Shown here: positions 1 to 64,000 of the stretch, one piece after another
How the letters are laid out: each line of letters begins with the position of its first letter
How positions within the stretch are numbered: position 1 is the first letter of the stretch
DNA from: Cellvibrionales bacterium
GTDB taxonomy: Bacteria > Pseudomonadota > Gammaproteobacteria > Pseudomonadales > UBA7239
Length of the DNA stretch: 64,000 nt
Direction: 5' to 3'
Assembly: GCA_016713115.1 (NCBI GenBank)
Contig: JADJPU010000001.1
Span: 923,762 to 987,761 of the forward strand
The notes under the pieces: model-generated
What the model was told of the DNA's origin: nothing
Databases searched by the model: none
Seen by the model: only the letters and a program-made list of their open reading frames with translations
Made by a program: the position numbers and the translations under genes

Positions 1-1
1 T

Positions 2-493
2 CCAGAAATCACACTGCACATCCCAGCGCTCAAACCGTTTCCGCTGGATGCCATAAAACAGCTAGAAGATTTAACCGCCCTTGCGCCGCAAAACACCGGT
101 TTTATCGGCAGCTCACTGGGCGGCTTTTATGCAGTTTACTTGGCAGAAAAATTTCAGGCGCGCGCAGTGTTGATCAATCCTGCTGTGCGTCCGTTTGATT
201 CGCTGGCGCAATACTTAGGCGAGAATAAAAACTTTCACACACAAGAAAGTTATGTGTTAACACAGCAACATGTTGATGATTTGCGTGCGCTGTATGTTGC
301 CGCACCTACACATCCTGAGCATTTGCTTCTGCTCACGCAAACAGGTGATGAAACGCTGAACTTTCGTGAGGCTGTAACGCATTTTCAGCGCAGCCCAGCG
401 GTGATTGAATACGGCGGCGATCACGCTTTTCAACACGCGGAAAAACATTTTCAACACATGCTGTCTTTTCTACAGCAAACCACTCGCCTCTAA
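2..493 (+). CDS. yqiA: YqiA-family esterase (alpha/beta hydrolase); N-terminus lies upstream of the window
   Basis: The frame is open from the window edge (first full codon at nt 2) to the stop at 491-493. The translation has a GSSLGG nucleophile elbow (nt 107-124) and a C-terminal GGDHAF motif, as in E. coli YqiA/UPF0227 esterases. Confidence 0.6.
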   Translation, partial: PEITLHIPALKPFPLDAIKQLEDLTALAPQNTGFIGSSLGGFYAVYLAEKFQARAVLINPAVRPFDSLAQYLGENKNFHTQESYVLTQQHVDDLRALYVAAPTHPEHLLLLTQTGDETLNFREAVTHFQRSPAVIEYGGDHAFQHAEKHFQHMLSFLQQTTRL

Positions 494-496
494 CAA

Positions 497-2075
497 TCAC
501 ACGCCATCGTATTGCGCGTAGTACGCCGCAAGATAGTCTTCAAAACTTTGCGCTACCGGCTCTGCCTCCGCCGCACTCTGTTGTTGTGAAGAGGCTTGTG
601 CCATATCAACAAAATAGTTCTGTTGTTCTTCTGACAGCGTCTGCGTAGAAAAATAGTTGGCGTGCTGTTGCGCCAATTCACCAGTCAATTGGAAGAATGA
701 TTTTTCAGACGCGCGCATATCCTGCAACACGCGCGCAGAAGTTGTGAGTTGGTTGTCTCGCAGTTTTTGGTATTGCAAGTCCACGCTATTACTGTAATGC
801 GTGGTTTCGTAGGCGTGATCCAGCAACTGTGCACTCTGTGAAATTTCATCTTGCATCTGCAGTGCCCACTGCAACACGCTACGCTGCTCGCCACCCACTT
901 CCAGCAGCAAACTGGGATCGCGGCCGCGCTCTACCACCGCCGCCTGATTGCGCGCCAATTGCACATATTCTTCTTCGTCGGTGAGCGGGCTATCGCTCAG
1001 CAAACACCACAACAAAAACACTTCAATAGACATCCATCCCCAAAGGTAAATACGGATCCAGATCCAAACAGCGCACTTCGATGTATTCCACACCGCGCTC
1101 ATGCAGGGCGCGGATTGGTGTTTCACCGGATCGCACCACACGCTTGGGACGAATGGTGCTGTAAAACTCGTTTTCGATCTGCAACAAACTGGTGCTGAGT
1201 TGTCGATAGTGACCATCAGCATCACGCACACCGATTTTTTCATACGGCGCGTAAGGCGTTATCAAACCTTTTTTTAGCGTTTGAATATAACTGGGCAAAC
1301 CGTTGTAGCACACCATCAAAGCGGCTTGCGCATCGCTTTGATAGCCCAGGCCACCCATGCGCAAAGAAGTAGCAAATGGCAAATGCAAACTATTACCACT
1401 GCCATCAAACGACGCCAGATGATGTTGGCGTTCTTGCACAAAGCTGGCACACAGCGCCGGTGACGCACCAAATAAATACAACAACAACCATAAGTGACGG
1501 CGAAAATTTCGAATCAAATCAAAATAGCGGCGCGTTTTAAAATCTTGTAACGCGCCGTTGTTGCCTTCTTGTTGTTGCAAAAATACCCAAAACGCATCGG
1601 AAAACGAAACATTGTAATGAATGCCGGCAATCGCCTGCATGCTTCTACCGTAGCGATGTCCTAAGCCTTCGCGATACGCCGTTTTCATGCGTGCAGTATG
1701 TGTGCTGCCGTATTGCGCCAAAGGAATGCTGTTATCACCGCCCAACACACAAGGCATGCTGGCGGGCCAAATTTTTTCGTTCTGCTGTTGCAATACGCTG
1801 TTGGTATAAACATGTATGCGCTGCAGCCACGCCAACGCCTCTTCCATCGTATTGCACGCCGGCGTAATAAACTCTAACAAGGCTTCGGAAAAATCGGTGG
1901 TGATATTGGGATGTTTGAGCGCAGAACCCAAAGCGGCGGGATGCGCTGTCTGCGCCAAGCTTCCATCTGGCGTAACGCGCAGACTTTCTTTTTCGATACC
2001 GCGCCGTATACCGCGCAGCAGTTGATAGCGATCGCCTTGCTGCAACGCAGAAAAACGCTGTTCAAAAATACTCAT
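497..2075 (-). pseudogene. gshA: glutamate--cysteine ligase (GshA); reading frame broken near nt 1023-1045 as assembled
   Basis: ORF 1023..2075 (350 aa: MSIFEQRFSAL..., ...SEALLEFITP..., ...VEYIEVRCLDLDPYLPLG) matches the N-terminal two thirds of E. coli-type GshA and stops at TGA 1023-1025. The missing C-terminal third (...IEVFLLWCLLSDSP... to the end) continues in the frame of ORF 497..1243. Removing one base (for example from the C4 run 1038-1041) fuses them into about 525 aa. Confidence 0.85.
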
Positions 2076-2428
2076 GCTTCCAGCGATCCCTGTACAGAAT
2101 CGCCTGCAATTTCTGTTGTTTCCTCCAGTACACTTTCTGTCTCTTCATCCTCCAACGGCGCCGCTTCTGGCTCATCAAAGGTCACCGGCGCAGAGCGGCG
2201 CGCCGGCTCCGCATCACCCAATAACGGAATATCTTTGTCATTCAATGGACACTGCAACAACACCAAACGCTGCTCTATATCGCGCGCGTTGTTTTCGATC
2301 ATGTGGTTCAGCGCCACATCGCGGTGCGGAGAACGCCAAGCAGCAGCAGGTTCACTGTCATCCAACCACTGCCCCTGTTTGCCGAGAAACAAACCCTGCT
2401 GATTGCTGATGACAAACACTTCTTTCAT
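2072..2428 (-). CDS. hypothetical protein with an acidic C-terminus, translationally coupled to gshA
   Basis: 118-aa ORF. Its stop overlaps the gshA ATG by 4 nt (ATGA at 2072-2075). The C-terminal third is rich in E/D/P. I recognise no motif. Confidence 0.5.
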   Translation of the reverse strand: MKEVFVISNQQGLFLGKQGQWLDDSEPAAAWRSPHRDVALNHMIENNARDIEQRLVLLQCPLNDKDIPLLGDAEPARRSAPVTFDEPEAAPLEDEETESVLEETTEIAGDSVQGSLEA

Positions 2429-2436
2429 AACTGTTC

Positions 2437-4167
2437 CTAGAGAAAACGAATAACACCCAGCACCTGAGCGGGCGCATTATTGCTCAGCAAAAACACACGA
2501 TATTCTGAGGGCGGCAGTTGTTTTTTCAAGACCACAATCGGTTCATATTGCTGCGTTTTCGCGTTGATATTGCGTGCGTCTAGCATCATGCGATAAGTCG
2601 ATTGCCCGCAAAACAATAACCCTGTTACTTCAGGGTTAATGGGCGCATCCACCTGCAACTCTACCGCCAACGCTCTCGCTTTTTTACTATAAACGCGCAC
2701 TTGCGCTGTAGAAAAGTTTTCAGACGATACAGGACAATATTCTGATGACACGCTATCTACAGCTACTGGCTTATAGCGGTCATCAATTGCATTGTAGGGA
2801 TTGTAATAGCCCTGTTGATAGGCATTAAACAAACGCCAATCTTGATTGTGCGGATAAAAAGGCATCTGTGAACGCCCCATGCCGCCGTCGATCAACCAGT
2901 TGTAGTGCGATATTTTGATGTTGTTACGCTCCTGCGCAATATCGTCCAACACATGCAGCGAAGCTACTTGCAGCAATACACAAGCCGCCAGCACAAAATA
3001 ACGCAGCCAGCGCTGCGCATAAATGTGCAAAAAACTTCCGCACAGCAATACCAACAACAACGAAGTGTACAAACGGTAACGAGAAACTAAACCGGTTTCT
3101 GCGCCGAAAGCACGGCCGCGACCCAACGCAACCAGCGCCAGAGAAACCAAAACCAACAGCAATACGCTGATAAAAAAACGATCAGATCGGCTGCGCATAC
3201 GCCAGCCATTTTGCAACAGCAATACCAGCATCACCGCGCCAACAATAGCAGCCGGCTGCCATTGTTTGGCAGCAAAAATCGTAGCGCCGATAGCGGCCAA
3301 CCACGAAAAAAATGCCTGTACCACGGACACCCATACAGCCACGGGTGTGCCGTAAGAAGGCTTGAAGTAATCCTGCAAATTTTCTGGATCGGTATACAAC
3401 ACATAACGCCAGAGATGATCTGCTGCAAAAGGACTTTCATACCAACAGTACAACGCCGTGGTGACTAAAAATGCGAGTAGCCATACGAAAAATTGCCGCA
3501 CATTTTGCTGTCTTCTCTCCATATACGCCGCAAACACATTGCTCGCCAACAGAGCAGGCAATACCAGCAGGCCGTTAAATTGACTGCCGATTGCCAACAG
3601 CGCCCAAAAAAGCGGCGCCATAATTGCCGCCGGATTGTTTGCCACACTGCGCGCCGCCAACAGCGCAAACAAAATCACAATTTGATTGGAGATAGCCGTC
3701 ATCGCCCAGAAGCTGGCGTTCCAATAAAACAGATTGAAAAACAAACCGATGGCAATAGCCGACGCATACCACCAGCCCACGGTTTTTTTCAGCCAGTCAG
3801 CCAACACCCAACAACAGGCCAACAAAATTGCATTGCCCATCAGTTCGTAATGAAAAAAATTAATCTGCTTAAACAGTGCGTAATCCAGCAAATACAGCAA
3901 ATGGTTGATGATGGTGACATGCTCGTGGTTGGGCAGCGCAATAACCGCCGGCCACTCCCACCAGTGTTCACGCGAGAGAAAAATCTCAAAAAACCACAGC
4001 ACATCGACAAAATCGTCGGCCTGCCCCGCATCTAAGGCAAAGTAAAAAAAGACAGACCCGTAGTAGCACAGCGTGCCAACCACTACCGCGAGACAGCACA
4101 GTTTTTCTGTGTGTGAAATGGTTATGGCGCGGTGCGGTTCAAGTGGTGCTGTCATCGCGTCGTTCAA
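2437..4167 (-). CDS. polytopic inner-membrane protein of unknown function with a C-terminal ~170-aa soluble domain
   Basis: 576-aa ORF. Many hydrophobic segments span about aa 20-400, followed by a hydrophilic tail. The start could also be M5 (4155). The 5' end overlaps the repaired tatC 3' end (stop 4139-4141). Confidence 0.6.
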   Translation of the reverse strand: MNDAMTAPLEPHRAITISHTEKLCCLAVVVGTLCYYGSVFFYFALDAGQADDFVDVLWFFEIFLSREHWWEWPAVIALPNHEHVTIINHLLYLLDYALFKQINFFHYELMGNAILLACCWVLADWLKKTVGWWYASAIAIGLFFNLFYWNASFWAMTAISNQIVILFALLAARSVANNPAAIMAPLFWALLAIGSQFNGLLVLPALLASNVFAAYMERRQQNVRQFFVWLLAFLVTTALYCWYESPFAADHLWRYVLYTDPENLQDYFKPSYGTPVAVWVSVVQAFFSWLAAIGATIFAAKQWQPAAIVGAVMLVLLLQNGWRMRSRSDRFFISVLLLVLVSLALVALGRGRAFGAETGLVSRYRLYTSLLLVLLCGSFLHIYAQRWLRYFVLAACVLLQVASLHVLDDIAQERNNIKISHYNWLIDGGMGRSQMPFYPHNQDWRLFNAYQQGYYNPYNAIDDRYKPVAVDSVSSEYCPVSSENFSTAQVRVYSKKARALAVELQVDAPINPEVTGLLFCGQSTYRMMLDARNINAKTQQYEPIVVLKKQLPPSEYRVFLLSNNAPAQVLGVIRFL

Positions 4168-4875
4168 CTAGGCGCGAGAAAAAAATGCCCGCCTCAAACA
4201 ACAGACACATCGGCACAGCCAACATCAACTGCGACAGCGCATCAGGCGGCGTCAACACGGCGGCGATGATGAAACAGCACACGATAATCCACGATCTTTT
4301 TCTACCAGTGCCGCCGAGGATGTCACGCCCATCAACACCAACAACACCGTCGCCACCGGAATTTCAAAGGTAAAACCGAAAGCCACAAACATACCCAGCA
4401 CCACATCCAAGTAGCGCGAAATATCCGGCGCATAGGTCACGCCCTCCGGCAGTATTCGGCTCATAAAGCCGAACATCACCGGAAAGACCAAGTAATACGC
4501 GAATGCAACGCCGGCATAAAACAACAATACGCTGGATGCCAAGAGCGGGCTGGCAATGCGCTTTTCGCGCTGATAAAGCCCAGGCGCAATAAACGCCCAC
4601 ACTTGATACAACAAAAAAGGCACGCAGAGAAAAATTGCCGCAACAAACGCCAGCTTAAACGGCGCGGTGAACGGCGCAATCACTTCGGTGGCCAACATGC
4701 CTGTGCCGTTAGGCAAGTAGTGCAATAAAGGTTCTGACAAAAAATGAAATAAATCATTAGCAAAAAATGCCAATCCAATAAACACCGCCAGCACGGCGCA
4801 AATACACCACAGCAAACGCCTGCGCAGCTCCAGTAAATGTGCAATCAGCGGCTGCTCTTGCAAATCATCCGTCAT
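4139..4875 (-). pseudogene. tatC: Sec-independent translocase TatC; frame broken at a T5/A5 homopolymer (4297-4301) as assembled
   Basis: ORF 4252..4875 is TatC-like ([22 protein letters not shown]...FTFEIPVATVLLVLMGVT) but ends in nonsense sequence. The expected C-terminus (KRSWIIVCCFIIAAVLTPPDALSQLMLAVPMCLLFEAGIFFSRL...) is read in another frame down to TGA 4139-4141. One extra A in GAAAAAG restores a 245-aa TatC. Confidence 0.9.
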
Positions 4876-5189
4876 GGCGCACTTTTTCCGTTCTCATCAG
4901 CGGTAGAGTTTTTTTCTGGCTCCACCATTACTTCATCCTTTAATACGCGCTCTATCGCCTGCTGCGGCTCGTGCAAACTTTTCATAATAGCTTCGTTGTG
5001 CAACTGGCGACGAATATCATCCGCACCCAATTCACGCTCCACCTCGCGCCGCGTATCCGACAACACGCGCTTAAACCGGCCTATCCACAAACCGGCGGTG
5101 CGCGCCGCTTGCGGCAGACGCTCGGGGCCAAACACCACCAGCGCCACCAGCGCCGTCAGCAGCAGCTCCGAAAAACCAACATCAAACAT
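4872..5189 (-). CDS. tatB: Sec-independent translocase TatB
   Basis: [26 protein letters not shown], the typical TatA/B N-terminal TM helix plus amphipathic helix. It overlaps the tatC start by 4 nt. The order tatA-tatB-tatC is conserved. Confidence 0.9.
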
Positions 5190-5203
5190 TGCGCGCAGCC
5201 GCT

Positions 5204-5413
5204 TTAAGCGGGCGGATTACTTTTATCGTCGGGTAAGTTTTTTTGCGCAGCATCTTCTGCGGGCTTCTCTTCTTCACCGTCCTGCATCGCTTTCTTAAAG
5301 CCTTTAATCGACGCACCTAAATCCTTGCCAAGATTTTTTAGTTTTCCCGTGCCAAAAATCAGCACCACAATCGCCAACACAATCAGCCAATGAATCGGAC
5401 TACCGAAACCCAT
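5204..5413 (-). CDS. tatA: Sec-independent translocase TatA
   Basis: 69 aa, [29 protein letters not shown] (TatA/E signature FG..KL..LG), directly upstream of tatB. Confidence 0.9.
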
Positions 5414-5417
5414 AACC

Positions 5418-5756
5418 TTACCTCGCCGCTTTTTCGTCTAAGCCCGACAAATCAAATCGTCGCGCCAATTCATTCAACACATCCTGCGCTGATAAATCCA
5501 AATGCGACAACAGCACCAGCGTGTGAAACCACAAATCGGCTGTTTCATAAATCAATTTTGATTTATCCGCGCCGTGTTGCACATCTTTGGCGGCCAGCAG
5601 CGTTTCGCCACTTTCTTCCGCCACTTTTTTTAAAATTTGATCCAGACCTTTGGCGTGCAGGCTGGCGACATAGGATTTTTCTGTTTCACCAGCCTGCTTG
5701 CGCGCTTCCAATACAGCCGTCAATTGTTCCAATACATTTTGCATATCAAGCACCAT
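5418..5756 (-). CDS. hisE: phosphoribosyl-ATP pyrophosphatase HisE
   Basis: 112 aa with ...[31 protein letters not shown]...[13 protein letters not shown], the HisE/MazG-like pattern. It overlaps the hisI stop. The alternative start M5 (5744) is possible. Confidence 0.85.
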
Positions 5757-6150
5757 AAATCTGCGCGGGGTCTTTCAAAACAGCGTCTACAGTTTGCCAC
5801 TCGCCATCTTTTAATACGCGATAAAAACAGGATTCGCGCCCTGTATGACAAGCAATGCCGCCCTGCTGTTCCACTTGCAACACGATCACATCCGCATCGC
5901 AGTCCAAACGAATTTCATGCACCGTTTGTACATGACCAGACTCCTCGCCCTTGTGCCACAACTTTTGACGCGAGCGCGACCAGTACACTGCTTCTTTACA
6001 GCGTGCCGTTTCCGCCAAAGCATCGCGGTTCATCCACGCCACCATCAACACACGGCCAGTTTGCTGATCTTGGGCAATGGTGGGGATAAGACCATCGCTA
6101 TCCCATTTCACCGCATCCAGCCACACCGCCGTATCCGCCCCATTACTCAT
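5746..6150 (-). CDS. hisI: phosphoribosyl-AMP cyclohydrolase HisI
   Basis: 134 aa with ...[26 protein letters not shown]...[18 protein letters not shown]...[26 protein letters not shown], conserved HisI motifs. Confidence 0.9.
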
Positions 6151-6240
6151 ATCACATCAATACAGGTATAAAAGTGCCTACATTGTAGCTGCCTCGCCCC
6201 GTATAATGCGCCCCCTTTTGCCCACTCCACCGGTACCCGC

Positions 6241-8073
6241 ATGTCCACCGCACACCCGATCGAAAAGCTGCGCAACGTCGCCATCATTGCCCACGTTGAC
6301 CACGGCAAAACCACGCTGGTGGATAAGTTGCTGAAACAATCTGGCACGCTCGACCGCCGCAGCCAAGAGGCGGAGCGCGTGATGGACAGCAACGATCAGG
6401 AGAAGGAGCGCGGCATCACCATCCTCGCCAAAAACACTGGCGTGGATTGGAACGGCTACCGCATCAATATCGTGGACACCCCTGGGCACGCCGATTTCGG
6501 CGGCGAAGTGGAGCGCGTGTTGTCGATGGTGGATTCTGTGCTGCTCTTGGTCGATGCCTTCGACGGCCCCATGCCGCAGACGCGCTTCGTGACCAAGAAA
6601 GCCTTTGAACACGGCCTGAAGCCCATCGTGGTGATTAACAAAGTGGATCGCCCTGGCGCGCGCCCACACTGGGTAATGGATCAAGTGTTTGAATTGTTTG
6701 ACAAATTGGGCGCGACCGACGAGCAGCTCGACTTCCCTGTGATCTACGCCTCCGCCCTGAACGGCGTGGCCGGCTTGGAAGTGGACGCGCTGGCCGACGA
6801 CATGACCCCGCTGTTCCAGATGATTGTGGATCGCGTGCCGCAACCGGACGTGGATCTCGACGGCGCTTTCCAAATGCAAATCTCGGCGCTGGATTACAAC
6901 TCTTATGTAGGCGTTATCGGCATCGGACGCATCAAGCGCGGCAAAATCAAGCCCGGCTCGCAAGTCAAAATCATCAACATCGACGGCAAAGTGCGCCAAG
7001 GCAAATTGCTGCAAGTGATGGGGCATTTGGGCTTGGAGCGCGTGGAAGTGGAAGAAGCCACCGCGGGCGATTTGGTGTGCATCACTGGCCTCGACCAACT
7101 GAATATTTCCGACACCATCTGCCAAGTGGATGCCGTGGAAGCGCTGCCGCCGTTGGTGGTGGATGAGCCCACGGTGAGCATGACTTTCCAAGTCAACAAC
7201 TCGCCCTTCGCCGGTAAAGACGGCAAGTTTGTCACCAGCCGCAACATCAAAGAGCGTTTAGAGCGCGAGCTGTTGCACAATGTGGCGCTGCGCGTGGCGG
7301 AAGGCGACAGCCCCGACAAATTTATTGTGTCCGGTCGCGGTGAATTGCATCTTTCGGTGTTGATTGAAAGCATGCGCCGCGAAGGTTTTGAACTCGGGGT
7401 GTCGCGCCCCGAAGTCGTGACCAAAGAAGTGAACGGCGAAACACACGAGCCGTTTGAAGTGGTGGTGATTGATGTGGAAGAACAGCATCAAGGACCGATC
7501 ATGGAAGAGATGGGTCGCCGCAAAGCCGAATTAAAAAACATGGAAATCGACGGCAAAGGTCGCGTGCGTTTGGAATACCTCGCACCCTCGCGCGGCTTGA
7601 TCGGTTTCCGCAACAGCTTCCTCACCATGACTTCCGGCTCCGGCATCATGACTTCAGTGTTCGATCACTACGGCCCCGCCAAAGCGGGCGACTTGGGCGG
7701 ACGCGTCAACGGCGTGTTGGTGTCGATGACGCCAGGCAAAACTCTCGCTTACGGTTTGTTCAGTTTGCAAGATCGCGGGCGCTTATTTATTGACCCGAAT
7801 GTGGATGTGTACGAAGGACAAATTGTCGGCCTGCATTCGCGCGACAACGACCTCGTCGTCAATCCTACGAAGGCAAAACAGCTCACCAATATTCGCGCCG
7901 CCGGCACCGATGAAGCGCTGATTCTCACACCGCCGATTCGTCACTCGCTGGAACAGGCGCTGGAATTTATCGAAGACGACGAGCTGGTGGAAGTGACGCC
8001 AAACTTTATTCGTCTGCGCAAAAAATTGCTGACAGAAAACGAAAGAAAACGCGCGGGTAGTAAGAAAAGCTAA
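6241..8073 (+). CDS. typA: translational GTPase TypA/BipA
   Basis: 610 aa. G-motifs [17 protein letters not shown] and NKVD, with an EF-G-like domain order. A perfect TATAAT lies at 6202-6207 upstream. Confidence 0.95.
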
Positions 8074-9260
8074 GCGAGAAAGTTTTTCACCTTCTCCGCC
8101 TGCACCATGCAGTCCTTGTAGCCATGGTGCATCAGCTCCTCGCAATAAGAGGATTCAAACAGCAGATAACTGGCGATACTGGCGCCGCCCGATGGCCGGG
8201 TAGCACCTATCGTCTTGAGAAATAATCGCAAAGATTTTGGCAAACTACCAATGTGTTTGGCGGCAATTTCGTCAAAGTGCACGCTAGGCGAAATCACCAA
8301 GGTCTCTACTGCGCGCACATGAAGATTGCGCTGTTTTTCTTCACTGAAATCGCGCACAAAATCATTGAAACGATTCATCATATTGATGTCTTCTTCCATC
8401 GAATCAACAAATGCACTGTTCAACATCTGTGCAAAAATTTGCGCAATGGAGGGGGAGAACACTTTGTTATTGCGATTAATCTCCAGATGACCAAGGTTTC
8501 TTCTGCCACTGACACCGATCACCAGAATTTTTTCTGCACCCAAATGCAATGCTGCGCTCATGGGAGAAGATTGACGCATCGCGCCGTCGCCAAAAAATTC
8601 GCGGTGAATATGCACGGCTGGGAATAATGCAGGCAGAGCGGAAGATGCCATTAAATGTTTGTGTGTAATATCTTCGCGCAAACCAATGCGATGAATGCGA
8701 TGCCAGTTTTCAATCTCTTGGCTGCCTTGAAAAAAACTGATGCTCTGACCACTGTGATAACCCATAGCGGTGATACACAGGGCGCGCAAATAGCCGCTTT
8801 GAATTAATTCCGGCAGAAATTGCAGATCGATATTTTCTAGCAACAAGTGATACAGCGGCATGTTGTCGAACAGCGACAGCGGCCTGCCGAAAGTGATACC
8901 ACTGCGAAAAAAGGACAATAGCAATTTCAGTGAGCTGCCCAGTAATTCGCCATAGCCAATATGCACCACCTTTTCTGCGTGCAAGTTACCCCAAATGTTT
9001 TCTAGCTTGCTGATTCCTTGCGCAAAATGATCGGCTTGCGTTGCCAACATCGCCGCGTTGATGGCGCCGGCAGAAGTGCCGCAAATAATCGGAAAAGGGT
9101 TCGCGCAAGCCGGCGGCAATATTTCGGCAATTGCTTTCATTACACCCACTTGGTAAGCCGCACGCGCGCCACCGCCCGACAATACCAACGCTGCCTGTGC
9201 AGGAATATTGCAGGCCTCCATGCTGACGGGTTCAACAACTGCGTTGGCTGTTTTAATCAC
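8070..9260 (-). CDS. patatin-like phospholipase (RssA-like)
   Basis: Oxyanion loop LSGGGARAAY, catalytic GTSAG and a downstream DGA(M) aspartate motif. A GTG start at 9260 overlaps the upstream TGA (GTGA). An alternative ATG lies at 9221. Confidence 0.85.
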   Translation of the reverse strand: MIKTANAVVEPVSMEACNIPAQAALVLSGGGARAAYQVGVMKAIAEILPPACANPFPIICGTSAGAINAAMLATQADHFAQGISKLENIWGNLHAEKVVHIGYGELLGSSLKLLLSFFRSGITFGRPLSLFDNMPLYHLLLENIDLQFLPELIQSGYLRALCITAMGYHSGQSISFFQGSQEIENWHRIHRIGLREDITHKHLMASSALPALFPAVHIHREFFGDGAMRQSSPMSAALHLGAEKILVIGVSGRRNLGHLEINRNNKVFSPSIAQIFAQMLNSAFVDSMEEDINMMNRFNDFVRDFSEEKQRNLHVRAVETLVISPSVHFDEIAAKHIGSLPKSLRLFLKTIGATRPSGGASIASYLLFESSYCEELMHHGYKDCMVQAEKVKNFLA

Positions 9261-12200
9261 AATTTTGTTTCACTCACGGTTGTTGCCGCTGCTTTGTTGT
9301 TGCGCGGCAATGTACTGCGCCACAGCTCACCGCTGCTAAAACACTGCCAACCCCAGCGGCACCACGCCATCATAGAGAACACCAACCACAGCGACCACAA
9401 CAGCATGGCCGCGCGGTACACCCACATCGGCACCGAGACTACCCACGCCTGCGGCAGTACCGCGCCGCGATCTTGATACCACAACAGTTGACTGATCGTG
9501 GATTGATTGCCCACAACTTGCATCTCTGGCGAAGACAGCAGGCTGGCGGGGATAGTGCCTACCAAACTGCCCAGTGCCAGCACGCTCAGAATCACCAAAA
9601 CCACCTGCGTCAGTTGCAGATTACCGCAGCTCCAGCCAGCGGTGTTTGCCTTGCGCCGGTATGCCATAGCCACAAACCACGCCACCACCAACACGCTGCC
9701 CACGGCATTGACCGTACTCATACCCAACCCCAACAACACCCACTGCCAAGTAGCCACGGGCGTGACGCCGCTGCGACCGAGCACTATCGCCACCAACACC
9801 ATCACCGTTAACACACCCCAGTACAACAGCGCGGGACCCATCAATGGGCCGCCCACCGCCAACAACCAGCGACCCTCCGGCATCTGCACACTGAGCTGGA
9901 TATTGTTGAGCGGCTCGTGGAGCTGCGGTTGCGGTGTGGTGATACGCCAGCCCATGTCCGTTTCTTGTCGCCAGCTCACATCCAGCCGCTGACTGCCTGG
10001 GTGCAGGGGCAGTTTCAGTTGTGCATCAGGCAGAGCCGGATTGCTCTGCTCCACGCCGTCTATCGCCACCCGCTGCAATTTGGCACCGACGGGCAAGCTC
10101 AGCGGCAATTCGCCGCCCTGACTGCTGCGCACTTGCAGGCTTAGGCTCGTATCCACCGAACGCGCACCTGGGCGGTAATCCAAATTCACCGACTCCACTG
10201 TGCGCGTGCTGCCTGCCACACCCTGCGGTCTGCTGATCTCGGCACTCAAGCTTTCGCCCGGCCACGGTTGCCACACAGGCATAACGGCACTGGCGCTCTC
10301 TTGTTTGACAGGGTTCAAACCACTGAACGCCACATGCCAGATCGGGGCGATATCCCACTGCCACACCTCGATCCACGACACCGCTTTCGCCGCCGTCAAG
10401 TTCAGAGTTGCCGCTGGCTTGAGCGTCGCCGTCCAAGAGAAGGTCTGGGCGTCGGGCGCGATCACCACCTGCACGAGACCGTCGCGCACAACCACGCCGT
10501 CCGTGAGAACGGCCTCGCTGAGTAGCAAAGGAATGGCGAGATTGATTGCACCCACAGCGGGTGCAATGCGCTCCACCGTGGTTTGCACCTGCCAATCCAA
10601 CCCCAACATCAAGCGCCGCGTGACGCGCACAAAAGGCGGTGCCGTATCTGGAAGTAAGCGCGCACTCTCGTTGCCTGCTTTTTCTGTTGGGGCATTGCGC
10701 GACAACTGCAAGCTATTGCCTGGGATGCGCCCCTCGCTCAAACCGGAGATTTGCCAACCCTCGGCACTGGCGCTGATGTTATGTGCCGACATAGAGAAAG
10801 GCAGTTGCAGGGCATCGCCCGCCACTTCGCCTTCCAGCACCACACTGTGGCTGCCCGCCGTCACAGCCAACCACAGATGCCCATTTTCATCGCGACGCAG
10901 GCGCTGTGTGGGCATGCCGTCCACCAACACCGCGCGCGGTTGCCACTGCTCCGCCGCTGGCAGCGGCACGGCGACCTCAATTTGTGCATCAATTTGCAAC
11001 TGGATACGCAGGACATTGCCACTGATCTGCACCTGCCCGCGATTCAGAGCCGCACACTGCGGCGCACAATCAGGCGCGCGCGTGAGGCGCTGCTCCAATT
11101 CATCCAACATCGCTTTGCTAGGGAAAGCGGCATTGGTCTCTTGCGCCCACACCGGCTGGCCTTGCAGCAACAAACCCGCCAGCAACAGCACCGGTGCCAC
11201 CGCTTTGCTCGCCGCGAGTTTGCGCCAAGCCGCGTTCGGCCACGCAGCGCGCAATAGCAACAACGCAAAGGCAAATGCTAACAACACTGAAGCCAAACGC
11301 CATATTTTATGAAGTATTGGCGATAGTAAGTACAAACGCACAGTTTGATCTTGCAGCACGGGACCGCTCCAATACAGGCTGACCGTCTGCCAGCGCCACG
11401 CCGGTTCGCCAGGGCCAGTTTGCACTTGCGCACTGGGGTCGTAGCCGCTGCTAGGCTCCTGCGCTGGCTTGGTCGCACGCTTCATCTTGCTGGGATAATC
11501 GGCGCTCTCTGCTCTGCGAACCGCCGGCGCCGCTGCAGGTATGGCTTCCATGGCAACTTGCGCACCGCCCACCATATCGTCTGCCACTTGCATCGCCGCA
11601 CCTATCACACCGCTCTGTGTCTGTGCACCACCCTGCTGAATCGTCGCGGCGCGCCCCAATTCCAACTGCGGATAGATAGCGCTGCGCGCCTGCTCCACGG
11701 CGAAGTTCAGCAACAGCAAGGTCAGCAACAGCAACACCACGCTGTTGACTGCAGCGATCACCTGCCGGAAGCGCCCCGCCGGCAGCGCGCGCAACAAGCC
11801 CGTGCCGATCAAAGCAGCCAACCACAGAAACACAGGTGCCTGCCCTGCATGATAAGTGAGCATCAGCGCCAACAAAGCCACCACACCACCACCGACACCG
11901 AGCAACCGCCAACTGGCTGCCGCCACAATCAGCACCAAAAAAATTGCCCACAAATTCCAACGCGCCAACCACGAGCCAGCGGCGCTGTCGGCGCCCTCGG
12001 CGTGCAGCAACAGCCAGCCGGGGGGCAGGTACAAATTGGCGGATACGCTGTTCATCTCGCGCTGCCAAGCAGTGATGGGAATAGCTGTGAACTGCGCCAA
12101 ACGGCTGACACTGAGCAGATTCAAAGCTCCGGCACGCAACTCCACACCGGCTTCGTTTTGTTGACTGTCCAAGCGCGTCACTAGCTGCGGCTCGCCGTTT

Positions 12201-13390
12201 ACCTCTACACGCCCCAAGGTTTGCGCGGGCGCGGCAGAAAAGCGACTGGCCTGTCGCAAGCTGCCCGACACCACATCGCGACTGGTCATGCCGCTGCCGT
12301 CAAAATCTAGCCACAACTCGCGCCGCAGTGACAGCGCATCACTGGCGGTATCACCCAGCTGCGCTACATCTCCACGCTGGGTTTCGGTCAGAGTCAGTGT
12401 GTCGTTCGCCGTCAACAACCACGCGGGCGCTTGTCGCCATACCGCCGGCATATCGGTTTGCGAAGGATCCAGTGCCGTGGTGCTTGCAGGGGTCACTTGG
12501 CGCAACTGACGATCCGCCTGCCACGACCACACTTCTTCAGCGGGCCAGCTGTCGTCCAGCTTTTTAGGGCTGAAACTTGCGGGCTGGCCTTCTGCGCGCG
12601 CGCGCAGCACCAGCTCCCACTCACCGGCGCGCAGTTGCACACGCAAACGGCCGTCCGCTTCGATGCGCGCGGGCAGCGGAGTATCCAAGGCCAGCGGCAC
12701 AAAACCATCCAACAAAAATTGACCGAGTAGCACTTCACGGTCACGACCGGCTACGCGCAGACGCAACACCGTTTCCATTTGCAAGGGAATACCGTCTTGT
12801 ACTTGGCGAAACACTTGCACGGCGAGGGTATCCGCCACCGTCACTGGCGCGCGATTTTCACCAAACAATAAATAACCCTGTGCGTCGATGGAAGGCTGCG
12901 CTACGGGTTTGCCCTGCACGGTGAGCGCCAGCAGACCGGTACCCGCCGGCAGAGCCAAACGCGTGGGCAGCGCATCCCAGCGCATTACACCTTGCAGTTG
13001 ATGTTCACCGGCTGGTAACAACACCGAGGGTGCACCGTCGTGTTCCACCACCTGCGCCGGTTTTTTATCCACTAAAACATCTTGCGGCCACTGCTCAACA
13101 TCACCAGGCAGTGTCACCCACCCCTCGCGATAGAGCTGCCAGCTCTGCGTAAACAAAGCACCGCGCTCATCGACCTGCAGCTGCAACTGCCCTGGCCAGC
13201 GACAAAAGCGCTCGCCGAGTTCGGCGTATTGCGGCGGGCAAGCGAGATCTTTGTGTGCCTCCAACACCCAAGCGCGCCACGGCTCCAAAGCATCAGGCAC
13301 CGCAGCTGGCACAGCGCGAACACTGCCGCACACCATTGAAAAAACCGTTAGCAAAAAAAATAATGAGCAGAGTTTTTTAATGCCGTGCAT
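9257..13390 (-). CDS. 1,377-aa bipartite envelope membrane protein, unknown function
   Basis: Long ORF. I place the start at ATG 13390 (MHGIKKLCSLFFLLTVFSMVCGSVRA, signal-like), preceded by AAGGAG with a 6-nt spacer. The upstream 24 codons of the track ORF overlap the preceding gene. There are two large hydrophilic regions, each followed by a cluster of TM helices. Confidence 0.7.
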   Translation of the reverse strand: MHGIKKLCSLFFLLTVFSMVCGSVRAVPAAVPDALEPWRAWVLEAHKDLACPPQYAELGERFCRWPGQLQLQVDERGALFTQSWQLYREGWVTLPGDVEQWPQDVLVDKKPAQVVEHDGAPSVLLPAGEHQLQGVMRWDALPTRLALPAGTGLLALTVQGKPVAQPSIDAQGYLLFGENRAPVTVADTLAVQVFRQVQDGIPLQMETVLRLRVAGRDREVLLGQFLLDGFVPLALDTPLPARIEADGRLRVQLRAGEWELVLRARAEGQPASFSPKKLDDSWPAEEVWSWQADRQLRQVTPASTTALDPSQTDMPAVWRQAPAWLLTANDTLTLTETQRGDVAQLGDTASDALSLRRELWLDFDGSGMTSRDVVSGSLRQASRFSAAPAQTLGRVEVNGEPQLVTRLDSQQNEAGVELRAGALNLLSVSRLAQFTAIPITAWQREMNSVSANLYLPPGWLLLHAEGADSAAGSWLARWNLWAIFLVLIVAAASWRLLGVGGGVVALLALMLTYHAGQAPVFLWLAALIGTGLLRALPAGRFRQVIAAVNSVVLLLLTLLLLNFAVEQARSAIYPQLELGRAATIQQGGAQTQSGVIGAAMQVADDMVGGAQVAMEAIPAAAPAVRRAESADYPSKMKRATKPAQEPSSGYDPSAQVQTGPGEPAWRWQTVSLYWSGPVLQDQTVRLYLLSPILHKIWRLASVLLAFAFALLLLRAAWPNAAWRKLAASKAVAPVLLLAGLLLQGQPVWAQETNAAFPSKAMLDELEQRLTRAPDCAPQCAALNRGQVQISGNVLRIQLQIDAQIEVAVPLPAAEQWQPRAVLVDGMPTQRLRRDENGHLWLAVTAGSHSVVLEGEVAGDALQLPFSMSAHNISASAEGWQISGLSEGRIPGNSLQLSRNAPTEKAGNESARLLPDTAPPFVRVTRRLMLGLDWQVQTTVERIAPAVGAINLAIPLLLSEAVLTDGVVVRDGLVQVVIAPDAQTFSWTATLKPAATLNLTAAKAVSWIEVWQWDIAPIWHVAFSGLNPVKQESASAVMPVWQPWPGESLSAEISRPQGVAGSTRTVESVNLDYRPGARSVDTSLSLQVRSSQGGELPLSLPVGAKLQRVAIDGVEQSNPALPDAQLKLPLHPGSQRLDVSWRQETDMGWRITTPQPQLHEPLNNIQLSVQMPEGRWLLAVGGPLMGPALLYWGVLTVMVLVAIVLGRSGVTPVATWQWVLLGLGMSTVNAVGSVLVVAWFVAMAYRRKANTAGWSCGNLQLTQVVLVILSVLALGSLVGTIPASLLSSPEMQVVGNQSTISQLLWYQDRGAVLPQAWVVSVPMWVYRAAMLLWSLWLVFSMMAWCRWGWQCFSSGELWRSTLPRNNKAAATTVSETKL

Positions 13391-13403
13391 AGTGTTCTCC
13401 TTT

Positions 13404-15113
13404 TTATTCATTTTTTGACGGATAAAAATCCGCTGACAAATAACGCACAAACCACGAATCATTTCGCCCCATAAATTGCCAACCCGCCATGTAGCCAGGA
13501 ATACTTTTGCCAGCCACTTTCACATCCGCATGCAGCGTTGCCAGCAACACATTCGACACACCAGAAAACGCACTCGGCAACAATAGCAACAGCAACAAGC
13601 CCGCCCGCCAATACGCGCCAGCCGACCACAACGCCCGCAGAATCGCCAGCAGCACTAGCAATACACCAAAATAAATTGCAGATGAAGATCGCACCATAAG
13701 GTCGTTATACACGCCGTAGTACACGCAAGACAATACCACCGCAGAGACAAACACCGCGACGGCAAACACAACCAGACTCTTATCCAGCCAACGCCGATAC
13801 AGCACCACCACCAATGCGTATAAACACCAGCTCTTCAACAAAAACAGCAAAAAAATCACTTTGTCGATTTTCAAAAAAGGCAACACACCATACGGCTGAT
13901 CACTAACAGAAACACTCGCGTAGTAAACACCCAACACACCCAGGACACTCACACCGACCAATGCCGTCAGCCACCCATCTTTGTTACTGCCGCAATAGAA
14001 AAATTGCCAAGCTAACAAAATCAAAACCAGTGGCAACAAGCCGAGCGCAATCATCGGCGCGTAATACGCCAACAGCGCGCAAGCAAATAAAATTGTGACA
14101 ACTTTTTGTTGATAGGCTGCTTGGCACAACAAACCTACTACCAACCAACCGGCCACTGTTTGATGCGGCGCCCACAACAGCGAAGAAGCTAGTGAAGTGA
14201 AGTTACCAAACCACATACCTTGCACTAAATCAGTCGCCGGCCAAAAATCCAACATTGGCGGCGCACTTAACCATGTCAGCAGCACAGACAACAGCGTTAT
14301 CGGCGCGTCCAGTTGACCCCACGCATATGGATATTGGCTGATCTGCAACAGCAAGCCGACTACCACATCCCAGCCGCCAAAAAACACCACCCCAATTGCC
14401 GCTACCCACGAACGCACACGCGTCAACAGCGCCATCATGCGCAGCGCCAGCCAGCATCCCGCCAACAACCAAAGATGTTGCGCCAACATGGCTGCCGATA
14501 TTCCCGCTATTTTTCCTATCAAAGCGGGCCACAAGTAGTAGCCGGCGTACTGCACCAACAGTTGAAAACTGCCATCGGCATTTGCATAGCTGACAGGCCA
14601 TGTGTAGTGAATCAAATCCAACAAACGCCCGTTATGCATTACATAATCTGACGATTGATAACCATAACCCCCTGCGCCGCACACGCTCACCCACGCCAAC
14701 ACAACGAGATAACCCGCAAGACCTGCCGAGTTATTTTTTTCTGATGCGTTTTTTTCTGGCGCTGCGCACTGACGAATACTCCACCACAACGCAGCGCCCC
14801 ACACTGCGGTGAATACCAGCGCCCACACTGGACGCAGCCATGTAGCAGAAAAAAGCAATAACGGACTGCCCAACCATAGCAGTGCTATTTTCCACGGTGA
14901 AAAGCGCTCGGCAATCAACCAATACAGCGCACGGTAAAAAATGGCATGTCCTAGCACATACACTAGCACTTCCTGCCAACCGGCTACGGTTTGATACAAA
15001 GAGCGCGTTGCCAAGGCTATAAAAGCCATCCACCAAAACGGCGTGTCCAACGCCACGCGTAGCCATGCCTGCTGTGCGAATAGTCTATTAGCGCGCATCA
15101 TTGCTTCAGCCAT
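13404..15113 (-). CDS. polytopic inner-membrane protein, unknown function
   Basis: 569-aa ORF, hydrophobic almost throughout (more than 10 predicted helices) and Trp/Tyr-rich. ATG 15113 lies inside the last codons of ampG (8-nt overlap). Confidence 0.65.
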   Translation of the reverse strand: MAEAMMRANRLFAQQAWLRVALDTPFWWMAFIALATRSLYQTVAGWQEVLVYVLGHAIFYRALYWLIAERFSPWKIALLWLGSPLLLFSATWLRPVWALVFTAVWGAALWWSIRQCAAPEKNASEKNNSAGLAGYLVVLAWVSVCGAGGYGYQSSDYVMHNGRLLDLIHYTWPVSYANADGSFQLLVQYAGYYLWPALIGKIAGISAAMLAQHLWLLAGCWLALRMMALLTRVRSWVAAIGVVFFGGWDVVVGLLLQISQYPYAWGQLDAPITLLSVLLTWLSAPPMLDFWPATDLVQGMWFGNFTSLASSLLWAPHQTVAGWLVVGLLCQAAYQQKVVTILFACALLAYYAPMIALGLLPLVLILLAWQFFYCGSNKDGWLTALVGVSVLGVLGVYYASVSVSDQPYGVLPFLKIDKVIFLLFLLKSWCLYALVVVLYRRWLDKSLVVFAVAVFVSAVVLSCVYYGVYNDLMVRSSSAIYFGVLLVLLAILRALWSAGAYWRAGLLLLLLLPSAFSGVSNVLLATLHADVKVAGKSIPGYMAGWQFMGRNDSWFVRYLSADFYPSKNE

Positions 15114-16386
15114 GATCGAATAACTTGTCTCTCATGTTTTTCATCACCCAGAAAAATAAAACTAATGCCGGAACGATGCTCAGTGTTGAAAAAACAAAAA
15201 AACCTTTGTAGCCAAAACTGCCCACCAAGAAACCAGAAAATCCGCCCACCAATTTTCCTGGCAGCGCCACCAGCGAACTGAACAATGCGTACTGTGTAGC
15301 GGTGTACTCGCGACTCACCAAGGATGACAACCACGCCACCGCCACCGTGCCGAGAAAACCGCCCGATAAATTCTCGCCGGTGATGACCGCAGTAAACACC
15401 GCGACATTGCCAGGGAAAATAGCCAAAAAAATGTACAGCAGATTGCTCACAGCGCCGAGCAACATTGCCAACAACAAACTGCGCTGCACGCCCATCCACG
15501 CCACTACCGCGCCGCCAATAAATGCACCGCCGATACCCACCCACACGCCGTACAATTTTGAAACAGCGGCGATATCGGTTTTGCTAAAACCGCTGTCGAG
15601 ATAAAACGGAAACGCCATCACACCGATCATTTGATCGGGAATTTTGAACAGCCCCATAAACAGCAACAGCAACACACCCAGCCAGCCGCTGTAGCGTTGA
15701 AAAAAATCGCGAAACGGGCCGATCACACCATCGCTGAGTACCGCGCGCCAAGAAGACGAGCGCACGGTCAGCGTTTCCGGTTCGCGCGCCGCCAAGGTGG
15801 CCAGCATCACCAACAGCACCGCACAGGCCATGGCGCTGTACACCAGCGACCACGCGATGTGATCCGCCAACAGCAAAGCCAGCGCACCCGATACCAACAG
15901 TGCAATACGATAGCCAAGCGTCGCGGTGGCAGCCAGCGCGCCCTGCGCCTCCAAGGGTGCAATCTCGATGCGATAGGCGTCGATCACCACATCCTGTGTG
16001 GCACCGGCAAAAGCCACCAAGGCCGCAGCCACAACAAACCACGCAAAAGAACCGCTGGGAGTAATCCATGCCATCCACAACAGTGCTGCTGCCAGCAGCG
16101 CCTGCGCCAACAGCAACCAACTGCGGCGCTGGCCGAGTTGCTCTAAGAGAGGCAGACGCAAACTGTCTACCGCCGGCGACCACAAAAATTTGAAGGAGTA
16201 GGTCAACCCCACCAAGCTGACCAAGCCAATCTGCTCCAGTGACACCGCGTTATCTTTCAGCCAGGTGGAAAGCGTGCTGCCCACCAACAAAAACGGCAGG
16301 CCGGAGGCAAAACCAAAAAAGAACATCACCAAAGCAGCGGGCTGTGCAAACGCTTGGCGTAATGTGAGGCGGGGAGGCGAATCCAT
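15106..16386 (-). CDS. ampG: AmpG-family MFS permease (muropeptide transporter-like)
   Basis: 426 aa. The N-terminus ...FFFGFASGLPFLLVGSTLSTWL...IGLVSLVGLTYSFKFLWSPAVD... parallels E. coli AmpG (LGFASGLPLAL..GTLQAWM...FSLVGQAYVFKFLWSPLMD). It has a 12-14 TM profile. Confidence 0.85.
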   Translation of the reverse strand: MDSPPRLTLRQAFAQPAALVMFFFGFASGLPFLLVGSTLSTWLKDNAVSLEQIGLVSLVGLTYSFKFLWSPAVDSLRLPLLEQLGQRRSWLLLAQALLAAALLWMAWITPSGSFAWFVVAAALVAFAGATQDVVIDAYRIEIAPLEAQGALAATATLGYRIALLVSGALALLLADHIAWSLVYSAMACAVLLVMLATLAAREPETLTVRSSSWRAVLSDGVIGPFRDFFQRYSGWLGVLLLLFMGLFKIPDQMIGVMAFPFYLDSGFSKTDIAAVSKLYGVWVGIGGAFIGGAVVAWMGVQRSLLLAMLLGAVSNLLYIFLAIFPGNVAVFTAVITGENLSGGFLGTVAVAWLSSLVSREYTATQYALFSSLVALPGKLVGGFSGFLVGSFGYKGFFVFSTLSIVPALVLFFWVMKNMRDKLFDHG

Positions 16387-16467
16387 GCAAAAACCTGTCA
16401 GAAAGAGCAGCAGCCATTATCTACACAAGCCGCTACCATGGCACCCTGCTCATCGCGGAGAAAATCC

Positions 16468-16905
16468 ATGCGCACTGCCACACTGCCTTTGTTACTGCTC
16501 GCCGCTTTATTCATCGGCATCACGGGCTGCCAATCCCAACCCGCCAACGACAAACTCACGCTGGAAAACAATTACTGGAAATTGGTGGAGCTGCACGGAA
16601 AGCCCGTTGCCGTTATCGACAATCAAACCGAACCGCATTTAATTCTGCACGCTGACAAACAACGCGTCGCCGGTTCTGGTGGCTGTAATCGCATCATGGG
16701 CAGCTATACCGTGCACGCTGACACCGTGCAATTCAAGCAAATGGCTTCCACCATGATGTTTTGTGCCGAAGGCATGGATACAGAACAAATGTTTCTACGC
16801 TCACTGGAAGGCGAACAACACTGGGTTACAACTCACGATACGCTGACGCTTTCTAACAAACAGGGCAAAGTTTTTGCGCGCTTTTCCGTGGTATATCTGC
16901 GTTGA
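16468..16905 (+). CDS. META-domain (HslJ-like) lipoprotein
   Basis: MRTATLPLLLLAALFIGITGC lipobox, then ...YWKLVELHGKPV...GSGGCNRIMGSY...MASTMMFCAEGMD..., a META/HslJ-type pattern. The start is chosen at the internal ATG 16468 of track ORF 16438..16905. Confidence 0.7.
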   Translation: MRTATLPLLLLAALFIGITGCQSQPANDKLTLENNYWKLVELHGKPVAVIDNQTEPHLILHADKQRVAGSGGCNRIMGSYTVHADTVQFKQMASTMMFCAEGMDTEQMFLRSLEGEQHWVTTHDTLTLSNKQGKVFARFSVVYLR

Positions 16906-16935
16906 AGTGCAATCACACCAAGGATGTCATTGTAA

Positions 16936-18108
16936 ATGACTAACGCACCAGCACCATCCTACAAAACCAGCACTTGGTTTTGGGTTTGCGTCCTTGTTCT
17001 ACTCATTTCTGTAGCACGCGGCATTCGCATGCCTGGCAACTGGGCATACACCCACTTTTTATTCAACTACGAAGCTGGATTTATCAAGCGTGGATTGATA
17101 GGAGAAATTTTTCATACACTGAATCCAACCTACAGCAACAATCATCTGTGGTTTACCTTCGTCAATGTGGCTTTTTTTATCGCTGCTATCTCTGCGCTAT
17201 TGTATTGCATGCACACATTAATCAAGCGCAACAGCGCATGGCTAATAGCAGCATCCATACTTTTTGCATCTAGCTTAAGTCCCACCTATCTTGCTCATAC
17301 CATCGGCTACTTTGACATCATCAGCGTATTTGCCGTTATTCTTCTAACGCAGTTGCTGCGCGCACCTTATCGCCAATGGCTTTTCTTGCCTGTAACAATT
17401 ATTTGTCTGCTAATACACGAATCTTTTTTTATTATTTTTTTCCCGCTGCTGTTTGTGCATGTTGTTTTTTTTCAGGAAAGACGAACAAAAAAAGATAGGC
17501 TTCTACTGGGAAGCGGATACGCATTGCTAACTTTCAGCATTGCTTTTCTATTGGCAAATTATGCCTTACTCGACTCATCAGGCCGCCTAGCCTTACAAGG
17601 CCATTTAGAAAAAATTGCTTCCATTCCTCTACGCCTTGATGGTTTTTCTGTATTGGTAAGGCACATCGGTGATAACTATGGAATTATGGCTCCCTCTTTA
17701 TTTTCTTTATGGCCCAACATCGAATCACTCCCTGTTACACTGCCAACAGCCATAGTGTTAAACATGCTCATCTGGAAAATTGTACGGCCTCACCACAGTT
17801 TTCAATCAACACTGGTGATTTGTTTGGCGTCATTCTCTCCATTGGCAATGCATATCCTTGCCTGGGATACTCACCGCTGGAACGCATTGATGGTAACAAC
17901 CAGCTTTCTGAATCTCTGCAATGTGGCGCGACATTATCCAGCACCACAAATCCAGCCACCTTACCCTGTTTTTGTGCTGCTCATTTTTCTTAATGGCGCA
18001 TCGACAATCGGCTTATTTGAAGAATATGAAGTAAGGCAGTTTCCTTTTTTTGACGAGATTTACAAAACCATCCCCGTATACAACACTCAACAAGGCAGCT
18101 ATAACTAG
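16936..18108 (+). CDS. polytopic membrane protein, unknown function, visibly AT-rich
   Basis: 390-aa ORF with about 9-10 hydrophobic segments. No motif recognised. Sampled lines give roughly 32-43% GC, against about 55-57% in neighbouring genes. Confidence 0.6.
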
Positions 18109-18146
18109 CGCTCTTGCCTTTTAATTTCTTATTTTTGGCAGAAAAA

Positions 18147-18824
18147 ATGACCCAAGACAAACTCAAACAAGCCGTAGCCCAAGCCGCTCTCGATTATGTG
18201 ATGACACGCATTGCACGCGACTCGGTAATTGGCATTGGCACGGGATCCACGGCCAATTATTTTATTGATGCGCTGGCGAAATACGCGGGCGATTTTGCCG
18301 GTTGTGTGTCCAGCTCCGATGCGTCCACACAACGCTTACAAAAACACGGCATCGAAGTGTTTGACCTCAACCACACCGGCTCGTTTGATATTTATATCGA
18401 CGGCGCTGACGAAGCCAACGCGCAACTGGAATTGATTAAAGGCGGCGGCGCGGCATTGACACGCGAAAAAATTGTCGCCGCCTGCGCCAAAGAATTTGTG
18501 TGCATTGCCGATGAATCTAAATTGGTCGGTACGCTGGGCAGTTTTCCTCTGCCGGTAGAAGTCATCCCCATGGCGCGTAGTTTAGTGGCGCGTGAATTGG
18601 TCAAACTCGGCGGCGATCCCGTGTATCGCACTGGTGTCATCACCGATAATGGCAACGTGATTTTAGATGTGCACAATCTACACATCACCTCACCGCGTTT
18701 GTTGGAAGAAAAAATCAACAATATTACCGGCGTGGTGTGCAACGGTTTATTTGCACTGCGCCCCGCCGATGTTTTGCTGCTCGGCCGACCTAGCGGCGTT
18801 GAAACTCTGCGCGCCACGGCATAA
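18147..18824 (+). CDS. rpiA: ribose-5-phosphate isomerase A
   Basis: [18 protein letters not shown]...[16 protein letters not shown]...IDGADEA...[15 protein letters not shown], RpiA motifs. Start taken at the internal ATG 18147. Confidence 0.9.
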
Positions 18825-19375
18825 TGCAAAATACCTTCCGCCATATTTCGCAAAAACCACCGCGAGCTTTGCGGGTGTGGCTGCACGATCGCAGCTCACT
18901 CACGCGTCGTTTGCAAACGCTGAGCAATAATCAATTTTCTGTCACCGTACTGAAACAGCGCTGGGAAAAACCGCGCCGCGCAGAAGCGCAATTATTAAAC
19001 CTGCCGCTGCACGAAGTCGCACTGATACGCGAAGTGATCCTGCACGGCAACAGCACGCCGTGGGTGTATGCTCGCAGCATTCTTCCGCTGCGCACTTTGA
19101 ATGGCTCACTGCGTTTTTTGCGTCACTGGGACAATCGCCCACTCGGTGCGCTGCTGTTTCGCAATCAGCGCATTCGGCGCGAAAAACCTATCGTGCAGCA
19201 GCTACCCTGTTCTTCTCTGCCTGCGAGTTTGCCCGTAGCCGATATGCCCGCACAGTTATGGGGGCGCTCCTCGGTGTTTCGTTGCGGCGCGCACGGTTTA
19301 TTAGTGGCAGAAACTTTCTTGCCTGCACTGGTCAATGTCATTATGTCCTCATCGTATTCAACGCCATCGCCATGA
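18824..19375 (+). CDS. ubiC: chorismate pyruvate-lyase UbiC
   Basis: 183 aa. ...LHDRSSLTRRLQ...LIREVILHGNSTPWVYARSILP...PLGALLF...WGRSSVF...LLVAETFLPA parallels E. coli UbiC. It is immediately upstream of ubiA with an ATGA overlap. Confidence 0.8.
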   Translation: MQNTFRHISQKPPRALRVWLHDRSSLTRRLQTLSNNQFSVTVLKQRWEKPRRAEAQLLNLPLHEVALIREVILHGNSTPWVYARSILPLRTLNGSLRFLRHWDNRPLGALLFRNQRIRREKPIVQQLPCSSLPASLPVADMPAQLWGRSSVFRCGAHGLLVAETFLPALVNVIMSSSYSTPSP

Positions 19376-20268
19376 AAACATTTCGCCCACTCCAGAAAAA
19401 AATTCCACCCACGGTGCATGAACTGTGGCAGCTCATGCGCTTGGATAAACCTATCGGCATTTTGTTGCTGCTGTGGCCGACGCTGTGGACGCTGTGGCTC
19501 GCCGCTGGCGGTTTTCCCTCGTGGAAAAATCTCATTATTTTTTCTGTCGGTTGCGTGTTGATGCGCTCCGCTGGTTGTGTGATTAACGATTACGCAGATC
19601 GCCATTACGATCTGCATGTCAGCCGCACACACGACCGCCCACTCACCGCCGGCCGCATCAAACCCGGTTACGCGCTGCTGCTGTGTGCCGCGTTATGCAT
19701 GCTGTCTTTTTTTCTGGTGCTGCTCACCAATGCACTCACCATCAAACTCGCATTTGCCGCGCTCGCGCTCGCGGCGATTTATCCGTTTTGTAAACGCTAC
19801 ACCCACATGCCACAAATCGTACTCGGCGCAGCCTTCGGTTGGTCTATTCCTATGGCGTGGGCTGCGCAAACAAACGCGCTGGCGCCACAGGCTTGGTTAA
19901 TTTTTGCCATGGCGCTGTTGTGGACGCTGGTATATGACACTTTTTATGCAATGGTCGATCGCGCCGATGATTTGAAAATTGGCATTCGCTCCACCGCAAT
20001 TTTATTTGGCGATGCCGACCGCGCCATCACCGGCGTATTGCAAGTGTTGGTACTGATGGGCCTATTGCTGATGGGGAAACGCTTTCAACTGCATTGGCCA
20101 TATTTTATTTCGATTGCCATTGCCGCCAGTTTTTTTGCGTGGCAACAATATTTAATTCGCACGCGCCAACCTGTTGCGTGTTTTCGCGCTTTCTTGAACA
20201 ACCACTGGGTAGGCATGGTGGTTTTTATCGGCATTGCCATCAGTTACGCGCTGCCAAAAGCAGCTTAG
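19372..20268 (+). CDS. ubiA: 4-hydroxybenzoate polyprenyltransferase UbiA
   Basis: [10 protein letters not shown]...[19 protein letters not shown]...[13 protein letters not shown] (NDxxDxxxD), polytopic. Start at ATG 19372, in frame within track ORF 19060..20268. Confidence 0.9.
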
Positions 20269-20300
20269 TATTTTTTATTTTTCAATCGAGGAATTTTTAT

Positions 20301-21020
20301 ATGCAACGCCCTAGCGGTAGAAAACCGGATCAACTGCGCGCCGTGCGCATCACGCGCCACTACACACGCCACGCTGAAGGCTCGGTGTTGGTGGAGTTTG
20401 GTGACACCAAAGTGATTTGCACCGCAACCGTCACCGCCGGTGTGCCGCGTTTTATGAAAGGCGAAGGGCGCGGCTGGGTTACTGCCGAATACGGCATGCT
20501 GCCGCGATCCACCGGCAGCCGTATGGATCGCGAAGCTGCGCGCGGCAAACAAGGTGGGCGCACGGTAGAGATTCAACGCTTGATCGGTCGCTCACTGCGC
20601 GCAGCGGTAGACACCAAAAAACTGGGCGAAAACACTATCGTGATTGACTGCGATGTTATCCAAGCAGACGGCGGCACACGCACGGCATCGATCACCGGCG
20701 CCTGTGTAGCGTTGGCGGATGCCATTGCCTTTATGCAAAAGAAAAAAATGATTACAGACAACCCGCTCACACGCATGATCGCTTCGGTTTCAGTCGGCAT
20801 GTATCAAGGCAGCGCCGTGTTGGATCTCGACTACCCCGAAGATTCCAGCGCAGAAACCGATATGAATGTGGTGATGGGCGAAGACGGTGGTTTTATCGAA
20901 ATTCAAGGCACAGCAGAGGGTGCGCCGTTCAGTGAAACGGAATTTCAAGCGATGTTAGCTCTGGCAAAAACCGGCATCACCAGCTTAGTGGCTGCGCAAA
21001 AAGCAGCGCTCGCTTCCTAA
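20301..21020 (+). CDS. rph: ribonuclease PH
   Basis: [42 protein letters not shown]...[15 protein letters not shown]..., 239 aa from ATG 20301. Confidence 0.95.
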
Positions 21021-21029
21021 CGCAGTCGA

Positions 21030-21797
21030 TCAAAATAACTCGATGTCGTAATCCGCAAACACAGGGATGTGGCTGGAAAACACGCGGTTGTTGCAATAAT
21101 GCACAGTGCGTACGGCAGAGGTAAACTCGGGTGAGATCACCTGCGCATCCACGCGCCAGCCATCGCCGTCACCTACCGTGCCAGATGGCCACCAGCTAAA
21201 AATATCGCGATCAGAACTCACCATACGCAACGCATCGCGGTAATCGAATTCGTTGTATAGACTATTCAGCCACTCGCGCTCAAACGGCAAAAAACCTGGC
21301 GACGACTGATGACTCTCCCACTGCTGTACATCTACTTTCTGATGAACCATGTTCCAGTTGCAACACAGAATATAGCGACGGCGGCGATTGCTAATTTTCT
21401 TGAAGTGATCTTGCAAGCAATCCAGAAAACGCATGCGCGCTTCTATTGATTTCGGATTTTGTTTTGCAGGGGGGACAAACAGAGAAACCACGCTAAAGTG
21501 TTCAAAATCCGCGCGCAGATAAGTGCCATCGAGATCAACTTCTGGATTAAAACCAAATCCCGGCATCACGGCACGCGGCAACTGACGCGTGTAAATAGCC
21601 ACGCCGCGTCTGCCATCTGCACGATCACAAAAATACGCGTGATAGCCCGATGGAAAACAAGCGTCGCTTAAACGATCTTCACTGGCGCGCAAATCTTGCA
21701 GACAAATCACATCCGCCGCTTGCTGCTCCAGCCAAGCAAACAAACCGCGACTGGCGGCCTGTTCAATACCATCAACACTGAGACTGATAATACGCAT
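21030..21797 (-). CDS. crc: catabolite repression control protein Crc (exonuclease III/EEP fold)
   Basis: MRIISLSVDGIEQAASRGLFAWLEQQAADVICLQDLRAS... closely parallels P. aeruginosa Crc (MRIISVNVNGIQAAAERGLLSWLQAQNADVICLQDTRAS...). It sits between rph and pyrE, as crc does in Pseudomonas. Start at ATG 21797. Confidence 0.75.
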   Translation of the reverse strand: MRIISLSVDGIEQAASRGLFAWLEQQAADVICLQDLRASEDRLSDACFPSGYHAYFCDRADGRRGVAIYTRQLPRAVMPGFGFNPEVDLDGTYLRADFEHFSVVSLFVPPAKQNPKSIEARMRFLDCLQDHFKKISNRRRRYILCCNWNMVHQKVDVQQWESHQSSPGFLPFEREWLNSLYNEFDYRDALRMVSSDRDIFSWWPSGTVGDGDGWRVDAQVISPEFTSAVRTVHYCNNRVFSSHIPVFADYDIELF

Positions 21798-21888
21798 CGT
21801 GCGCTCACACCCGACTAAATTGGCGACAATGTTATAGACTTCGCCGCCTTCGGTCTGCTTTTTTAACTCGGCTTTTTTGGAAAACCTC

Positions 21889-22539
21889 ATGCAAGACTAT
21901 CAGCAGCAATTTATTCAATTGGCACTGGCGCACCAAGCACTGCGCTTTGGCGAGTTCACCCTCAAATCCGGCAGAACCAGCCCCTATTTTTTTAATGCCG
22001 GTCAATTTTACAGTGGCGGCGCACTCGCCGATTTGGGTCGCTGCTATGCCGCCGCCTTGGTTGCCTCCGGCATTGAATTCGACATGCTGTTCGGCCCCGC
22101 CTACAAAGGCATACCGCTGGTTAGCAGCATCGCGATTGCCTTGGCGCGCGATTTCGGGCGCGATGTGCCATGGTGTTTCAATCGTAAAGAAGCCAAAGAC
22201 CACGGCGAAGGCGGCTCGCTCGTCGGCGCGCCGCTGCAAGGCAAGGTAGTGATTGTGGATGATGTGATCACTGCCGGCACCGCCATCGGCGAGGTGATGC
22301 AGATTTTTGCTCGCTACCCGCAGGCCAGTGTCAGCGCCATTTTGATCGGCCTAGACCGCCAAGAACGCGGACAGGAAGGCTCGCTGTCGGCGGCGCAAAC
22401 GGTCAGCCAGCGATATAGCGTCCCTGTTCTCAGCGTACTGGGCTTGAACGAGCTGATCAGTTTTTTGCAACAAGCCAACGATCAACCCGTCGCACTCGCC
22501 GCCATCCAACGCTACCGCGAGCAATACGGCACGCACTGA
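21889..22539 (+). CDS. pyrE: orotate phosphoribosyltransferase
   Basis: [13 protein letters not shown]...[19 protein letters not shown]...[10 protein letters not shown]...[12 protein letters not shown]...[14 protein letters not shown], near-collinear with E. coli PyrE. Confidence 0.95.
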
Positions 22540-22600
22540 ACCTTTACAGCAGGCAACGCTCTGCTTAGAGTGCCTCTACATCCGACAGGTGGTCCATCTC

Positions 22601-23275
22601 ATGCTCACTCAGCCAACCCGCTCCTCTCTCACACTGCGCAACACCTGTTCTGGTTTTTTGCTTAGTGCATCGCTAATGGTACTGATCAACACCGTTAATG
22701 CCGAGGCGCCAAAATCCACAGAGCCACACATGTACCGTTACACCAATGACAAAGGCGCATTGGTGACTAGCAACAGCATCACCCCCGAATACGCACGCAA
22801 GGGTTATCAAATTGTGACGGTGACTGGCGTGGTGTTATCAACCGTTGCACCGGAACCCACAGCGGAACAACGCGCGCAATTAGCACAACAAGAAAAAGAC
22901 AAACTGACTGCCGAACAGCAAAAAGTCCACGACAGAGAGCTGTTATTGCGCTACAACAGTTTGGACGATATCAATGTCGCCAAAAAAAGACGGCTGGATG
23001 AAATCAACAACCAGATCGTGTTGCTCAACTCCAATGCCGGCACACTGAAATCACAAATGGATAGCGAACACCAACGCGCCGCTATCTTTGAACGCAATGG
23101 ACAGCCTATTCCCCAAGTGCAGTTGGATAAAATTGCAGATTTGCAGCAGGCCATCAAGGTAACGGAAGACCAAGTGGCACAGCGCAAACAAGAATTGGTT
23201 GACGAAACCGCGCGTTTTGACAAAGACACCGAACGCCTGATTCTTCTCAACAAAAATCGCGGCAAACAGTTATAG
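22601..23275 (+). CDS. secreted coiled-coil protein, unknown function (possibly a DUF4124-like N-terminus)
   Basis: ATG 22601. Signal peptide ...LMVLINTVNA/EA, then YRYTNDKGALVTSNSI and a long Q/E/K/L-rich heptad-like C-terminal half. Confidence 0.55.
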   Translation: MLTQPTRSSLTLRNTCSGFLLSASLMVLINTVNAEAPKSTEPHMYRYTNDKGALVTSNSITPEYARKGYQIVTVTGVVLSTVAPEPTAEQRAQLAQQEKDKLTAEQQKVHDRELLLRYNSLDDINVAKKRRLDEINNQIVLLNSNAGTLKSQMDSEHQRAAIFERNGQPIPQVQLDKIADLQQAIKVTEDQVAQRKQELVDETARFDKDTERLILLNKNRGKQL

Positions 23276-23278
23276 GCA

Positions 23279-23899
23279 TTAAAACGCCGAGGCGCGCGGC
23301 GACAGCACGCCCAAGCGCAGCACCAGCCATTGCTCTTGCCAACCTTGCGTAGGTGTATCGCGGAAACCGCTGCGCGCGTACTGACTGATTTTTCCATCTA
23401 AAAACGCCACTAGCAGCGCCGCTGACTGCGAAGGCGTCGCAACCGTACGCAAATTTTCTTTGACTTCTGCATCGCGAAACACTTGTTTTAACTGCGTGTT
23501 GATCCGGTCAAAAAATTGCGTGACTCGCAACCGCAACTTGTCGCGCTCACCAGCAAGCGCATCGCCGTATAACAATCGCGCTAAGCCCGGATTTTTTTCC
23601 GCAAATACCAGCACCAGCCACAGAATTTTTTCGCAGCGTGTCGCTGCCGTCTGCTCTTCTTCCATGATGTGACTGACACGCGAAAAAATCACCTCTTCAA
23701 TATACTCAATCAAACCCTCGTACATTTTGTATTTGCTGGGAAAGTGCCGATACAACGCGGCTTCGGAAACGCCAACTGTTTTTGCCAAGCCAGCGGTCGT
23801 AATCAACTCCCCTGGAAACTGCTCTAACATCTGCGCCAAGGCCTGCAAAATTTGCTGTTTACGCGAAGGTTTTTGTGCTTTTGCCGCTTGGTCCGTCAT
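23279..23899 (-). CDS. slmA: nucleoid occlusion factor SlmA (TetR family)
   Basis: ...[57 protein letters not shown]... is collinear with E. coli SlmA (REEILQSLALMLES...[37 protein letters not shown]). The neighbourhood near pyrE is conserved. Confidence 0.85.
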   Translation of the reverse strand: [206 protein letters not shown]

Positions 23900-23919
23900 C
23901 TCATATCAACCCATCAAAC

Positions 23920-24834
<915 letters not shown>

Positions 24835-24839
24835 TTAAA

Positions 24840-27296
24840 TTAGAAAGGCAATGGCAGTCCGCTATCCACTTGCTGCAGCTGCTGTTTAAACACATTTTTC
24901 ACCGTGGCAAGTGAATCGGCATCGTCAGCTTCAAAACGCAGCGTCAATTCTGCCGCAGTATTGGACGCACGCACCAAGCCCCAGCCTTTGGCAAAATCCA
25001 CGCGCACACCATCCAGTGTCGAAACCTTGCCATTGCCCCAATCGCCGCCGTCGATCAGGCGTTTCACCAACGAAAACTTTTTATCTTCCGGCACGGCAAT
25101 ACGAATCTCTGGCGTACTGCATGACGATGGGAAGTCAGAAAAAATATCATCCAAACTCTGGTCGCGTATCGACATAATTTCGATCAAACGCACAGCGCTA
25201 TACACGCCATCATCAATACCAAACCAGCGTTCTTTGAAGAAAATATGCCCGCTCAGTTCGCCGCCGAGCATCGCGCCGGTTTCCACCATTTTGTTGCGGA
25301 TATGTGAGTGTCCACTCTTACACATCACTGGACGGCCGCCACAACTACTGATCAGCGCATTCAAACGACGCGTGGATTTCACATCGAAAACAATATCGGT
25401 ACCTGGATTACGCGACACCACATCTTTTGCAAACAGCATCATCAAACAATCCGGCAAAATCACTTCGCCGGTAGCCGTGACCACCGCCAAGCGATCTCCG
25501 TCGCCATCAAATGCCACACCGAGATCTGCGCCTTCGTTTTTCACCGCTTCAATCAAATCATTTAAGTTTGATAACACACTCGGATCCGGTTGATGGTACG
25601 GGAAGGTGCCATCCATATCGCAATACAGCGGCACCACATCGCAACCCAATTCTTCCAACAAACGCGGCGCAACCACACTCGCTACACCGCTACCGCAATC
25701 CACCACCACTTTGTAACTGCCTGCCAACACCACATCCGACACAATATGATCAATATACGCATCGATAATTTCTTGTTCGCTGTACTCGCCTTCATTTTCA
25801 CTTTCACAAAAATTGCCGGTCTGTACTCGCTCACGAATGTGTTGAATTTCTTCACTCGCCAGCGTATGGCCATCGATCACCATTTTGAAACCGTTATCCG
25901 CCGCTGGATTGTGGCTGGCAGTGACCATAATGCCGCAACTGGTTTCTGGCAAAGTTTGCGTAGCAAAATTCATCAGCGGTGTGGGCACAGTGCCGATGTC
26001 CACCACGGAACAACCTGTCATCAATAAACCTTCGCGCACTGCATCTTTTAAGCGATATGTCGACAAACGCCCGTCACCGGCCAACACCACGCGTGAGTGG
26101 CCCTTTTCAATACACGCACTGCCAAACGCGCGCCCAATGCGTGTAGCCAAAGCATCAGACAGTTCGTTATCTGCGTTACCGCGAATATCGTAGTCGCGAA
26201 AAATGGTTGTCGGCACCACAAAATTGTCCGTGCCTGCCGTTGTTTTAACTGGCTGTGCCGTCTTGGGATTAATGGCGCGCACCTCTAGCACATCGTCATC
26301 TAAATCCAAATCAAACACATCGCCAGATTGGAACAAGGGATCCACCAAACCCGTGTCAGCATCGCCCTGTGCGGCATTGGCAGCGGCAAACTCCTCTTTA
26401 TCAATTTTGCGCGCGCCTTTGATCTGAATTGGCGTAAAGTGTTCGGCTTCAGACTTTTTCAGCAATTGTGCTGCGCGGCGATTTATTAGCACCAAGACCA
26501 CCACGCACAGAATCAGCGCAACACCTTGCGTGGCATACAACCAAAAAGCAGCCCAAGTATTTTCTTGCAACAGAGTCTCGCCTGGCACAACTTTCACTTT
26601 CCAATGCGGAACTTTGGTTTCCATTTCACTGCTAACTTGTTCCATGCGTTCGCCGTTACCAGTACGAAATACCACTTGCGCCACACCTCCGGGAAAGCGT
26701 TGCTGCAAAATAGTCTCGCCTATTTCTGGCTTCACTTTTCCAAGATTGTCACTAAAAACATGTTCATTTGTGATAATCAATACAAAGCCAACAATCTTTC
26801 CTGACTCATCATTTACAGGCAGCAAAAAGTCGAATACTCGATTATTGCTCTCCCCAAATGCCTCTGGATAAATTGCCGATTTATTTTCAATGGATGTCAG
26901 ACGATCAAGCTGCGAAAACCGCAAATTCAATGATGAATAATCATTGCTAACAGGAATCAAGCGCACATCAACCACGCCCATATTGGCATTGGCTGCTTTC
27001 AACTGCTCAGCGATGGCTGGCAAAGCATCTGTACCCACTTGCTGTAGAGCTTGGGCAATCCCAAAACTTTTTATTTGCGATGTCAGCACAGTTTGAAATT
27101 TATCGATGTCCGTGTTCAGCACCTCAGCCTGTGTTATTGCTACTGCATCAACGGCTTTGCTAATACTATTCACATTGAGACTATCAAAATAGCGCGGTGC
27201 CTGAACGACTACCGCCAAGGCAACAATCACTGCTAACACAGCCATTAAAATTAGCGGGTTCTTTTCCTGACTACTTAATGCGCCCAAATGTTTCAC
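24840..27296 (-). CDS. algC: phosphomannomutase/phosphoglucomutase (AlgC-like) with a ~360-aa membrane-anchored N-terminal extension
   Basis: The C-terminal ~455 aa (nt 24840-~26204) carry IFRDYDIRG, the phosphoserine loop TASHNPAADNGFK and the FDGDGDR Mg loop. The N-terminal part has two TM segments (LILMAVLAVIVALAVVVQ; FWLYATQGVALILCVVVLVLI) flanking a ~210-aa region, in one uninterrupted ORF. Confidence 0.85.
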   Translation of the reverse strand: MKHLGALSSQEKNPLILMAVLAVIVALAVVVQAPRYFDSLNVNSISKAVDAVAITQAEVLNTDIDKFQTVLTSQIKSFGIAQALQQVGTDALPAIAEQLKAANANMGVVDVRLIPVSNDYSSLNLRFSQLDRLTSIENKSAIYPEAFGESNNRVFDFLLPVNDESGKIVGFVLIITNEHVFSDNLGKVKPEIGETILQQRFPGGVAQVVFRTGNGERMEQVSSEMETKVPHWKVKVVPGETLLQENTWAAFWLYATQGVALILCVVVLVLINRRAAQLLKKSEAEHFTPIQIKGARKIDKEEFAAANAAQGDADTGLVDPLFQSGDVFDLDLDDDVLEVRAINPKTAQPVKTTAGTDNFVVPTTIFRDYDIRGNADNELSDALATRIGRAFGSACIEKGHSRVVLAGDGRLSTYRLKDAVREGLLMTGCSVVDIGTVPTPLMNFATQTLPETSCGIMVTASHNPAADNGFKMVIDGHTLASEEIQHIRERVQTGNFCESENEGEYSEQEIIDAYIDHIVSDVVLAGSYKVVVDCGSGVASVVAPRLLEELGCDVVPLYCDMDGTFPYHQPDPSVLSNLNDLIEAVKNEGADLGVAFDGDGDRLAVVTATGEVILPDCLMMLFAKDVVSRNPGTDIVFDVKSTRRLNALISSCGGRPVMCKSGHSHIRNKMVETGAMLGGELSGHIFFKERWFGIDDGVYSAVRLIEIMSIRDQSLDDIFSDFPSSCSTPEIRIAVPEDKKFSLVKRLIDGGDWGNGKVSTLDGVRVDFAKGWGLVRASNTAAELTLRFEADDADSLATVKNVFKQQLQQVDSGLPLPF

Positions 27297-27323
27297 GCGT
27301 TTCTGCTCTCCATCAAAAACTTT

Positions 27324-28525
27324 TTACTTGTTATTGTGTTTTGCAATTAAACGAACAATATTTTCTGCCAGTTGCTGCTTGCTCATGACAGGAAACTCTT
27401 GTTGCCCGTCACACCAAAATACCGTTGCTGCGTTGTCGTCACTGGAAAAGCCAATGCCAGCTTGACTCACATCGTTGGCGACGATCATGTCCAGTTTTTT
27501 CTTTGCATTTTGTCGCGCGCATATTCTGCTACGCACTGCGTCTCGGCGGCAAAGCCCACCGTAAACGGCTTGCGCGCCAAAGCGGCAACGCTGGCAATAA
27601 TATCGGGATTTTTCACCAGTTCTAGCGTCAGCGTATCCGCCGCCTGTTTTTTAATTTTGTCCGCCGCCACGGCTGCAGGGCGATAATCAGCCACAGCTGC
27701 TGTGGCGACGATGATGTCGAACCCGTCAATCTCTGCCATCACCGCATCAAACATTTCCTGCGCGCTCACCACATCTTTGCGCTGCACGCGCGGCGGTGTC
27801 GGCAACGCAACGGGGCCCGCGATTACCGTGGTCAATGCACCGGCATCGGCACAAGCCTGCGCCAGCGCAAAACCCATCTTTCCCGAGCTGTAATTGCTGA
27901 TGTAGCGCACGGGGTCTAGCGCCTCGCGCGTAGGGCCTGCGGTGATCAGCACGCGCTTGCCCGCCAACAGCCCCGATTCAAAGCGCGCGGCCAGTTTTTG
28001 CAGCAACTCATCCACTTCCAGCATGCGGCCAAAACCCACATCGCCGCAGGCTTGCACGCCCTCGGCCGGCCCCCACAGGGCAATACCGCGTGCCGTGAGC
28101 TGTTCGGCGTTCGCGCGCGTGGCCGGATTGCGCCACATACCTTGATTCATCGCCGGCGCTAAACACACAGGGGCGCGCGTAGCGAGGCACACGGCCGTTA
28201 GCAAATCGTTGGCTTGGCCCTGCACCAAGCGCGCCATGAAATCTGCGCTTGCAGGCGCGACCAACAGCACATCAGCCCAGCGCGCTAATTCAATATGTCC
28301 CATGCCTGCTTCGGCTTCTGGGTCGAGCAGGGTGGTGTGCACTGGGTTGCCCGACAGCGCCTGCAAGGTCAGCGGCGTAATAAATTCGATGGCGGCGGGC
28401 GTCATGATGACGCGCACTGTCGCGCCGCAATCCTGTAGGCGACGCACCAGTTCTGCCGCTTTGTACGCCGCGATGCCGCCGGTAATTCCGAGCAGCACTT
28501 GTCTATTGGCCAGCGAAGCAGTCAT
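27324..28525 (-). pseudogene. coaBC: bifunctional phosphopantothenoylcysteine decarboxylase/synthetase CoaBC (Dfp); frame broken at a T6/A6 run (27495-27500) as assembled
   Basis: [22 protein letters not shown]... (flavoprotein CoaC), ...NYSSGKMG... (CoaB). ORF 27485..28579 ends ...[11 protein letters not shown], and the true tail ([29 protein letters not shown]...) is in ORF 27324..27536. One extra A restores about 400 aa. Confidence 0.9.
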
Positions 28526-28646
28526 GCGCAGATCCGTTTGAAAGACACGAATAATCGAGCGCGGTAAGATAGCACGCACGCAAGGACATGCGTAGCCAGC
28601 TCATTAGCTAGCACCCACTGACTTTACACAACGACAAGGAGGTTTT

Positions 28647-29321
28647 ATGCCGATTACCGATTGGCCGCTCAACGAACGCCCACGAGAAAAACTCTTGGCA
28701 CAAGGTGCGACTGCACTCTCAGATGCCGAGCTGCTCGCCATCTTTCTGCGCACCGGCACACGCGGCAAAACCGCCGTGGATTTAGCGCGCGAGCTGCTCG
28801 CCGACTTCAACGGCCTGCGCCACTTGCTCTCAGCGGATCGCCGCGAGTTCTGCGCGCGTCACGGCTTGGGGTTGGCCAGCTTTGTGCAACTGCAAGCCGT
28901 GCTGGAAATGGCGCGGCGGCACCTGATGGAAACCTTGCAGCGCGACACCGTACTCAACAACCCCGCCGAGGTGCGCCATTACCTGAAGGCGCGCCTGCGC
29001 GATTACCGGCGTGAGGTATTTGTCTGCCTGTTTCTGGATACGCAACACCGCGTGATCTGCTGCGAGGAGCTGTTTCAAGGCACGCTGGATGCCAGCAGCG
29101 TCTACCCGCGCGATGTGGTGCAGCGCGCACTGGCGCTGAATGCAGCGGCGATAATCTTCGCCCACAACCACCCTTCCGGTATTGCGGAGCCCAGTCAGGC
29201 CGATCAGCGCATCACCACCCGCCTGTGCGAAGCCCTCGCGCTGGTGGACATACGCGTGCTGGATCACATGATCGTCGGCGATGGCGCAGTGCTGTCTATG
29301 GCCGAGCGCGGCTTGTTGTGA
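28647..29321 (+). CDS. radC: RadC-family (UPF0758, JAB/MPN domain) protein
   Basis: [37 protein letters not shown]... and the HNHPSG JAMM motif. The position between coaBC and rpmB is conserved. Confidence 0.9.
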
Positions 29322-29343
29322 TGATCGCCTCGCGCCGTTTTGC

Positions 29344-29372
29344 TTGCCTGAACCGGCGCGCTCTGGTATAAA
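29344..29372 (+). promoter_or_regulatory. candidate sigma-70 promoter of rpmB-rpmG
   Basis: TTGCCT (29344-29349), a 17-nt spacer, then extended -10 TGgTATAAA (29364-29372). A GCGACCC/GGGTCGC hairpin (29389-29416) lies in the predicted 5' UTR. Confidence 0.45.
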
Positions 29373-29437
29373 GCGCAGCTCTTTTTTTGCGACCCTCTCC
29401 CCCCGTGCTGGGTCGCCGTTTCAATAACAGGTGTTCC

Positions 29438-29674
29438 ATGTCCAGAGTCTGTCAGGTAACCGGCAAAAAACCTATCACCGGTAACAATGTTTCCCACGCG
29501 ATGAACCGCACGCGCCGTCGCTTCGAGCCCAATCTGCACTATCACCGCTTTTGGGTAGCCACCGAAAACCGCTTCGTGCGTCTGCGCGTTTCTGCCAAAG
29601 GCATGCGCATCATCGACAAACTGGGCATCGACTCCGTCTTGGCGAGCATTCGCGCCAACGGCGAAAAAGTCTGA
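29438..29674 (+). CDS. rpmB: 50S ribosomal protein L28
   Basis: [34 protein letters not shown]..., 78 aa from the internal ATG 29438. Confidence 0.95.
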
Positions 29675-29703
29675 TTCGCTTTTACTGATAGGAGCAACGC
29701 ATC

Positions 29704-29859
29704 ATGCGCGACAAAATTCGTTTGGTTTCCTCTGCTGGCACTGGCCACTTTTACACCACCGACAAAAACAAACGCACCATGCCGGAAAAAATGGAGATCA
29801 AAAAATTTGATCCCGTGATTCGCCAGCATGTGATCTACAAAGAAGCGAAGATCAAGTAA
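29704..29859 (+). CDS. rpmG: 50S ribosomal protein L33
   Basis: Not in the ORF track (under 60 aa). My translation is [51 protein letters not shown], ending at TAA 29857-29859. This is typical L33, directly after rpmB. Confidence 0.9.
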
Positions 29860-29882
29860 GCCCTGTTTACCTGATGCTATCC

Positions 29883-29908
29883 AAAAGCCCAGTTCGCTGG
29901 GCTTTTTT
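29883..29908 (+). terminator. rho-independent terminator after rpmG
   Basis: AGCCCAG-TTCG-CTGGGCT stem-loop (29886-29903) followed by a T run. Confidence 0.75.
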
Positions 29909-29937
29909 GTCTCCGCTATTTACGCCGCACAGCCACT

Positions 29938-30759
29938 ATGCCCGAGCTGCCCGAAGTTGAAACCACTTGCCGCGGTGTAGCGCCCCACCTCGTCGGCAGC
30001 AGCATCCAACGAGCCATCGTGCGGCAGCGCCGCCTGCGCTGGCCTATCCCTGCGAGATTTGAGAAAAAAATTACCGGCCGGCGCGTGACCGCCATCGAGC
30101 GGCGCGCGAAATATCTTTTGCTGACTTTAGATGACAGCGCAACGCTGATCGTACATCTCGGCATGTCAGGCAGCCTGCGCCTGGATGATCCAACTACGCC
30201 GCACCGCAAGCACGATCACATTGAGTTGCACCTGAGCGGCGGTCTGTGTCTGCGCTACTGCGACCCACGCCGCTTCGGTGCGTGGCTGCACACCACCGAC
30301 GACCCACAACAACATGCGCTGCTGGTCGATTTGGGTCCTGAGCCCCTCAGCAAACAATTCTCTGCCAAATACCTGCAAGAGCGCCTAAAAAACCGTAAAC
30401 AGCCTATCAAAACGCTGATTATGGACAGCCATCTGGTGGTGGGGGTCGGCAATATCTACGCCAACGAAGCCCTGTTTTTGGCGGGCATACACCCGCAGCG
30501 AGCAGGGCAATCTCTAACGACCGATGACTGCCAACGCCTCGTGCAGCACATCAAACAGATTTTGCGGCGCGCTATCCAACGCGGCGGCACCACGCTGCGC
30601 GATTTTATTGGCAGCGATGGCAAGCCCGGTTACTTCGCGCAGGAGCTGCTGGTGTACGGGCGAGCCGGCGAGCCTTGCCTGCACTGCCAAGCACCGCTGG
30701 TGGAAATTCGCCTCGGCCAGCGCAGCACGGTTTTCTGCTCGCACTGCCAAACCCTGTGA
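29938..30759 (+). CDS. mutM: formamidopyrimidine-DNA glycosylase
   Basis: MPELPEVETTCRG N-terminus and a C-terminal zinc finger C..C(x16)C..C (CLHCQAPLVEIRLGQRSTVFCSHCQ). Confidence 0.95.
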   Translation: MPELPEVETTCRGVAPHLVGSSIQRAIVRQRRLRWPIPARFEKKITGRRVTAIERRAKYLLLTLDDSATLIVHLGMSGSLRLDDPTTPHRKHDHIELHLSGGLCLRYCDPRRFGAWLHTTDDPQQHALLVDLGPEPLSKQFSAKYLQERLKNRKQPIKTLIMDSHLVVGVGNIYANEALFLAGIHPQRAGQSLTTDDCQRLVQHIKQILRRAIQRGGTTLRDFIGSDGKPGYFAQELLVYGRAGEPCLHCQAPLVEIRLGQRSTVFCSHCQTL

Positions 30760-30874
30760 AGAAAAGGCTTGCAAAATGGTTTTTGCCGTATTAAGTTTAA
30801 GTGTACGCTCTCTATAAATCATAAAGTTAGGGCACACTTCTTAGAAAATACGCCAACTTCAAAGGAGCATTGGC

Positions 30875-31222
30875 ATGGCTTTTACCCTGAAAAAACTGTC
30901 TGCACCGTTACTGGCCGCTAGCTTATTGCTGCCTTCCCTCAATGCCTTCTCTGCGTCAACGGTTGCTGCTGATCCATTTACTGACAACAGACCCACTGCT
31001 CTGGCAATGGTGACGGATTTAGTCATTCTGCGACCACTCGGCACTGCGGCCACGGCCGTTGGCGGTGTGGCTTGGCTACTCAGTTTGCCGTTCACCCTGC
31101 CCGTTGGCGGCGCTGACGAAGCGGGTCATGTGCTCGTGGGTGAGCCGGCGGTGTACACCTTCTATCGCTGCTTAGGCTGCACTAGACCCGGCCACAAAGA
31201 AAATGGCGCTACGCAAAAATAA
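30875..31222 (+). CDS. small exported/membrane protein, unknown function
   Basis: 115 aa. AAGGAG lies 7 nt upstream of the ATG. Signal peptide ...LLLPSLNAFSA, one further hydrophobic stretch and a C-terminal CxxC (CLGC). Confidence 0.55.
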   Translation: MAFTLKKLSAPLLAASLLLPSLNAFSASTVAADPFTDNRPTALAMVTDLVILRPLGTAATAVGGVAWLLSLPFTLPVGGADEAGHVLVGEPAVYTFYRCLGCTRPGHKENGATQK

Positions 31223-31248
31223 TTTATAGCGCTTAAGTGCTGTCATAC

Positions 31249-31278
31249 AAAAAAGCCGCAGTGATTGCGGCTTTTTTT
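31249..31278. terminator. bidirectional rho-independent terminator between convergent genes
   Basis: A6-AAGCCGCA-GTGAT-TGCGGCTT-T7. The perfect 8-bp stem is flanked by an A run and a T run, so it can terminate either strand (the small + strand gene and coaD on the minus strand). Confidence 0.75.
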
Positions 31279-31302
31279 ATTCTCGTGCTTTTAAGGCATC
31301 GC

Positions 31303-31863
<561 letters not shown>

Positions 31864-31871
31864 TTAGCTGC

Positions 31872-32459
31872 TCAAGCAATTTTTTCGCCGCGACGCCACA
31901 GTGCATAACACACTTGCCCAGCGCGCTGCTGACGATAAGTCGCAAATCCTTCCGGCGGTGCCATCAAAACTGTCGCAGGTTGTTCGACATAAATCCACGG
32001 ATCTTCCGCCAACAATTTGTACTGCTCCAGCGATGCAACTACCGCAGCCGGCGATAGCGTTGTATCAGCAAACGGCGGATCAATAAACACCACATCAAAT
32101 ACGTCAGATGCTGATGACAACCACGCCACGCTGTCGGCGAGAACAATCTGCGCAGCATCTGCCTCTAGTTGCTGCTGCGTTATGCGCAAACCGCGTACAG
32201 CCTGTGCGTTGCGCTCCAGCAAGGTGCAATGCGCTGCACCGCGCGACAACGCCTCAAAGCCCAACACCCCGCTGCCAGCAAACACATCCAAACAGCGCGC
32301 GCTGTGCAACACCGGCATCAACCAATTGAACAGTGTTTCGCGTATGCGATCACCGGTTGGGCGCAGACCTTCGCCATCCACAAAGGCAATTTTACGCCCG
32401 CGCCAACGCCCGCCGATGATGCGCACACGGTTGTCAGTCTTCGCCTGCGATTTACGCAA
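31872..32459 (-). CDS. rsmD: 16S rRNA (guanine966-N2)-methyltransferase RsmD
   Basis: ...VRIIGGRWRGRKI...GLRPTGDRIRETLFNWL...LDVFAGSGVLGFEALSRGA...VFIDPPF is collinear with E. coli RsmD. There is no in-frame ATG near the N-terminus. I propose TTG 32459 (GGAGAG 4 nt upstream), giving 195 aa. The track ORF extends to 32645. Confidence 0.75.
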   Translation of the reverse strand: MRKSQAKTDNRVRIIGGRWRGRKIAFVDGEGLRPTGDRIRETLFNWLMPVLHSARCLDVFAGSGVLGFEALSRGAAHCTLLERNAQAVRGLRITQQQLEADAAQIVLADSVAWLSSASDVFDVVFIDPPFADTTLSPAAVVASLEQYKLLAEDPWIYVEQPATVLMAPPEGFATYRQQRAGQVCYALWRRGEKIA

Positions 32460-32540
32460 AGTCTCTCTCCAGCATAAAGGGAGTGATAGGATAACATCCT
32501 GCAAAATCCGCTCCTCTCTTCTTGGAAAATAGCGACACTC

Positions 32541-33605
32541 ATGGCAATTTTTGGCTTCGGCAAAGACAAGAAAACCAGCGAACAACCTGCAACGCCTGCT
32601 GCAGTTGTTGAACAGCAAACACTCGCACCCACCGCTACCCCTCAAGAAGCTGTCCCCCAGGAAGCCGTGCCCGCCGCCACTACCGAAAGTTTATTCAGTC
32701 GCATCAAACGCGGCTTGGCACGCACTGGCAGCAGCATCGGCGAAGGCATCGGCACGATTTTGCTCGGCAAACGCCAAATTGATGACGAACTGATTGAAGA
32801 ATTGGAAACGCGATTGCTGTCGGCCGATGTGGGCATTGATGCCACCACAGTGATTCTCGACGATCTCACTGCACGCGTAGCGCGCAAAGAACTCACCGAC
32901 GGCGATGCGCTGTACAAAGCCCTGCAAGAAAATTTGCAGCAGATGTTACACATTGCCGAAGCACCACTTGTCATTGATAAAACACGCCGGCCGTTTGTTG
33001 TGTTAGTCGTGGGCGTGAACGGCGTAGGTAAAACCACCACCATCGGCAAATTGGCGATGCGTTTACAGCAACAAGGCCATAGTGTGATGCTCGCCGCCGG
33101 TGACACATTTCGCGCAGCTGCCGTTGAACAATTGCAAGTATGGGGCGAACGCAACCATGTCGCCGTAGTTGCGCAACACACAGGCGCAGACAGTGCATCA
33201 GTTATTTTTGATGCAGTACAAGCGGCACAGTCACGCAATATCGATGTAGTGATTGCCGACACCGCCGGGCGTCTGCACAACAAAAGCAACTTGATGGAAG
33301 AATTGAAAAAAGTAAAGCGCGTGATGGGAAAACTGGACAACAGCGCGCCGCATGAAGTTCTGTTAGTGCTCGATGCTGGCACCGGACAAAACGCGATCAA
33401 TCAAGCGCAGCAATTTCACGAGGCCGTCGGTGTTACCGGCATCGCACTCACCAAACTTGACGGCACAGCCAAAGGCGGCGTTATTTTTGCTTTGAGTCAA
33501 GCATTAAAACTGCCGATTCGTTTTATCGGCGTGGGTGAAAAAATGGAAGACCTACAAGTATTCAGTGCTGCGCCTTTTATTCGCGCTTTATTTGGTAAAA
33601 ATTAA
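32541..33605 (+). CDS. ftsY: signal recognition particle receptor FtsY
   Basis: Acidic/Pro-rich N-terminus (PQEAVPQEAVP), then an NG domain with GVNGVGKTTTIGK, DTAGR and TKLDGTAKGG. Confidence 0.95.
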   Translation: MAIFGFGKDKKTSEQPATPAAVVEQQTLAPTATPQEAVPQEAVPAATTESLFSRIKRGLARTGSSIGEGIGTILLGKRQIDDELIEELETRLLSADVGIDATTVILDDLTARVARKELTDGDALYKALQENLQQMLHIAEAPLVIDKTRRPFVVLVVGVNGVGKTTTIGKLAMRLQQQGHSVMLAAGDTFRAAAVEQLQVWGERNHVAVVAQHTGADSASVIFDAVQAAQSRNIDVVIADTAGRLHNKSNLMEELKKVKRVMGKLDNSAPHEVLLVLDAGTGQNAINQAQQFHEAVGVTGIALTKLDGTAKGGVIFALSQALKLPIRFIGVGEKMEDLQVFSAAPFIRALFGKN

Positions 33606-33615
33606 TTTCTTTTGC

Positions 33616-34283
33616 ATGATTGAATTTCAGCATGTCGCCAAGCAATACCCAAATGGCTTCGAAGCACTGAAGCACATCAACTTTTCGCTCGCGCCCGGTG
33701 AAATGACTTTTTTAACTGGACACTCTGGCGCAGGCAAAAGCACTTTATTAAAACTGATGATGCTGATGGAACGCCCCACGCACGGCAGCATCGTTGTCGC
33801 GGGGCAAGATCTCGGCAAATTAAATACTGCCCGCATTCCCTACTACCGCCGCCACATCGGCGTAGTGTTTCAGGATCACCAATTACTCCCTGATCGCAGT
33901 GTGTTTGACAATGTGGCGCTACCACTGCACATCGCTGGTTTTTCACCCAACGATATTGGCCGCCGCGTGCGCGCCGCGCTCGACAAAGTGGGCTTGCTCG
34001 ACAAAGAAAAAAACTTTCCGATTGCGCTTTCCGGCGGCGAACAACAGCGCGTGGGCATTGCACGCGCGGTGGTCAACCGTCCGCCCGTGTTGTTGGCCGA
34101 TGAACCAACAGGCAACCTCGACCCAGAATTATCGGAAGAAATCATGCGCTTGTTTGGTGATTTCAGTCGCGTGGGGTCACGGTACTGATCGCAACACACG
34201 ATCTCGATTTGATTCACCGCTTTGGCAAACACCGTGAACTGGTGTTACAGCGCGGACGCTTGATTCGCGGCGGGAGCCAATAA
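33616..34283 (+). pseudogene. ftsE: cell-division ABC ATPase FtsE; frame broken at a G4 run (34173-34176) as assembled
   Basis: MIEFQHVAKQY...GHSGAGKSTLLKL (Walker A), LSGGEQQRVGIARA (signature), LLADEPTGNLD (Walker B). The track ORF ends ...FSRVGSRY*. With one extra G the frame continues VGVTVLIATHDLDLIHRFGKHRELVLQRGRLIRGGSQ* (TAA 34281-34283), giving 222 aa as in E. coli. Confidence 0.9.
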
Positions 34284-34285
34284 CA

Positions 34286-35266
34286 ATGGCTGCTCTCGAA
34301 AAAAATAAACCCGCGCGCGGCGCCACTGCACTTGCGATGAGTTGGCGCGTATTGCTGCGCGCTTGGTGGCAGCACCATCGCAAATCGGCGCGCGACAGCT
34401 TGCAACAACAATTGCGCACACCGTTTCAACACCTACTTACGGCTGCAGTAATCGGCATCACACTGGCACTGCCTGCCTTGTTTGCCTTGGCCATCAAGAA
34501 TTTCCAACAGCTTGGTGAGCAATGGCACGGCAACCCCAAAATCTCTGTGTTTTTAGATCGCAAAACCAGCAACAGTGATATCACTAATCTACAACAACAA
34601 TTACAAAATAATACAGCTGTCAAAACGGTGACACTCATTACTCCCGAGCAAGGCTTGGCCAGTTTTGAAAAAAGCGCACACCTGTCGAACACTTTAACTT
34701 TGCTCGATGAAAATCCGCTGCCGCCGCTATTGGTTGTCGAGTTACAGGCAGACACCACACCTAACACCGTACAAGATTTACAAATGCAGTGGAAAAAACT
34801 GTCGCATATCGACAGCGTGCAGGCGGATTTTGCATGGTTAAAAAAATTATTTAATCTGATGCAACTGGGTGAGCGCATCGCGCTTGGCTTGGCAATTTTA
34901 CTCGGCATCGGTGCATTACTTTCCGTCGGTAATACCGTGCGTTTGGCCTTAGAAAATCGTCGTACTGAAATTGTTGTTGCGTCATTGGTGGGCGCAACCG
35001 ATGCCTTTGTTAGGCGGCCGTTCCTCTACAGCGGATTTTGGTTTGGCATTTCCGGCGGTGGTTTGGCAATATTGCTGGTTGCAGCGGGTTATTACAGTGT
35101 CATCGCGCCGGTTACTGCACTGGCTGCTTTGTATCAATCCAACTTCGTGTTGCAAGGTCCCGATATATTGACCGCTTTTTGTTTGCTGATGGCCGGCATT
35201 GCGATTGGTGTGCTCGGCGCATGGCTCACCGTAGGCAGTCATTTGCGCGCCATGCGGCCACAATAA
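34286..35266 (+). CDS. ftsX: cell-division permease-like protein FtsX
   Basis: 326 aa directly after ftsE. One N-terminal TM, a periplasmic domain, then three C-terminal TM helices (the FtsX architecture). Confidence 0.9.
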   Translation: MAALEKNKPARGATALAMSWRVLLRAWWQHHRKSARDSLQQQLRTPFQHLLTAAVIGITLALPALFALAIKNFQQLGEQWHGNPKISVFLDRKTSNSDITNLQQQLQNNTAVKTVTLITPEQGLASFEKSAHLSNTLTLLDENPLPPLLVVELQADTTPNTVQDLQMQWKKLSHIDSVQADFAWLKKLFNLMQLGERIALGLAILLGIGALLSVGNTVRLALENRRTEIVVASLVGATDAFVRRPFLYSGFWFGISGGGLAILLVAAGYYSVIAPVTALAALYQSNFVLQGPDILTAFCLLMAGIAIGVLGAWLTVGSHLRAMRPQ

Positions 35267-35267
35267 T

Positions 35268-37772
35268 TCAGGAAAGTTTTTTTCGCGCGCGATCATCTGC
35301 CGCTTTCGTGCGGCGCGTCGGTTCCGCTTCTAATGGATTTTCTGGCCAATAATGCTTTGGATACTGGCCGCGCATATCTTTTCGCACTTCTTTGTACGCA
35401 TTCTGCCAAAAGCTGGCTAAATCTTGCGTGACAGCCAAAGGCATTTGGCGCGGCGACAATAAATGTATCAACACGGGCACTTTTCCATCTGCAATACGCG
35501 GCGTATCTTTTGCGCCAAACATTTCTTGCAAACGCACCGGTAACACCGGCTGCGCGCCAGAGTAATCCAAGGCGATGCGTGAACCGGTAGGCACAACGAG
35601 ATGCGCAGGAGCTAGGCGATCCAACATTTGTTGCTGCGCATAATCCAATCGTGATTGCAACGCCGCTAACCAATCCACTTGTGACAACTGATTGCGGCGA
35701 GTGATTCCCTTCAAAAAAGGCAGCGCCCAATCTTCTAATGTGGCTAGCAAATGCGCTTCGTCAAAACTTGGGAAATTGTCTGCCAAATTATTGTCTGACA
35801 GCCACCGCACGCGCTGCAACCACTGCTGCGCTGGATCAGAAATGGGTAAATTGTTCCAGCCAGCTTGACGCAAGCCACCACACAATACTCGCGCCACGGC
35901 ATCACCGCGCGCAGGCAATTTTTTTTCTTTAACTATGATGGCACCAAAGCGTTGCACTTCGCGCGCCAACACCGCTTCTTCTTGTGTCGACCACACCACC
36001 TCTTCGCCAGAAAAAAACAACTCAGATAAAAAAGTTGCCAAGTCTTCTTCCTGCACAGCCGCCGCTAAATAAATGCGTGCATCACGGCCATCGCCATCCA
36101 AATCGGCAACTGCAATCCACAACTCACGCATCAAAATACTGTGCCCTGTCAACACAGCACCCGCACCGCTGGCCAATTGCCAGCGTTCGCCGCGCTCATC
36201 GCGCCGACGCGCCACGCGCTCTGGGTAGCACAGCGCCAACATCAGGCCAACTTTATCTTCGTGTTGTACGCTGTCATTGGAAATAGCGAGCATCTGCCGC
36301 AAGCGTTTCACCTGCAACTTAACACGCTCGCGCGCACCGCGATCCACCGCACCACCGTGTTGCAAAGCTGTCCAGCGCAAATAAAAATCCGCGTCTTTTT
36401 CGCCGCGCAAAACATCGCGCTCATCCAATAGTGCCGCCACATCACGAGCCAATGCGCCCATACCGTGCTCGTTGGCGCGCAGCAACATATGCGCATAACG
36501 CGGATGCACGGGCAGTGCGACCATTGCACGACCATGTGCAGTAATTTTTTGCTCGGTATCCAGCGCACCTAGTATCTGCAATTTTTCACGCGCTTGCTGC
36601 AAATGTGCCGCTGGCGGCGCACTCAAAAATGCCAACTGTTTTTCGTCTACACCCCACTGCGCCAATTCCAAGGTCAAGGGCATTAAATCGCTGTGCGCTA
36701 TTTCTGGCGTGGGGAATTGCGCCAACATTTTGTGTTGCTCTGCACTCCACAAACGGTAGCACGCGCCCGCTTGCTGTCGGCCCGCGCGCCCTGCGCGCTG
36801 GGTTGCTGTTGCCTGCGATACGCGCGTGGTCACCAAGCGACTCATGCCGCGCCGTGGATCAAATTGCGCGGTACGCACCAAGCCCGCATCCACCACCACA
36901 CTCACACCATCAATCGTCAGCGATGTTTCGGCAATACTGGTAGACAAAATAATTTTTCTTGCGCCGCCAGCCATTTTTTGCAATGCAGATTGTTGCATCG
37001 CCGTTGACACTTCGCCATGCAAAATATGTATTTGATCGGCTGACACCACATCACTCTGCTCTAAGGCTGTTTTAACTTGCAGAATTTCACGCTTGCCGGG
37101 CAAAAACACCAGCACATCACCCTGTTGTTCTCGATAAGCACGCTGCACAGCACACAAAACGGACTGCGCAAAGCTATCGCCTTGTTGCAACAACAAATCG
37201 CCACCCAAGTAAATTATCTCAACAGGATAGCTGCGCCCTTTGCTGTGTATCACGGGCGCATTGTCCAATAACGCCGAGACAGCAACACCGTCCAAGGTGG
37301 CTGACATCACGACTATTTTTAAATCGTCGCGCCAATTTTTTTGCACATCTCGCGCCAGCGCCAAACCGAGATCGGCGTGCAGGGAGCGTTCGTGAAATTC
37401 ATCAAAAATAATCAGCCCTACGCCGCTGAGTTCGGGATCATTTTGTATCTGGCGCGCCAGCACGCCTTCCGTCACCACTTCAATTTTTGTGCGCGCAGAG
37501 ACTTTGCTCTCACCGCGTATGCGATAGCCAATTGTTTCACCGACATTTTCTGCAAGCTGCTGCGCCATGTACTGCGCGGCGCGTATCGCTGCCAAACGGC
37601 GCGGCTCCAACATCAGAATGCGCCCTGCAACGGTGCCAGCGTCCAGCAGCGCCAATGGCACGCGCGTGGTTTTGCCGGCACCGGGCGCTGCCGATAACAC
37701 CACACACGGCGCAGCACGCACGGCATCGCACAAGACAGACAGAACCGTATCAATAGGCAGTGATAACTTCAT
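35268..37772 (-). CDS. hrpB: ATP-dependent RNA helicase HrpB (DEAH box)
   Basis: 834 aa. Walker A APGAGKTT and the DEFHERS DEAH box, followed by helicase C, HA2 and HrpB C-terminal regions by length and collinearity. Confidence 0.9.
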   Translation of the reverse strand: MKLSLPIDTVLSVLCDAVRAAPCVVLSAAPGAGKTTRVPLALLDAGTVAGRILMLEPRRLAAIRAAQYMAQQLAENVGETIGYRIRGESKVSARTKIEVVTEGVLARQIQNDPELSGVGLIIFDEFHERSLHADLGLALARDVQKNWRDDLKIVVMSATLDGVAVSALLDNAPVIHSKGRSYPVEIIYLGGDLLLQQGDSFAQSVLCAVQRAYREQQGDVLVFLPGKREILQVKTALEQSDVVSADQIHILHGEVSTAMQQSALQKMAGGARKIILSTSIAETSLTIDGVSVVVDAGLVRTAQFDPRRGMSRLVTTRVSQATATQRAGRAGRQQAGACYRLWSAEQHKMLAQFPTPEIAHSDLMPLTLELAQWGVDEKQLAFLSAPPAAHLQQAREKLQILGALDTEQKITAHGRAMVALPVHPRYAHMLLRANEHGMGALARDVAALLDERDVLRGEKDADFYLRWTALQHGGAVDRGARERVKLQVKRLRQMLAISNDSVQHEDKVGLMLALCYPERVARRRDERGERWQLASGAGAVLTGHSILMRELWIAVADLDGDGRDARIYLAAAVQEEDLATFLSELFFSGEEVVWSTQEEAVLAREVQRFGAIIVKEKKLPARGDAVARVLCGGLRQAGWNNLPISDPAQQWLQRVRWLSDNNLADNFPSFDEAHLLATLEDWALPFLKGITRRNQLSQVDWLAALQSRLDYAQQQMLDRLAPAHLVVPTGSRIALDYSGAQPVLPVRLQEMFGAKDTPRIADGKVPVLIHLLSPRQMPLAVTQDLASFWQNAYKEVRKDMRGQYPKHYWPENPLEAEPTRRTKAADDRARKKLS

Positions 37773-37855
37773 ACAGCGGCGTGTGCTTTCACAAAATACG
37801 ACTCTTGGTGTTGTTTTGCTGATCGCTTAGACTGAGCAGCGATCGAGGTTTTAGC

Positions 37856-39349
37856 ATGCACACTTTAACATCTGAACATTTCGCCACACTCACTGCACAA
37901 GGTTACAACCGTATTCCTGTGGTGCGCGAGTTGTTTGCGGATTTAGAAACACCGCTCTCCTGCTACTTAAAACTGGCGCGCCAACCGTACAGCTATTTGC
38001 TGGAATCCGTACAGGGCGGCGAAAAATGGGGGCGCTATTCTTTCATCGGCCTACCCTGCCGCACCCAACTCATCGCGCGCGGCAACACGATTACCGTGCA
38101 GCGCGATGGCAAAGTATTACAGCACGAGCAATGTACAGATCCGCTAACGTTTATCGAACAATTTCGTGCGCAGTATCGCGTAGCCGAGTTACCTAACTTG
38201 CCGCGCTTTACCGGCGGCTTGGTCGGTTTTTTTGCGTATGACACGGTGCGCTATGTCGAGCCGCATTTGCAAAAAACGCAACCACAGCAAGACCCGCTCG
38301 GCACACCAGATATTTTGTTACTTCTGTCTGAAGAAGTGTTGGTGTTTGATAATTTATCCGGTCGTATTTTGTTGATTGTGCATGCCGATACTGCACAAGA
38401 AAATGCGCTTGCTCTAGCGCAACAGCGCTTGGATATTTTGCAAGCACAACTCGCCACAGCAACACCCGCATTACCACCAATTGCACTCGCTGCGCCGGCA
38501 GATGCCAAATTGGAAGAGCAATTTGTTTCTTCATTTGGCGAAACCGCATACAAAAATGCTGTCGGCACTATCAAAGAATTCATCTTGGCAGGCGATACCA
38601 TGCAAGTGGTGTTATCGCAACGCATGTCGCTACCGTTCGATGCGGAGCCTTTAAATTTGTATCGCGCCTTGCGCAGTTTGAATCCATCACCCTATATGTA
38701 TTTTTTAGATTGTGGTGATTTTCACATTGCTGGATCTTCCCCAGAAATTTTGGCGCGCTTGGAAAATGGCGCCGTCACCGTGCGGCCAATCGCAGGTACG
38801 CGCAAACGCGGCAATTCCGCCGAAGAAGATCGCGCACTTGCAGAAGATTTGCTGGCCGACCCCAAAGAAATTGCCGAACATCTAATGCTGATTGATTTAG
38901 GGCGCAACGATGTCGGTCGCGTCGCCAAGACCAGTAGCGTACAACTGACAGAAAAAATGGTGGTGGAACTCTATTCGCATGTTATGCACATCACATCCAA
39001 TGTCACCGGAGAATTGCGTGACGGCCTAGATGCTATGGATGTGCTACGCGCTACGCTGCCCGCTGGCACTTTATCTGGCGCACCAAAAATTCGCGCCATG
39101 GAAATTATCGATCAACTCGAAATGGAAAAACGCGGTATTTATGGCGGCGCAATTGGCTATCTCAGTTGGAGCGGCAATATGGATACCGCCATCGCCATTC
39201 GCACCGCTGTTATCAAAGACAAAAAACTGTATATCCAAGCGGGTGCGGGCATTGTTGCCGATTCGGTGCCGCAATCGGAATGGGATGAGACCATGAACAA
39301 AGGGCGCGCGGTATTTCGCGCGGCAGCGATGGTGTTGGCGGGAAAATAA
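37856..39349 (+). CDS. trpE: anthranilate synthase component I
   Basis: 497 aa. ...[22 protein letters not shown]...[18 protein letters not shown]... and the C-terminal chorismate-binding motifs ...[13 protein letters not shown]...[10 protein letters not shown]...[11 protein letters not shown]. Confidence 0.95.
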
Positions 39350-39350
39350 T

Positions 39351-40838
39351 ATGCGAGACGATGCGCACGAACTTGGATTAATTATCGACTCACATACGCC
39401 ACTTATTATTATTCAATCACACGAAGAAACGCGCGTGTTGGATTTGCTGATGCAGGCAAGCAACACGCGCACTTTGCCGATGCAAGTGTGGTCTGTCACG
39501 GATGGATTGCGCGCTATGGGCTTCAGCATCGGAGAGACCGAGGGTGAACAACTTACAGATCTCGATGCCGCCCTGCTCGCCATCAAACGCACACGCAGTA
39601 AAGGATTGTTTGTACTGTGTGACACGCAAAGTTTTTTAAACAATGAACACCCAAAAACCGTGCGTTTGTTAAAAGATGTCTTACTGCAATATGACAGTAT
39701 CAATCGCACTGTCGTACTGCTAGGTCATGAAGTACCGCTGCCGCCAGCACTGCGCCGCTACGCTGCCGAGTTTGAATTATCTACTCCCAGTGACGACGAG
39801 ATACTTGCTATCATTCGTGAAGAAGCGAGTGCTTGGTGTCAAAAAAATCAGCAGGCCCGCATCAAAACTGACAAGCTCGCACTAGATCGCATCATCATGC
39901 ATTTGCGCGGCTTACCACCAGCTGATGTTCGCAAACTGGCACGGCAATTTATTCATGTTGATGGCATCATCTCTCATCAAGATCTTCCGTTAATTAGCAA
40001 AAATAAAATGCAAATACTGGATGTGGATGGTGTTCTGCAATACGAATACAGCACAGAGAGTTTTGCACAAGTCGCCGGCTTAGAAAATTTAAAGCACTGG
40101 CTTAATAAAAGACAACACGCCTTCCTAACGCCATCCAATACCGTAGATACACCAAAAGGTATTTTGTTGCTCGGCGTACAAGGAAGCGGTAAAAGTCTCG
40201 CCGCCAAAGCGGTAGCTGGTTTGTGGAGCTTGCCATTATTGCGCTTAGATTTTGGCGCCCTATACAACAAATACTACGGTGAATCTGAAAAAAATCTGCG
40301 CGAATCTTTAAAGCTCGCTGACAACATGGCGCCTTGCGTATTGTGGCTTGATGAAATTGAAAAAGGCATCGCAGGAAAGAACGATGATGATGGCACCAGC
40401 CAGCGTGTGCTTGGTACTTTTTTAACATGGCTGTCTGAAAGGCAGCGCCCTGTTTTTATCGTGGCAACTTCAAACAATATTGCCAATTTACCGACTGAGT
40501 TAATTCGTAAAGGCCGTCTCGATGAAATCTTTTTTGTCGACCTTCCAAAGCCTAAAGTGAGAGAAGAAATTTTTGCGATCCATCTCATCAAACGGAAGCA
40601 CGACCCAAGTTTGTTTGATTTGCCGATACTTGCTGCGGCATCCGAAGGTTTTTCTGGCGCAGAAATTGAGCAAGCGATAGTGGCAGCCACCTACTCCGCA
40701 CAAGCTCAACAACAACAGCTGCAAACATCAGCAGTTTTGGATGAACTATCACACACCAAACCCATTGCCATTGTGAAGGCAGAAAGCATCACCGCCTTGC
40801 GCGCTTGGGCAGAAGATCGCACCGTCTCTGATGATTAA
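39351..40838 (+). CDS. AAA+ ATPase (classic AAA clade) with an uncharacterised ~240-aa N-terminal domain
   Basis: Walker A GVQGSGKS, Walker B VLWLDEIE, second region of homology ATSNNIANLPTELIRKGRLDEIF, and a C-terminal lid ...FSGAEIEQAI. The ATG lies 1 nt after the trpE stop. Confidence 0.8.
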   Translation: MRDDAHELGLIIDSHTPLIIIQSHEETRVLDLLMQASNTRTLPMQVWSVTDGLRAMGFSIGETEGEQLTDLDAALLAIKRTRSKGLFVLCDTQSFLNNEHPKTVRLLKDVLLQYDSINRTVVLLGHEVPLPPALRRYAAEFELSTPSDDEILAIIREEASAWCQKNQQARIKTDKLALDRIIMHLRGLPPADVRKLARQFIHVDGIISHQDLPLISKNKMQILDVDGVLQYEYSTESFAQVAGLENLKHWLNKRQHAFLTPSNTVDTPKGILLLGVQGSGKSLAAKAVAGLWSLPLLRLDFGALYNKYYGESEKNLRESLKLADNMAPCVLWLDEIEKGIAGKNDDDGTSQRVLGTFLTWLSERQRPVFIVATSNNIANLPTELIRKGRLDEIFFVDLPKPKVREEIFAIHLIKRKHDPSLFDLPILAAASEGFSGAEIEQAIVAATYSAQAQQQQLQTSAVLDELSHTKPIAIVKAESITALRAWAEDRTVSDD

Positions 40839-40865
40839 ACAAACATCTCCTATTCGTCAGGAAAT

Positions 40866-40894
40866 AAAAAAGGGCATCAATTGATGCCCTTTTT
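40866..40894. terminator. bidirectional rho-independent terminator between convergent genes
   Basis: Perfect palindrome AGGGCATCAATTGATGCCCT (40871-40890), flanked by an A run upstream and a T run downstream. Confidence 0.75.
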
Positions 40895-40908
40895 GTAACA
40901 GCTTGCCG

Positions 40909-43900
40909 TCAGTTGCCGCTGGCGATTCTGCCGGAGATGATCTCCACAAAACCCACATCCTTGATATTCTTCAGCTTGGCTGGTTTAGCCGGGTTCTTCT
41001 GCACCCACATCTGCGTATCTGCTTTTGGCGCTGAAGTGATGATGTCGCTGTAACCATCCAAGTTCACATCACCACCGTTTGCCAAGTAGAGCCCACGGTT
41101 ATCTTTCGCGCGCACACCCAGCACCGGCTCGTCGATTGATACGCCGGTTGCGCCGTTCAACAAATATACAGCACCTGCATCTTTCAGCACTTTGCCTTTG
41201 GTTTTGGGTGGCACGGGCGGCAGCGTTCTGTCGCGGCCTGGCGCACCAGCCACCACATCCAGCTGGCCATCGTTGTCGATGTCGCCGCCGGCCGCCACGC
41301 TCCAACCCAAGCGATCACCTGCGGCTTCTCCGTTTTTCGCGAGAATACGCACACAGGGGATGCCTGCATTGACACAGGAGTAGCCGTATACCGCACCCGC
41401 CTGTTTCATCGGTTTGCCGGTAGTGACATTGGTCACGGTGTGGCGGTAAGCGCCCACGACGATATCTGCCTTGGTATCGCCGTCGAGATCGCCCGCACTG
41501 GCAACGCTATAACCAAACCAGTCACCGGCGTTTTCACCACTGACACGCACCCACTCGGTGCCGTCAGCGCCCGAGTACACCACGGCGGCACCTGCGTCTT
41601 TCTTACCGGCAACATCTGCTTTTGGCAAGCCAACCAGCACATCTGCATGACCGTCACCATCTACATCTCCGGCACCTGCAACCGCACTGCCCAAACTGTC
41701 GCCAGCGGTGTCGCCGCTGATAGGGAACAACGAGGAAGCAACATCGCAGGCATTGGCACTCGAATCAACCGCTGCCGCCAAATCTGCCCCTGAACACACC
41801 AGAGCGCGACCAGCGTCTTTCAGCGGCTTGCTGTCGACAACCGCAATATCCGCTTTCGGCACACCGATCACTACATCGGGGTTGCCATCATTGTCCGTGT
41901 CGCCAGCGTTTGCCACCGACCAGCCCAAGTTGTCGCCCGCCGCCGTACCTTGCGCACTAGCCATCAGCGCGCCGGTTTGACCGTTAAACACATACACCTT
42001 GCCAGCGTCTTTCAACACTTTGATTTTACCTTCAACAGTGATGGTCACATCGGCTTTCGGAGCGCCGACGATGATATCGGCATAGCCATCATTGTTCACA
42101 TCCGCACCGGCCACGCTATAACCGAACCAGTCGTTGCTCTTCTCGCCCGTCAGCGGCGCAGCGCTAAATAGCTCGCTGCCATCGCGACCGGAGTACACAT
42201 ACACACGACCGGCAGATTTCAGCTTTTTGGTGCTCGGGGGCAAGGGTTTATCCCACAGATGGGCGCCAACCACGACATCATTGATGCCATCGTTGTCCAC
42301 ATCACCGGCATTGGCCACTGAGATGCCGAAGGTGTCTTTCTTAAACTCGCCCCATTTGCGCATCAACACACCAGGATCCGCGTCATAAGGATCCGCATCG
42401 CAGGCATCACCTACACCGTCACCGTCCGTGTCTTTCTGATCTGCATTAGCAACAGCAGGACAGTTGTCTGCGTTGTCACCTACACCATCGCCATCATCGT
42501 CGGTAGTTTCGGTAGGGTCATTCGGGAACGCATCGCAATCGTCGCCCACGCCATCGCCATCCGTATCAGTCTGTGCAGGGTTGGATACCGCTGGGCAGTT
42601 GTCGGTCGCGTTGTCCACGCCATCGCCGTCGGTATCACCCGTTGGCGTGCTGTCGCAAGCGTCGCCCGTGCCGTCACCGTCGGTGTCGGTCTGTGTTGGG
42701 TTCGCGACCGCTGAGCAGTTGTCGGCATTTTCATCCACGCCGTCACCGTCGGTGTCGCCGTTCGGGGTGCTGTCGCACGCGTCGCCCGTGCCATCGCCAT
42801 CGGTGTCAGTCTGGGCAGGGTTTGCGACCGCCGGGCAGTTGTCGGTGGCGTTGTCTACGCCGTCACCGTCGGTGTCGCCGGTTGGGGTCGTGTCACAGGC
42901 ATCGCCAATCGTGTCACCGTCGGCATCTTCTTGACCAGGGTTTGCTACTGCTGGGCAGTTGTCCGTCGCGTTGTCCACGCCGTCACCGTCGGTGTCGCCG
43001 GTCGGGGTCGTGTCGCAAGCATCACCAATCGTGTCACCGTCGGCATCTTCTTGACCAGGGTTTGCTACTGCTGGGCAGTTGTCGGTGGCGTTGTCTACGC
43101 CGTCACCGTCGGTGTCGCCGGTTGGGGTCGTGTCACAGGCATCGCCAATCGTGTCACCGTCGGCATCTTCTTGACCAGGGTTTGCTACTGCTGGGCAGTT
43201 GTCCGTCGCGTTGTCCACGCCGTCACCGTCGGTGTCGCCGGTCGGGGTCGTGTCGCAAGCATCACCAATCGTGTCACCGTCGGCATCTTCTTGACCAGGG
43301 TTTGCTGCTGCTGGGCAGTTGTCCGTCGCGTTGTCCACGCCGTCACCGTCGGTGTCGCCGTTCGGGGTGCTGTCGCACGCGTCACCGGTGCCATCGCCGT
43401 CGGTGTCGGTCTGCGTTGGGTTGGAGACCGCTGGGCAGTTGTCGGCATTTTCATCCACGCCGTCACCGTCGGTGTCGCCGTTCGGGGTGCTGTCGCACGC
43501 GTCACCGGTGCCATCGCCGTCGGTGTCGGTCTGCGTTGGGTTCGCGACCGCTGGGCAGTTGTCGGCATTTTCATCCACGCCGTCACCATCGGTGTCGCCG
43601 TTCGGGGTGCTGTCGCACGCGTCACCGGTGCCATCGCCGTCGGTGTCGGTCTGCGTTGGGTTCGCGACCGCTGGGCAGTTGTCGGCATTTTCATCCACGC
43701 CGTCACCATCGGTGTCGCCGTTCGGGGTGCTGTCGCAGGCATCGCCCACGCCATCACCATCGGTGTCGGTCTGGGTCGGGTTCGCGACTGCTGGGCAGTT
43801 GTCGGCATTTTCATCCACGCCGTCGCCGTCAGTATCGCCGTTCGGGGTGCTGTCGCAGGCATCGCCCACGCCATCACCATCGGTGTCGGTCTGGGTTGGG

Positions 43901-46900
43901 TTCGCGACCGCTGGGCAGTTATCGGCATTTTCATCCACGCCGTCGCCGTCGGTATCGCCGTTCGGGGTGGTATCACAGGCATCGCCCGTGCCATCACCGT
44001 CGGTGTCGGTCTGGGTCGGGTTCGCGACTGCTGGGCAGTTGTCAGCATTGTTGTCGACACCATCACCGTCGGTATCACCGTTCGGTGTACTGTCGCAGGC
44101 GTCACCGATGCCGTCCAGATCCGTGTCTTCTTGCAGCGGATTTGCCACAGCCGGACAGTTGTCTGACAGGTTATCAATGCCATCACTGTCGGTATCACCG
44201 TTCGGTGTACTGTCGCAGGCGTCACCGATGCCATCCGCGTCGGTATCAGTTTGCGTCGGGTTCGCAATCAGCGGACAGTTGTCACTCAAATTATCCACGC
44301 CGTCAGAATCGGTATCACCATTCGGTGTACTGTCGCAGGCGTCACCGATGCCGTCCACGTCGGTATCAGTTTGCGTCGGGTTCGCAATCAGCGGACAGTT
44401 GTCACTCAAATTATCCACGCCGTCAGAATCGGTATCACCATTCGGTGTACTGTCGCAGGCGTCACCGATGCCGTCCACGTCGGTATCAGTTTGCGTCGGG
44501 TTCGCAATCAGCGGACAGTTGTCACTCAAATTATCCACGCCGTCAGAATCGGTATCACCATTCGGTGTACTGTCGCAGGCGTCACCGATGCCGTCCACGT
44601 CGGTATCAGTTTGCGTCGGGTTCGCAATCAGCGGACAGTTGTCACTCAAATTATCCACGCCGTCAGAATCGGTATCACCGTTCGGTGTGGAGTCACACGC
44701 GTCACCGATACCGTCCAGATCCGTATCTTCCTGCAATGGATTCGCGATCAGCGGACAGTTGTCGCTGTTGTTATCGATGCCATCAGAATCGGTATCACCA
44801 TTCGGTGTCGAGTCACACGCGTCACCGATGCCGTCCACGTCGGTATCAGTTTGCGTCGGGTTCGCAATCAGCGGACAGTTATCTGTATTGTTATCAATGC
44901 CATCACCGTCGGTATCGCCATTCGGTGTCGAGTCGCACGCGTCACCGATACCATCGGCATCGGTATCTTCTTGCAGCGGATTCGCGACAGCCGGACAGTT
45001 GTCTGACAGGTTATCAATGCCATCACTGTCGGTATCACCGTTCGGTGTACTGTCGCAGGCGTCACCGATGCCATCCGCGTCGGTATCGGTCTGCGTCGGG
45101 TTCGCAATCAGCGGACAGTTGTCTGACAGGTTATCAATGCCATCACCATCGGTGTCACCGTTCGGCGTGCTGTCGCAGGCGTCACCGATGCCATCCGCGT
45201 CGGTATCGGTCTGCGTCGGGTTCGCAATCAGCGGACAGTTGTCTGACAGGTTATCAATGCCATCACCATCGGTGTCACCGTTCGGCGTGCTGTCGCAGGC
45301 GTCACCGATGCCATCCGCGTCGGTATCGGTCTGCGTCGGGTTCGCAATCAGCGGACAGTTGTCTGACAGGTTATCAATGCCATCACCATCGGTGTCACCG
45401 TTCGGCGTGCTGTCGCAGGCGTCACCGATGCCATCCGCGTCGGTATCGGTCTGCGTCGGGTTCGCAATCAGCGGACAGTTGTCTGACAGGTTATCAATGC
45501 CATCACCATCGGTGTCACCGTTCGGCGTGCTGTCGCAGGCGTCACCGATGCCATCCGCGTCGGTATCGGTCTGCGTCGGGTTCGCAATCAGCGGACAGTT
45601 GTCTGACAGGTTATCAATGCCATCACCATCGGTGTCACCGTTCGGCGTGCTGTCGCAGGCGTCACCGATGCCATCCGCGTCGGTATCGGTCTGCGTCGGG
45701 TTCGCAATCAGCGGACAGTTGTCTGACAGGTTATCAATGCCATCACCATCGGTGTCACCGTTCGGCGTGCTGTCGCAGGCGTCACCGATGCCATCCGCGT
45801 CGGTATCGGTCTGCGTCGGGTTCGCAATCAGCGGACAGTTGTCTGACAGGTTATCAATGCCATCACCATCGGTGTCACCGTTCGGCGTGCTGTCGCAGGC
45901 GTCACCGATGCCATCCGCGTCGGTATCGGTCTGCGTCGGGTTCGCAATCAGCGGACAGTTGTCTGACAGGTTATCAATGCCATCACCATCGGTGTCACCG
46001 TTCGGCGTGCTGTCGCAGGCGTCACCGATGCCATCCGCGTCGGTATCGGTCTGCGTCGGGTTCGCAATCAGCGGACAGTTGTCTGACAGGTTATCAATGC
46101 CATCACCATCGGTGTCACCGTTCGGCGTGCTGTCGCAGGCGTCACCGATGCCATCCGCGTCGGTATCGGTCTGCGTCGGGTTCGCAATCAGCGGACAGTT
46201 GTCTGACAGGTTATCAATGCCATCACCATCGGTGTCACCGTTCGGCGTGCTGTCGCAGGCGTCACCGATGCCATCCGCGTCGGTATCGGTCTGCGTCGGG
46301 TTCGCAATCAGCGGACAGTTGTCTGACAGGTTATCAATGCCATCACCATCGGTGTCACCGTTCGGCGTGCTGTCGCAGGCGTCACCGATGCCATCCGCGT
46401 CGGTATCGGTCTGCGTCGGGTTCGCAATCAGCGGACAGTTGTCTGACAGGTTATCAATGCCATCACCATCGGTGTCACCGTTCGGCGTGCTGTCGCAGGC
46501 GTCACCGATGCCATCCGCGTCGGTATCGGTCTGCGTCGGGTTCGCAATCAGCGGACAGTTGTCTGACAGGTTATCAATGCCATCACCATCGGTGTCACCG
46601 TTCGGCGTGCTGTCGCAGGCGTCACCGATGCCATCCGCGTCGGTATCGGTCTGCGTCGGGTTCGCAATCAGCGGACAGTTGTCTGACAGGTTATCAATGC
46701 CATCACCATCGGTGTCACCGTTCGGCGTGCTGTCGCAGGCGTCACCGATGCCATCCGCGTCGGTATCGGTCTGCGTCGGGTTCGCAATCAGCGGACAGTT
46801 GTCTGACAGGTTATCAATGCCATCACCATCGGTGTCACCGTTCGGCGTGCTGTCGCAGGCGTCACCGATGCCATCCGCGTCGGTATCGGTCTGCGTCGGG

Positions 46901-48003
46901 TTCGCAATCAGCGGACAGTTGTCTGACAGGTTATCAATGCCATCACCATCGGTGTCACCGTTCGGCGTGCTGTCGCAGGCGTCACCGATACCATCCGCAT
47001 CGGTATCTTCCTGCAACGGATTCGCGACAGCCGGACAGTTGTCTGACAGGTTATCAATGCCATCACCATCCGTATCGCCATTCGGTGTCGAGTCACACGC
47101 GTCACCGATACCATCCGCATCGGTATCTTCCTGCAATGGATTCGCAACGAGCGGACAGTTGTCACTAGCATCGGCAATGCCATCACTGTCGGTATCTGGC
47201 GTTAATGTACCTGTCAGGAAAACGCCTTGATCGGCTGCTTCAGCCGGATCACAGTCAATGGATGAGCCCTGATCTGCCAGACCACCCACCCAGCACACGG
47301 AATCATTGGCAAAAGCACCACCACGGATGTGGGTGTCGATGTCATACGAAATAGTGAACTGCAAAGTAGCCGGGCCATTACCGGTAACAACAGCGCTATT
47401 GTTCTGGTTGATTGGTGTAGTGACAGAAGTGTTAAGCACACCGGTTGTTGGCAGCGCCAGACTTCCACTATCAAGCGTATCGCCAGACAGTGAAGTGGTA
47501 ACTGCTTTAGCTTCGATTCGCCTGTTGTTGCCGCCATTATCGACAGCCTGAATAATTCCCTTACGCAGAATGCCGAGATCAAGTTTCCAGTTGCCCGAAC
47601 CGGTGATATTCACAGTCACCAGATAACTGGGCCGATAGTAAAGATTGATGTTGATAGACACTTGTGACTTGGAACGCAACTGGTTCGCGTATCGAGAAGT
47701 AAACGTAGTACCGGTAAAATTACTGCTTGTGCTGGAATTCCACTCACTCCTGCCATTGGGAACGCTGAAAGCAGAATCATCCTTCCATGTGATACCAGGG
47801 CAGGCGCCTGCTGCAGGGCAATCCGGCTCTGGCGCAGTGTTATCTCCCCACGTACCCGCTGTATTGTTTGAAATAGTGAGGCCGGTTATTGCGGGAGCGG
47901 CACTGGCTAGCGGGCTGAACGCCAGCGCCGCCAGCAGCAATATGCCGTGCAAGACTGATTGGTTTGAAATGTGCGTGTTACCGGAAAACCAGGTAAGAAT
48001 CAT
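40909..48003 (-). CDS. giant secreted Ca-binding repeat protein: signal peptide + unknown N-domain + ~40 x 40-aa thrombospondin type-3-like units + seven FG-GAP repeats
   Basis: A single 2,364-aa ORF with signal peptide ...LLLAALAFSPLASA/AP. The repeat unit is DGDGIDNLSDNCPLIANPTQTDTDADGIGDACDSTPNGDT and variants (DxDxDGxxDxxD loops plus paired Cys). The C-terminal ~480 aa hold seven FG.SVA.AGD...DG..D...GAP motifs. Confidence 0.9.
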   Translation of the reverse strand: MILTWFSGNTHISNQSVLHGILLLAALAFSPLASAAPAITGLTISNNTAGTWGDNTAPEPDCPAAGACPGITWKDDSAFSVPNGRSEWNSSTSSNFTGTTFTSRYANQLRSKSQVSININLYYRPSYLVTVNITGSGNWKLDLGILRKGIIQAVDNGGNNRRIEAKAVTTSLSGDTLDSGSLALPTTGVLNTSVTTPINQNNSAVVTGNGPATLQFTISYDIDTHIRGGAFANDSVCWVGGLADQGSSIDCDPAEAADQGVFLTGTLTPDTDSDGIADASDNCPLVANPLQEDTDADGIGDACDSTPNGDTDGDGIDNLSDNCPAVANPLQEDTDADGIGDACDSTPNGDTDGDGIDNLSDNCPLIANPTQTDTDADGIGDACDSTPNGDTDGDGIDNLSDNCPLIANPTQTDTDADGIGDACDSTPNGDTDGDGIDNLSDNCPLIANPTQTDTDADGIGDACDSTPNGDTDGDGIDNLSDNCPLIANPTQTDTDADGIGDACDSTPNGDTDGDGIDNLSDNCPLIANPTQTDTDADGIGDACDSTPNGDTDGDGIDNLSDNCPLIANPTQTDTDADGIGDACDSTPNGDTDGDGIDNLSDNCPLIANPTQTDTDADGIGDACDSTPNGDTDGDGIDNLSDNCPLIANPTQTDTDADGIGDACDSTPNGDTDGDGIDNLSDNCPLIANPTQTDTDADGIGDACDSTPNGDTDGDGIDNLSDNCPLIANPTQTDTDADGIGDACDSTPNGDTDGDGIDNLSDNCPLIANPTQTDTDADGIGDACDSTPNGDTDGDGIDNLSDNCPLIANPTQTDTDADGIGDACDSTPNGDTDGDGIDNLSDNCPLIANPTQTDTDADGIGDACDSTPNGDTDGDGIDNLSDNCPLIANPTQTDTDADGIGDACDSTPNGDTDGDGIDNLSDNCPLIANPTQTDTDADGIGDACDSTPNGDTDGDGIDNLSDNCPLIANPTQTDTDADGIGDACDSTPNGDTDSDGIDNLSDNCPAVANPLQEDTDADGIGDACDSTPNGDTDGDGIDNNTDNCPLIANPTQTDTDVDGIGDACDSTPNGDTDSDGIDNNSDNCPLIANPLQEDTDLDGIGDACDSTPNGDTDSDGVDNLSDNCPLIANPTQTDTDVDGIGDACDSTPNGDTDSDGVDNLSDNCPLIANPTQTDTDVDGIGDACDSTPNGDTDSDGVDNLSDNCPLIANPTQTDTDVDGIGDACDSTPNGDTDSDGVDNLSDNCPLIANPTQTDTDADGIGDACDSTPNGDTDSDGIDNLSDNCPAVANPLQEDTDLDGIGDACDSTPNGDTDGDGVDNNADNCPAVANPTQTDTDGDGTGDACDTTPNGDTDGDGVDENADNCPAVANPTQTDTDGDGVGDACDSTPNGDTDGDGVDENADNCPAVANPTQTDTDGDGVGDACDSTPNGDTDGDGVDENADNCPAVANPTQTDTDGDGTGDACDSTPNGDTDGDGVDENADNCPAVANPTQTDTDGDGTGDACDSTPNGDTDGDGVDENADNCPAVSNPTQTDTDGDGTGDACDSTPNGDTDGDGVDNATDNCPAAANPGQEDADGDTIGDACDTTPTGDTDGDGVDNATDNCPAVANPGQEDADGDTIGDACDTTPTGDTDGDGVDNATDNCPAVANPGQEDADGDTIGDACDTTPTGDTDGDGVDNATDNCPAVANPGQEDADGDTIGDACDTTPTGDTDGDGVDNATDNCPAVANPAQTDTDGDGTGDACDSTPNGDTDGDGVDENADNCSAVANPTQTDTDGDGTGDACDSTPTGDTDGDGVDNATDNCPAVSNPAQTDTDGDGVGDDCDAFPNDPTETTDDDGDGVGDNADNCPAVANADQKDTDGDGVGDACDADPYDADPGVLMRKWGEFKKDTFGISVANAGDVDNDGINDVVVGAHLWDKPLPPSTKKLKSAGRVYVYSGRDGSELFSAAPLTGEKSNDWFGYSVAGADVNNDGYADIIVGAPKADVTITVEGKIKVLKDAGKVYVFNGQTGALMASAQGTAAGDNLGWSVANAGDTDNDGNPDVVIGVPKADIAVVDSKPLKDAGRALVCSGADLAAAVDSSANACDVASSLFPISGDTAGDSLGSAVAGAGDVDGDGHADVLVGLPKADVAGKKDAGAAVVYSGADGTEWVRVSGENAGDWFGYSVASAGDLDGDTKADIVVGAYRHTVTNVTTGKPMKQAGAVYGYSCVNAGIPCVRILAKNGEAAGDRLGWSVAAGGDIDNDGQLDVVAGAPGRDRTLPPVPPKTKGKVLKDAGAVYLLNGATGVSIDEPVLGVRAKDNRGLYLANGGDVNLDGYSDIITSAPKADTQMWVQKNPAKPAKLKNIKDVGFVEIISGRIASGN
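42841..43320 (-). repeat. 2 x 240-nt higher-order repeat (two-unit period) of a third subtype (…DNATDNCPAVANPGQEDADGDTIGDACDTTPTGDT)
   Basis: 42841-43080 versus 43081-43320 differ at a single position (43067 a versus 43307 g). Confidence 0.9.
44281..44640 (-). repeat. 3 identical tandem copies of a second unit subtype (DSDGVDNLSDNCPLIANPTQTDTDVDGIGD...)
   Basis: Lines 44281=44401=44521 and 44341=44461=44581. Confidence 0.9.
45061..46980 (-). repeat. 16 nucleotide-identical tandem copies of the 120-nt unit (1,920 bp)
   Basis: Line pairs 45061/45121 through 46861/46921 are letter-for-letter identical on inspection. Confidence 0.9.
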
Positions 48004-48052
48004 GCTGAGCCTGCGATATCTATGCTTATCCTTTGATCATCTCACAGGCCAA

Positions 48053-48078
48053 TGTAGTGGTCAAGTAAAACCGGACAC
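48053..48078. repeat. IS terminal inverted repeat (end facing the giant gene)
   Basis: See the mobile_element entry. On the minus strand it contains TTGACC (48059-48064) pointing outward. Confidence 0.85.
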
Positions 48079-48090
48079 GGGTTTAGGTTT

Positions 48091-49235
<1,145 letters not shown>

Positions 49236-49279
49236 TATGGAGCACCTCTGTATCGGGCAGCAGTTTACTGCCCATAAGA

Positions 49280-49305
49280 GTGTCCGGAATCATTAGACCA
49301 CTACA
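49280..49305. repeat. IS terminal inverted repeat (transposase-proximal end)
   Basis: See the mobile_element entry. Confidence 0.85.
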
Positions 49306-49375
49306 CAATTCTTTACCACAATACGCACTCTCCGCCTCACAAGAGAGGCGAGGGGAATCGATACGTAGCATACTC

Positions 49376-51715
49376 TTATTGTCGGGCAGACTGCAGGTGC
49401 TGGGCCAATGCCGATTGCAGCGCCTGTTTCAAACTTTTTCCGCTGAGCGGTTTGTACAGTGCGCGTTGAATACCGACATTTTCTAGCGCTTGTTTGCTCG
49501 GCGCGCGGCTCACACCCGTCAGCATCATCATGATCATTTTTTTGCTGTTGATCTTTTGATCTTCACGAATATGCGCCGCAACTTCCAAACCATTCATCAT
49601 CGGCATTTCAAAGTCAATTAACGCAATATCAAACAACTCATCGGTATTGGTATGTGAACGCAAAATCGCCAATGCTTCTGTGCCGCCATGCGCGGACTGG
49701 ACAATCATGCCCCACTGCGTGGCTTGCTGCTCAACAATGGAACAATAGGTCACATTGTCATCCACAATTAACAAACGCCGTCCCTGTAGCGACAAAGCAT
49801 CCTCTGTTGGATGTGCCGGACTGGAATGTACATCCAACGGCAAACTGAACTCAATAATTGCGCCACCATTAGCGAACAATTGCATGTTGAATTTTCCACC
49901 CATCAGATACAAATATTGCTCTGCAATAGTTAAATTGAGGTTATCACTGGAGTGCAGTTCTCGCGTGCGGGCAGCATGATGACGATCCATTAATGTGTTC
50001 TGGTCGGAGTGAATTTCAAACAAAATTTGATTGTCCTCCACAGTCTTCGCACTCAGCACCACTTCGCCTTGCTCAACATTGCGCAGTGCAAATTGCAGCA
50101 AATTAACAATGACATGCTGTATTTTTTCCTGATCGCCTTTTACGAAACCAACAATACTGCTGTCGATATGATAAATAAGCTCGACCTTGCCAACTTCAGC
50201 GCGACCACGGCAGTTTTCAACGCATGATTCAATCAATCCCGTCAACTCAAAAGGCGCACTATTCACATCCACATTGCCGCGCTCAATGGAAGATAAATCC
50301 GACAATCTGTTTGTAACATCCAACAACATTAAGCCAGAGTTATGGATGGTTTTTATTTGGTTGCGTTGTTGATCGGTCATATTGCCGGACATCAACAAAT
50401 CAGCCATTCCCAACACCCCGCTGATCGGTGTGCGCAATTCATGACAAATATCTGACAGATTGACCAATGTGCGAACTTCGATTTTCTTTTCCTCAACTGC
50501 AGGAGACCGCTCCGCCTTATCACGCAGCCTTTCAGCACGGTACGCCATTGTAGAAATGAACATTACCAGCGTTTCAAAAATAATGGTCGCCGCCACACCC
50601 CAAGAAGAAAAGGCTCCCTGCGGCAACAAGCCATTCACATTAAAAATAGCGATTAATGCTACGCAGGCCGTTATCGCACGTACCACAATAAAATGGCGCG
50701 CCAACACATATTCCTCCATGTTGGCATGCAATGCGACGCCAAAAATAAAAATTACACCAAATGAGGCAAGAACAGAGGCCATCACCGCACTGATATGTGG
50801 CGGAATAAACCAATTGACAATAGCTCCGATCAAATTCAGTACAGCAACCGTTGTGAGCACATGGTGCTGCCACGGCACGCGTTTGCGCGTTTTCATCAAA
50901 CTCTGCACATACAGCGAGCCAAACACCCCCACTAAAAAAACAGGGGTTGTGATTTGATGATCCAGCAACACTTCACTACTATCAAACCATGGCAACCAAT
51001 AGCCGTGCCATGCCATCTGAATAGCTGCCATGGACAACAAAACAAAACCATTCCACAAAAACGCACGGAATCGATAAACAGCGAAAGCACCAAAATGCAC
51101 CAACGCCAAAAATAACAGTCCGCCCAGCAGAAAACCCTGCCACCATTCCTGTTGACTCACTGTTGTAATGTATTCATGCGGCGTGCTGAGTAGCAGCTGT
51201 ACATTGACCGCTTTGTCAGACTCCACGCGCACAAAATAGGTATAGGCCGCGTGCCCAGCAATATCCAAATTAAACAAACTGATGGGATAGTTGTATGCGC
51301 GATCCGTGTACGGTGTGGCTGATCCTAATTTGCTGTGTTTGTGCAGCTGTCCTGTTTGCGAGTCGATAACATAGAGATCGACATAATCGATATCAGCGGG
51401 CGAAGCTTCCAGAATGAAGCGCATTTCTTCGTCGCGCTGATTTTCTATCGTAAAGCGCAACCAATACGCCGAGGTGGTGTAACCGAAATACAACTCCGCC
51501 ATAGACGCTGGCGAAAACTGATACGCATAGCGATCAGAAACCACATCATCAATGGTGAGGTCGCCACTTTTATCTTCCAGCACATCAATATAAGGCGATA
51601 GCGGCAACCGCACCGCATCGCTGTTAATTTCCACCAGCGGCGCCGCGATCAACGATTGAGAAAACAACATCCAAACAACAACTGCAAACCACGGTATGCA
51701 ATGTTTCATAGCCAT
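49376..51715 (-). CDS. hybrid sensor histidine kinase/response regulator with periplasmic domain + 7 TM (7TMR-DISM, LadS/RetS-like architecture)
   Basis: Signal peptide (…VVVWMLFSQSLIAAPL), a ~160-aa periplasmic domain, seven hydrophobic segments, H-box ICHELRTPISGVLG, a degenerate CA domain, and a receiver (LLIVDDN...ALIDFEMPMMNG...YKPLS). Start chosen at ATG 51715; the track ORF extends to 51799 and overlaps purD. Confidence 0.8.
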   Translation of the reverse strand: MAMKHCIPWFAVVVWMLFSQSLIAAPLVEINSDAVRLPLSPYIDVLEDKSGDLTIDDVVSDRYAYQFSPASMAELYFGYTTSAYWLRFTIENQRDEEMRFILEASPADIDYVDLYVIDSQTGQLHKHSKLGSATPYTDRAYNYPISLFNLDIAGHAAYTYFVRVESDKAVNVQLLLSTPHEYITTVSQQEWWQGFLLGGLLFLALVHFGAFAVYRFRAFLWNGFVLLSMAAIQMAWHGYWLPWFDSSEVLLDHQITTPVFLVGVFGSLYVQSLMKTRKRVPWQHHVLTTVAVLNLIGAIVNWFIPPHISAVMASVLASFGVIFIFGVALHANMEEYVLARHFIVVRAITACVALIAIFNVNGLLPQGAFSSWGVAATIIFETLVMFISTMAYRAERLRDKAERSPAVEEKKIEVRTLVNLSDICHELRTPISGVLGMADLLMSGNMTDQQRNQIKTIHNSGLMLLDVTNRLSDLSSIERGNVDVNSAPFELTGLIESCVENCRGRAEVGKVELIYHIDSSIVGFVKGDQEKIQHVIVNLLQFALRNVEQGEVVLSAKTVEDNQILFEIHSDQNTLMDRHHAARTRELHSSDNLNLTIAEQYLYLMGGKFNMQLFANGGAIIEFSLPLDVHSSPAHPTEDALSLQGRRLLIVDDNVTYCSIVEQQATQWGMIVQSAHGGTEALAILRSHTNTDELFDIALIDFEMPMMNGLEVAAHIREDQKINSKKMIMMMLTGVSRAPSKQALENVGIQRALYKPLSGKSLKQALQSALAQHLQSARQ

Positions 51716-51752
51716 ATCCGGCAAGGCCGCTCCTTGATGAATTCCTGTTTCG

Positions 51753-53045
51753 TCAGACCTCAGTGCTTGCGCGTTCGCGCGCAATCGCACGCCAACCAAT
51801 ATCCCTGCGCATGAACATGCCGTCCCAACGAATCCCGTCTGCCAGATGGTACGCAGTCTGCTGCGCCTCGGCTACTGTTTGTCCCAAAGCCGTGGCACAC
51901 AATACGCGGCCACCCTGTGTGACCACCGCGCCGTCTTTCATTGCCGTACCGGCATGAAAGACCTTGGCGTTCGCCACCGCAGTAGCCAAACCTTGGATCA
52001 CTGCGCCTTTAGCCACATCGCCCGGATAACCACCCGCAGCCAATACTACGCCCAATGCAGGGCGTGGATCCCATTCCGCCTGTGCTTTATCCAGCTGCCC
52101 TGCCAATGCTTGTTCTACCAAAACCGGCAATGAGGTTTGCAAGCGCAACATGATCGGCTGGGTTTCTGGGTCGCCAAAACGGCAATTGAATTCGATCACT
52201 TTCGGCGCGCCGCTGTCATCAATCATCAAGCCTGCGTATAAAAAGCCGGTGTAAGTGTGGCCTTCTGCCGCCATACCACGCACGGTGGGTTCGATTACTT
52301 CGCGCATCACACGCTCATGCACAGCAGGCGTAACCACGGGCGCTGGCGAATAAGCGCCCATGCCGCCGGTGTTGAGGCCGGTATCGCCCTCGCCTACGCG
52401 TTTGTGATCTTGACTGGTCGCCATCGGCAGTGCCGTTTTGCCATCCACCATCACAATAAAACTGGCCTCTTCGCCGGCGAGAAACTCTTCCACCACCACG
52501 CGCGCGCCGGCAGTGCCAAATTTGTTGTCAGCCAACATATCGCGCACCGCGTCTTCAGCTTCTGCCAGCGACATTGCCACAATCACGCCTTTGCCCGCCG
52601 CCAAACCATCAGCTTTGATAACAATCGGCGCGCCCTTTTCGCGCACATAGGCTAGCGCAGCATCCACTTCCGTAAACACCGCATAAAACGCCGTGGGAAT
52701 GTTATGGCGCGCGAGAAAATCTTTGGCAAAGGCTTTGGAGCCTTCCAATTGCGCAGCGTATTGCGTAGGGCCAAAAATTTTTAATCCGGCTGCACTAAAC
52801 GCATCCACCACGCCATTTACCAGCGGCGCTTCTGGACCAACGATCGTGAGATCCACATTCTCTTTGGCAAACGCAAGTAATGCATTGTTATCCAAAATAT
52901 TCAACGCAATATTTTCACATTTGTTTTCTGTGGCGGTACCCGCATTGCCCGGCGCAACAAACACTTTTGTGATGCGCGCATCTTGCGCACATTTCCACGC
53001 CAGCGCGTGTTCGCGGCCACCAGAGCCAAGAATTAAAATTTTCAT
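51753..53045 (-). CDS. purD: phosphoribosylamine--glycine ligase
   Basis: MKILILGSGGREHALAWK..., an ATP-grasp core, 430 aa. Confidence 0.95.
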   Translation of the reverse strand: MKILILGSGGREHALAWKCAQDARITKVFVAPGNAGTATENKCENIALNILDNNALLAFAKENVDLTIVGPEAPLVNGVVDAFSAAGLKIFGPTQYAAQLEGSKAFAKDFLARHNIPTAFYAVFTEVDAALAYVREKGAPIVIKADGLAAGKGVIVAMSLAEAEDAVRDMLADNKFGTAGARVVVEEFLAGEEASFIVMVDGKTALPMATSQDHKRVGEGDTGLNTGGMGAYSPAPVVTPAVHERVMREVIEPTVRGMAAEGHTYTGFLYAGLMIDDSGAPKVIEFNCRFGDPETQPIMLRLQTSLPVLVEQALAGQLDKAQAEWDPRPALGVVLAAGGYPGDVAKGAVIQGLATAVANAKVFHAGTAMKDGAVVTQGGRVLCATALGQTVAEAQQTAYHLADGIRWDGMFMRRDIGWRAIARERASTEV

Positions 53046-53057
53046 TTTTCTATTCCA

Positions 53058-54629
53058 TCAATGTCTAAAGTGACGCATGCCGGTAAACACCATCGCCATG
53101 CCGTGTTCATCGGCAGCGGCGATAACTTCTTCATCGCGCATGGAACCACCTGGTTGAATCACGCAACTAATACCCACTTTGGCGGCGTTGTCGATGCCAT
53201 CGCGAAAAGGGAAAAACGCATCCGATGCCATCACCGCGCCTTGCACAACCAAGCCTGCGTGTTCAGCTTTAATGGCCGCGATACGCGCTGAATTAACGCG
53301 GCTCATCTGCCCTGCACCGATGCCGATGGTTTGGCGATTTTTTGCATAGATAATCGCATTGGACTTCACATATTTCGCCACTTTCCACGCAAAAATGAGA
53401 TCGTGAATTTCTGTTTCAGTCGGCGCGCGTTTGGTCACCACTTTCAAATCGCTGTCTTTGATCATGCCGATATCGAGGTTCTGCACCAGCAGACCGCCAT
53501 TGACGCGCTTCCAATCCATTTGTTCGATGCGATGGCTAGGCAACTCACCACACACCAACACACGCACATTTTGTTTGGCTGCCAAAACTGCCAAGGCGTT
53601 TTCTGCAACGGACGGCGCGATAATCACTTCAACAAATTGACGATCCACAATCACTTTTGCCGTCGCCGCATCCAACTCGCGATTAAACGCAATGATGCCG
53701 CCGAAAGCGGATTCGGGATCGGTAGCGTAAGCTAAATCATAAGCTGCACCTATGCCGTCTAAAGACACCGCCGCGCCGCAGGGGTTAGCATGCTTCACAA
53801 TTACGCAGGCAGGTTTCACAAAACTTTTTACGCATTCCAGTGCGGCATCGGTGTCGGCAATATTGTTGTAAGACAGCTCCTTGCCTTGCAGTTGTTTTGC
53901 CGAGGCAATACTGACTTCACGCGGCGTAGCTTCCACATAAAACGCCGCTGCTTGATGTGGATTTTCGCCATAACGCAAATCCTGCGCTTTGATCAACTGC
54001 GTGTTGAAGGTGCGCGGAAATTTTTCTACATCATCATTCACACGCGCGCCGAGATAATTGGCGATCATGCCATCATATTGTGCCGTATGCTCAAATGCTT
54101 TCACCGCCAAATCAAAACGCAATGCGTGCGTCAGACCTTTATCCGCATCCAAAGAAACCAGCACACGCGCGTAATCACCGCTGTTCACCACAATGCCAAC
54201 ATGCGCGTGATTTTTCGCTGCCGCGCGCACCATGGTTGGGCCGCCGATATCGATATTTTCAATGGCGTCGTCTAGCGAACAATCTGGCTTGGCTACGGTT
54301 TGCGCAAAGGGATACAAGTTCACCACCACTAAATCAATCGGGGCGATACCGTGTTCTTGCATCACCGCATCATCCTGCCCGCGTCTACCGAGTATGCCGC
54401 CGTGAATTTTGGGGTGTAGAGTTTTTACGCGGCCGTCCATCATTTCAGGAAACTGCGTGTGTTCCGACACTTCTGTCACTGCAATGTTGTTGTCGCGCAG
54501 CAAGCGGTAGGTGCCGCCGGTAGATAGCAACACCACACCACGCGCTGCCAATCCTTGCGCAAATTCAACAATACCTGTTTTATCGGAAACAGAAATCAGT
54601 GCACGACGAACAGGAGTGACTGCTGACAT
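53058..54629 (-). CDS. purH: bifunctional AICAR transformylase/IMP cyclohydrolase
   Basis: [40 protein letters not shown]... is collinear with E. coli PurH. Start at the internal ATG 54629. Confidence 0.95.
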
Positions 54630-54683
54630 AAATACCTCGATGAACAACTTATAAAAACAAAGAACGCGAATAAAAATGTGAAT

Positions 54684-54705
54684 AAAAAAGGAGGCTCTCG
54701 CCTCC
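54684..54705 (-). terminator. rho-independent terminator after fis
   Basis: On the minus strand, GGAGGC-GAGA-GCCTCC is followed by T6 (plus-strand A6 at 54684-54689), 22 nt downstream of the fis stop. Confidence 0.6.
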
Positions 54706-54726
54706 CTTTGGCTATCTGTTTTTCTC

Positions 54727-55035
54727 CTACAGCATATTGTACTGCTTGAGTTTCTTTCGCAATGTACCGCGATTCAATCCCAGCACTTCTGCGGCGCGCA
54801 ATTGATTATTGCGCGTGTATTCCAGCACAACCTCCAGCAATGGCGCTTCCACTTCTGCCAATACCATTTGGTAAATATCAGAAGCGGGATGTCCATCGAG
54901 ATGGCTAAAATAATTGCGCAGCGCTTGTTCAACACAACAGCGGATAGTCTGCGGATTCAGAGCCACTACCGGCGCACTGGCTTCCGTTACTTCTTCACTT
55001 GTTGGCGCAACCAACTCCATACGCTTACTCAACAT
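54727..55035 (-). CDS. fis: DNA-binding protein Fis
   Basis: ...[68 protein letters not shown] is collinear with E. coli Fis. The alternative start M6 (55020) gives 97 aa. Confidence 0.9.
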
Positions 55036-56425
55036 TACCCGCCACCAACATGCTCCAATTTACCGCTGCGTCACCCGGATTCACGATCTCCAGTGCAACA
55101 TGCACCGGTCTGCCCGGCGGCATTATCGTCTGCCCGCTCAACTCACCTGACAAATATTCCGCCGGTTTGAAACGACGGCTGGCGACGGGCGTTTTCGCCA
55201 GATCACTGAAATAGATATCTAACTCTGGAAAGAGCAGTGGCTGCTCGGTTGCATTCAGCAACATGGCATCAATCACCAAGGCATTAGAAATTTGCGCGTG
55301 TTTTCTCACCACCAAATTTTGAATTTTTATGTAGCGCCAATTTTCTACCACAGGCAACTCGCAGCCAAAAACACTGCAAACCGTCTGCATCATTGGGCGA
55401 CTGGTACTGGTGCGCGCCAAACGCTCAAAATTGAAAAAAGTGTACTGCACCAACAACATCACGCTCAGCAAAGCGATAGCCGAGCCCAACAGTGCGGTTG
55501 TTTTCCAATCTTTTTGCACGCGACCCGCGCGCGTGGACAATAAATCCACCGGCAGCGGGTCAATGTGCGCAATCATTTCTGCGCGATGCCCACCGCGCTG
55601 TGTGCTACCCAATTCGCTGGCGGCAAACGGATCGCGTTGCCCAAAACCGAGATCGCTGCCCGCTGTGTCCTCTACCGGGTTGGCAAAGTCCTGCAGAACA
55701 TCACGCACATCTTCGACACTGTTCAAATCTACTGGTGCCGGTTTTTCCGCGCGGGTTTCCTCTTCTAAAATATCTTTGGCCCACGACTCATCTGCAGCCG
55801 TCGTACGACTGTCGCGCTGTATGCTTTCATCGTCAATAAATTCGCCAATGTCGCTTATGTCAAACGCTTGGTCTTGTATGATTTCTGCCGCCTGCTCATC
55901 AACCACATCGTCGAACACGCTGCCGTAATCATCGTCAGGATCGCCAAAGTTATTTTCATTGATAATGGGTTTGGACGGCGTAATGACAGGTTCATCGTCT
56001 TCTAAAAAAGTGTCATCGCTGATTTTTTCGTCATCGCCAATATCGGCAATTTTTTTCTGCTCAAAGTCACTGGCTGGCAAATCTTTAATCGCCGCACTTA
56101 AATCAAAAGCTTTGCTCGGTCGACCGTTATCGCCCAGCAAGCCATCGTCAGGCGCGACACTTCTCGATGGAGCCTCGCTGTGTGATGCATGGGTTTGCGC
56201 CATGCTTTCCAGCGCGGATTGGTCAAGGCGAAATTTGTTTGATGGTGTGTCTGTAGCAGCCGGCGCGGCCGCAGGCACATTATTGGGGCTGACCCAATGC
56301 TCGCGCGCTTGGAACACCAGCAGACAAGAACCACAGCGCACGGCGCCATTGGCCAATTTCAAATGTTCTTCTGTCACCCGAAACGAGGTATGACACTGAG
56401 GACAGCGGGTCACCATGTTGCTCAT
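55025..56425 (-). CDS. zinc-ribbon (MJ0042-type) protein with an acidic linker, one TM and a DUF3426-like C-terminal domain
   Basis: [40 protein letters not shown], a long D/E-rich region, [23 protein letters not shown], and a beta-rich tail. Start at ATG 56425 (AAGGA 5 nt upstream). Confidence 0.7.
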
Positions 56426-56660
56426 GCGTATCCTTATTTCCCTGTCGTTCTCTGTAAAAGCGTGTAAATTCTGGTTGCGCATAGTGTAGGCAGGTTTGTC
56501 TGCGTTGTATATTTCTTGCACAGCTATTCTGTGAGCAGCTCCACAAACCTACGATATTTGTCGCTTTGATTTATCGCAAGACAAATACAGTCACTGTCTG
56601 GTCGCCATGTATTAGTTTCGGCACAATGCCGCAACACCCATTCCGAAATTGGAGACTTCT

Positions 56661-57872
56661 ATGAGCACAGTTGACTACGATCCCTATTCACACGAAGCCA
56701 TGAAGGATCCGTATCCCTTTTACGCCGCCATGCGTAAAGAGGACAAGCCGCACTTTATGCCCAAATACAACGGCTGGGCGCTGGCGCGTTTCCAGGATAT
56801 TTGGGATGCGAGCAGCAAAGTGGATGACAACTGCACCTTCACCAAAGGTCAAACACCGGGCCAAGTGCTGTTGGGCGAGCCTGTGCCATCTACCTTTATG
56901 ACCATGGACGCACCAGAGCATCGCAAATGGCGCGGCCTGATTCGCCATGAATTTACGCCAGAAGGCGTGAGAGAACAGGAAGCCCGTCTGCGTGCCCTGA
57001 CCCAAGAGCTGTTGGCTCCGCTGCTGAAAAAAGGGCAGTTTGATATCTACAGCGAGCTGGCTAACCGCGTCACTTGTATCAACGCCGGCCACAACCTCGG
57101 GCTGCCACGCGAAGATGCCTAGAAATGGCGCGCGTTGATCGACGACATGCTGCATCGCGAAGAAGGTCAAATAGGTGGCGGTTCTGAGCGCAACCAAGCG
57201 GCGGCAGGCCAACTGTTTGGCTACTTTGGACAGTATGTCTATCAACTGCGCAATGACCCTGCACTGGCACAGCGCTACACCAAGATCTTCTTGGATGCGA
57301 GCGTAGACGGCCGCAGTTTGAGCGACGAAGAGATGATGTTCTACCTGTTCTCGCTGCTAGTCGTCGGCTCAGAAACCACACCGATTACCGTTGCCGGCAC
57401 TTTCTGGAATTTACAGAACAATCCTGAACAAAAAGCGGCTGTATTGGCCGAGGTGAAAACGGGCAAATTTGATCTGGCGCGCAAAGCTTTTCTGGAAACT
57501 GCGCGTTACGACCAACCGACCAACATGCTGGCGCGGGTAGCCAAGCGCGACTTTGAGCTCAATGGCGCTCAGATCAAGGCAGGTCAGCCACTACTGTTCT
57601 TGTACGCCTCGGCCGAGCGCGATGAAACCGTGCACCCGAACCCAGACAAGTTCGATTTGTACCGTCAACCGACTGAAAAGAGTCTGATGTTTGGTCATGG
57701 CGGCCACAAATGCCTCGGCTTGCACTTGGGCGTATTGATGGGTTGCATCCTCGTCGAAGAAATCTTGAAAGCAGCACCGGATTTTGAAGTAGTAGCCGAG
57801 CAGTGCGAACGCCTCTACGGCGAACATTTGTCTGGCTGGGGCAAGGTCGTTATCAAGTTCAAGCCTCACTAA
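56661..57872 (+). pseudogene. cytochrome P450 interrupted by an in-frame TAG (57120-57122)
   Basis: GGAGA lies 5 nt before ATG 56661. Track ORFs 56649..57122 and 57135..57872 are in the same frame and are separated only by TAG. Motifs seen: I-helix LLVVGSETT, ExxR (ETARY), heme loop FGHGGHKCLGLHLG. Confidence 0.85.
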
Positions 57873-57897
57873 AAGTTATTGTTTCACTTGATTGAAA

Positions 57898-57922
57898 AGA
57901 GGCGCCGCAGCGCCTCTTTTTG
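57898..57922 (+). terminator. rho-independent terminator after the P450 gene
   Basis: AGAGGCGC-CGCA-GCGCCTCT followed by TTTTTG. Confidence 0.75.
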
Positions 57923-58000
57923 TTGCAATTTTCTGTGCGCGCTTCTTTCCCAGCCGAGGTCTGTGCCACACTTAACACTCTGTTTTCTTGATGGATCGCT

Positions 58001-58810
58001 ATGTCCACCACGCTGGTCGGATTACTCGCCTGTTTTCTCTACCTTGTCCTTGCCGGCTGGCAGTGGCGCGATTGGCGTTTAGCCGTGCCTACGCCATCCG
58101 GTGTGCAACGCTTGCTGTATCTCCTCGTTTTACTTGCAGCACTCGGTTTGCATGGCTGGAGTGTTTACGCATTGATCGACACACCTGCCGGTTTTAATTT
58201 TTCTTTTTTCCATGTGTCTTCGCTCATTTTTTGGGTCATTTGTGTTGCAGTGCTATTGAGCTGCATTCACCTGCCCTTGCATATGCTGCTACCACCGCTG
58301 TTTGCCTTAACCACCATCGGCGTGTTGTGTTCTATTGCCGTCGAAAGTCCGTACACACCCCACACTCTCAGTTACCCCGTGGCACTGCATATTTTGCTAT
58401 CTATCCTCGCCTACAGCATTCTCACCATTGCCACCATGCAAGCGCTCGCCTTAGCGTTACAAAATCACCTATTGAAGACACGGCAATTGCAAACTGTCAT
58501 GGCGCAACTGCCTCCGCTGCAAACCATGGAGTCTCTGTTATTTCAGATGTTATGGGCGGGTGCCGTGCTGTTAGCGCTGTCTATCGCCAGTGGTGTGTTA
58601 TTTCTGCACGACATACTGGCGCAACATTTGGCGCACAAAATGTTTTTTTCTTTTGCCGCCTTGGTGGTGTACGGCATTCTGTTATGGGGTAGGCACCAAC
58701 ACGGCTGGCGCGGCAAGCAAGCAATACGCTGGACGATAGGTGGCTTTCTGGCTTTGATGACCGCCTATTTCGGCACCAAATTTGTGCTGGAGCTGCTGTT
58801 ACAACTCTGA
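58001..58810 (+). CDS. ypjD: cytochrome c assembly (CcsA)-family inner membrane protein, YpjD-like
   Basis: 269 aa with about 8 TM helices. It is immediately followed by a yfjD homologue, as in E. coli ypjD-yfjD. Confidence 0.65.
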   Translation: MSTTLVGLLACFLYLVLAGWQWRDWRLAVPTPSGVQRLLYLLVLLAALGLHGWSVYALIDTPAGFNFSFFHVSSLIFWVICVAVLLSCIHLPLHMLLPPLFALTTIGVLCSIAVESPYTPHTLSYPVALHILLSILAYSILTIATMQALALALQNHLLKTRQLQTVMAQLPPLQTMESLLFQMLWAGAVLLALSIASGVLFLHDILAQHLAHKMFFSFAALVVYGILLWGRHQHGWRGKQAIRWTIGGFLALMTAYFGTKFVLELLLQL

Positions 58811-58873
58811 CAGTTGCACCGCTGTTCGCATTTCCTGACAATGAAACTCTCTAGTTTCTAAAAAGGTTTTCTC

Positions 58874-60154
58874 TTGGACGACATTTCCATCGGGCTTTTG
58901 ATCACTGTCTTGGCCTGTCTCACCTTATTGGGTGCATTTTTTTCTGGCGCTGAAACCGGCATCGTTTCCTTGAATCGCTACAAGCTGCGTCATCTGATTA
59001 AAAAAAATCATCGCGCGGCAAAGCTGGTCGATTTTTTGCTGTCGCGCCCCGATCGTTTTTTTGGCATTGTGTTGATCGGCAACAACCTCGCTAATGCCGC
59101 TACGGCCGCCATTGCCGCCATTGTGGTGCAGCGCCTGTACGGCAGCACCGGCGCGGCCATTGCCACCTTTGCCATGACGCTGGTCACCATTATCTTTGCA
59201 GAAATTATTCCCAAAATGTTGGGCGCCTTGTACCCAGAGCGCATCGCCTTTCCCGCCAGTTTTGTGTTGTATCCATTGTTGAAGGTGTTATACCCACTCG
59301 TGTGGCTGACCAACATTGTCTCGAACAGTTTTTTGCGCTTGTTTGGTGTCACGCCAGAAAAAGCCAGCAACGACCAATTGAGTACCGATGAGTTGCGCAC
59401 GGTGGTGCGCGAATCGGGAAAAATTATCTCACCGCGTTATCGCGGCATGTTGCTCAACATTCTCGACCTCGGCCAGATGACTGTACAGGGCATCATGGTG
59501 CCGCGCGCGCAAGTGACGGGCATCGACATGAATCGCAGCGATGCAGAAATTCTCACTCTACTACGCAACACGGAATACACACGGGTGCCGGTTTACCAAG
59601 GTGAGATCAACAACATACTCGGCATACTGCATATGCGACGCATCGGTCGTTTATACGACGACGAGTCCAATGAACGCGATGTGCGCGATTTTATTTTGGC
59701 CAATATGCGCGAACCCTACTTCATCCCAGAAACCACACCACTCAATGTGCAGCTGCTCAATTTCCAAAAAGAAAAACGGCGCATCGGTTTGGTGGTAGAT
59801 GAGTACGGCGATGTGCAGGGCATCGCCACGCTGGAAGATATTCTGGAAGAAATCGTTGGCGAATTCACCACCAACTTTGGCGAGGGTCACAGCGCGTTTG
59901 AACGCTTACCCGACGAACGCTTCCGTATTGATTGCAGTATGAATATTCGCGATATCAACAAACACCTCGACTGGCATTTGCCCATCAAACCGAACAGTGC
60001 GCGCACGCTGAACGGTTTATTTATTGAATACTTAGGTGTAATCCCGATGGGAAACATTTGCTTTACGATCGGGCGTTACTGCTTTGAAACCGAGAGCATT
60101 GCCGACCACAAAATTCAGCGCGTCATTGCGTTCGAGAAAAAATCTGCGCGTTAG
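58874..60154 (+). CDS. yfjD: HlyC/CorC-family transporter (CNNM TM domain + CBS pair + CorC_HlyC), YfjD-like
   Basis: (TTG start) DDISIGLLITVLACLTLLGAFFSGAETGIVSLNRYKLRHL...VLIGNNLAN...FAEIIPK parallels E. coli YfjD. The C-terminus reads ...VDEYGDVQGIATLEDILEEIVGE. Confidence 0.8.
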   Translation: MDDISIGLLITVLACLTLLGAFFSGAETGIVSLNRYKLRHLIKKNHRAAKLVDFLLSRPDRFFGIVLIGNNLANAATAAIAAIVVQRLYGSTGAAIATFAMTLVTIIFAEIIPKMLGALYPERIAFPASFVLYPLLKVLYPLVWLTNIVSNSFLRLFGVTPEKASNDQLSTDELRTVVRESGKIISPRYRGMLLNILDLGQMTVQGIMVPRAQVTGIDMNRSDAEILTLLRNTEYTRVPVYQGEINNILGILHMRRIGRLYDDESNERDVRDFILANMREPYFIPETTPLNVQLLNFQKEKRRIGLVVDEYGDVQGIATLEDILEEIVGEFTTNFGEGHSAFERLPDERFRIDCSMNIRDINKHLDWHLPIKPNSARTLNGLFIEYLGVIPMGNICFTIGRYCFETESIADHKIQRVIAFEKKSAR

Positions 60155-61452
60155 TGCTCCAGCAAACGCGCGATTTGACCGTCAAGCAGTGCGCGCTGGC
60201 TCTGCACAAAGTTGGCAATGCGGAAAAATGGCTTTCCACTTTCGCCGTGTTCTACCACGAGCGATAACTTGTCTTGTGTCTGCAACAACTCACCCACTTC
60301 TGCGCTGACAGCCAACTGCCCATTGCCCACTTGATGACACAACCAATGACTGCGCTGCTCTTCCGCAGCCTGTTGTCGATTGCGCAAAATATCGTTATCA
60401 CACGGCAAGTGGCGATCCAGAGCCAGTGTCCACTGCAGCTGGATCCCTAACTCCTCATCACGACAGGCTTGTAACACGCCCATCAATACCTCTGCGCAAC
60501 AGGCCGCGCGCAACAAGACTTCCGCCAAATCAACTGCATCTGCCGGCATCGCCAATTTGAGACAAGAGCCAGCCATAGGCATACGCTGCGCGTTATACAA
60601 GCGCGCAGTTTTTTTAACGCAGTGCTGTAACTGATCGAGCAAGGCGCGCAAACGGTCGCGGCTTATCTGTCGCTGCAATACATCAATATTGCGGCACTCC
60701 AACAACACATACACATAGCCGTCATTGTTGTGCAACAAATCAGCGGCAGCATCATTTAATTGTGCTTGCGAAGGTGTTTGAATTTGCTGCGTGTGCCGTT
60801 GCAATTGAGCCATCAGTTGGCGCATTTCATTTTCATTGAGTTGAGAGGGGCGCTCTGTAAAGCAAGCATCCATCACTTCTTGCGGAACGGACTCTAGCAA
60901 TACCATCGATAAGTCAGTGCGCTGTTGACGAATTTCGCGTGTGAAGTAGTAACTGAGCACCCAAAATAATACCAGCGCCAACATCACCAGTGCCGCTAAT
61001 AGCCAGAGTGTTTCAGGGAACAGATGTTCGATTTTTTCTGTTTCTAATGTCACCGCTACACTGCCGGTCAAATTATCACCGAGACTGAGCGTAGCAGAGT
61101 AATTGCGTAGATAAGCGCGATGCGTTAACTCGCTAGGCGTTGCGCCGGCCTGCGCTAACAAATTATTGCTGGCATCGTAAATACTGACACTGACAACACT
61201 CGGCACTTTCATCAAACGCGAGAGCTGCGCCTGCAGCTCAATTTGATCATGCTGCAAAGTGGCGTCGAGCGTGTTTTGTGCCAATTGTTCGGCCACGGCA
61301 GAACCGTAGGCATCCATCGCGTTGTTCACCACCAAGCCAACACGCGCCGTAAAAAAAATCCCAATAATTAAAAAAACAGCGGCCAGTATCGCGCCGTATG
61401 CCACCACCAAACGCAGCAGCAACGATCTTTTTAAAAAATCCACAAACTTCAT
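60151..61452 (-). CDS. bitopic membrane protein: AhpA/YtjB(Smp)-like N-terminal TM-periplasmic-TM module plus a ~250-aa cytoplasmic domain of unknown function
   Basis: TM1 LVVAYGAILAAVFLIIGIFF, a ~130-aa periplasmic segment (…VVSVSIYDASNNLLAQAG…), TM2 LWLLAALVMLALVLFWVLSYYF, then a soluble tail. The family call is tentative. Confidence 0.5.
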   Translation of the reverse strand: MKFVDFLKRSLLLRLVVAYGAILAAVFLIIGIFFTARVGLVVNNAMDAYGSAVAEQLAQNTLDATLQHDQIELQAQLSRLMKVPSVVSVSIYDASNNLLAQAGATPSELTHRAYLRNYSATLSLGDNLTGSVAVTLETEKIEHLFPETLWLLAALVMLALVLFWVLSYYFTREIRQQRTDLSMVLLESVPQEVMDACFTERPSQLNENEMRQLMAQLQRHTQQIQTPSQAQLNDAAADLLHNNDGYVYVLLECRNIDVLQRQISRDRLRALLDQLQHCVKKTARLYNAQRMPMAGSCLKLAMPADAVDLAEVLLRAACCAEVLMGVLQACRDEELGIQLQWTLALDRHLPCDNDILRNRQQAAEEQRSHWLCHQVGNGQLAVSAEVGELLQTQDKLSLVVEHGESGKPFFRIANFVQSQRALLDGQIARLLEH

Positions 61453-61454
61453 GC

Positions 61455-61850
61455 TTATCCCTTCGCATTCTGTATAGAAATCTGGTCATTGAGTGTCCAG
61501 AAATCATAAAGAATGCCCAGGCCACATAAACCCGCCGTCAACAAATACAGAATGCCAGTCAACCATTTGCCTTGATACATTCTGTGCACGCCAAACAACC
61601 CCAGAAAGGTCAGCAATATCCATGCGAGGTTGTAATCGATACTGCCGGCGTTGAAACGCAAGTCGGCTTGTCTATCCATGCTGGGAATTAAAAATAAATC
61701 GATCAACCAGCCTATGCCGAGCAAGCCCAGAGTGAAAAACCATATCGTGCCGGTTACTGGCTTGCCGTAATAAAAACGGTGCGCCCCGAGAAATCCGAAA
61801 ATCCATAACAGATAACCGATGACCTTGAGATGTGTATCGCGTTGCGTCAT
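61455..61850 (-). CDS. TM2-domain membrane protein (two TM2 hairpins)
   Basis: ...IGYLLWIFGFLGAHRFYYGKPVTGTIWFFTLGLLGIGWLIDLFLIP... and a second copy LLTFLGLFGVHRMYQGKWLTGILYLLTAGLCGLGILYD. Start at ATG 61850 (AAGGG 7 nt upstream). The track ORF begins at TTG 61874. Confidence 0.75.
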   Translation of the reverse strand: MTQRDTHLKVIGYLLWIFGFLGAHRFYYGKPVTGTIWFFTLGLLGIGWLIDLFLIPSMDRQADLRFNAGSIDYNLAWILLTFLGLFGVHRMYQGKWLTGILYLLTAGLCGLGILYDFWTLNDQISIQNAKG

Positions 61851-61881
61851 GACAATACCCTTAAGCTGATGCAACGGTGCA

Positions 61882-63602
<1,721 letters not shown>

Positions 63603-63739
63603 AAACGCGGCATTCTAACGCCTGCCTGTCTTGCGCCACAGTGCTTGCAAATCCTTTACAATGCGGCGCTTTACTGCCCGCCCGAACACCTCGCGTCTGC
63701 GGCTCTCGGGAACGCACTGCACTGCATGGAAACGACTTG

Positions 63740-64000
63740 ATGAACCCGATTCTGCCCTCCGCGCGACTTCACTTAGCGCGCCTGACATTGACCGGCTTAG
63801 GACTGGTGCTCGCCACCGCGACTTCAATCTCTGCACAAGCATCCGGCTGGGATTGCAACCTGAATGAACGCGGTGAATGGCTGTGTCAAACCGGCACCGG
63901 CGTCACCTCAGAAAGCGGCGCAGAGGTCGCTACCAGCAAGCCTCAACAATCCGCAGAGGATGCAACGATTGAAGCCATTGCTTACGGTCGCACCGACACA
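63740..64000 (+). CDS. lptD: LPS-assembly outer-membrane protein LptD, N-terminal fragment (continues beyond the window)
   Basis: Not in the track (no stop before the window end). ATG 63740 gives MNPILPSARLHLARLTLTGLGLVLATATSISAQA/SGWDCNLNERGEWLC..., a signal peptide plus the early GWDC motif seen in Pseudomonas LptD. It is divergent from amgK. Confidence 0.7.
   Translation, partial: MNPILPSARLHLARLTLTGLGLVLATATSISAQASGWDCNLNERGEWLCQTGTGVTSESGAEVATSKPQQSAEDATIEAIAYGRTDT

Follow-up and report, generated by a model that had tools for sequence, protein, structure and literature searches.

Why would a bacterium carry a gene that joins dozens of the calcium-binding repeats best known from animal thrombospondins to a propeller resembling that of integrins? 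We addressed this question for a locus in a 64,000-nucleotide stretch of a Cellvibrionales genome (contig JADJPU010000001.1; the whole stretch is called the window, and all positions refer to it). An earlier note on this DNA had described a giant secreted protein with thrombospondin type-3 (TSP3) repeats between an N-terminal domain of no recognizable type and an integrin-like FG-GAP propeller, and it had left the role of this protein open. The reading that we favor, with a probability of roughly 55%, is that of a Sec-exported, disulfide-rich, and very acidic protein acting as a Ca2+-dependent, two-headed extracellular adhesin or matrix cross-linker.

The gene is intact and maintained

The gene lies on the minus strand (40909..48003) and is, as originally read, a single unbroken open reading frame of 2,364 codons with an ATG start and a stop codon at 40909-40911. 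Its mature product has a mass of ~233 kDa, a pI of ~4, and 88 cysteines (two in each TSP3 unit and four in each end domain), all of them arranged as local pairs. Every part of the gene is under purifying selection in this frame, i.e., the N-terminal domain (dN/dS 0.03-0.05), the propeller (dN/dS ~0.1), and the TSP3 units (pN/pS between units 0.23). The gene is real, intact, and maintained. Long open reading frames on the plus strand over the array (e.g., 42573-47168, 1,531 aa) were set aside as by-products of repeat composition because they are confined to the repeats and because the evidence from selection and profiles lies on the minus strand. An exact-sequence lookup of the 2,364-aa protein returned no identical record.

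A Pfam search of the protein returned the TSP_3 and FG-GAP families only. By Pfam and NCBIfam, it matches neither RTX repeats (HemolysinCabind) nor any beta-barrel (including an autotransporter C-terminal barrel and an OmpA-type outer-membrane barrel), OmpA peptidoglycan-binding domain, sorting tag (PEP-CTERM, LPXTG, or GlyGly-CTERM), or, in any of its parts, catalytic family.

Forty thrombospondin type-3 units

The middle of the protein (aa 271-1875; 42379..47193, minus strand) is an array of exactly 40 TSP3 units with a strict 40-aa period over 1,605 residues, so that the earlier count of about 40 stands while its approximate borders (~42385-47196) have been refined. Each unit comprises one long motif (D.D.DG...DNCP..NP.Q.D), one short motif (D.D.D..GD.CD), and two cysteines. 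The totals are 40 short motifs, 39-40 long motifs, and 79 DxDxD[GT] cores. Pfam TSP_3 (PF02412) matches in 40 stretches with E=0 and a score of 1419.9 bits (cut-off 25), sequence matches in the PDB include COMP (3fby, 1e-45), TSP-2 (~1e-43), and a bacterial OmpA (5wtl, 2.6e-6), and the units align residue by residue to the Ca-binding repeats of COMP and TSP-2. The assignment of this region to TSP3 is correct, and it implies a very large Ca2+ capacity.

Two NCBIfam matches of the array were rejected as repeat-driven. One is "Omp28-related selenoprotein"; the other is MtsC (NF047638, a MYXO-CTERM cohesion protein), which scores 1,344 bits and exceeds its cut-off, but only because its TSP3 region (profile positions 88-266 of 428) is matched 21 times over. 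MtsC proteins require a MYXO-CTERM tag, and the C-terminus found here is a propeller blade. A short linker (DPGVLMRKWGEFKKDT; 42331..42378, minus strand) that is conserved in orthologues P0004-P0013 leads from the array to the propeller.

The array consists of 25% Asp and has a net charge of ~-420. Together with the 79-80 Ca motifs, this composition could mean that the polyanionic array is itself the functional part, i.e., a Ca2+-sequestering or mineral-nucleating scaffold that accumulates Ca2+ at the cell surface or in the matrix (e.g., to promote carbonate or phosphate nucleation or to cross-link anionic exopolysaccharides through Ca2+) while the heads serve merely as anchors, and unit number is indeed the parameter that evolves fast. 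However, the precise TSP3 motifs, the paired cysteines, and the pN/pS value point to a defined fold rather than a generic acidic polymer. Relatives with only 2-3 TSP3 units retain both heads, which suggests that function is kept constant in the heads rather than in the array, and the gene neighborhood has no mineralization context. We consider such a scaffold very improbable.

Units 3-17 form a sub-array of 15 DNA-identical 120-bp units (45154..46953, minus strand), which represents a recent amplification. In the sister strain (L003), where DNA anchors indicate ~36 units, a different unit has been amplified eight times. Turnover of the array is thus fast, with both the number and the content of units differing between assemblies. 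Because the 1.8 kb of units 3-17 are perfectly identical, the exact copy number depends on the assembly.

An integrin-like propeller ends the protein

The C-terminal part (aa 1892-2364; 40912..42330, minus strand) shows seven FG-GAP blades by motif, which are spaced 59-78 aa apart and all contain a D.[DN].D[GT]..D loop. Pfam FG-GAP covers it with 4.9e-30 in six stretches (compared to the seven blades by motif), and its best PDB sequence matches are integrins alpha5, alpha4, and alphaV (1e-22 to 1e-17), so that the proposal of one seven-bladed, integrin-alpha-like propeller is well supported at the level of motifs and profiles. Integrin alpha chains likewise have FG-GAP propellers of seven blades with Ca loops of the DxDxDG type, but their thigh and calf domains, transmembrane segment, and beta-subunit are missing here. 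Integrins have Ca loops in three or four blades only, whereas the present propeller has them in all seven. The protein terminates within blade 7 with a conserved C-terminal strand that ends in GFVEIISGRIASGN and is not hydrophobic, and Pfam finds no further domain after the propeller; the earlier note was right in seeing neither an anchor nor a beta-barrel nor an RTX signal at the C-terminus.

A putative signal peptide and an undescribed N-terminal domain

Hydropathy and an AxA motif mark the first 35 residues (aa 1-35, MILTWFSGNTHISNQSVLHGILLLAALAFSPLASA/AP; 47899..48003, minus strand) as signal-peptide-like. The Sec-type signal that had been proposed is supported by a strong h-region and an ASA/AP cleavage motif but not by the n-region, which is uncharged (16 residues without Lys or Arg). 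The same N-terminus is found in two relatives, L010 (with a TTG start) and L005, while a third (L001) has a canonical variant starting with MLFRRAIRFSHLSRW.

The region between the signal peptide and the array had been described as an unassignable Ser/Thr/Asn-rich domain of ~240 aa. It is a 235-aa domain (47194..47898, minus strand; 31% Ser+Thr+Asn) without a match in Pfam, NCBIfam, or PDB sequences, and its profile, when searched against NCBIfam and the sequences of the PDB, hit noise only (Fab heavy chain, E=0.22; "tail_200_repeat", E=0.03). An exhaustive HMMER search among 1.84e9 entries found relatives in 15 cluster representatives (E 3.6e-148 to 5.6e-06). The alignment of these relatives was needed for structure prediction, since AlphaFold with three sequences reached a pLDDT of only 34; with all 15, AF2 predicts an all-beta domain folded as a β-sandwich (pLDDT 88, pTM 0.87). 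Foldseek comparison of this model to the PDB and to viral models revealed no fold-level match (best TM<=0.46), and its weak neighbors are Bd1399 (TM 0.35/0.46), CBM61, C1q/TNF-like, and phage proteins (TM<=0.31-0.46). We thus did not assign the domain to DUF4360 or to a CBM or C1q fold.

In all family members, a signal peptide directly precedes this domain. Its partners among the relatives include PEP-CTERM tags, cadherin-like/Big_9 domains, DUF5122, MshQ-like DUF6701, and TSP3+FG-GAP, i.e., surface or extracellular contexts throughout. The head represents a new, previously undescribed family of extracellular domains that is modeled as a β-sandwich.

A catalytic head would turn the protein into a secreted enzyme or lectin-like degradative protein (e.g., a polysaccharide lyase or hydrolase) with the TSP3 array as a passive linker. 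In other proteins, TSP3 arrays are joined to a range of enzyme modules (including proteases, PA, PPC, and pectate-lyase-like ones), and CBM61 is among the weak structural neighbors of the N-terminal domain. However, the CBM similarities have TM values of 0.15-0.29 and are not significant, the profile searches detected no catalytic family in either head, and the propeller resembles the ligand-binding FG-GAP blades of integrin type. This is the least probable of the explanations that we weighed.

An insertion sequence has reshaped the upstream region

An IS3-family element (48053..49297, minus strand; orfA 48933-49235, orfB 48091-48930) lies 49 bp upstream of the ATG start codon and separates the gene from its native promoter. 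It has terminal inverted repeats, and its insertion duplicated the target sequence TTG. The site is empty in L010 and carries the identical insertion in L005. At the junction, a sigma-70-like sequence (TTGACC-17-(TG)GATGAT; 48036..48064, minus strand) that we identified by its match to the consensus has its -35 hexamer within the IS3 terminal repeat and its -10 hexamer in native DNA, and the sequence from the IS3 end through both hexamers is identical in L005. It is possible that the insertion created a hybrid promoter for the gene. At the other end, an intrinsic terminator with a 12-bp stem flanked by an A-tract and a T-tract (40867..40894, minus strand) lies 15 nt past the stop codon and is common to the gene and the convergent AAA-ATPase gene. 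With this terminator and the promoter-like site, the gene seems to be a stand-alone transcription unit.

Its neighbors are trpE, the AAA ATPase, a sensor kinase, and purD/purH; there are no type I secretion genes among them, and we found no device for outer-membrane translocation or anchoring in either the gene or these neighbors. We do not claim an operon-level link to the 7TMR-DISM hybrid kinase upstream or the AAA ATPase downstream, since this adjacency is kept only in syntenic relatives and is absent at L012, where a transglutaminase-like gene lies upstream instead, and at the paralogue L009.

The perfect tandem repeat and the altered upstream region raise the concern that the array has been mis-assembled (i.e., mis-counted or chimeric) or that this copy is being silenced. 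The array of L003 contains garbled units and a frameshift, that of L005 is interrupted by a scaffold gap, the IS3 element sits in the promoter region, and the n-region of the signal peptide has been replaced by an uncharged one. However, the 7.1-kb frame is intact with all 40 units in phase, long arrays are found in other assemblies (~36 units in L003, 21 in an intact open reading frame in L010, and at least 25 in L011), and the start and N-terminus are kept both without the insertion (L010) and with it (L005). Together with the promoter-like site at the junction and the purifying selection throughout, these observations make an artefact or a decaying allele very unlikely.

A modular family with 2-40 repeat units

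The survey of related genomes suggested by the earlier note placed the gene in a narrow family of Pseudomonadales/Cellvibrionales proteins, in which the C-terminal propeller is conserved, the TSP3 units number 2-40, and the N-terminal heads are interchangeable. Pfam TSP_3 stretches across the family number 2, 3, 6, 17, 21, at least 25, and 40, in addition to the anchor-based count for L003, and this spread is easier to reconcile with a spacer than with a fixed core of catalytic or structural function. The order of head, TSP3 array, and propeller is also seen in complete smaller members, i.e., P0240 (986 aa, with the same N-terminal domain), L007 (927 aa, with a Big-like head), and L009 (1,003 aa, with a DUF5122 head). 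At one chromosomal site, the same propeller follows different heads and arrays of 3, 21, ~36, or 40 units. Two possibly chimeric loci were set aside as evidence for architecture: P0008/L004, which combines an OMP-like N-terminus and a different type of TSP3 with the propeller of this clade, and L005 with its scaffold gap inside the array.

Beyond this family, an array search at E<=1e-30 returned 3,607 proteins with partners such as TIG, PA, PPC, PKD, subtilase, dockerin, and FG-GAP_2, and nine unrelated top scorers that we checked have 8-13 Pfam TSP_3 stretches each. A word-indexed TSP3 search listed matches of up to ~1,130 aa, which sets no upper bound on array size. Published ice-binding proteins contain as many as 26 TSP3 repeats (PMC9957290), and giant Omnitrophota proteins are described as having "a large number" of them. 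The premise that bacterial TSP3 motifs come only in small numbers is not supported, and neither is the notion that their fusion to a propeller is unusual: TSP3+FG-GAP fusions recur in both domain orders (e.g., in Spongiibacter sp. KMU-158), and orthologues are already in NCBI under the names "integrin alpha" or "thrombospondin type 3 repeat-containing protein". Neither long TSP3 arrays nor TSP3+FG-GAP fusions are rare in bacteria; both are widespread. What is unusual here are the 40 units, the most among the proteins found in our analysis, and the N-terminal domain; only a few Pseudomonadales/Cellvibrionales lineages have the three-part plan of new β-sandwich, TSP3 array, and Ca-loop propeller.

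Discussion

In the reading that we favor, Sec would carry the protein across the inner membrane, the 88 cysteines would be oxidized in the periplasm, and the protein would then be released or displayed via a route not encoded at the locus, with a type II-like route as the best guess because features of type I and type V are absent. In Ca2+-rich water, each of the 40 TSP3 units would wrap Ca2+ ions like the repeats of thrombospondin and COMP and those of the OmpA linker, and the polyanionic chain would be converted into a long, stiff spacer that holds apart two beta-rich binding heads, the N-terminal β-sandwich and the seven-bladed Ca-loop propeller. The length of this spacer would be evolutionarily adjustable by gain or loss of 120-bp units, and the N-terminal head would be exchanged between lineages. 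Of these steps, we infer the passage across the outer membrane, the stiffening by Ca2+, and the function in adhesion or in the matrix. The missing outer-membrane device, the uncharged n-region, the separation from the native promoter, and the 1.8-kb perfect repeat weigh against this model, and the lack of a confident structural relative of the N-terminal domain counts against naming a ligand for this head.

In thrombospondin and COMP (PDB 3fby, 1yo8, 1ux6), cysteines are likewise paired, and long Ca motifs (DxDxDGxxDxxDNCPxxxNxxQxD) alternate with short ones (DxDxDGxGDxCD) in the same way. Animal thrombospondins and COMP have a small, fixed number of repeats (~7-8), which pack on a C-terminal lectin-like TSP_C domain and are accompanied by EGF repeats and a coiled-coil oligomerizer, none of which Pfam detects here; by contrast, the array of the present protein is free-standing and built from 40 near-identical units. 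The protein thus shares the TSP3 repeat with the thrombospondin/COMP family without belonging to it.

The OmpA-family and TraB proteins (PDB 5wtl) resemble our protein in that their TSP3 units have a Cys pair within the repeat, and a few such units link an outer-membrane barrel to an OmpA-like domain. These linkers are periplasmic, and TSP3 repeats alone are therefore no proof of an extracellular location. Dai et al. 2017 reportedly found disulfide-dependent Ca binding within the repeats of OmpA (5wtl, the only solved bacterial TSP3 protein). Our protein could accordingly stay inside the envelope, either in the periplasm or on the outer membrane's inner face, and buffer or store Ca2+ there or tether the envelope, and its extreme Asp content and charge as well as a Sec signal without a recognizable outer-membrane export or anchoring feature would be compatible with this. 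However, it has neither a barrel nor an OmpA/peptidoglycan-binding domain, and the 1,605-residue array greatly exceeds the short OmpA/TraB linkers in length and presumably also the width of the periplasm. Moreover, the PEP-CTERM, cadherin-like, and MshQ-like partners of the N-terminal domain are typical of surface proteins, and seven-bladed FG-GAP propellers are typically found in extracellular binders. A location inside the envelope is thus unlikely.

A working analogy for a two-headed adhesin is with the giant RTX adhesins (MpIBP, LapA), in which a long, Ca2+-stiffened repeat stalk bears terminal ligand-binding domains. RTX adhesins have no Sec signals and almost no cysteines, and they are built from BIg-type beta-sandwich repeats, carry RTX repeats at the C-terminus, and leave the cell by type I secretion; our protein instead has a Sec-type leader, 88 cysteines, TSP3 units, and no RTX. 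That such stalks are rigidified by Ca2+ is established (PMC7493085). Other multi-TSP3 proteins of prokaryotes (the ice-binding proteins, Omnitrophota "dockerin-type" giants, and Myxococcus Mts) also carry long arrays on surface or adhesion modules, but the DUF3494, dockerin, and MYXO-CTERM modules of these proteins are absent here. Bacterial TSP3, FG-GAP, and cadherin repeats have been treated as Ca-binding adhesion modules (PMC2668756, PMC9957290), though the function of TSP3 repeats in prokaryotes "remains elusive" (PMC6593220).

A more far-reaching version of the adhesin model, which as a whole we regard as rather unlikely, would see the TSP3 array as a length-tunable, Ca2+-switched molecular ruler distinct from BIg/RTX stalks that is floppy and polyanionic without Ca2+ and rigid with it. 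Gain and loss of 120-bp units would then allow populations to retune the reach of a bivalent adhesin within short evolutionary times, recombination in the array would swap heads between lineages, and the IS3 insertion would rewire expression, while the N-terminal domain would be a new surface-binding fold common to PEP-CTERM and MshQ-like proteins.

Ours is the longest protein that we found of a modular type which the databases already contain but which is unstudied. To our knowledge, no prokaryotic TSP3-repeat protein has been studied outside the OmpA linker, and the role of these proteins is an acknowledged gap. Our findings extend this known but neglected class without overturning current understanding, and they define a new family of extracellular domains for which there is a confident model. 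Should the idea of a spacer stiffened by Ca2+ prove right, the array would be a compact, genetically tunable, and disulfide-stabilized Ca-binding polymer of possible interest for biomaterials. The natural series of alleles with the same propeller at the same site but 3, 21, ~36, or 40 units and varied heads would be well suited to test how array length affects reach, Ca2+ dependence, and matrix properties.

A three-module protein of extreme acidity

The minus-strand gene at 40909-48003 is a single ORF of 2,364 codons with an ATG start, and its mature product is a ~233 kDa protein with an extremely acidic pI of ~4. Pfam matched the whole protein to TSP_3 (E=0, 1,419.9 bits, 40 stretches) and FG-GAP (4.9e-30, 6 stretches) and to no family besides these two. 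Both profile searches had been proposed in the earlier note, and together with our dissection into 40 units and seven blades they bear out its description of the ORF, its coordinates and its thrombospondin type-3 (TSP3) and FG-GAP modules. The Sec-type leader combines a strong h-region and a site between ASA and AP with a 16-residue n-region devoid of Lys and Arg, while type I and type V features are absent. All 88 cysteines are arranged in local pairs, two per unit and four in each end domain.

The TSP3 array (aa 271-1875; nt 42379-47193, minus strand) consists of exactly 40 units with a strict 40-aa period. Each unit comprises one long motif ending DNCP..NP.Q.D, one short motif D.D.D..GD.CD and two cysteines, which gives the array 79 DxDxD[GT] cores, 25% Asp and a net charge of ~-420. 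At residue level the units can be aligned with Ca-binding repeats in COMP (3fby, 1.2e-45), thrombospondin-2 and thrombospondin-1; the alignment to an OmpA protein from bacteria (5wtl) is weaker. An NCBIfam match to MtsC was rejected as repeat-driven, covering profile positions 88-266 only. Long plus-strand frames opposite the array (42573-47168, 1,531 aa; 43319-47230, 1,303 aa) are taken to be by-products of repeat composition because they lie wholly within repeats and the profile and selection evidence is on the minus strand.

Seven FG-GAP blades, at intervals of 59-78 aa, make up the C-terminal 473 residues. Every blade carries a D.[DN].D[GT]..D loop, and among solved structures the blades match integrin alpha5, alpha4 and alphaV best (1e-22 to 1e-17). 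Propeller orthologues (51-99% identity) all come from metagenome-assembled genomes of Pseudomonadales/Cellvibrionales and share the ending ...GFVE[IV]ISG...; in NCBI, several already carry the name "integrin alpha" or "thrombospondin type 3 repeat-containing protein". The protein terminates in blade 7 and, as the earlier note had it, no C-terminal anchor, barrel or RTX signal was detected; Pfam and NCBIfam searches likewise found no barrel, RTX repeat or sorting tag.

These features set the protein apart from the systems it resembles. It shares TSP3 repeats with thrombospondins but has no TSP_C, EGF or coiled-coil domain, and it shares the propeller with integrin alpha subunits but lacks leg domains, a transmembrane helix and a beta partner. 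Neither is it an RTX adhesin or an autotransporter, as no RTX repeat and no barrel were detected, nor an OmpA-family protein.

An extreme member of a recurrent class

The supposition of the earlier note that bacterial TSP3 motifs usually occur in small numbers did not hold, as 3,607 proteins match the array at E<=1e-30, including fusions with TIG, PA, PPC, PKD, subtilase, dockerin, FG-GAP_2 and other modules. Nine unrelated top scorers that we checked carry 8-13 Pfam stretches in ~1,000-1,100 aa, ice-binding proteins with up to 26 TSP3 repeats have been published (PMC9957290), and giant Omnitrophota proteins contain many TSP3 and dockerin repeats. Joining such an array to a propeller is not unusual either: TSP3 recurs with FG-GAP-type propellers in both domain orders, e.g., in Spongiibacter sp. 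KMU-158. These proteins use the FG-GAP_2 subtype, and direct comparison of the Spongiibacter protein with our propeller gave only weak, blade-level similarity. The earlier note was thus right on the parts and overstated their rarity; what is distinctive is the unit number (40, the largest among the arrays examined) and the three-module plan with a new head.

The head is an undescribed extracellular domain family

The N-terminal domain (aa 36-270) had no match in Pfam, NCBIfam or PDB sequences. A word-indexed search of 5.8 billion clusters yielded only two relatives, whereas an exhaustive HMMER scan of 1.84 billion representatives yielded 15. In the relatives found, the domain always follows a signal peptide, and it occurs with TSP3 and FG-GAP (the complete 986-aa protein P0240), with cadherin-like/Big_9, DUF5122 and TSP3, with MshQ-like DUF6701 and LamG (heading the DUF6701 proteins P0244 and P0250), in tandem (two copies in P0248), or as stand-alone proteins of ~290 aa ending in a PEP-CTERM sorting signal (P0243, P0246, P0247 and P0251).

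AlphaFold produced a confident all-beta model from the 16-sequence alignment (pLDDT 88, pTM 0.87; pLDDT 34 with three sequences only). Foldseek found no fold-level neighbor of this model. Its best match (TM 0.35/0.46) was Bd1399, a secreted, elongated beta-sandwich whose fold is locked by two disulfides, followed at lower TM by CBM61, C1q/TNF-like proteins and phage proteins. Given the lack of both family matches and fold-level neighbors, the domain constitutes an undescribed extracellular family, and its dN/dS of 0.03-0.05 shows that it is functional. Judging from its distribution, it may be a surface module that is rare yet widespread, and it merits definition as a family.

Variation at the syntenic locus

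The gene lies among neighbors of housekeeping type, with ftsX, hrpB, trpE and an AAA ATPase on one side and a 7TMR-DISM hybrid sensor kinase, purD and purH on the other. Past its stop codon lies a strong stem-loop, bordered by A and T tracts, which the gene shares with the convergent AAA gene. That gene (39351-40838, plus strand) starts 2 nt past trpE and is kept beside it in the related loci L003, L005, L007 and L010. Its 495-aa product has an AAA+ module at the C-terminus and ~260 unassigned residues at the N-terminus; NCBIfam gave weak hits to proteasome-activating nucleotidases, to FtsH and to the anti-phage ATPase IteA, each far under cut-off.

Across related genomes the order purH-purD-kinase-gene-AAA-trpE is shared while the version of the gene varies. 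L007 encodes 927 aa with three TSP_3 stretches and a Big-like head, and L010 an intact ORF of ~1,600 aa with 21 such stretches and the same head as the window gene. This head also occurs in the sister strain L003 (~2,221 codons with one frameshift, ~36 units), whose propeller is 98.5% identical in DNA. A paralogue (L009) has two stretches behind a DUF5122 propeller head, L012 has 17, and a truncated Cellvibrionales copy (L011) at least 25. With heads and TSP3 numbers differing in this way, the family plan is an exchangeable head, 2-40 TSP3 repeats and a conserved Ca-loop propeller.

The L003 copy (L003:5506-12169 on a 691-kb contig) is called as two genes due to its frameshift. This lies in a stretch of garbled units, spaced by 118 and 177 nt, and may reflect a mistake of assembly or sequencing within the array; alternatively, the allele is truly inactivated. 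In P0008 (L004:1667-4174), this clade's propeller (73% identity) follows an OMP-like N-terminus and another TSP3 subtype. In L005 the 5' half resembles that of the window (91% DNA identity), and the propeller, beyond a scaffold gap of 100 N (L005:3797-3896), is only 51% identical. Either recombination through TSP3 arrays in nature or chimeric assembly would account for both structures.

Rapid array turnover and probable exchange of the 5' module

The 40 units of the window fall into 22 DNA types (53-100% identity), one of which is amplified 15 times. In L003, identity of the interior units to those of the window is no better than 78-92%, and it is another type that has been amplified, 8 times. 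Local amplification and loss therefore renew the array far faster than its flanks diverge. Most differences among unit types are synonymous (pN/pS = 0.23), which indicates purifying selection on the motif itself. Since 15 consecutive units (45154-46953, minus strand) are DNA-identical, the exact count hinges on repeat assembly. An assembly artefact would fit so uniform a stretch, and a decaying allele the IS3 insertion upstream and the uncharged n-region, yet this reading is improbable for a gene all parts of which are under purifying selection.

Between the window and L010, the two ends of the gene have discordant histories. dS is 0.8-2.6 for flanking genes and 1.7 for the propeller but only 0.47 for the N-domain, and the 5' untranslated region is near-identical, which points to exchange of the 5' module, plausibly by recombination within the array. 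The gene also has two alternative 5' ends (window 47940-48052 versus L001:4380-4560). One, in the window, L005 and L010, reads MILTWFSGNTHIS... and has no charged residue before the h-region; the other, in the N-domain-bearing relative L001, has a leader MLFRRAIRFSHLSRW... with a positively charged n-region. Homology between L001 and the window begins only within the h-region, and the two also differ at the 3' end of the kinase gene upstream.

A shared IS3 insertion upstream of the gene

Directly upstream, and ending 49 bp from the ATG, lies an IS3-family element (48053-49297) bounded by terminal inverted repeats and a duplicated TTG target. L010, L003 and L001 are free of the insertion, and L010, a related metagenome-assembled genome, has the uninterrupted target site (...AAAGAATTGGCCTGTGA...). 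The same element occupies the same site in L005, an independent metagenome scaffold (overall identity 91%) with an intact 5' ORF, where the junction is identical through the promoter-like hexamers and differs only closer to the ATG. Upstream of the giant gene there is only one strong sigma-70-like site (48036-48064). Its -35 TTGACC falls within the terminal repeat of the IS and native DNA contributes the -10 TG-n-GATGAT, which suggests, rather than proves, that an IS-generated hybrid promoter drives the gene.

Elsewhere in the window, a 1,401-aa ORF (9257-13462, minus strand) with a signal-peptide-like start, several strongly hydrophobic segments and in part ~61% GC had no match in Pfam or NCBIfam. 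Its neighbors, with which it may form an uncharacterized envelope system, are a patatin-like phospholipase (8070-9260), a 569-aa ORF without match (13404-15113) and an MFS transporter (15106-16386).

A proposed Ca-dependent adhesin or cross-linker

In thrombospondin structures, TSP3 motifs reportedly wrap Ca2+ ions and require disulfides, and Dai et al. in 2017 are said to have found that Ca2+ binding by the TSP3 repeats of a bacterial OmpA also needs disulfides. Disulfide-rich proteins fold in the periplasm. The protein would be exported across the inner membrane by Sec, its cysteines would be oxidized, and it would be released or displayed by a route not encoded at the locus, at best guess a type II-like one. 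A periplasmic or envelope role like that of OmpA linkers would do without this last step and agree with the Sec-type leader, though we consider it rather unlikely for a protein in which neither a barrel nor an OmpA domain was detected.

The array could take up many tens of Ca2+ (~80-160 at one or two per motif) and would then form a long, stiff spacer separating two binding heads. Such a capacity would also suit a Ca-sequestering or mineral-nucleating scaffold, an unlikely role for an array whose units keep precise TSP3 motifs under purifying selection. Least likely is a secreted enzyme or lectin, to which the distant CBM61 match of the head could be related but for which Pfam gave no family beyond TSP_3 and FG-GAP. 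In RTX adhesins, Ca2+-loaded repeat stalks are reported to project adhesin heads (PMC7493085). By this analogy, we favor a Ca-dependent adhesin or matrix cross-linker that is bivalent and has a reach tunable by unit number, with a probability of roughly 0.55.

The protein is an extreme case of a known, experimentally untouched class of prokaryotic TSP3-repeat surface proteins. Beyond the earlier note, it reveals a new N-terminal domain family, rapid strain-specific remodelling of the array along with module exchange, and an IS3 insertion in common with L005 by which the gene may be driven.

Follow-up and report, generated by a model that had tools for sequence, protein, structure and literature searches.

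Within the window (the whole 64-kb stretch of DNA that was analysed), a giant gene carries a 120-nt unit described in an earlier note as recurring head-to-tail in sixteen identical copies at 45061-46980, which raises the question of how such a perfect tract arose and whether its length varies. An exact string search of the window bore out the description: the 120-mer is found at 16 positions (45061, 45181 and so on to 46861) with 0 substitutions. We propose, with a probability of roughly 0.8, that the block stems from a recent and lineage-specific tandem amplification of a single 40-residue TSP3 unit, which is predicted to bind calcium and belongs to the stalk of a 236-kDa, very acidic protein exported by Sec.

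Anatomy of the perfect block and the surrounding array

The unit as originally listed is the antisense of the coding sequence, the open reading frame (ORF) lying on the minus strand (Table 1). Strict period-120 identity extends over 1940 nt, corresponding to 16.17 periods. In the coding phase (DNCP...), the block consists of 15 full identical units, 66 nt of the preceding unit (unit 2, identical to the amplified one at positions 54-119) and 74 nt of the following unit (unit 18, positions 0-73), and these shares add up to the complete block (66 + 15 x 120 + 74 = 1940 nt). The units flanking the block retain their own differences from the amplified unit (13 and 5 mismatches). The amplified unit itself is a chimera, its 5' part matching the unit after the block and its 3' part the unit before it.

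The perfect block forms the core of an array of 39-40 units, which Tandem Repeats Finder returned as a single period-120 report at 42542-47163, and three more young duplications are found within the same array. Outside the block, distinct units differ pairwise by about 10-50 of 120 nt, and therefore 15 successive neighbors with zero differences are not attributable to chance. These differences fall mostly at synonymous sites: 21 distinct units yielded a pS of 0.61 and a pN of 0.14 (pN/pS 0.23), which indicates that they are old and under purifying selection. The contrast between this pS and the zero differences of the block supports the recent amplification that had been suspected from the sequence.

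With 80 cysteines and 80 DxDxDG motifs, two of each per 40-aa unit, the array matches the Pfam family TSP_3 (PF02412) in 40 stretches, at 1419.9 bits compared to a cut-off of 25. Among solved structures, the units resemble COMP (3fby, E 7e-45), TSP-2 (1yo8, E 1e-43) and a bacterial OmpA (5wtl, E 8e-7). From the motif, the units are predicted to bind Ca2+ and to pair their cysteines in disulfides; for this OmpA, intra-repeat, disulfide-dependent Ca binding has been reported (cited in PMC12045341). Long ORFs on the plus strand over the array (42573-47168 and others) were dismissed as alternative frames that stay free of stops in a periodic sequence, Pfam support being confined to the minus-strand frame.

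Table 1. Features of the giant gene and its surroundings, in window coordinates.
Feature	Coordinates	Strand	Basis
Giant gene: secreted protein of 2364 aa and 236 kDa (pI about 4) with signal peptide, N-domain, 40 TSP_3 units and FG-GAP propeller	40909..48003	minus	intact ORF, translation, Pfam, composition
Predicted signal peptide, aa 1-35, ...LLLAALAFSPLASA/AP	47899..48003	minus	translation, comparison with L007 allele; cleavage inferred, not tool-predicted
N-terminal domain, aa 36-270 (235 aa), predicted beta-sandwich of a very small unnamed family	47194..47898	minus	family search, AF2
TSP_3 array: 39 in-register 120-nt/40-aa units plus 1 offset terminal unit; 2 Cys and 2 DxDxDG motifs per unit	42349..47163	minus	Tandem Repeats Finder, Pfam, translation; similarity to COMP 3fby and TSP-2 1yo8 at E about 1e-44
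Perfectly periodic block of 16.17 120-nt periods (in coding phase, 15 full units and the shared parts of units 2 and 18)	45050..46989	minus	string search, periodicity
Second young amplification, perfect periodicity over 442 nt or 3.68 units (units 22-24)	44238..44679	minus	periodicity
Third run of perfect periodicity, 2.24 units in 269 nt (units 30-31); unit multiplied 7-16 times in L007-L010	43469..43737	minus	periodicity, relatives
Duplication of two units (240 nt), units 33-36	42833..43306	minus	periodicity
C-terminal FG-GAP, integrin-alpha-like beta-propeller region	40912..42363	minus	Pfam; PDB similarity
Terminator-like hairpin (stem of 12 bp, T run), 15 nt past stop codon	40867..40894	minus	sequence
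Putative hybrid promoter-like site: -35 TTGACC inside IS end, TG-extended -10 GATGAT in native DNA	48036..48064	minus	consensus match only
IS3-family insertion sequence of 1253 nt with inverted repeats of 26 nt and a duplicated TTG target, 50 nt ahead of the start codon	48053..49305	minus	sequence; empty site in L001, L007
7TMR-DISM hybrid sensor kinase, upstream neighbor of giant gene conserved in all relatives	49376..51799	minus	family search, relatives

The encoded protein

An exact-sequence look-up of the 2364-aa protein returned no record. Its N-terminal domain has no Pfam match and belongs to a family with 14 representatives among 1.84 billion proteins. While an alignment of 3 sequences gave an AF2 model with a pLDDT of only 36, the alignment of all 14 raised this to 84, with an all-beta fold. 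Foldseek searches of this model against the PDB and BFVD revealed no neighbor with a TM-score above about 0.4; the top neighbor, a beta-sandwich of Bdellovibrio Bd1399 (E 1.6e-4, TM 0.31/0.41), is not convincing, and no PDB sequence was recovered by a profile search. The C-terminal region matches FG-GAP (PF01839) in 6 stretches at 103.3 bits (cut-off 22.1), with additional matches to FG-GAP_2, and is similar to the integrins alpha5, alpha4 and alphaV in the PDB (E 1.8e-22 to 1e-16), a seventh blade not being explicitly resolved. Two NCBIfam identities, the profiles of which match 21-40 times along the protein, were rejected: the matches to MtsC (NF047638, profile positions 88-266 of 428) and to the Omp28-related selenoprotein (NF045500, positions 269-310 of 377) cover the TSP3 part only, not the MYXO-CTERM or Omp28 part that a full-length match would include.

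The earlier suggestion of a secreted or surface protein is supported by the predicted signal peptide, by the two cysteines per unit of the TSP_3 motif and by PEP-CTERM anchors on some homologs of the N-terminal domain. The giant protein itself is devoid of PEP-CTERM, Pfam and NCBIfam scans revealed no anchor domain, and its C-terminus (...VEIISGRIASGN) has no hydrophobic tail.

Comparison with relatives and the origin of the block

Scans for the N-terminal domain in genomes and metagenomes recovered 5 loci only, and all but one of these (L001, a more distant ortholog) end at or near the array start and provide no copy numbers. A further contig, L006, includes about 8 units of the array and has a frameshift. 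Array lengths within the species were obtained from four long, independent metagenome contigs (L007-L010), whose flanks are 96.5-97.2% identical to the window. The 16-copy block and its unit are absent from these four contigs, in which even the best unit differs at 18 or more of 120 positions, and also from L001 and L006. Together with the pS values, this absence points to an amplification confined to the lineage of the window.

Moreover, a different unit has expanded in the relatives. One 120-mer (the 'M' block, which by direct comparison is the single amplified unit of L007-L010) forms perfect runs of 8.37, 16.5 (with one SNP), 7.29 and 10.59 units in these contigs, compared to 2.24 in the window. 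In the unique sequence of the gene, L007-L010 are 100% identical to one another over 830 nt and 1455 nt, and over 9 kb downstream their identity is at least 99.99%. The complete array spans 39.1 units in the window and 35.6, 31.5, 34.7 and 33.6 units in the four contigs, which contain many small indels within their arrays, and part of their apparent array diversity may therefore represent consensus noise. Global alignment of the relatives' arrays is ambiguous within the repeats; its one use here is to locate the differences, all of which lie in the array. L001 has 21 units with DNCP motifs, none of them near the amplified unit, and a distant homolog with the same architecture (P0003) has 6 TSP_3 stretches by Pfam, or about 8 by eye. 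Sizing the array in relatives, one of the checks proposed in the earlier note, thus revealed clearly different lengths between close relatives, in agreement with its expectation that copy number changes in 40-aa steps.

As to the process, the chimeric amplified unit is the junction unit that is expected if two neighboring units paired out of register and were then duplicated. Such a pairing would have occurred through unequal sister-chromatid recombination or replication slippage, and more out-of-register exchange inside the growing perfect tract would have expanded it to about 16 copies; we infer either RecA-dependent exchange or slippage as the molecular mechanism. Since each unit comprises 120 nt and has a cysteine pair and two DxDxDG sites of its own, adding or removing units preserves both the reading frame and the modular fold, and the tract acts as an in-frame VNTR. 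It is in this loose sense that the locus can be called contingency-like, as had been suggested. In the strict sense the term does not apply: contingency loci have tracts of 1-8 nt units that switch expression on and off through frameshifts or altered promoter spacing, whereas the unit here is 120 nt long, a multiple of three and wholly in-frame, and no simple-sequence switch is present. Changes in unit number alter the length of the protein, not its expression. Functionally, they would change the length and reach, or the calcium capacity, of the stalk between the N-terminal beta-sandwich and the C-terminal integrin-like propeller; because no cell-anchoring signal was found, the role in stalk length or reach is conjectural.

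The caveat of the earlier note on the number 16 stands: as assembled, the copy number and the absolute identity of the copies could be subject to assembly or polishing effects. The array might be real while the number, the perfect identity or both were created by an assembler, or by short-read polishing that homogenized near-identical copies. It would be in line with such an artifact that the relatives' short-read contigs (L002-L005) all terminate at or just within the array, that the long-read contigs L007-L010 have indels in theirs and that at least one housekeeping gene of the window, gshA, is frame-broken. However, the giant gene is open through all 7095 nt without a stop or frameshift, the block ends in clean chimeric junctions next to units that keep their mismatches, and perfect blocks of 7-16 copies occur at another position in four independent assemblies. 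Furthermore, the window is contiguous over both the insertion sequence (IS) and the 4.7-kb array, which implies reads long enough for 1.9 kb. The gshA indel and this contiguity point to a long-read assembly, for which a spanning estimate of the copy number is plausible. We therefore consider an artifact unlikely.

Alternatively, an old array of roughly stable copy number could have been kept identical by continuous gene conversion. The TSP3 units are under purifying selection, and conversion tracts leaking outwards would also leave flanking units that are partly identical to the core unit; indeed, the chimeric edges, taken by themselves, could equally result from such tracts spreading from an older block into its neighbors. 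Nevertheless, an old block does not agree with its absence, and that of its unit, from the four same-species contigs, L001 and L006, and copy number is not stable: from one close relative to another, the homologous 'M' block has between 2.2 and 16.5 copies. Concerted evolution of an old array is accordingly very improbable.

Finally, drift of unconstrained repeats in a decaying or silenced gene, the product of which is no longer made or exported, might be suspected from the IS3 element next to the start codon and from the n-region of the signal peptide (MILTWFSGNTHISNQ), which has no K or R in the window allele while relatives have R (L007 allele, MLFRRAIRF...), but it has very little probability given the intact frame, the retention of the same insertion in L003 (95.5% identical) and L005 (99.5% identical), the good candidate -35 (by consensus match) that the IS end supplies 17 nt from the TG-extended -10, and the equally dynamic arrays of IS-free relatives.

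Known repeat proteins and significance

The giant gene belongs to a known kind, the variable repeat stalks of Periscope-like or RtxA-like proteins, and change in tract length is well-known behavior of large surface and secreted proteins. The TSP3 motif is a Ca2+-wrapped wire rather than a globular domain, as seen in the structures 1ux6 and 1yo8. Periscope Proteins (SasG, Aap, Rib, SraP and inverse autotransporters; reviewed in PMC9704523) are likewise single-chain secreted or surface proteins in which tandem repeats, highly identical at the DNA level, separate terminal non-repeat domains. As in this class, repeat number differs here between closely related strains (spans of 31.5-39.1 units; one block with 2.2-16.5 copies, flanks 97-100% identical). 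However, the unit of 40 aa falls below the >50 residues by which the class is defined, the units of which fold as separate domains and together form a rod, and it is a disulfide-stapled Ca2+ 'wire' motif by prediction, not a globular Ig-like, beta-grasp or helical domain. Furthermore, no cell-attachment motif was found in the giant protein, and the host is an environmental member of the Pseudomonadales, not a pathogen.

In-frame, nucleotide-identical long repeats, the number of which shifts by recombination or slippage, are also shared with the alpha C protein and Rib of group B Streptococcus, which differ in being Gram-positive, LPXTG-anchored proteins with Ig-like repeats. In alpha C, identical long tandem repeats are deleted under immune pressure, the selective agent there being antibody. 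Rib is among the proteins cited in PMC9704523.

With regard to the motif, thrombospondin/COMP and the TSP3 linkers of bacterial OmpA-family proteins (PDB 3fby, 1yo8, 1ux6 and 5wtl; E 7e-45 to 8e-7) share DxDxDGxxDxxDNCPxxxNxxQxDxDxDGxGDxCD with its paired cysteines. In eukaryotic thrombospondin/COMP, some 7 diverged repeats wrap around a lectin domain, and bacterial OmpA and TraB carry a few TSP3 repeats as a linker, compared to 40 here, 16 of them nucleotide-identical. Legionella pneumophila RtxA is also a giant bacterial protein with a TSP_3-containing tandem tract that varies in number and type between strains, strain Paris having 30 type-a repeats, each with a TSP_3 motif (PMC2257941). RtxA is, however, a T1SS/RTX adhesin that contains VWA and HemolysinCabind domains, and its units are far longer. 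The protein described here does not share the hallmarks of such RTX/T1SS giant adhesins (LapA, MpIBP and RtxA): it has an N-terminal Sec-type signal peptide, neither RTX repeats nor a HemolysinCabind match, and its gene has no T1SS genes nearby, the neighbors besides the sensor kinase being purD/purH, an AAA ATPase and trpE. Region II of the Marinomonas primoryensis ice-binding adhesin MpAFP/MpIBP (PMC4083281) is likewise a very long tract of identical tandem repeats, but with about 120 copies of 104 residues in a BIg fold within an RTX adhesin; the Ca2+-dependent rigidity of the extender is described there as a feature of MpAFP.

More tentatively, the TSP3 tract may represent a population-level length switch, a Gram-negative, non-Ig 'periscope' built of 40-residue disulfide-stapled Ca2+-wire units. 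Which unit grows into a perfect block would then differ between sub-lineages, and these expansions, faster than point mutation by orders of magnitude, would tune the distance between beta-sandwich and propeller or the Ca2+ load, possibly under the control of the 7TMR-DISM sensor kinase.

The locus breaks short-read assemblies and is split by gene callers, and thus the protein family, including its unclassified N-terminal domain, is systematically under-represented in databases; searches for Periscope Proteins, which were directed at repeats >50 aa in pathogen genomes, would have missed such proteins as well. With an amplified unit that is the recombinant junction of two neighbors, the block provides a clean sequence-level example of the birth of long in-frame repeat tracts, and the arrays that differ between contigs with identical surrounding gene sequence reveal a fast turnover of these tracts. 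Variable-length repeat stalks are thereby extended to thrombospondin type-3 units, predicted to bind calcium, in environmental Pseudomonadales.

The perfect block and its place in the array

An exact string search of the window for the 120-mer described in the earlier note returned 16 head-to-tail occurrences (45061, 45181 ... 46861) with no substitution between the copies in the printed sequence, confirming the claim of 16 nucleotide-identical repeats. Strict period-120 identity extends from 45050 to 46989 (1940 nt, 16.17 periods) and is enclosed by a single period-120 array that Tandem Repeats Finder places at 42542-47163. Since the remaining units of this array differ pairwise at approximately 10-50 of 120 nt, the identical run is far beyond chance. 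Furthermore, the 21 distinct units show a pS of 0.61 and a pN of 0.14 (pN/pS 0.23) and are thus old, protein-constrained paralogs; given these values, the copies in the block, being identical also at synonymous sites, must share a recent ancestor.

In coding phase, the order of the lettered units is A B C(x15) D E F G H H H D I J K L M M N O P O P Q R S, with C being the amplified unit. Over positions 0-73, unit C matches the unit after it (D) without a difference, and over positions 54-119 it likewise matches the one before it (B), which accounts exactly for the length of the run (66 + 15x120 + 74 = 1940). This arrangement speaks for unequal recombination or slippage and subsequent expansion: if adjacent B and D first exchanged out of register, A B D E would have become A B (D5'/B3') D E, and the chimeric D5'/B3' unit would then have expanded further into the block. 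Outward-spreading gene conversion may equally have produced these edges. Three other young duplications in the array, one of them spanning two units, are listed in the table. Units 18 (45004-45123) and 25 (44164-44283) differ by 2 nt despite the 840 nt (7 units) between them and are joined by a 101-nt exact match, possibly the trace of a conversion event or of an older duplication of 7 units.

Coordinates of features in the window
Feature	Position	Strand	Details
gshA (glutamate-cysteine ligase)	497-2075	-	two overlapping frames near 1023-1243
Giant gene ORF	40909-48003	-	7095 nt, 2364 aa; the unit as written in the earlier note is antisense to it
Two-unit duplication	42833-43306	-	period 240
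Third young duplication	43469-43737	-	269 nt, 2.24 units
Second young duplication	44238-44679	-	442 nt, 3.68 units
N-domain	47194-47898	-	very small unnamed family, homologs P0003-P0015
Signal-peptide-like N-terminus	...LLLAALAFSPLASA/AP	-	from translation
FG-GAP region	C-terminal	-	Pfam FG-GAP, 103 bits
Promoter-like site	48036-48064		TTGACC -35 in IS end, 17 nt from TG-extended -10 in native DNA
IS3-family element	48053-49305		1253 nt, 26-nt inverted repeats, 3-bp TTG target duplication
7TMR-DISM (DISMED2) hybrid sensor kinase	49376-51799	-	upstream neighbour of giant gene

The 64-kb window is contiguous over the IS element and the 4.7-kb array, the latter being where short-read assemblies stop: four metagenome contigs (L002-L005) all end at, or just within, the array, showing that it breaks such assemblies. 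Together with the frame break in gshA, this contiguity suggests a long-read assembly, in which the 1.9-kb block is spannable. The Pfam match of gshA reaches position 335 of the 372-position profile, beyond which the conserved ...VFLLWC... continuation lies in another frame. Either an assembly indel was left in the sequence or the gene is a pseudogene; the break agrees with the earlier remark on indels elsewhere in the assembly. A real multi-copy perfect block is supported by the intact ORF through the array, by the flanking units, which retain their own 13 and 5 differences, by the clean junction at the block edges, and by the recurrence of perfect blocks in independent assemblies. The number 16, about which the earlier note already cautioned, and the absence of variants are provisional, as polishing could have homogenised near-identical copies.

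Array variation among related loci

A C-terminal search and its 90% cluster yielded four JGI metagenome contigs, L007-L010, of 145-808 kb that contain the entire locus. With the window they share 96.5-97.2% identity in the flanks and 98.5% over the C-terminal 1455 nt of the giant gene, which places them in the same species. Compared with one another, the four show 100% identity over 830 nt and 1455 nt of unique gene sequence and 99.99-100% over the 9 kb downstream. The arrays span 35.6, 31.5, 34.7, and 33.6 units, respectively, compared to 39.1 in the window. Unit C is absent from all four, with the nearest unit at least 18 mismatches off, which supports the recent amplification proposed from the window alone. 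A different perfect block, based on one common 120-mer, is found in all of them (8.37, 16.5 with one SNP, 7.29, and 10.59 units); window units 30/31 differ from this 120-mer at 2 nt and form a run of only 2.24 copies. Different units have thus expanded strongly in separate sub-lineages, and turnover of the array far outpaces the accumulation of point substitutions. With arrays of 31.5-39.1 units within the species and one homologous block ranging from 2 to 16 copies, the anticipated in-frame length variability was borne out. The label of a contingency-like, length-variable protein holds for this variation, but not in the sense of a strict contingency locus, which is ruled out by an in-frame repeat of 120 nt.

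The array regions of L007-L010 (~6340-10700 per locus) lie in gap-free long-read contigs with near-identical unique sequence. Their perfect blocks are clean, and their diverged parts contain dozens of small indels, with a unit spacing of 117-122 nt, which could stem from strain mixtures or from polishing trouble in repeats. Because of these indels and split gene calls, details of these arrays beyond the perfect runs are unreliable.

A more distant Pseudomonadales MAG (L001), with flanks ~79-80% identical to the window at the nucleotide level, shares the neighbours and architecture, yet has only 21 DNCP motifs, and none of its units is nearer than 24/120 mismatches to the amplified unit of the window. 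Within its array (10841-13191), no identical units lie side by side, while units 2-4 match units 11-13 with 0 mismatches at a distance of 1080 nt, and unit 15 equals unit 17. These exact higher-order duplications indicate that the array evolves also through multi-unit duplications.

The 5' end of the giant gene

The gene has two types of 5' end, whose relationships disagree with those of the flanks (window 47164-48052; L007 5395-6340; L001 9885-10840). Between the window and L007-L010, the N-terminal coding region is only ~93% identical at the nucleotide level, compared to 97% for the flanks and 98.5% for the C-terminal region, and the leader and intergenic type differs (MILTWFSGNTHIS.., without K/R, in the window versus MLFRRAIRFSHLSRW...). 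Conversely, the N-domain of the window is 96.6% identical to that of L001 at the amino acid level, though the flanks share ~80% of nucleotides and the propeller, i.e., the FG-GAP region, 74.7% of amino acids. This pattern suggests that the 5' module was exchanged by recombination, for which the array may have supplied a breakpoint.

The IS3 element lies 50 nt upstream of the ATG, between the giant gene and the sensor kinase; it is present in L003 and L005 and absent from L001, L002, L004, and L006-L010. Its end may form a hybrid promoter with the native -10. The kinase is located upstream in the same orientation in every relative examined (L001, L002, L004, and L006-L010). Kinase and giant gene may therefore be co-regulated or co-transcribed, an arrangement that IS3 would have broken in the window.

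The encoded protein and comparable systems

The ORF is open across the whole array and followed by a terminator-like hairpin 3' of its stop codon; long plus-strand ORFs over the array were dismissed as stop-free alternative frames of a periodic sequence, lacking family support. The mature protein (233 kDa, pI ~4) matches Pfam TSP_3 in 40 stretches (1419.9 bits), with units in a strict 40-aa register (DNCp..aNP.Q.DtD.Dg.GDACDsTPnGDTDgDG.Dn..) carrying 2 Cys and 2 DxDxDG motifs each; the array consists of 25% Asp and contains only one basic residue. The calcium 'wire' known from COMP (3fby, E 7e-45) and thrombospondin-2 was matched by three units, which also gave a weaker match to 5wtl, a TSP3 structure from a bacterial OmpA-family protein; the propeller matched integrin alpha5, alpha4, and alphaV (E 1e-22 to 1e-16).

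The N-domain (~235 aa) has no Pfam match and belongs to a rare family, with two protein clusters in a word-indexed search and 14 representatives among 1.84 billion in an exhaustive one. Homologs include stand-alone forms with a PEP-CTERM anchor and fusions with cadherin/BIg, DUF5122, and TSP_3, with TSP_3 and dockerin, or with DUF6701. A distant homolog, P0003 (986 aa), whose N-domain is 53% identical, likewise combines N-domain, TSP_3, and FG-GAP parts, with 6 TSP_3 stretches according to Pfam and ~8 units by eye. AF2 modelling from a 14-sequence alignment gave a confident all-beta sandwich (pLDDT 84) with no convincing structural neighbour in PDB or BFVD; the best match was Bd1399 (TM 0.31/0.41), followed by CBM-like hits of low probability.

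The Sec-type leader, Cys-paired TSP3 motifs, integrin-like propeller, and architectures of N-domain homologs identify an extracytoplasmic, modular binding-type protein and support the earlier proposal of a secreted product. By likeness to thrombospondins and bacterial OmpA TSP3 repeats, each 40-aa unit would bind Ca2+ and be disulfide-stapled. The array would thus act as a Ca2+-loaded spacer, its length setting either how far apart the terminal domains lie or how much calcium the protein can take up, and gain or loss of units would tune spacer length.

In its way of working, the protein resembles several known systems. Periscope Proteins are defined by in-frame, nucleotide-identical repeat tracts of strain-variable number (PMC9704523); region II of MpAFP comprises ~120 identical 104-aa repeats rigidified by Ca2+ (PMC4083281); and Legionella RtxA has 30 repeats with a TSP_3 motif each in strain Paris, with other strains differing in number and type (PMC2257941). 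Unlike Periscope Proteins, whose units exceed 50 residues, the giant-gene protein has 40-aa units that are not globular domains. No cell anchor was recognised in it. An RTX/T1SS adhesin is ruled out by the Sec leader and by the absence of HemolysinCabind repeats from the protein and of T1SS genes nearby. Among related marine bacteria, Saccharophagus degradans was long ago noted to have large acidic secreted proteins with TSP3 modules (PMC2386152).

In-frame identical repeat tracts with strain-variable copy number are thus already known. Three things are instructive in this locus: the amplified unit arose as a chimera, different units expanded independently within near-identical genomes, and the N-domain is unclassified.
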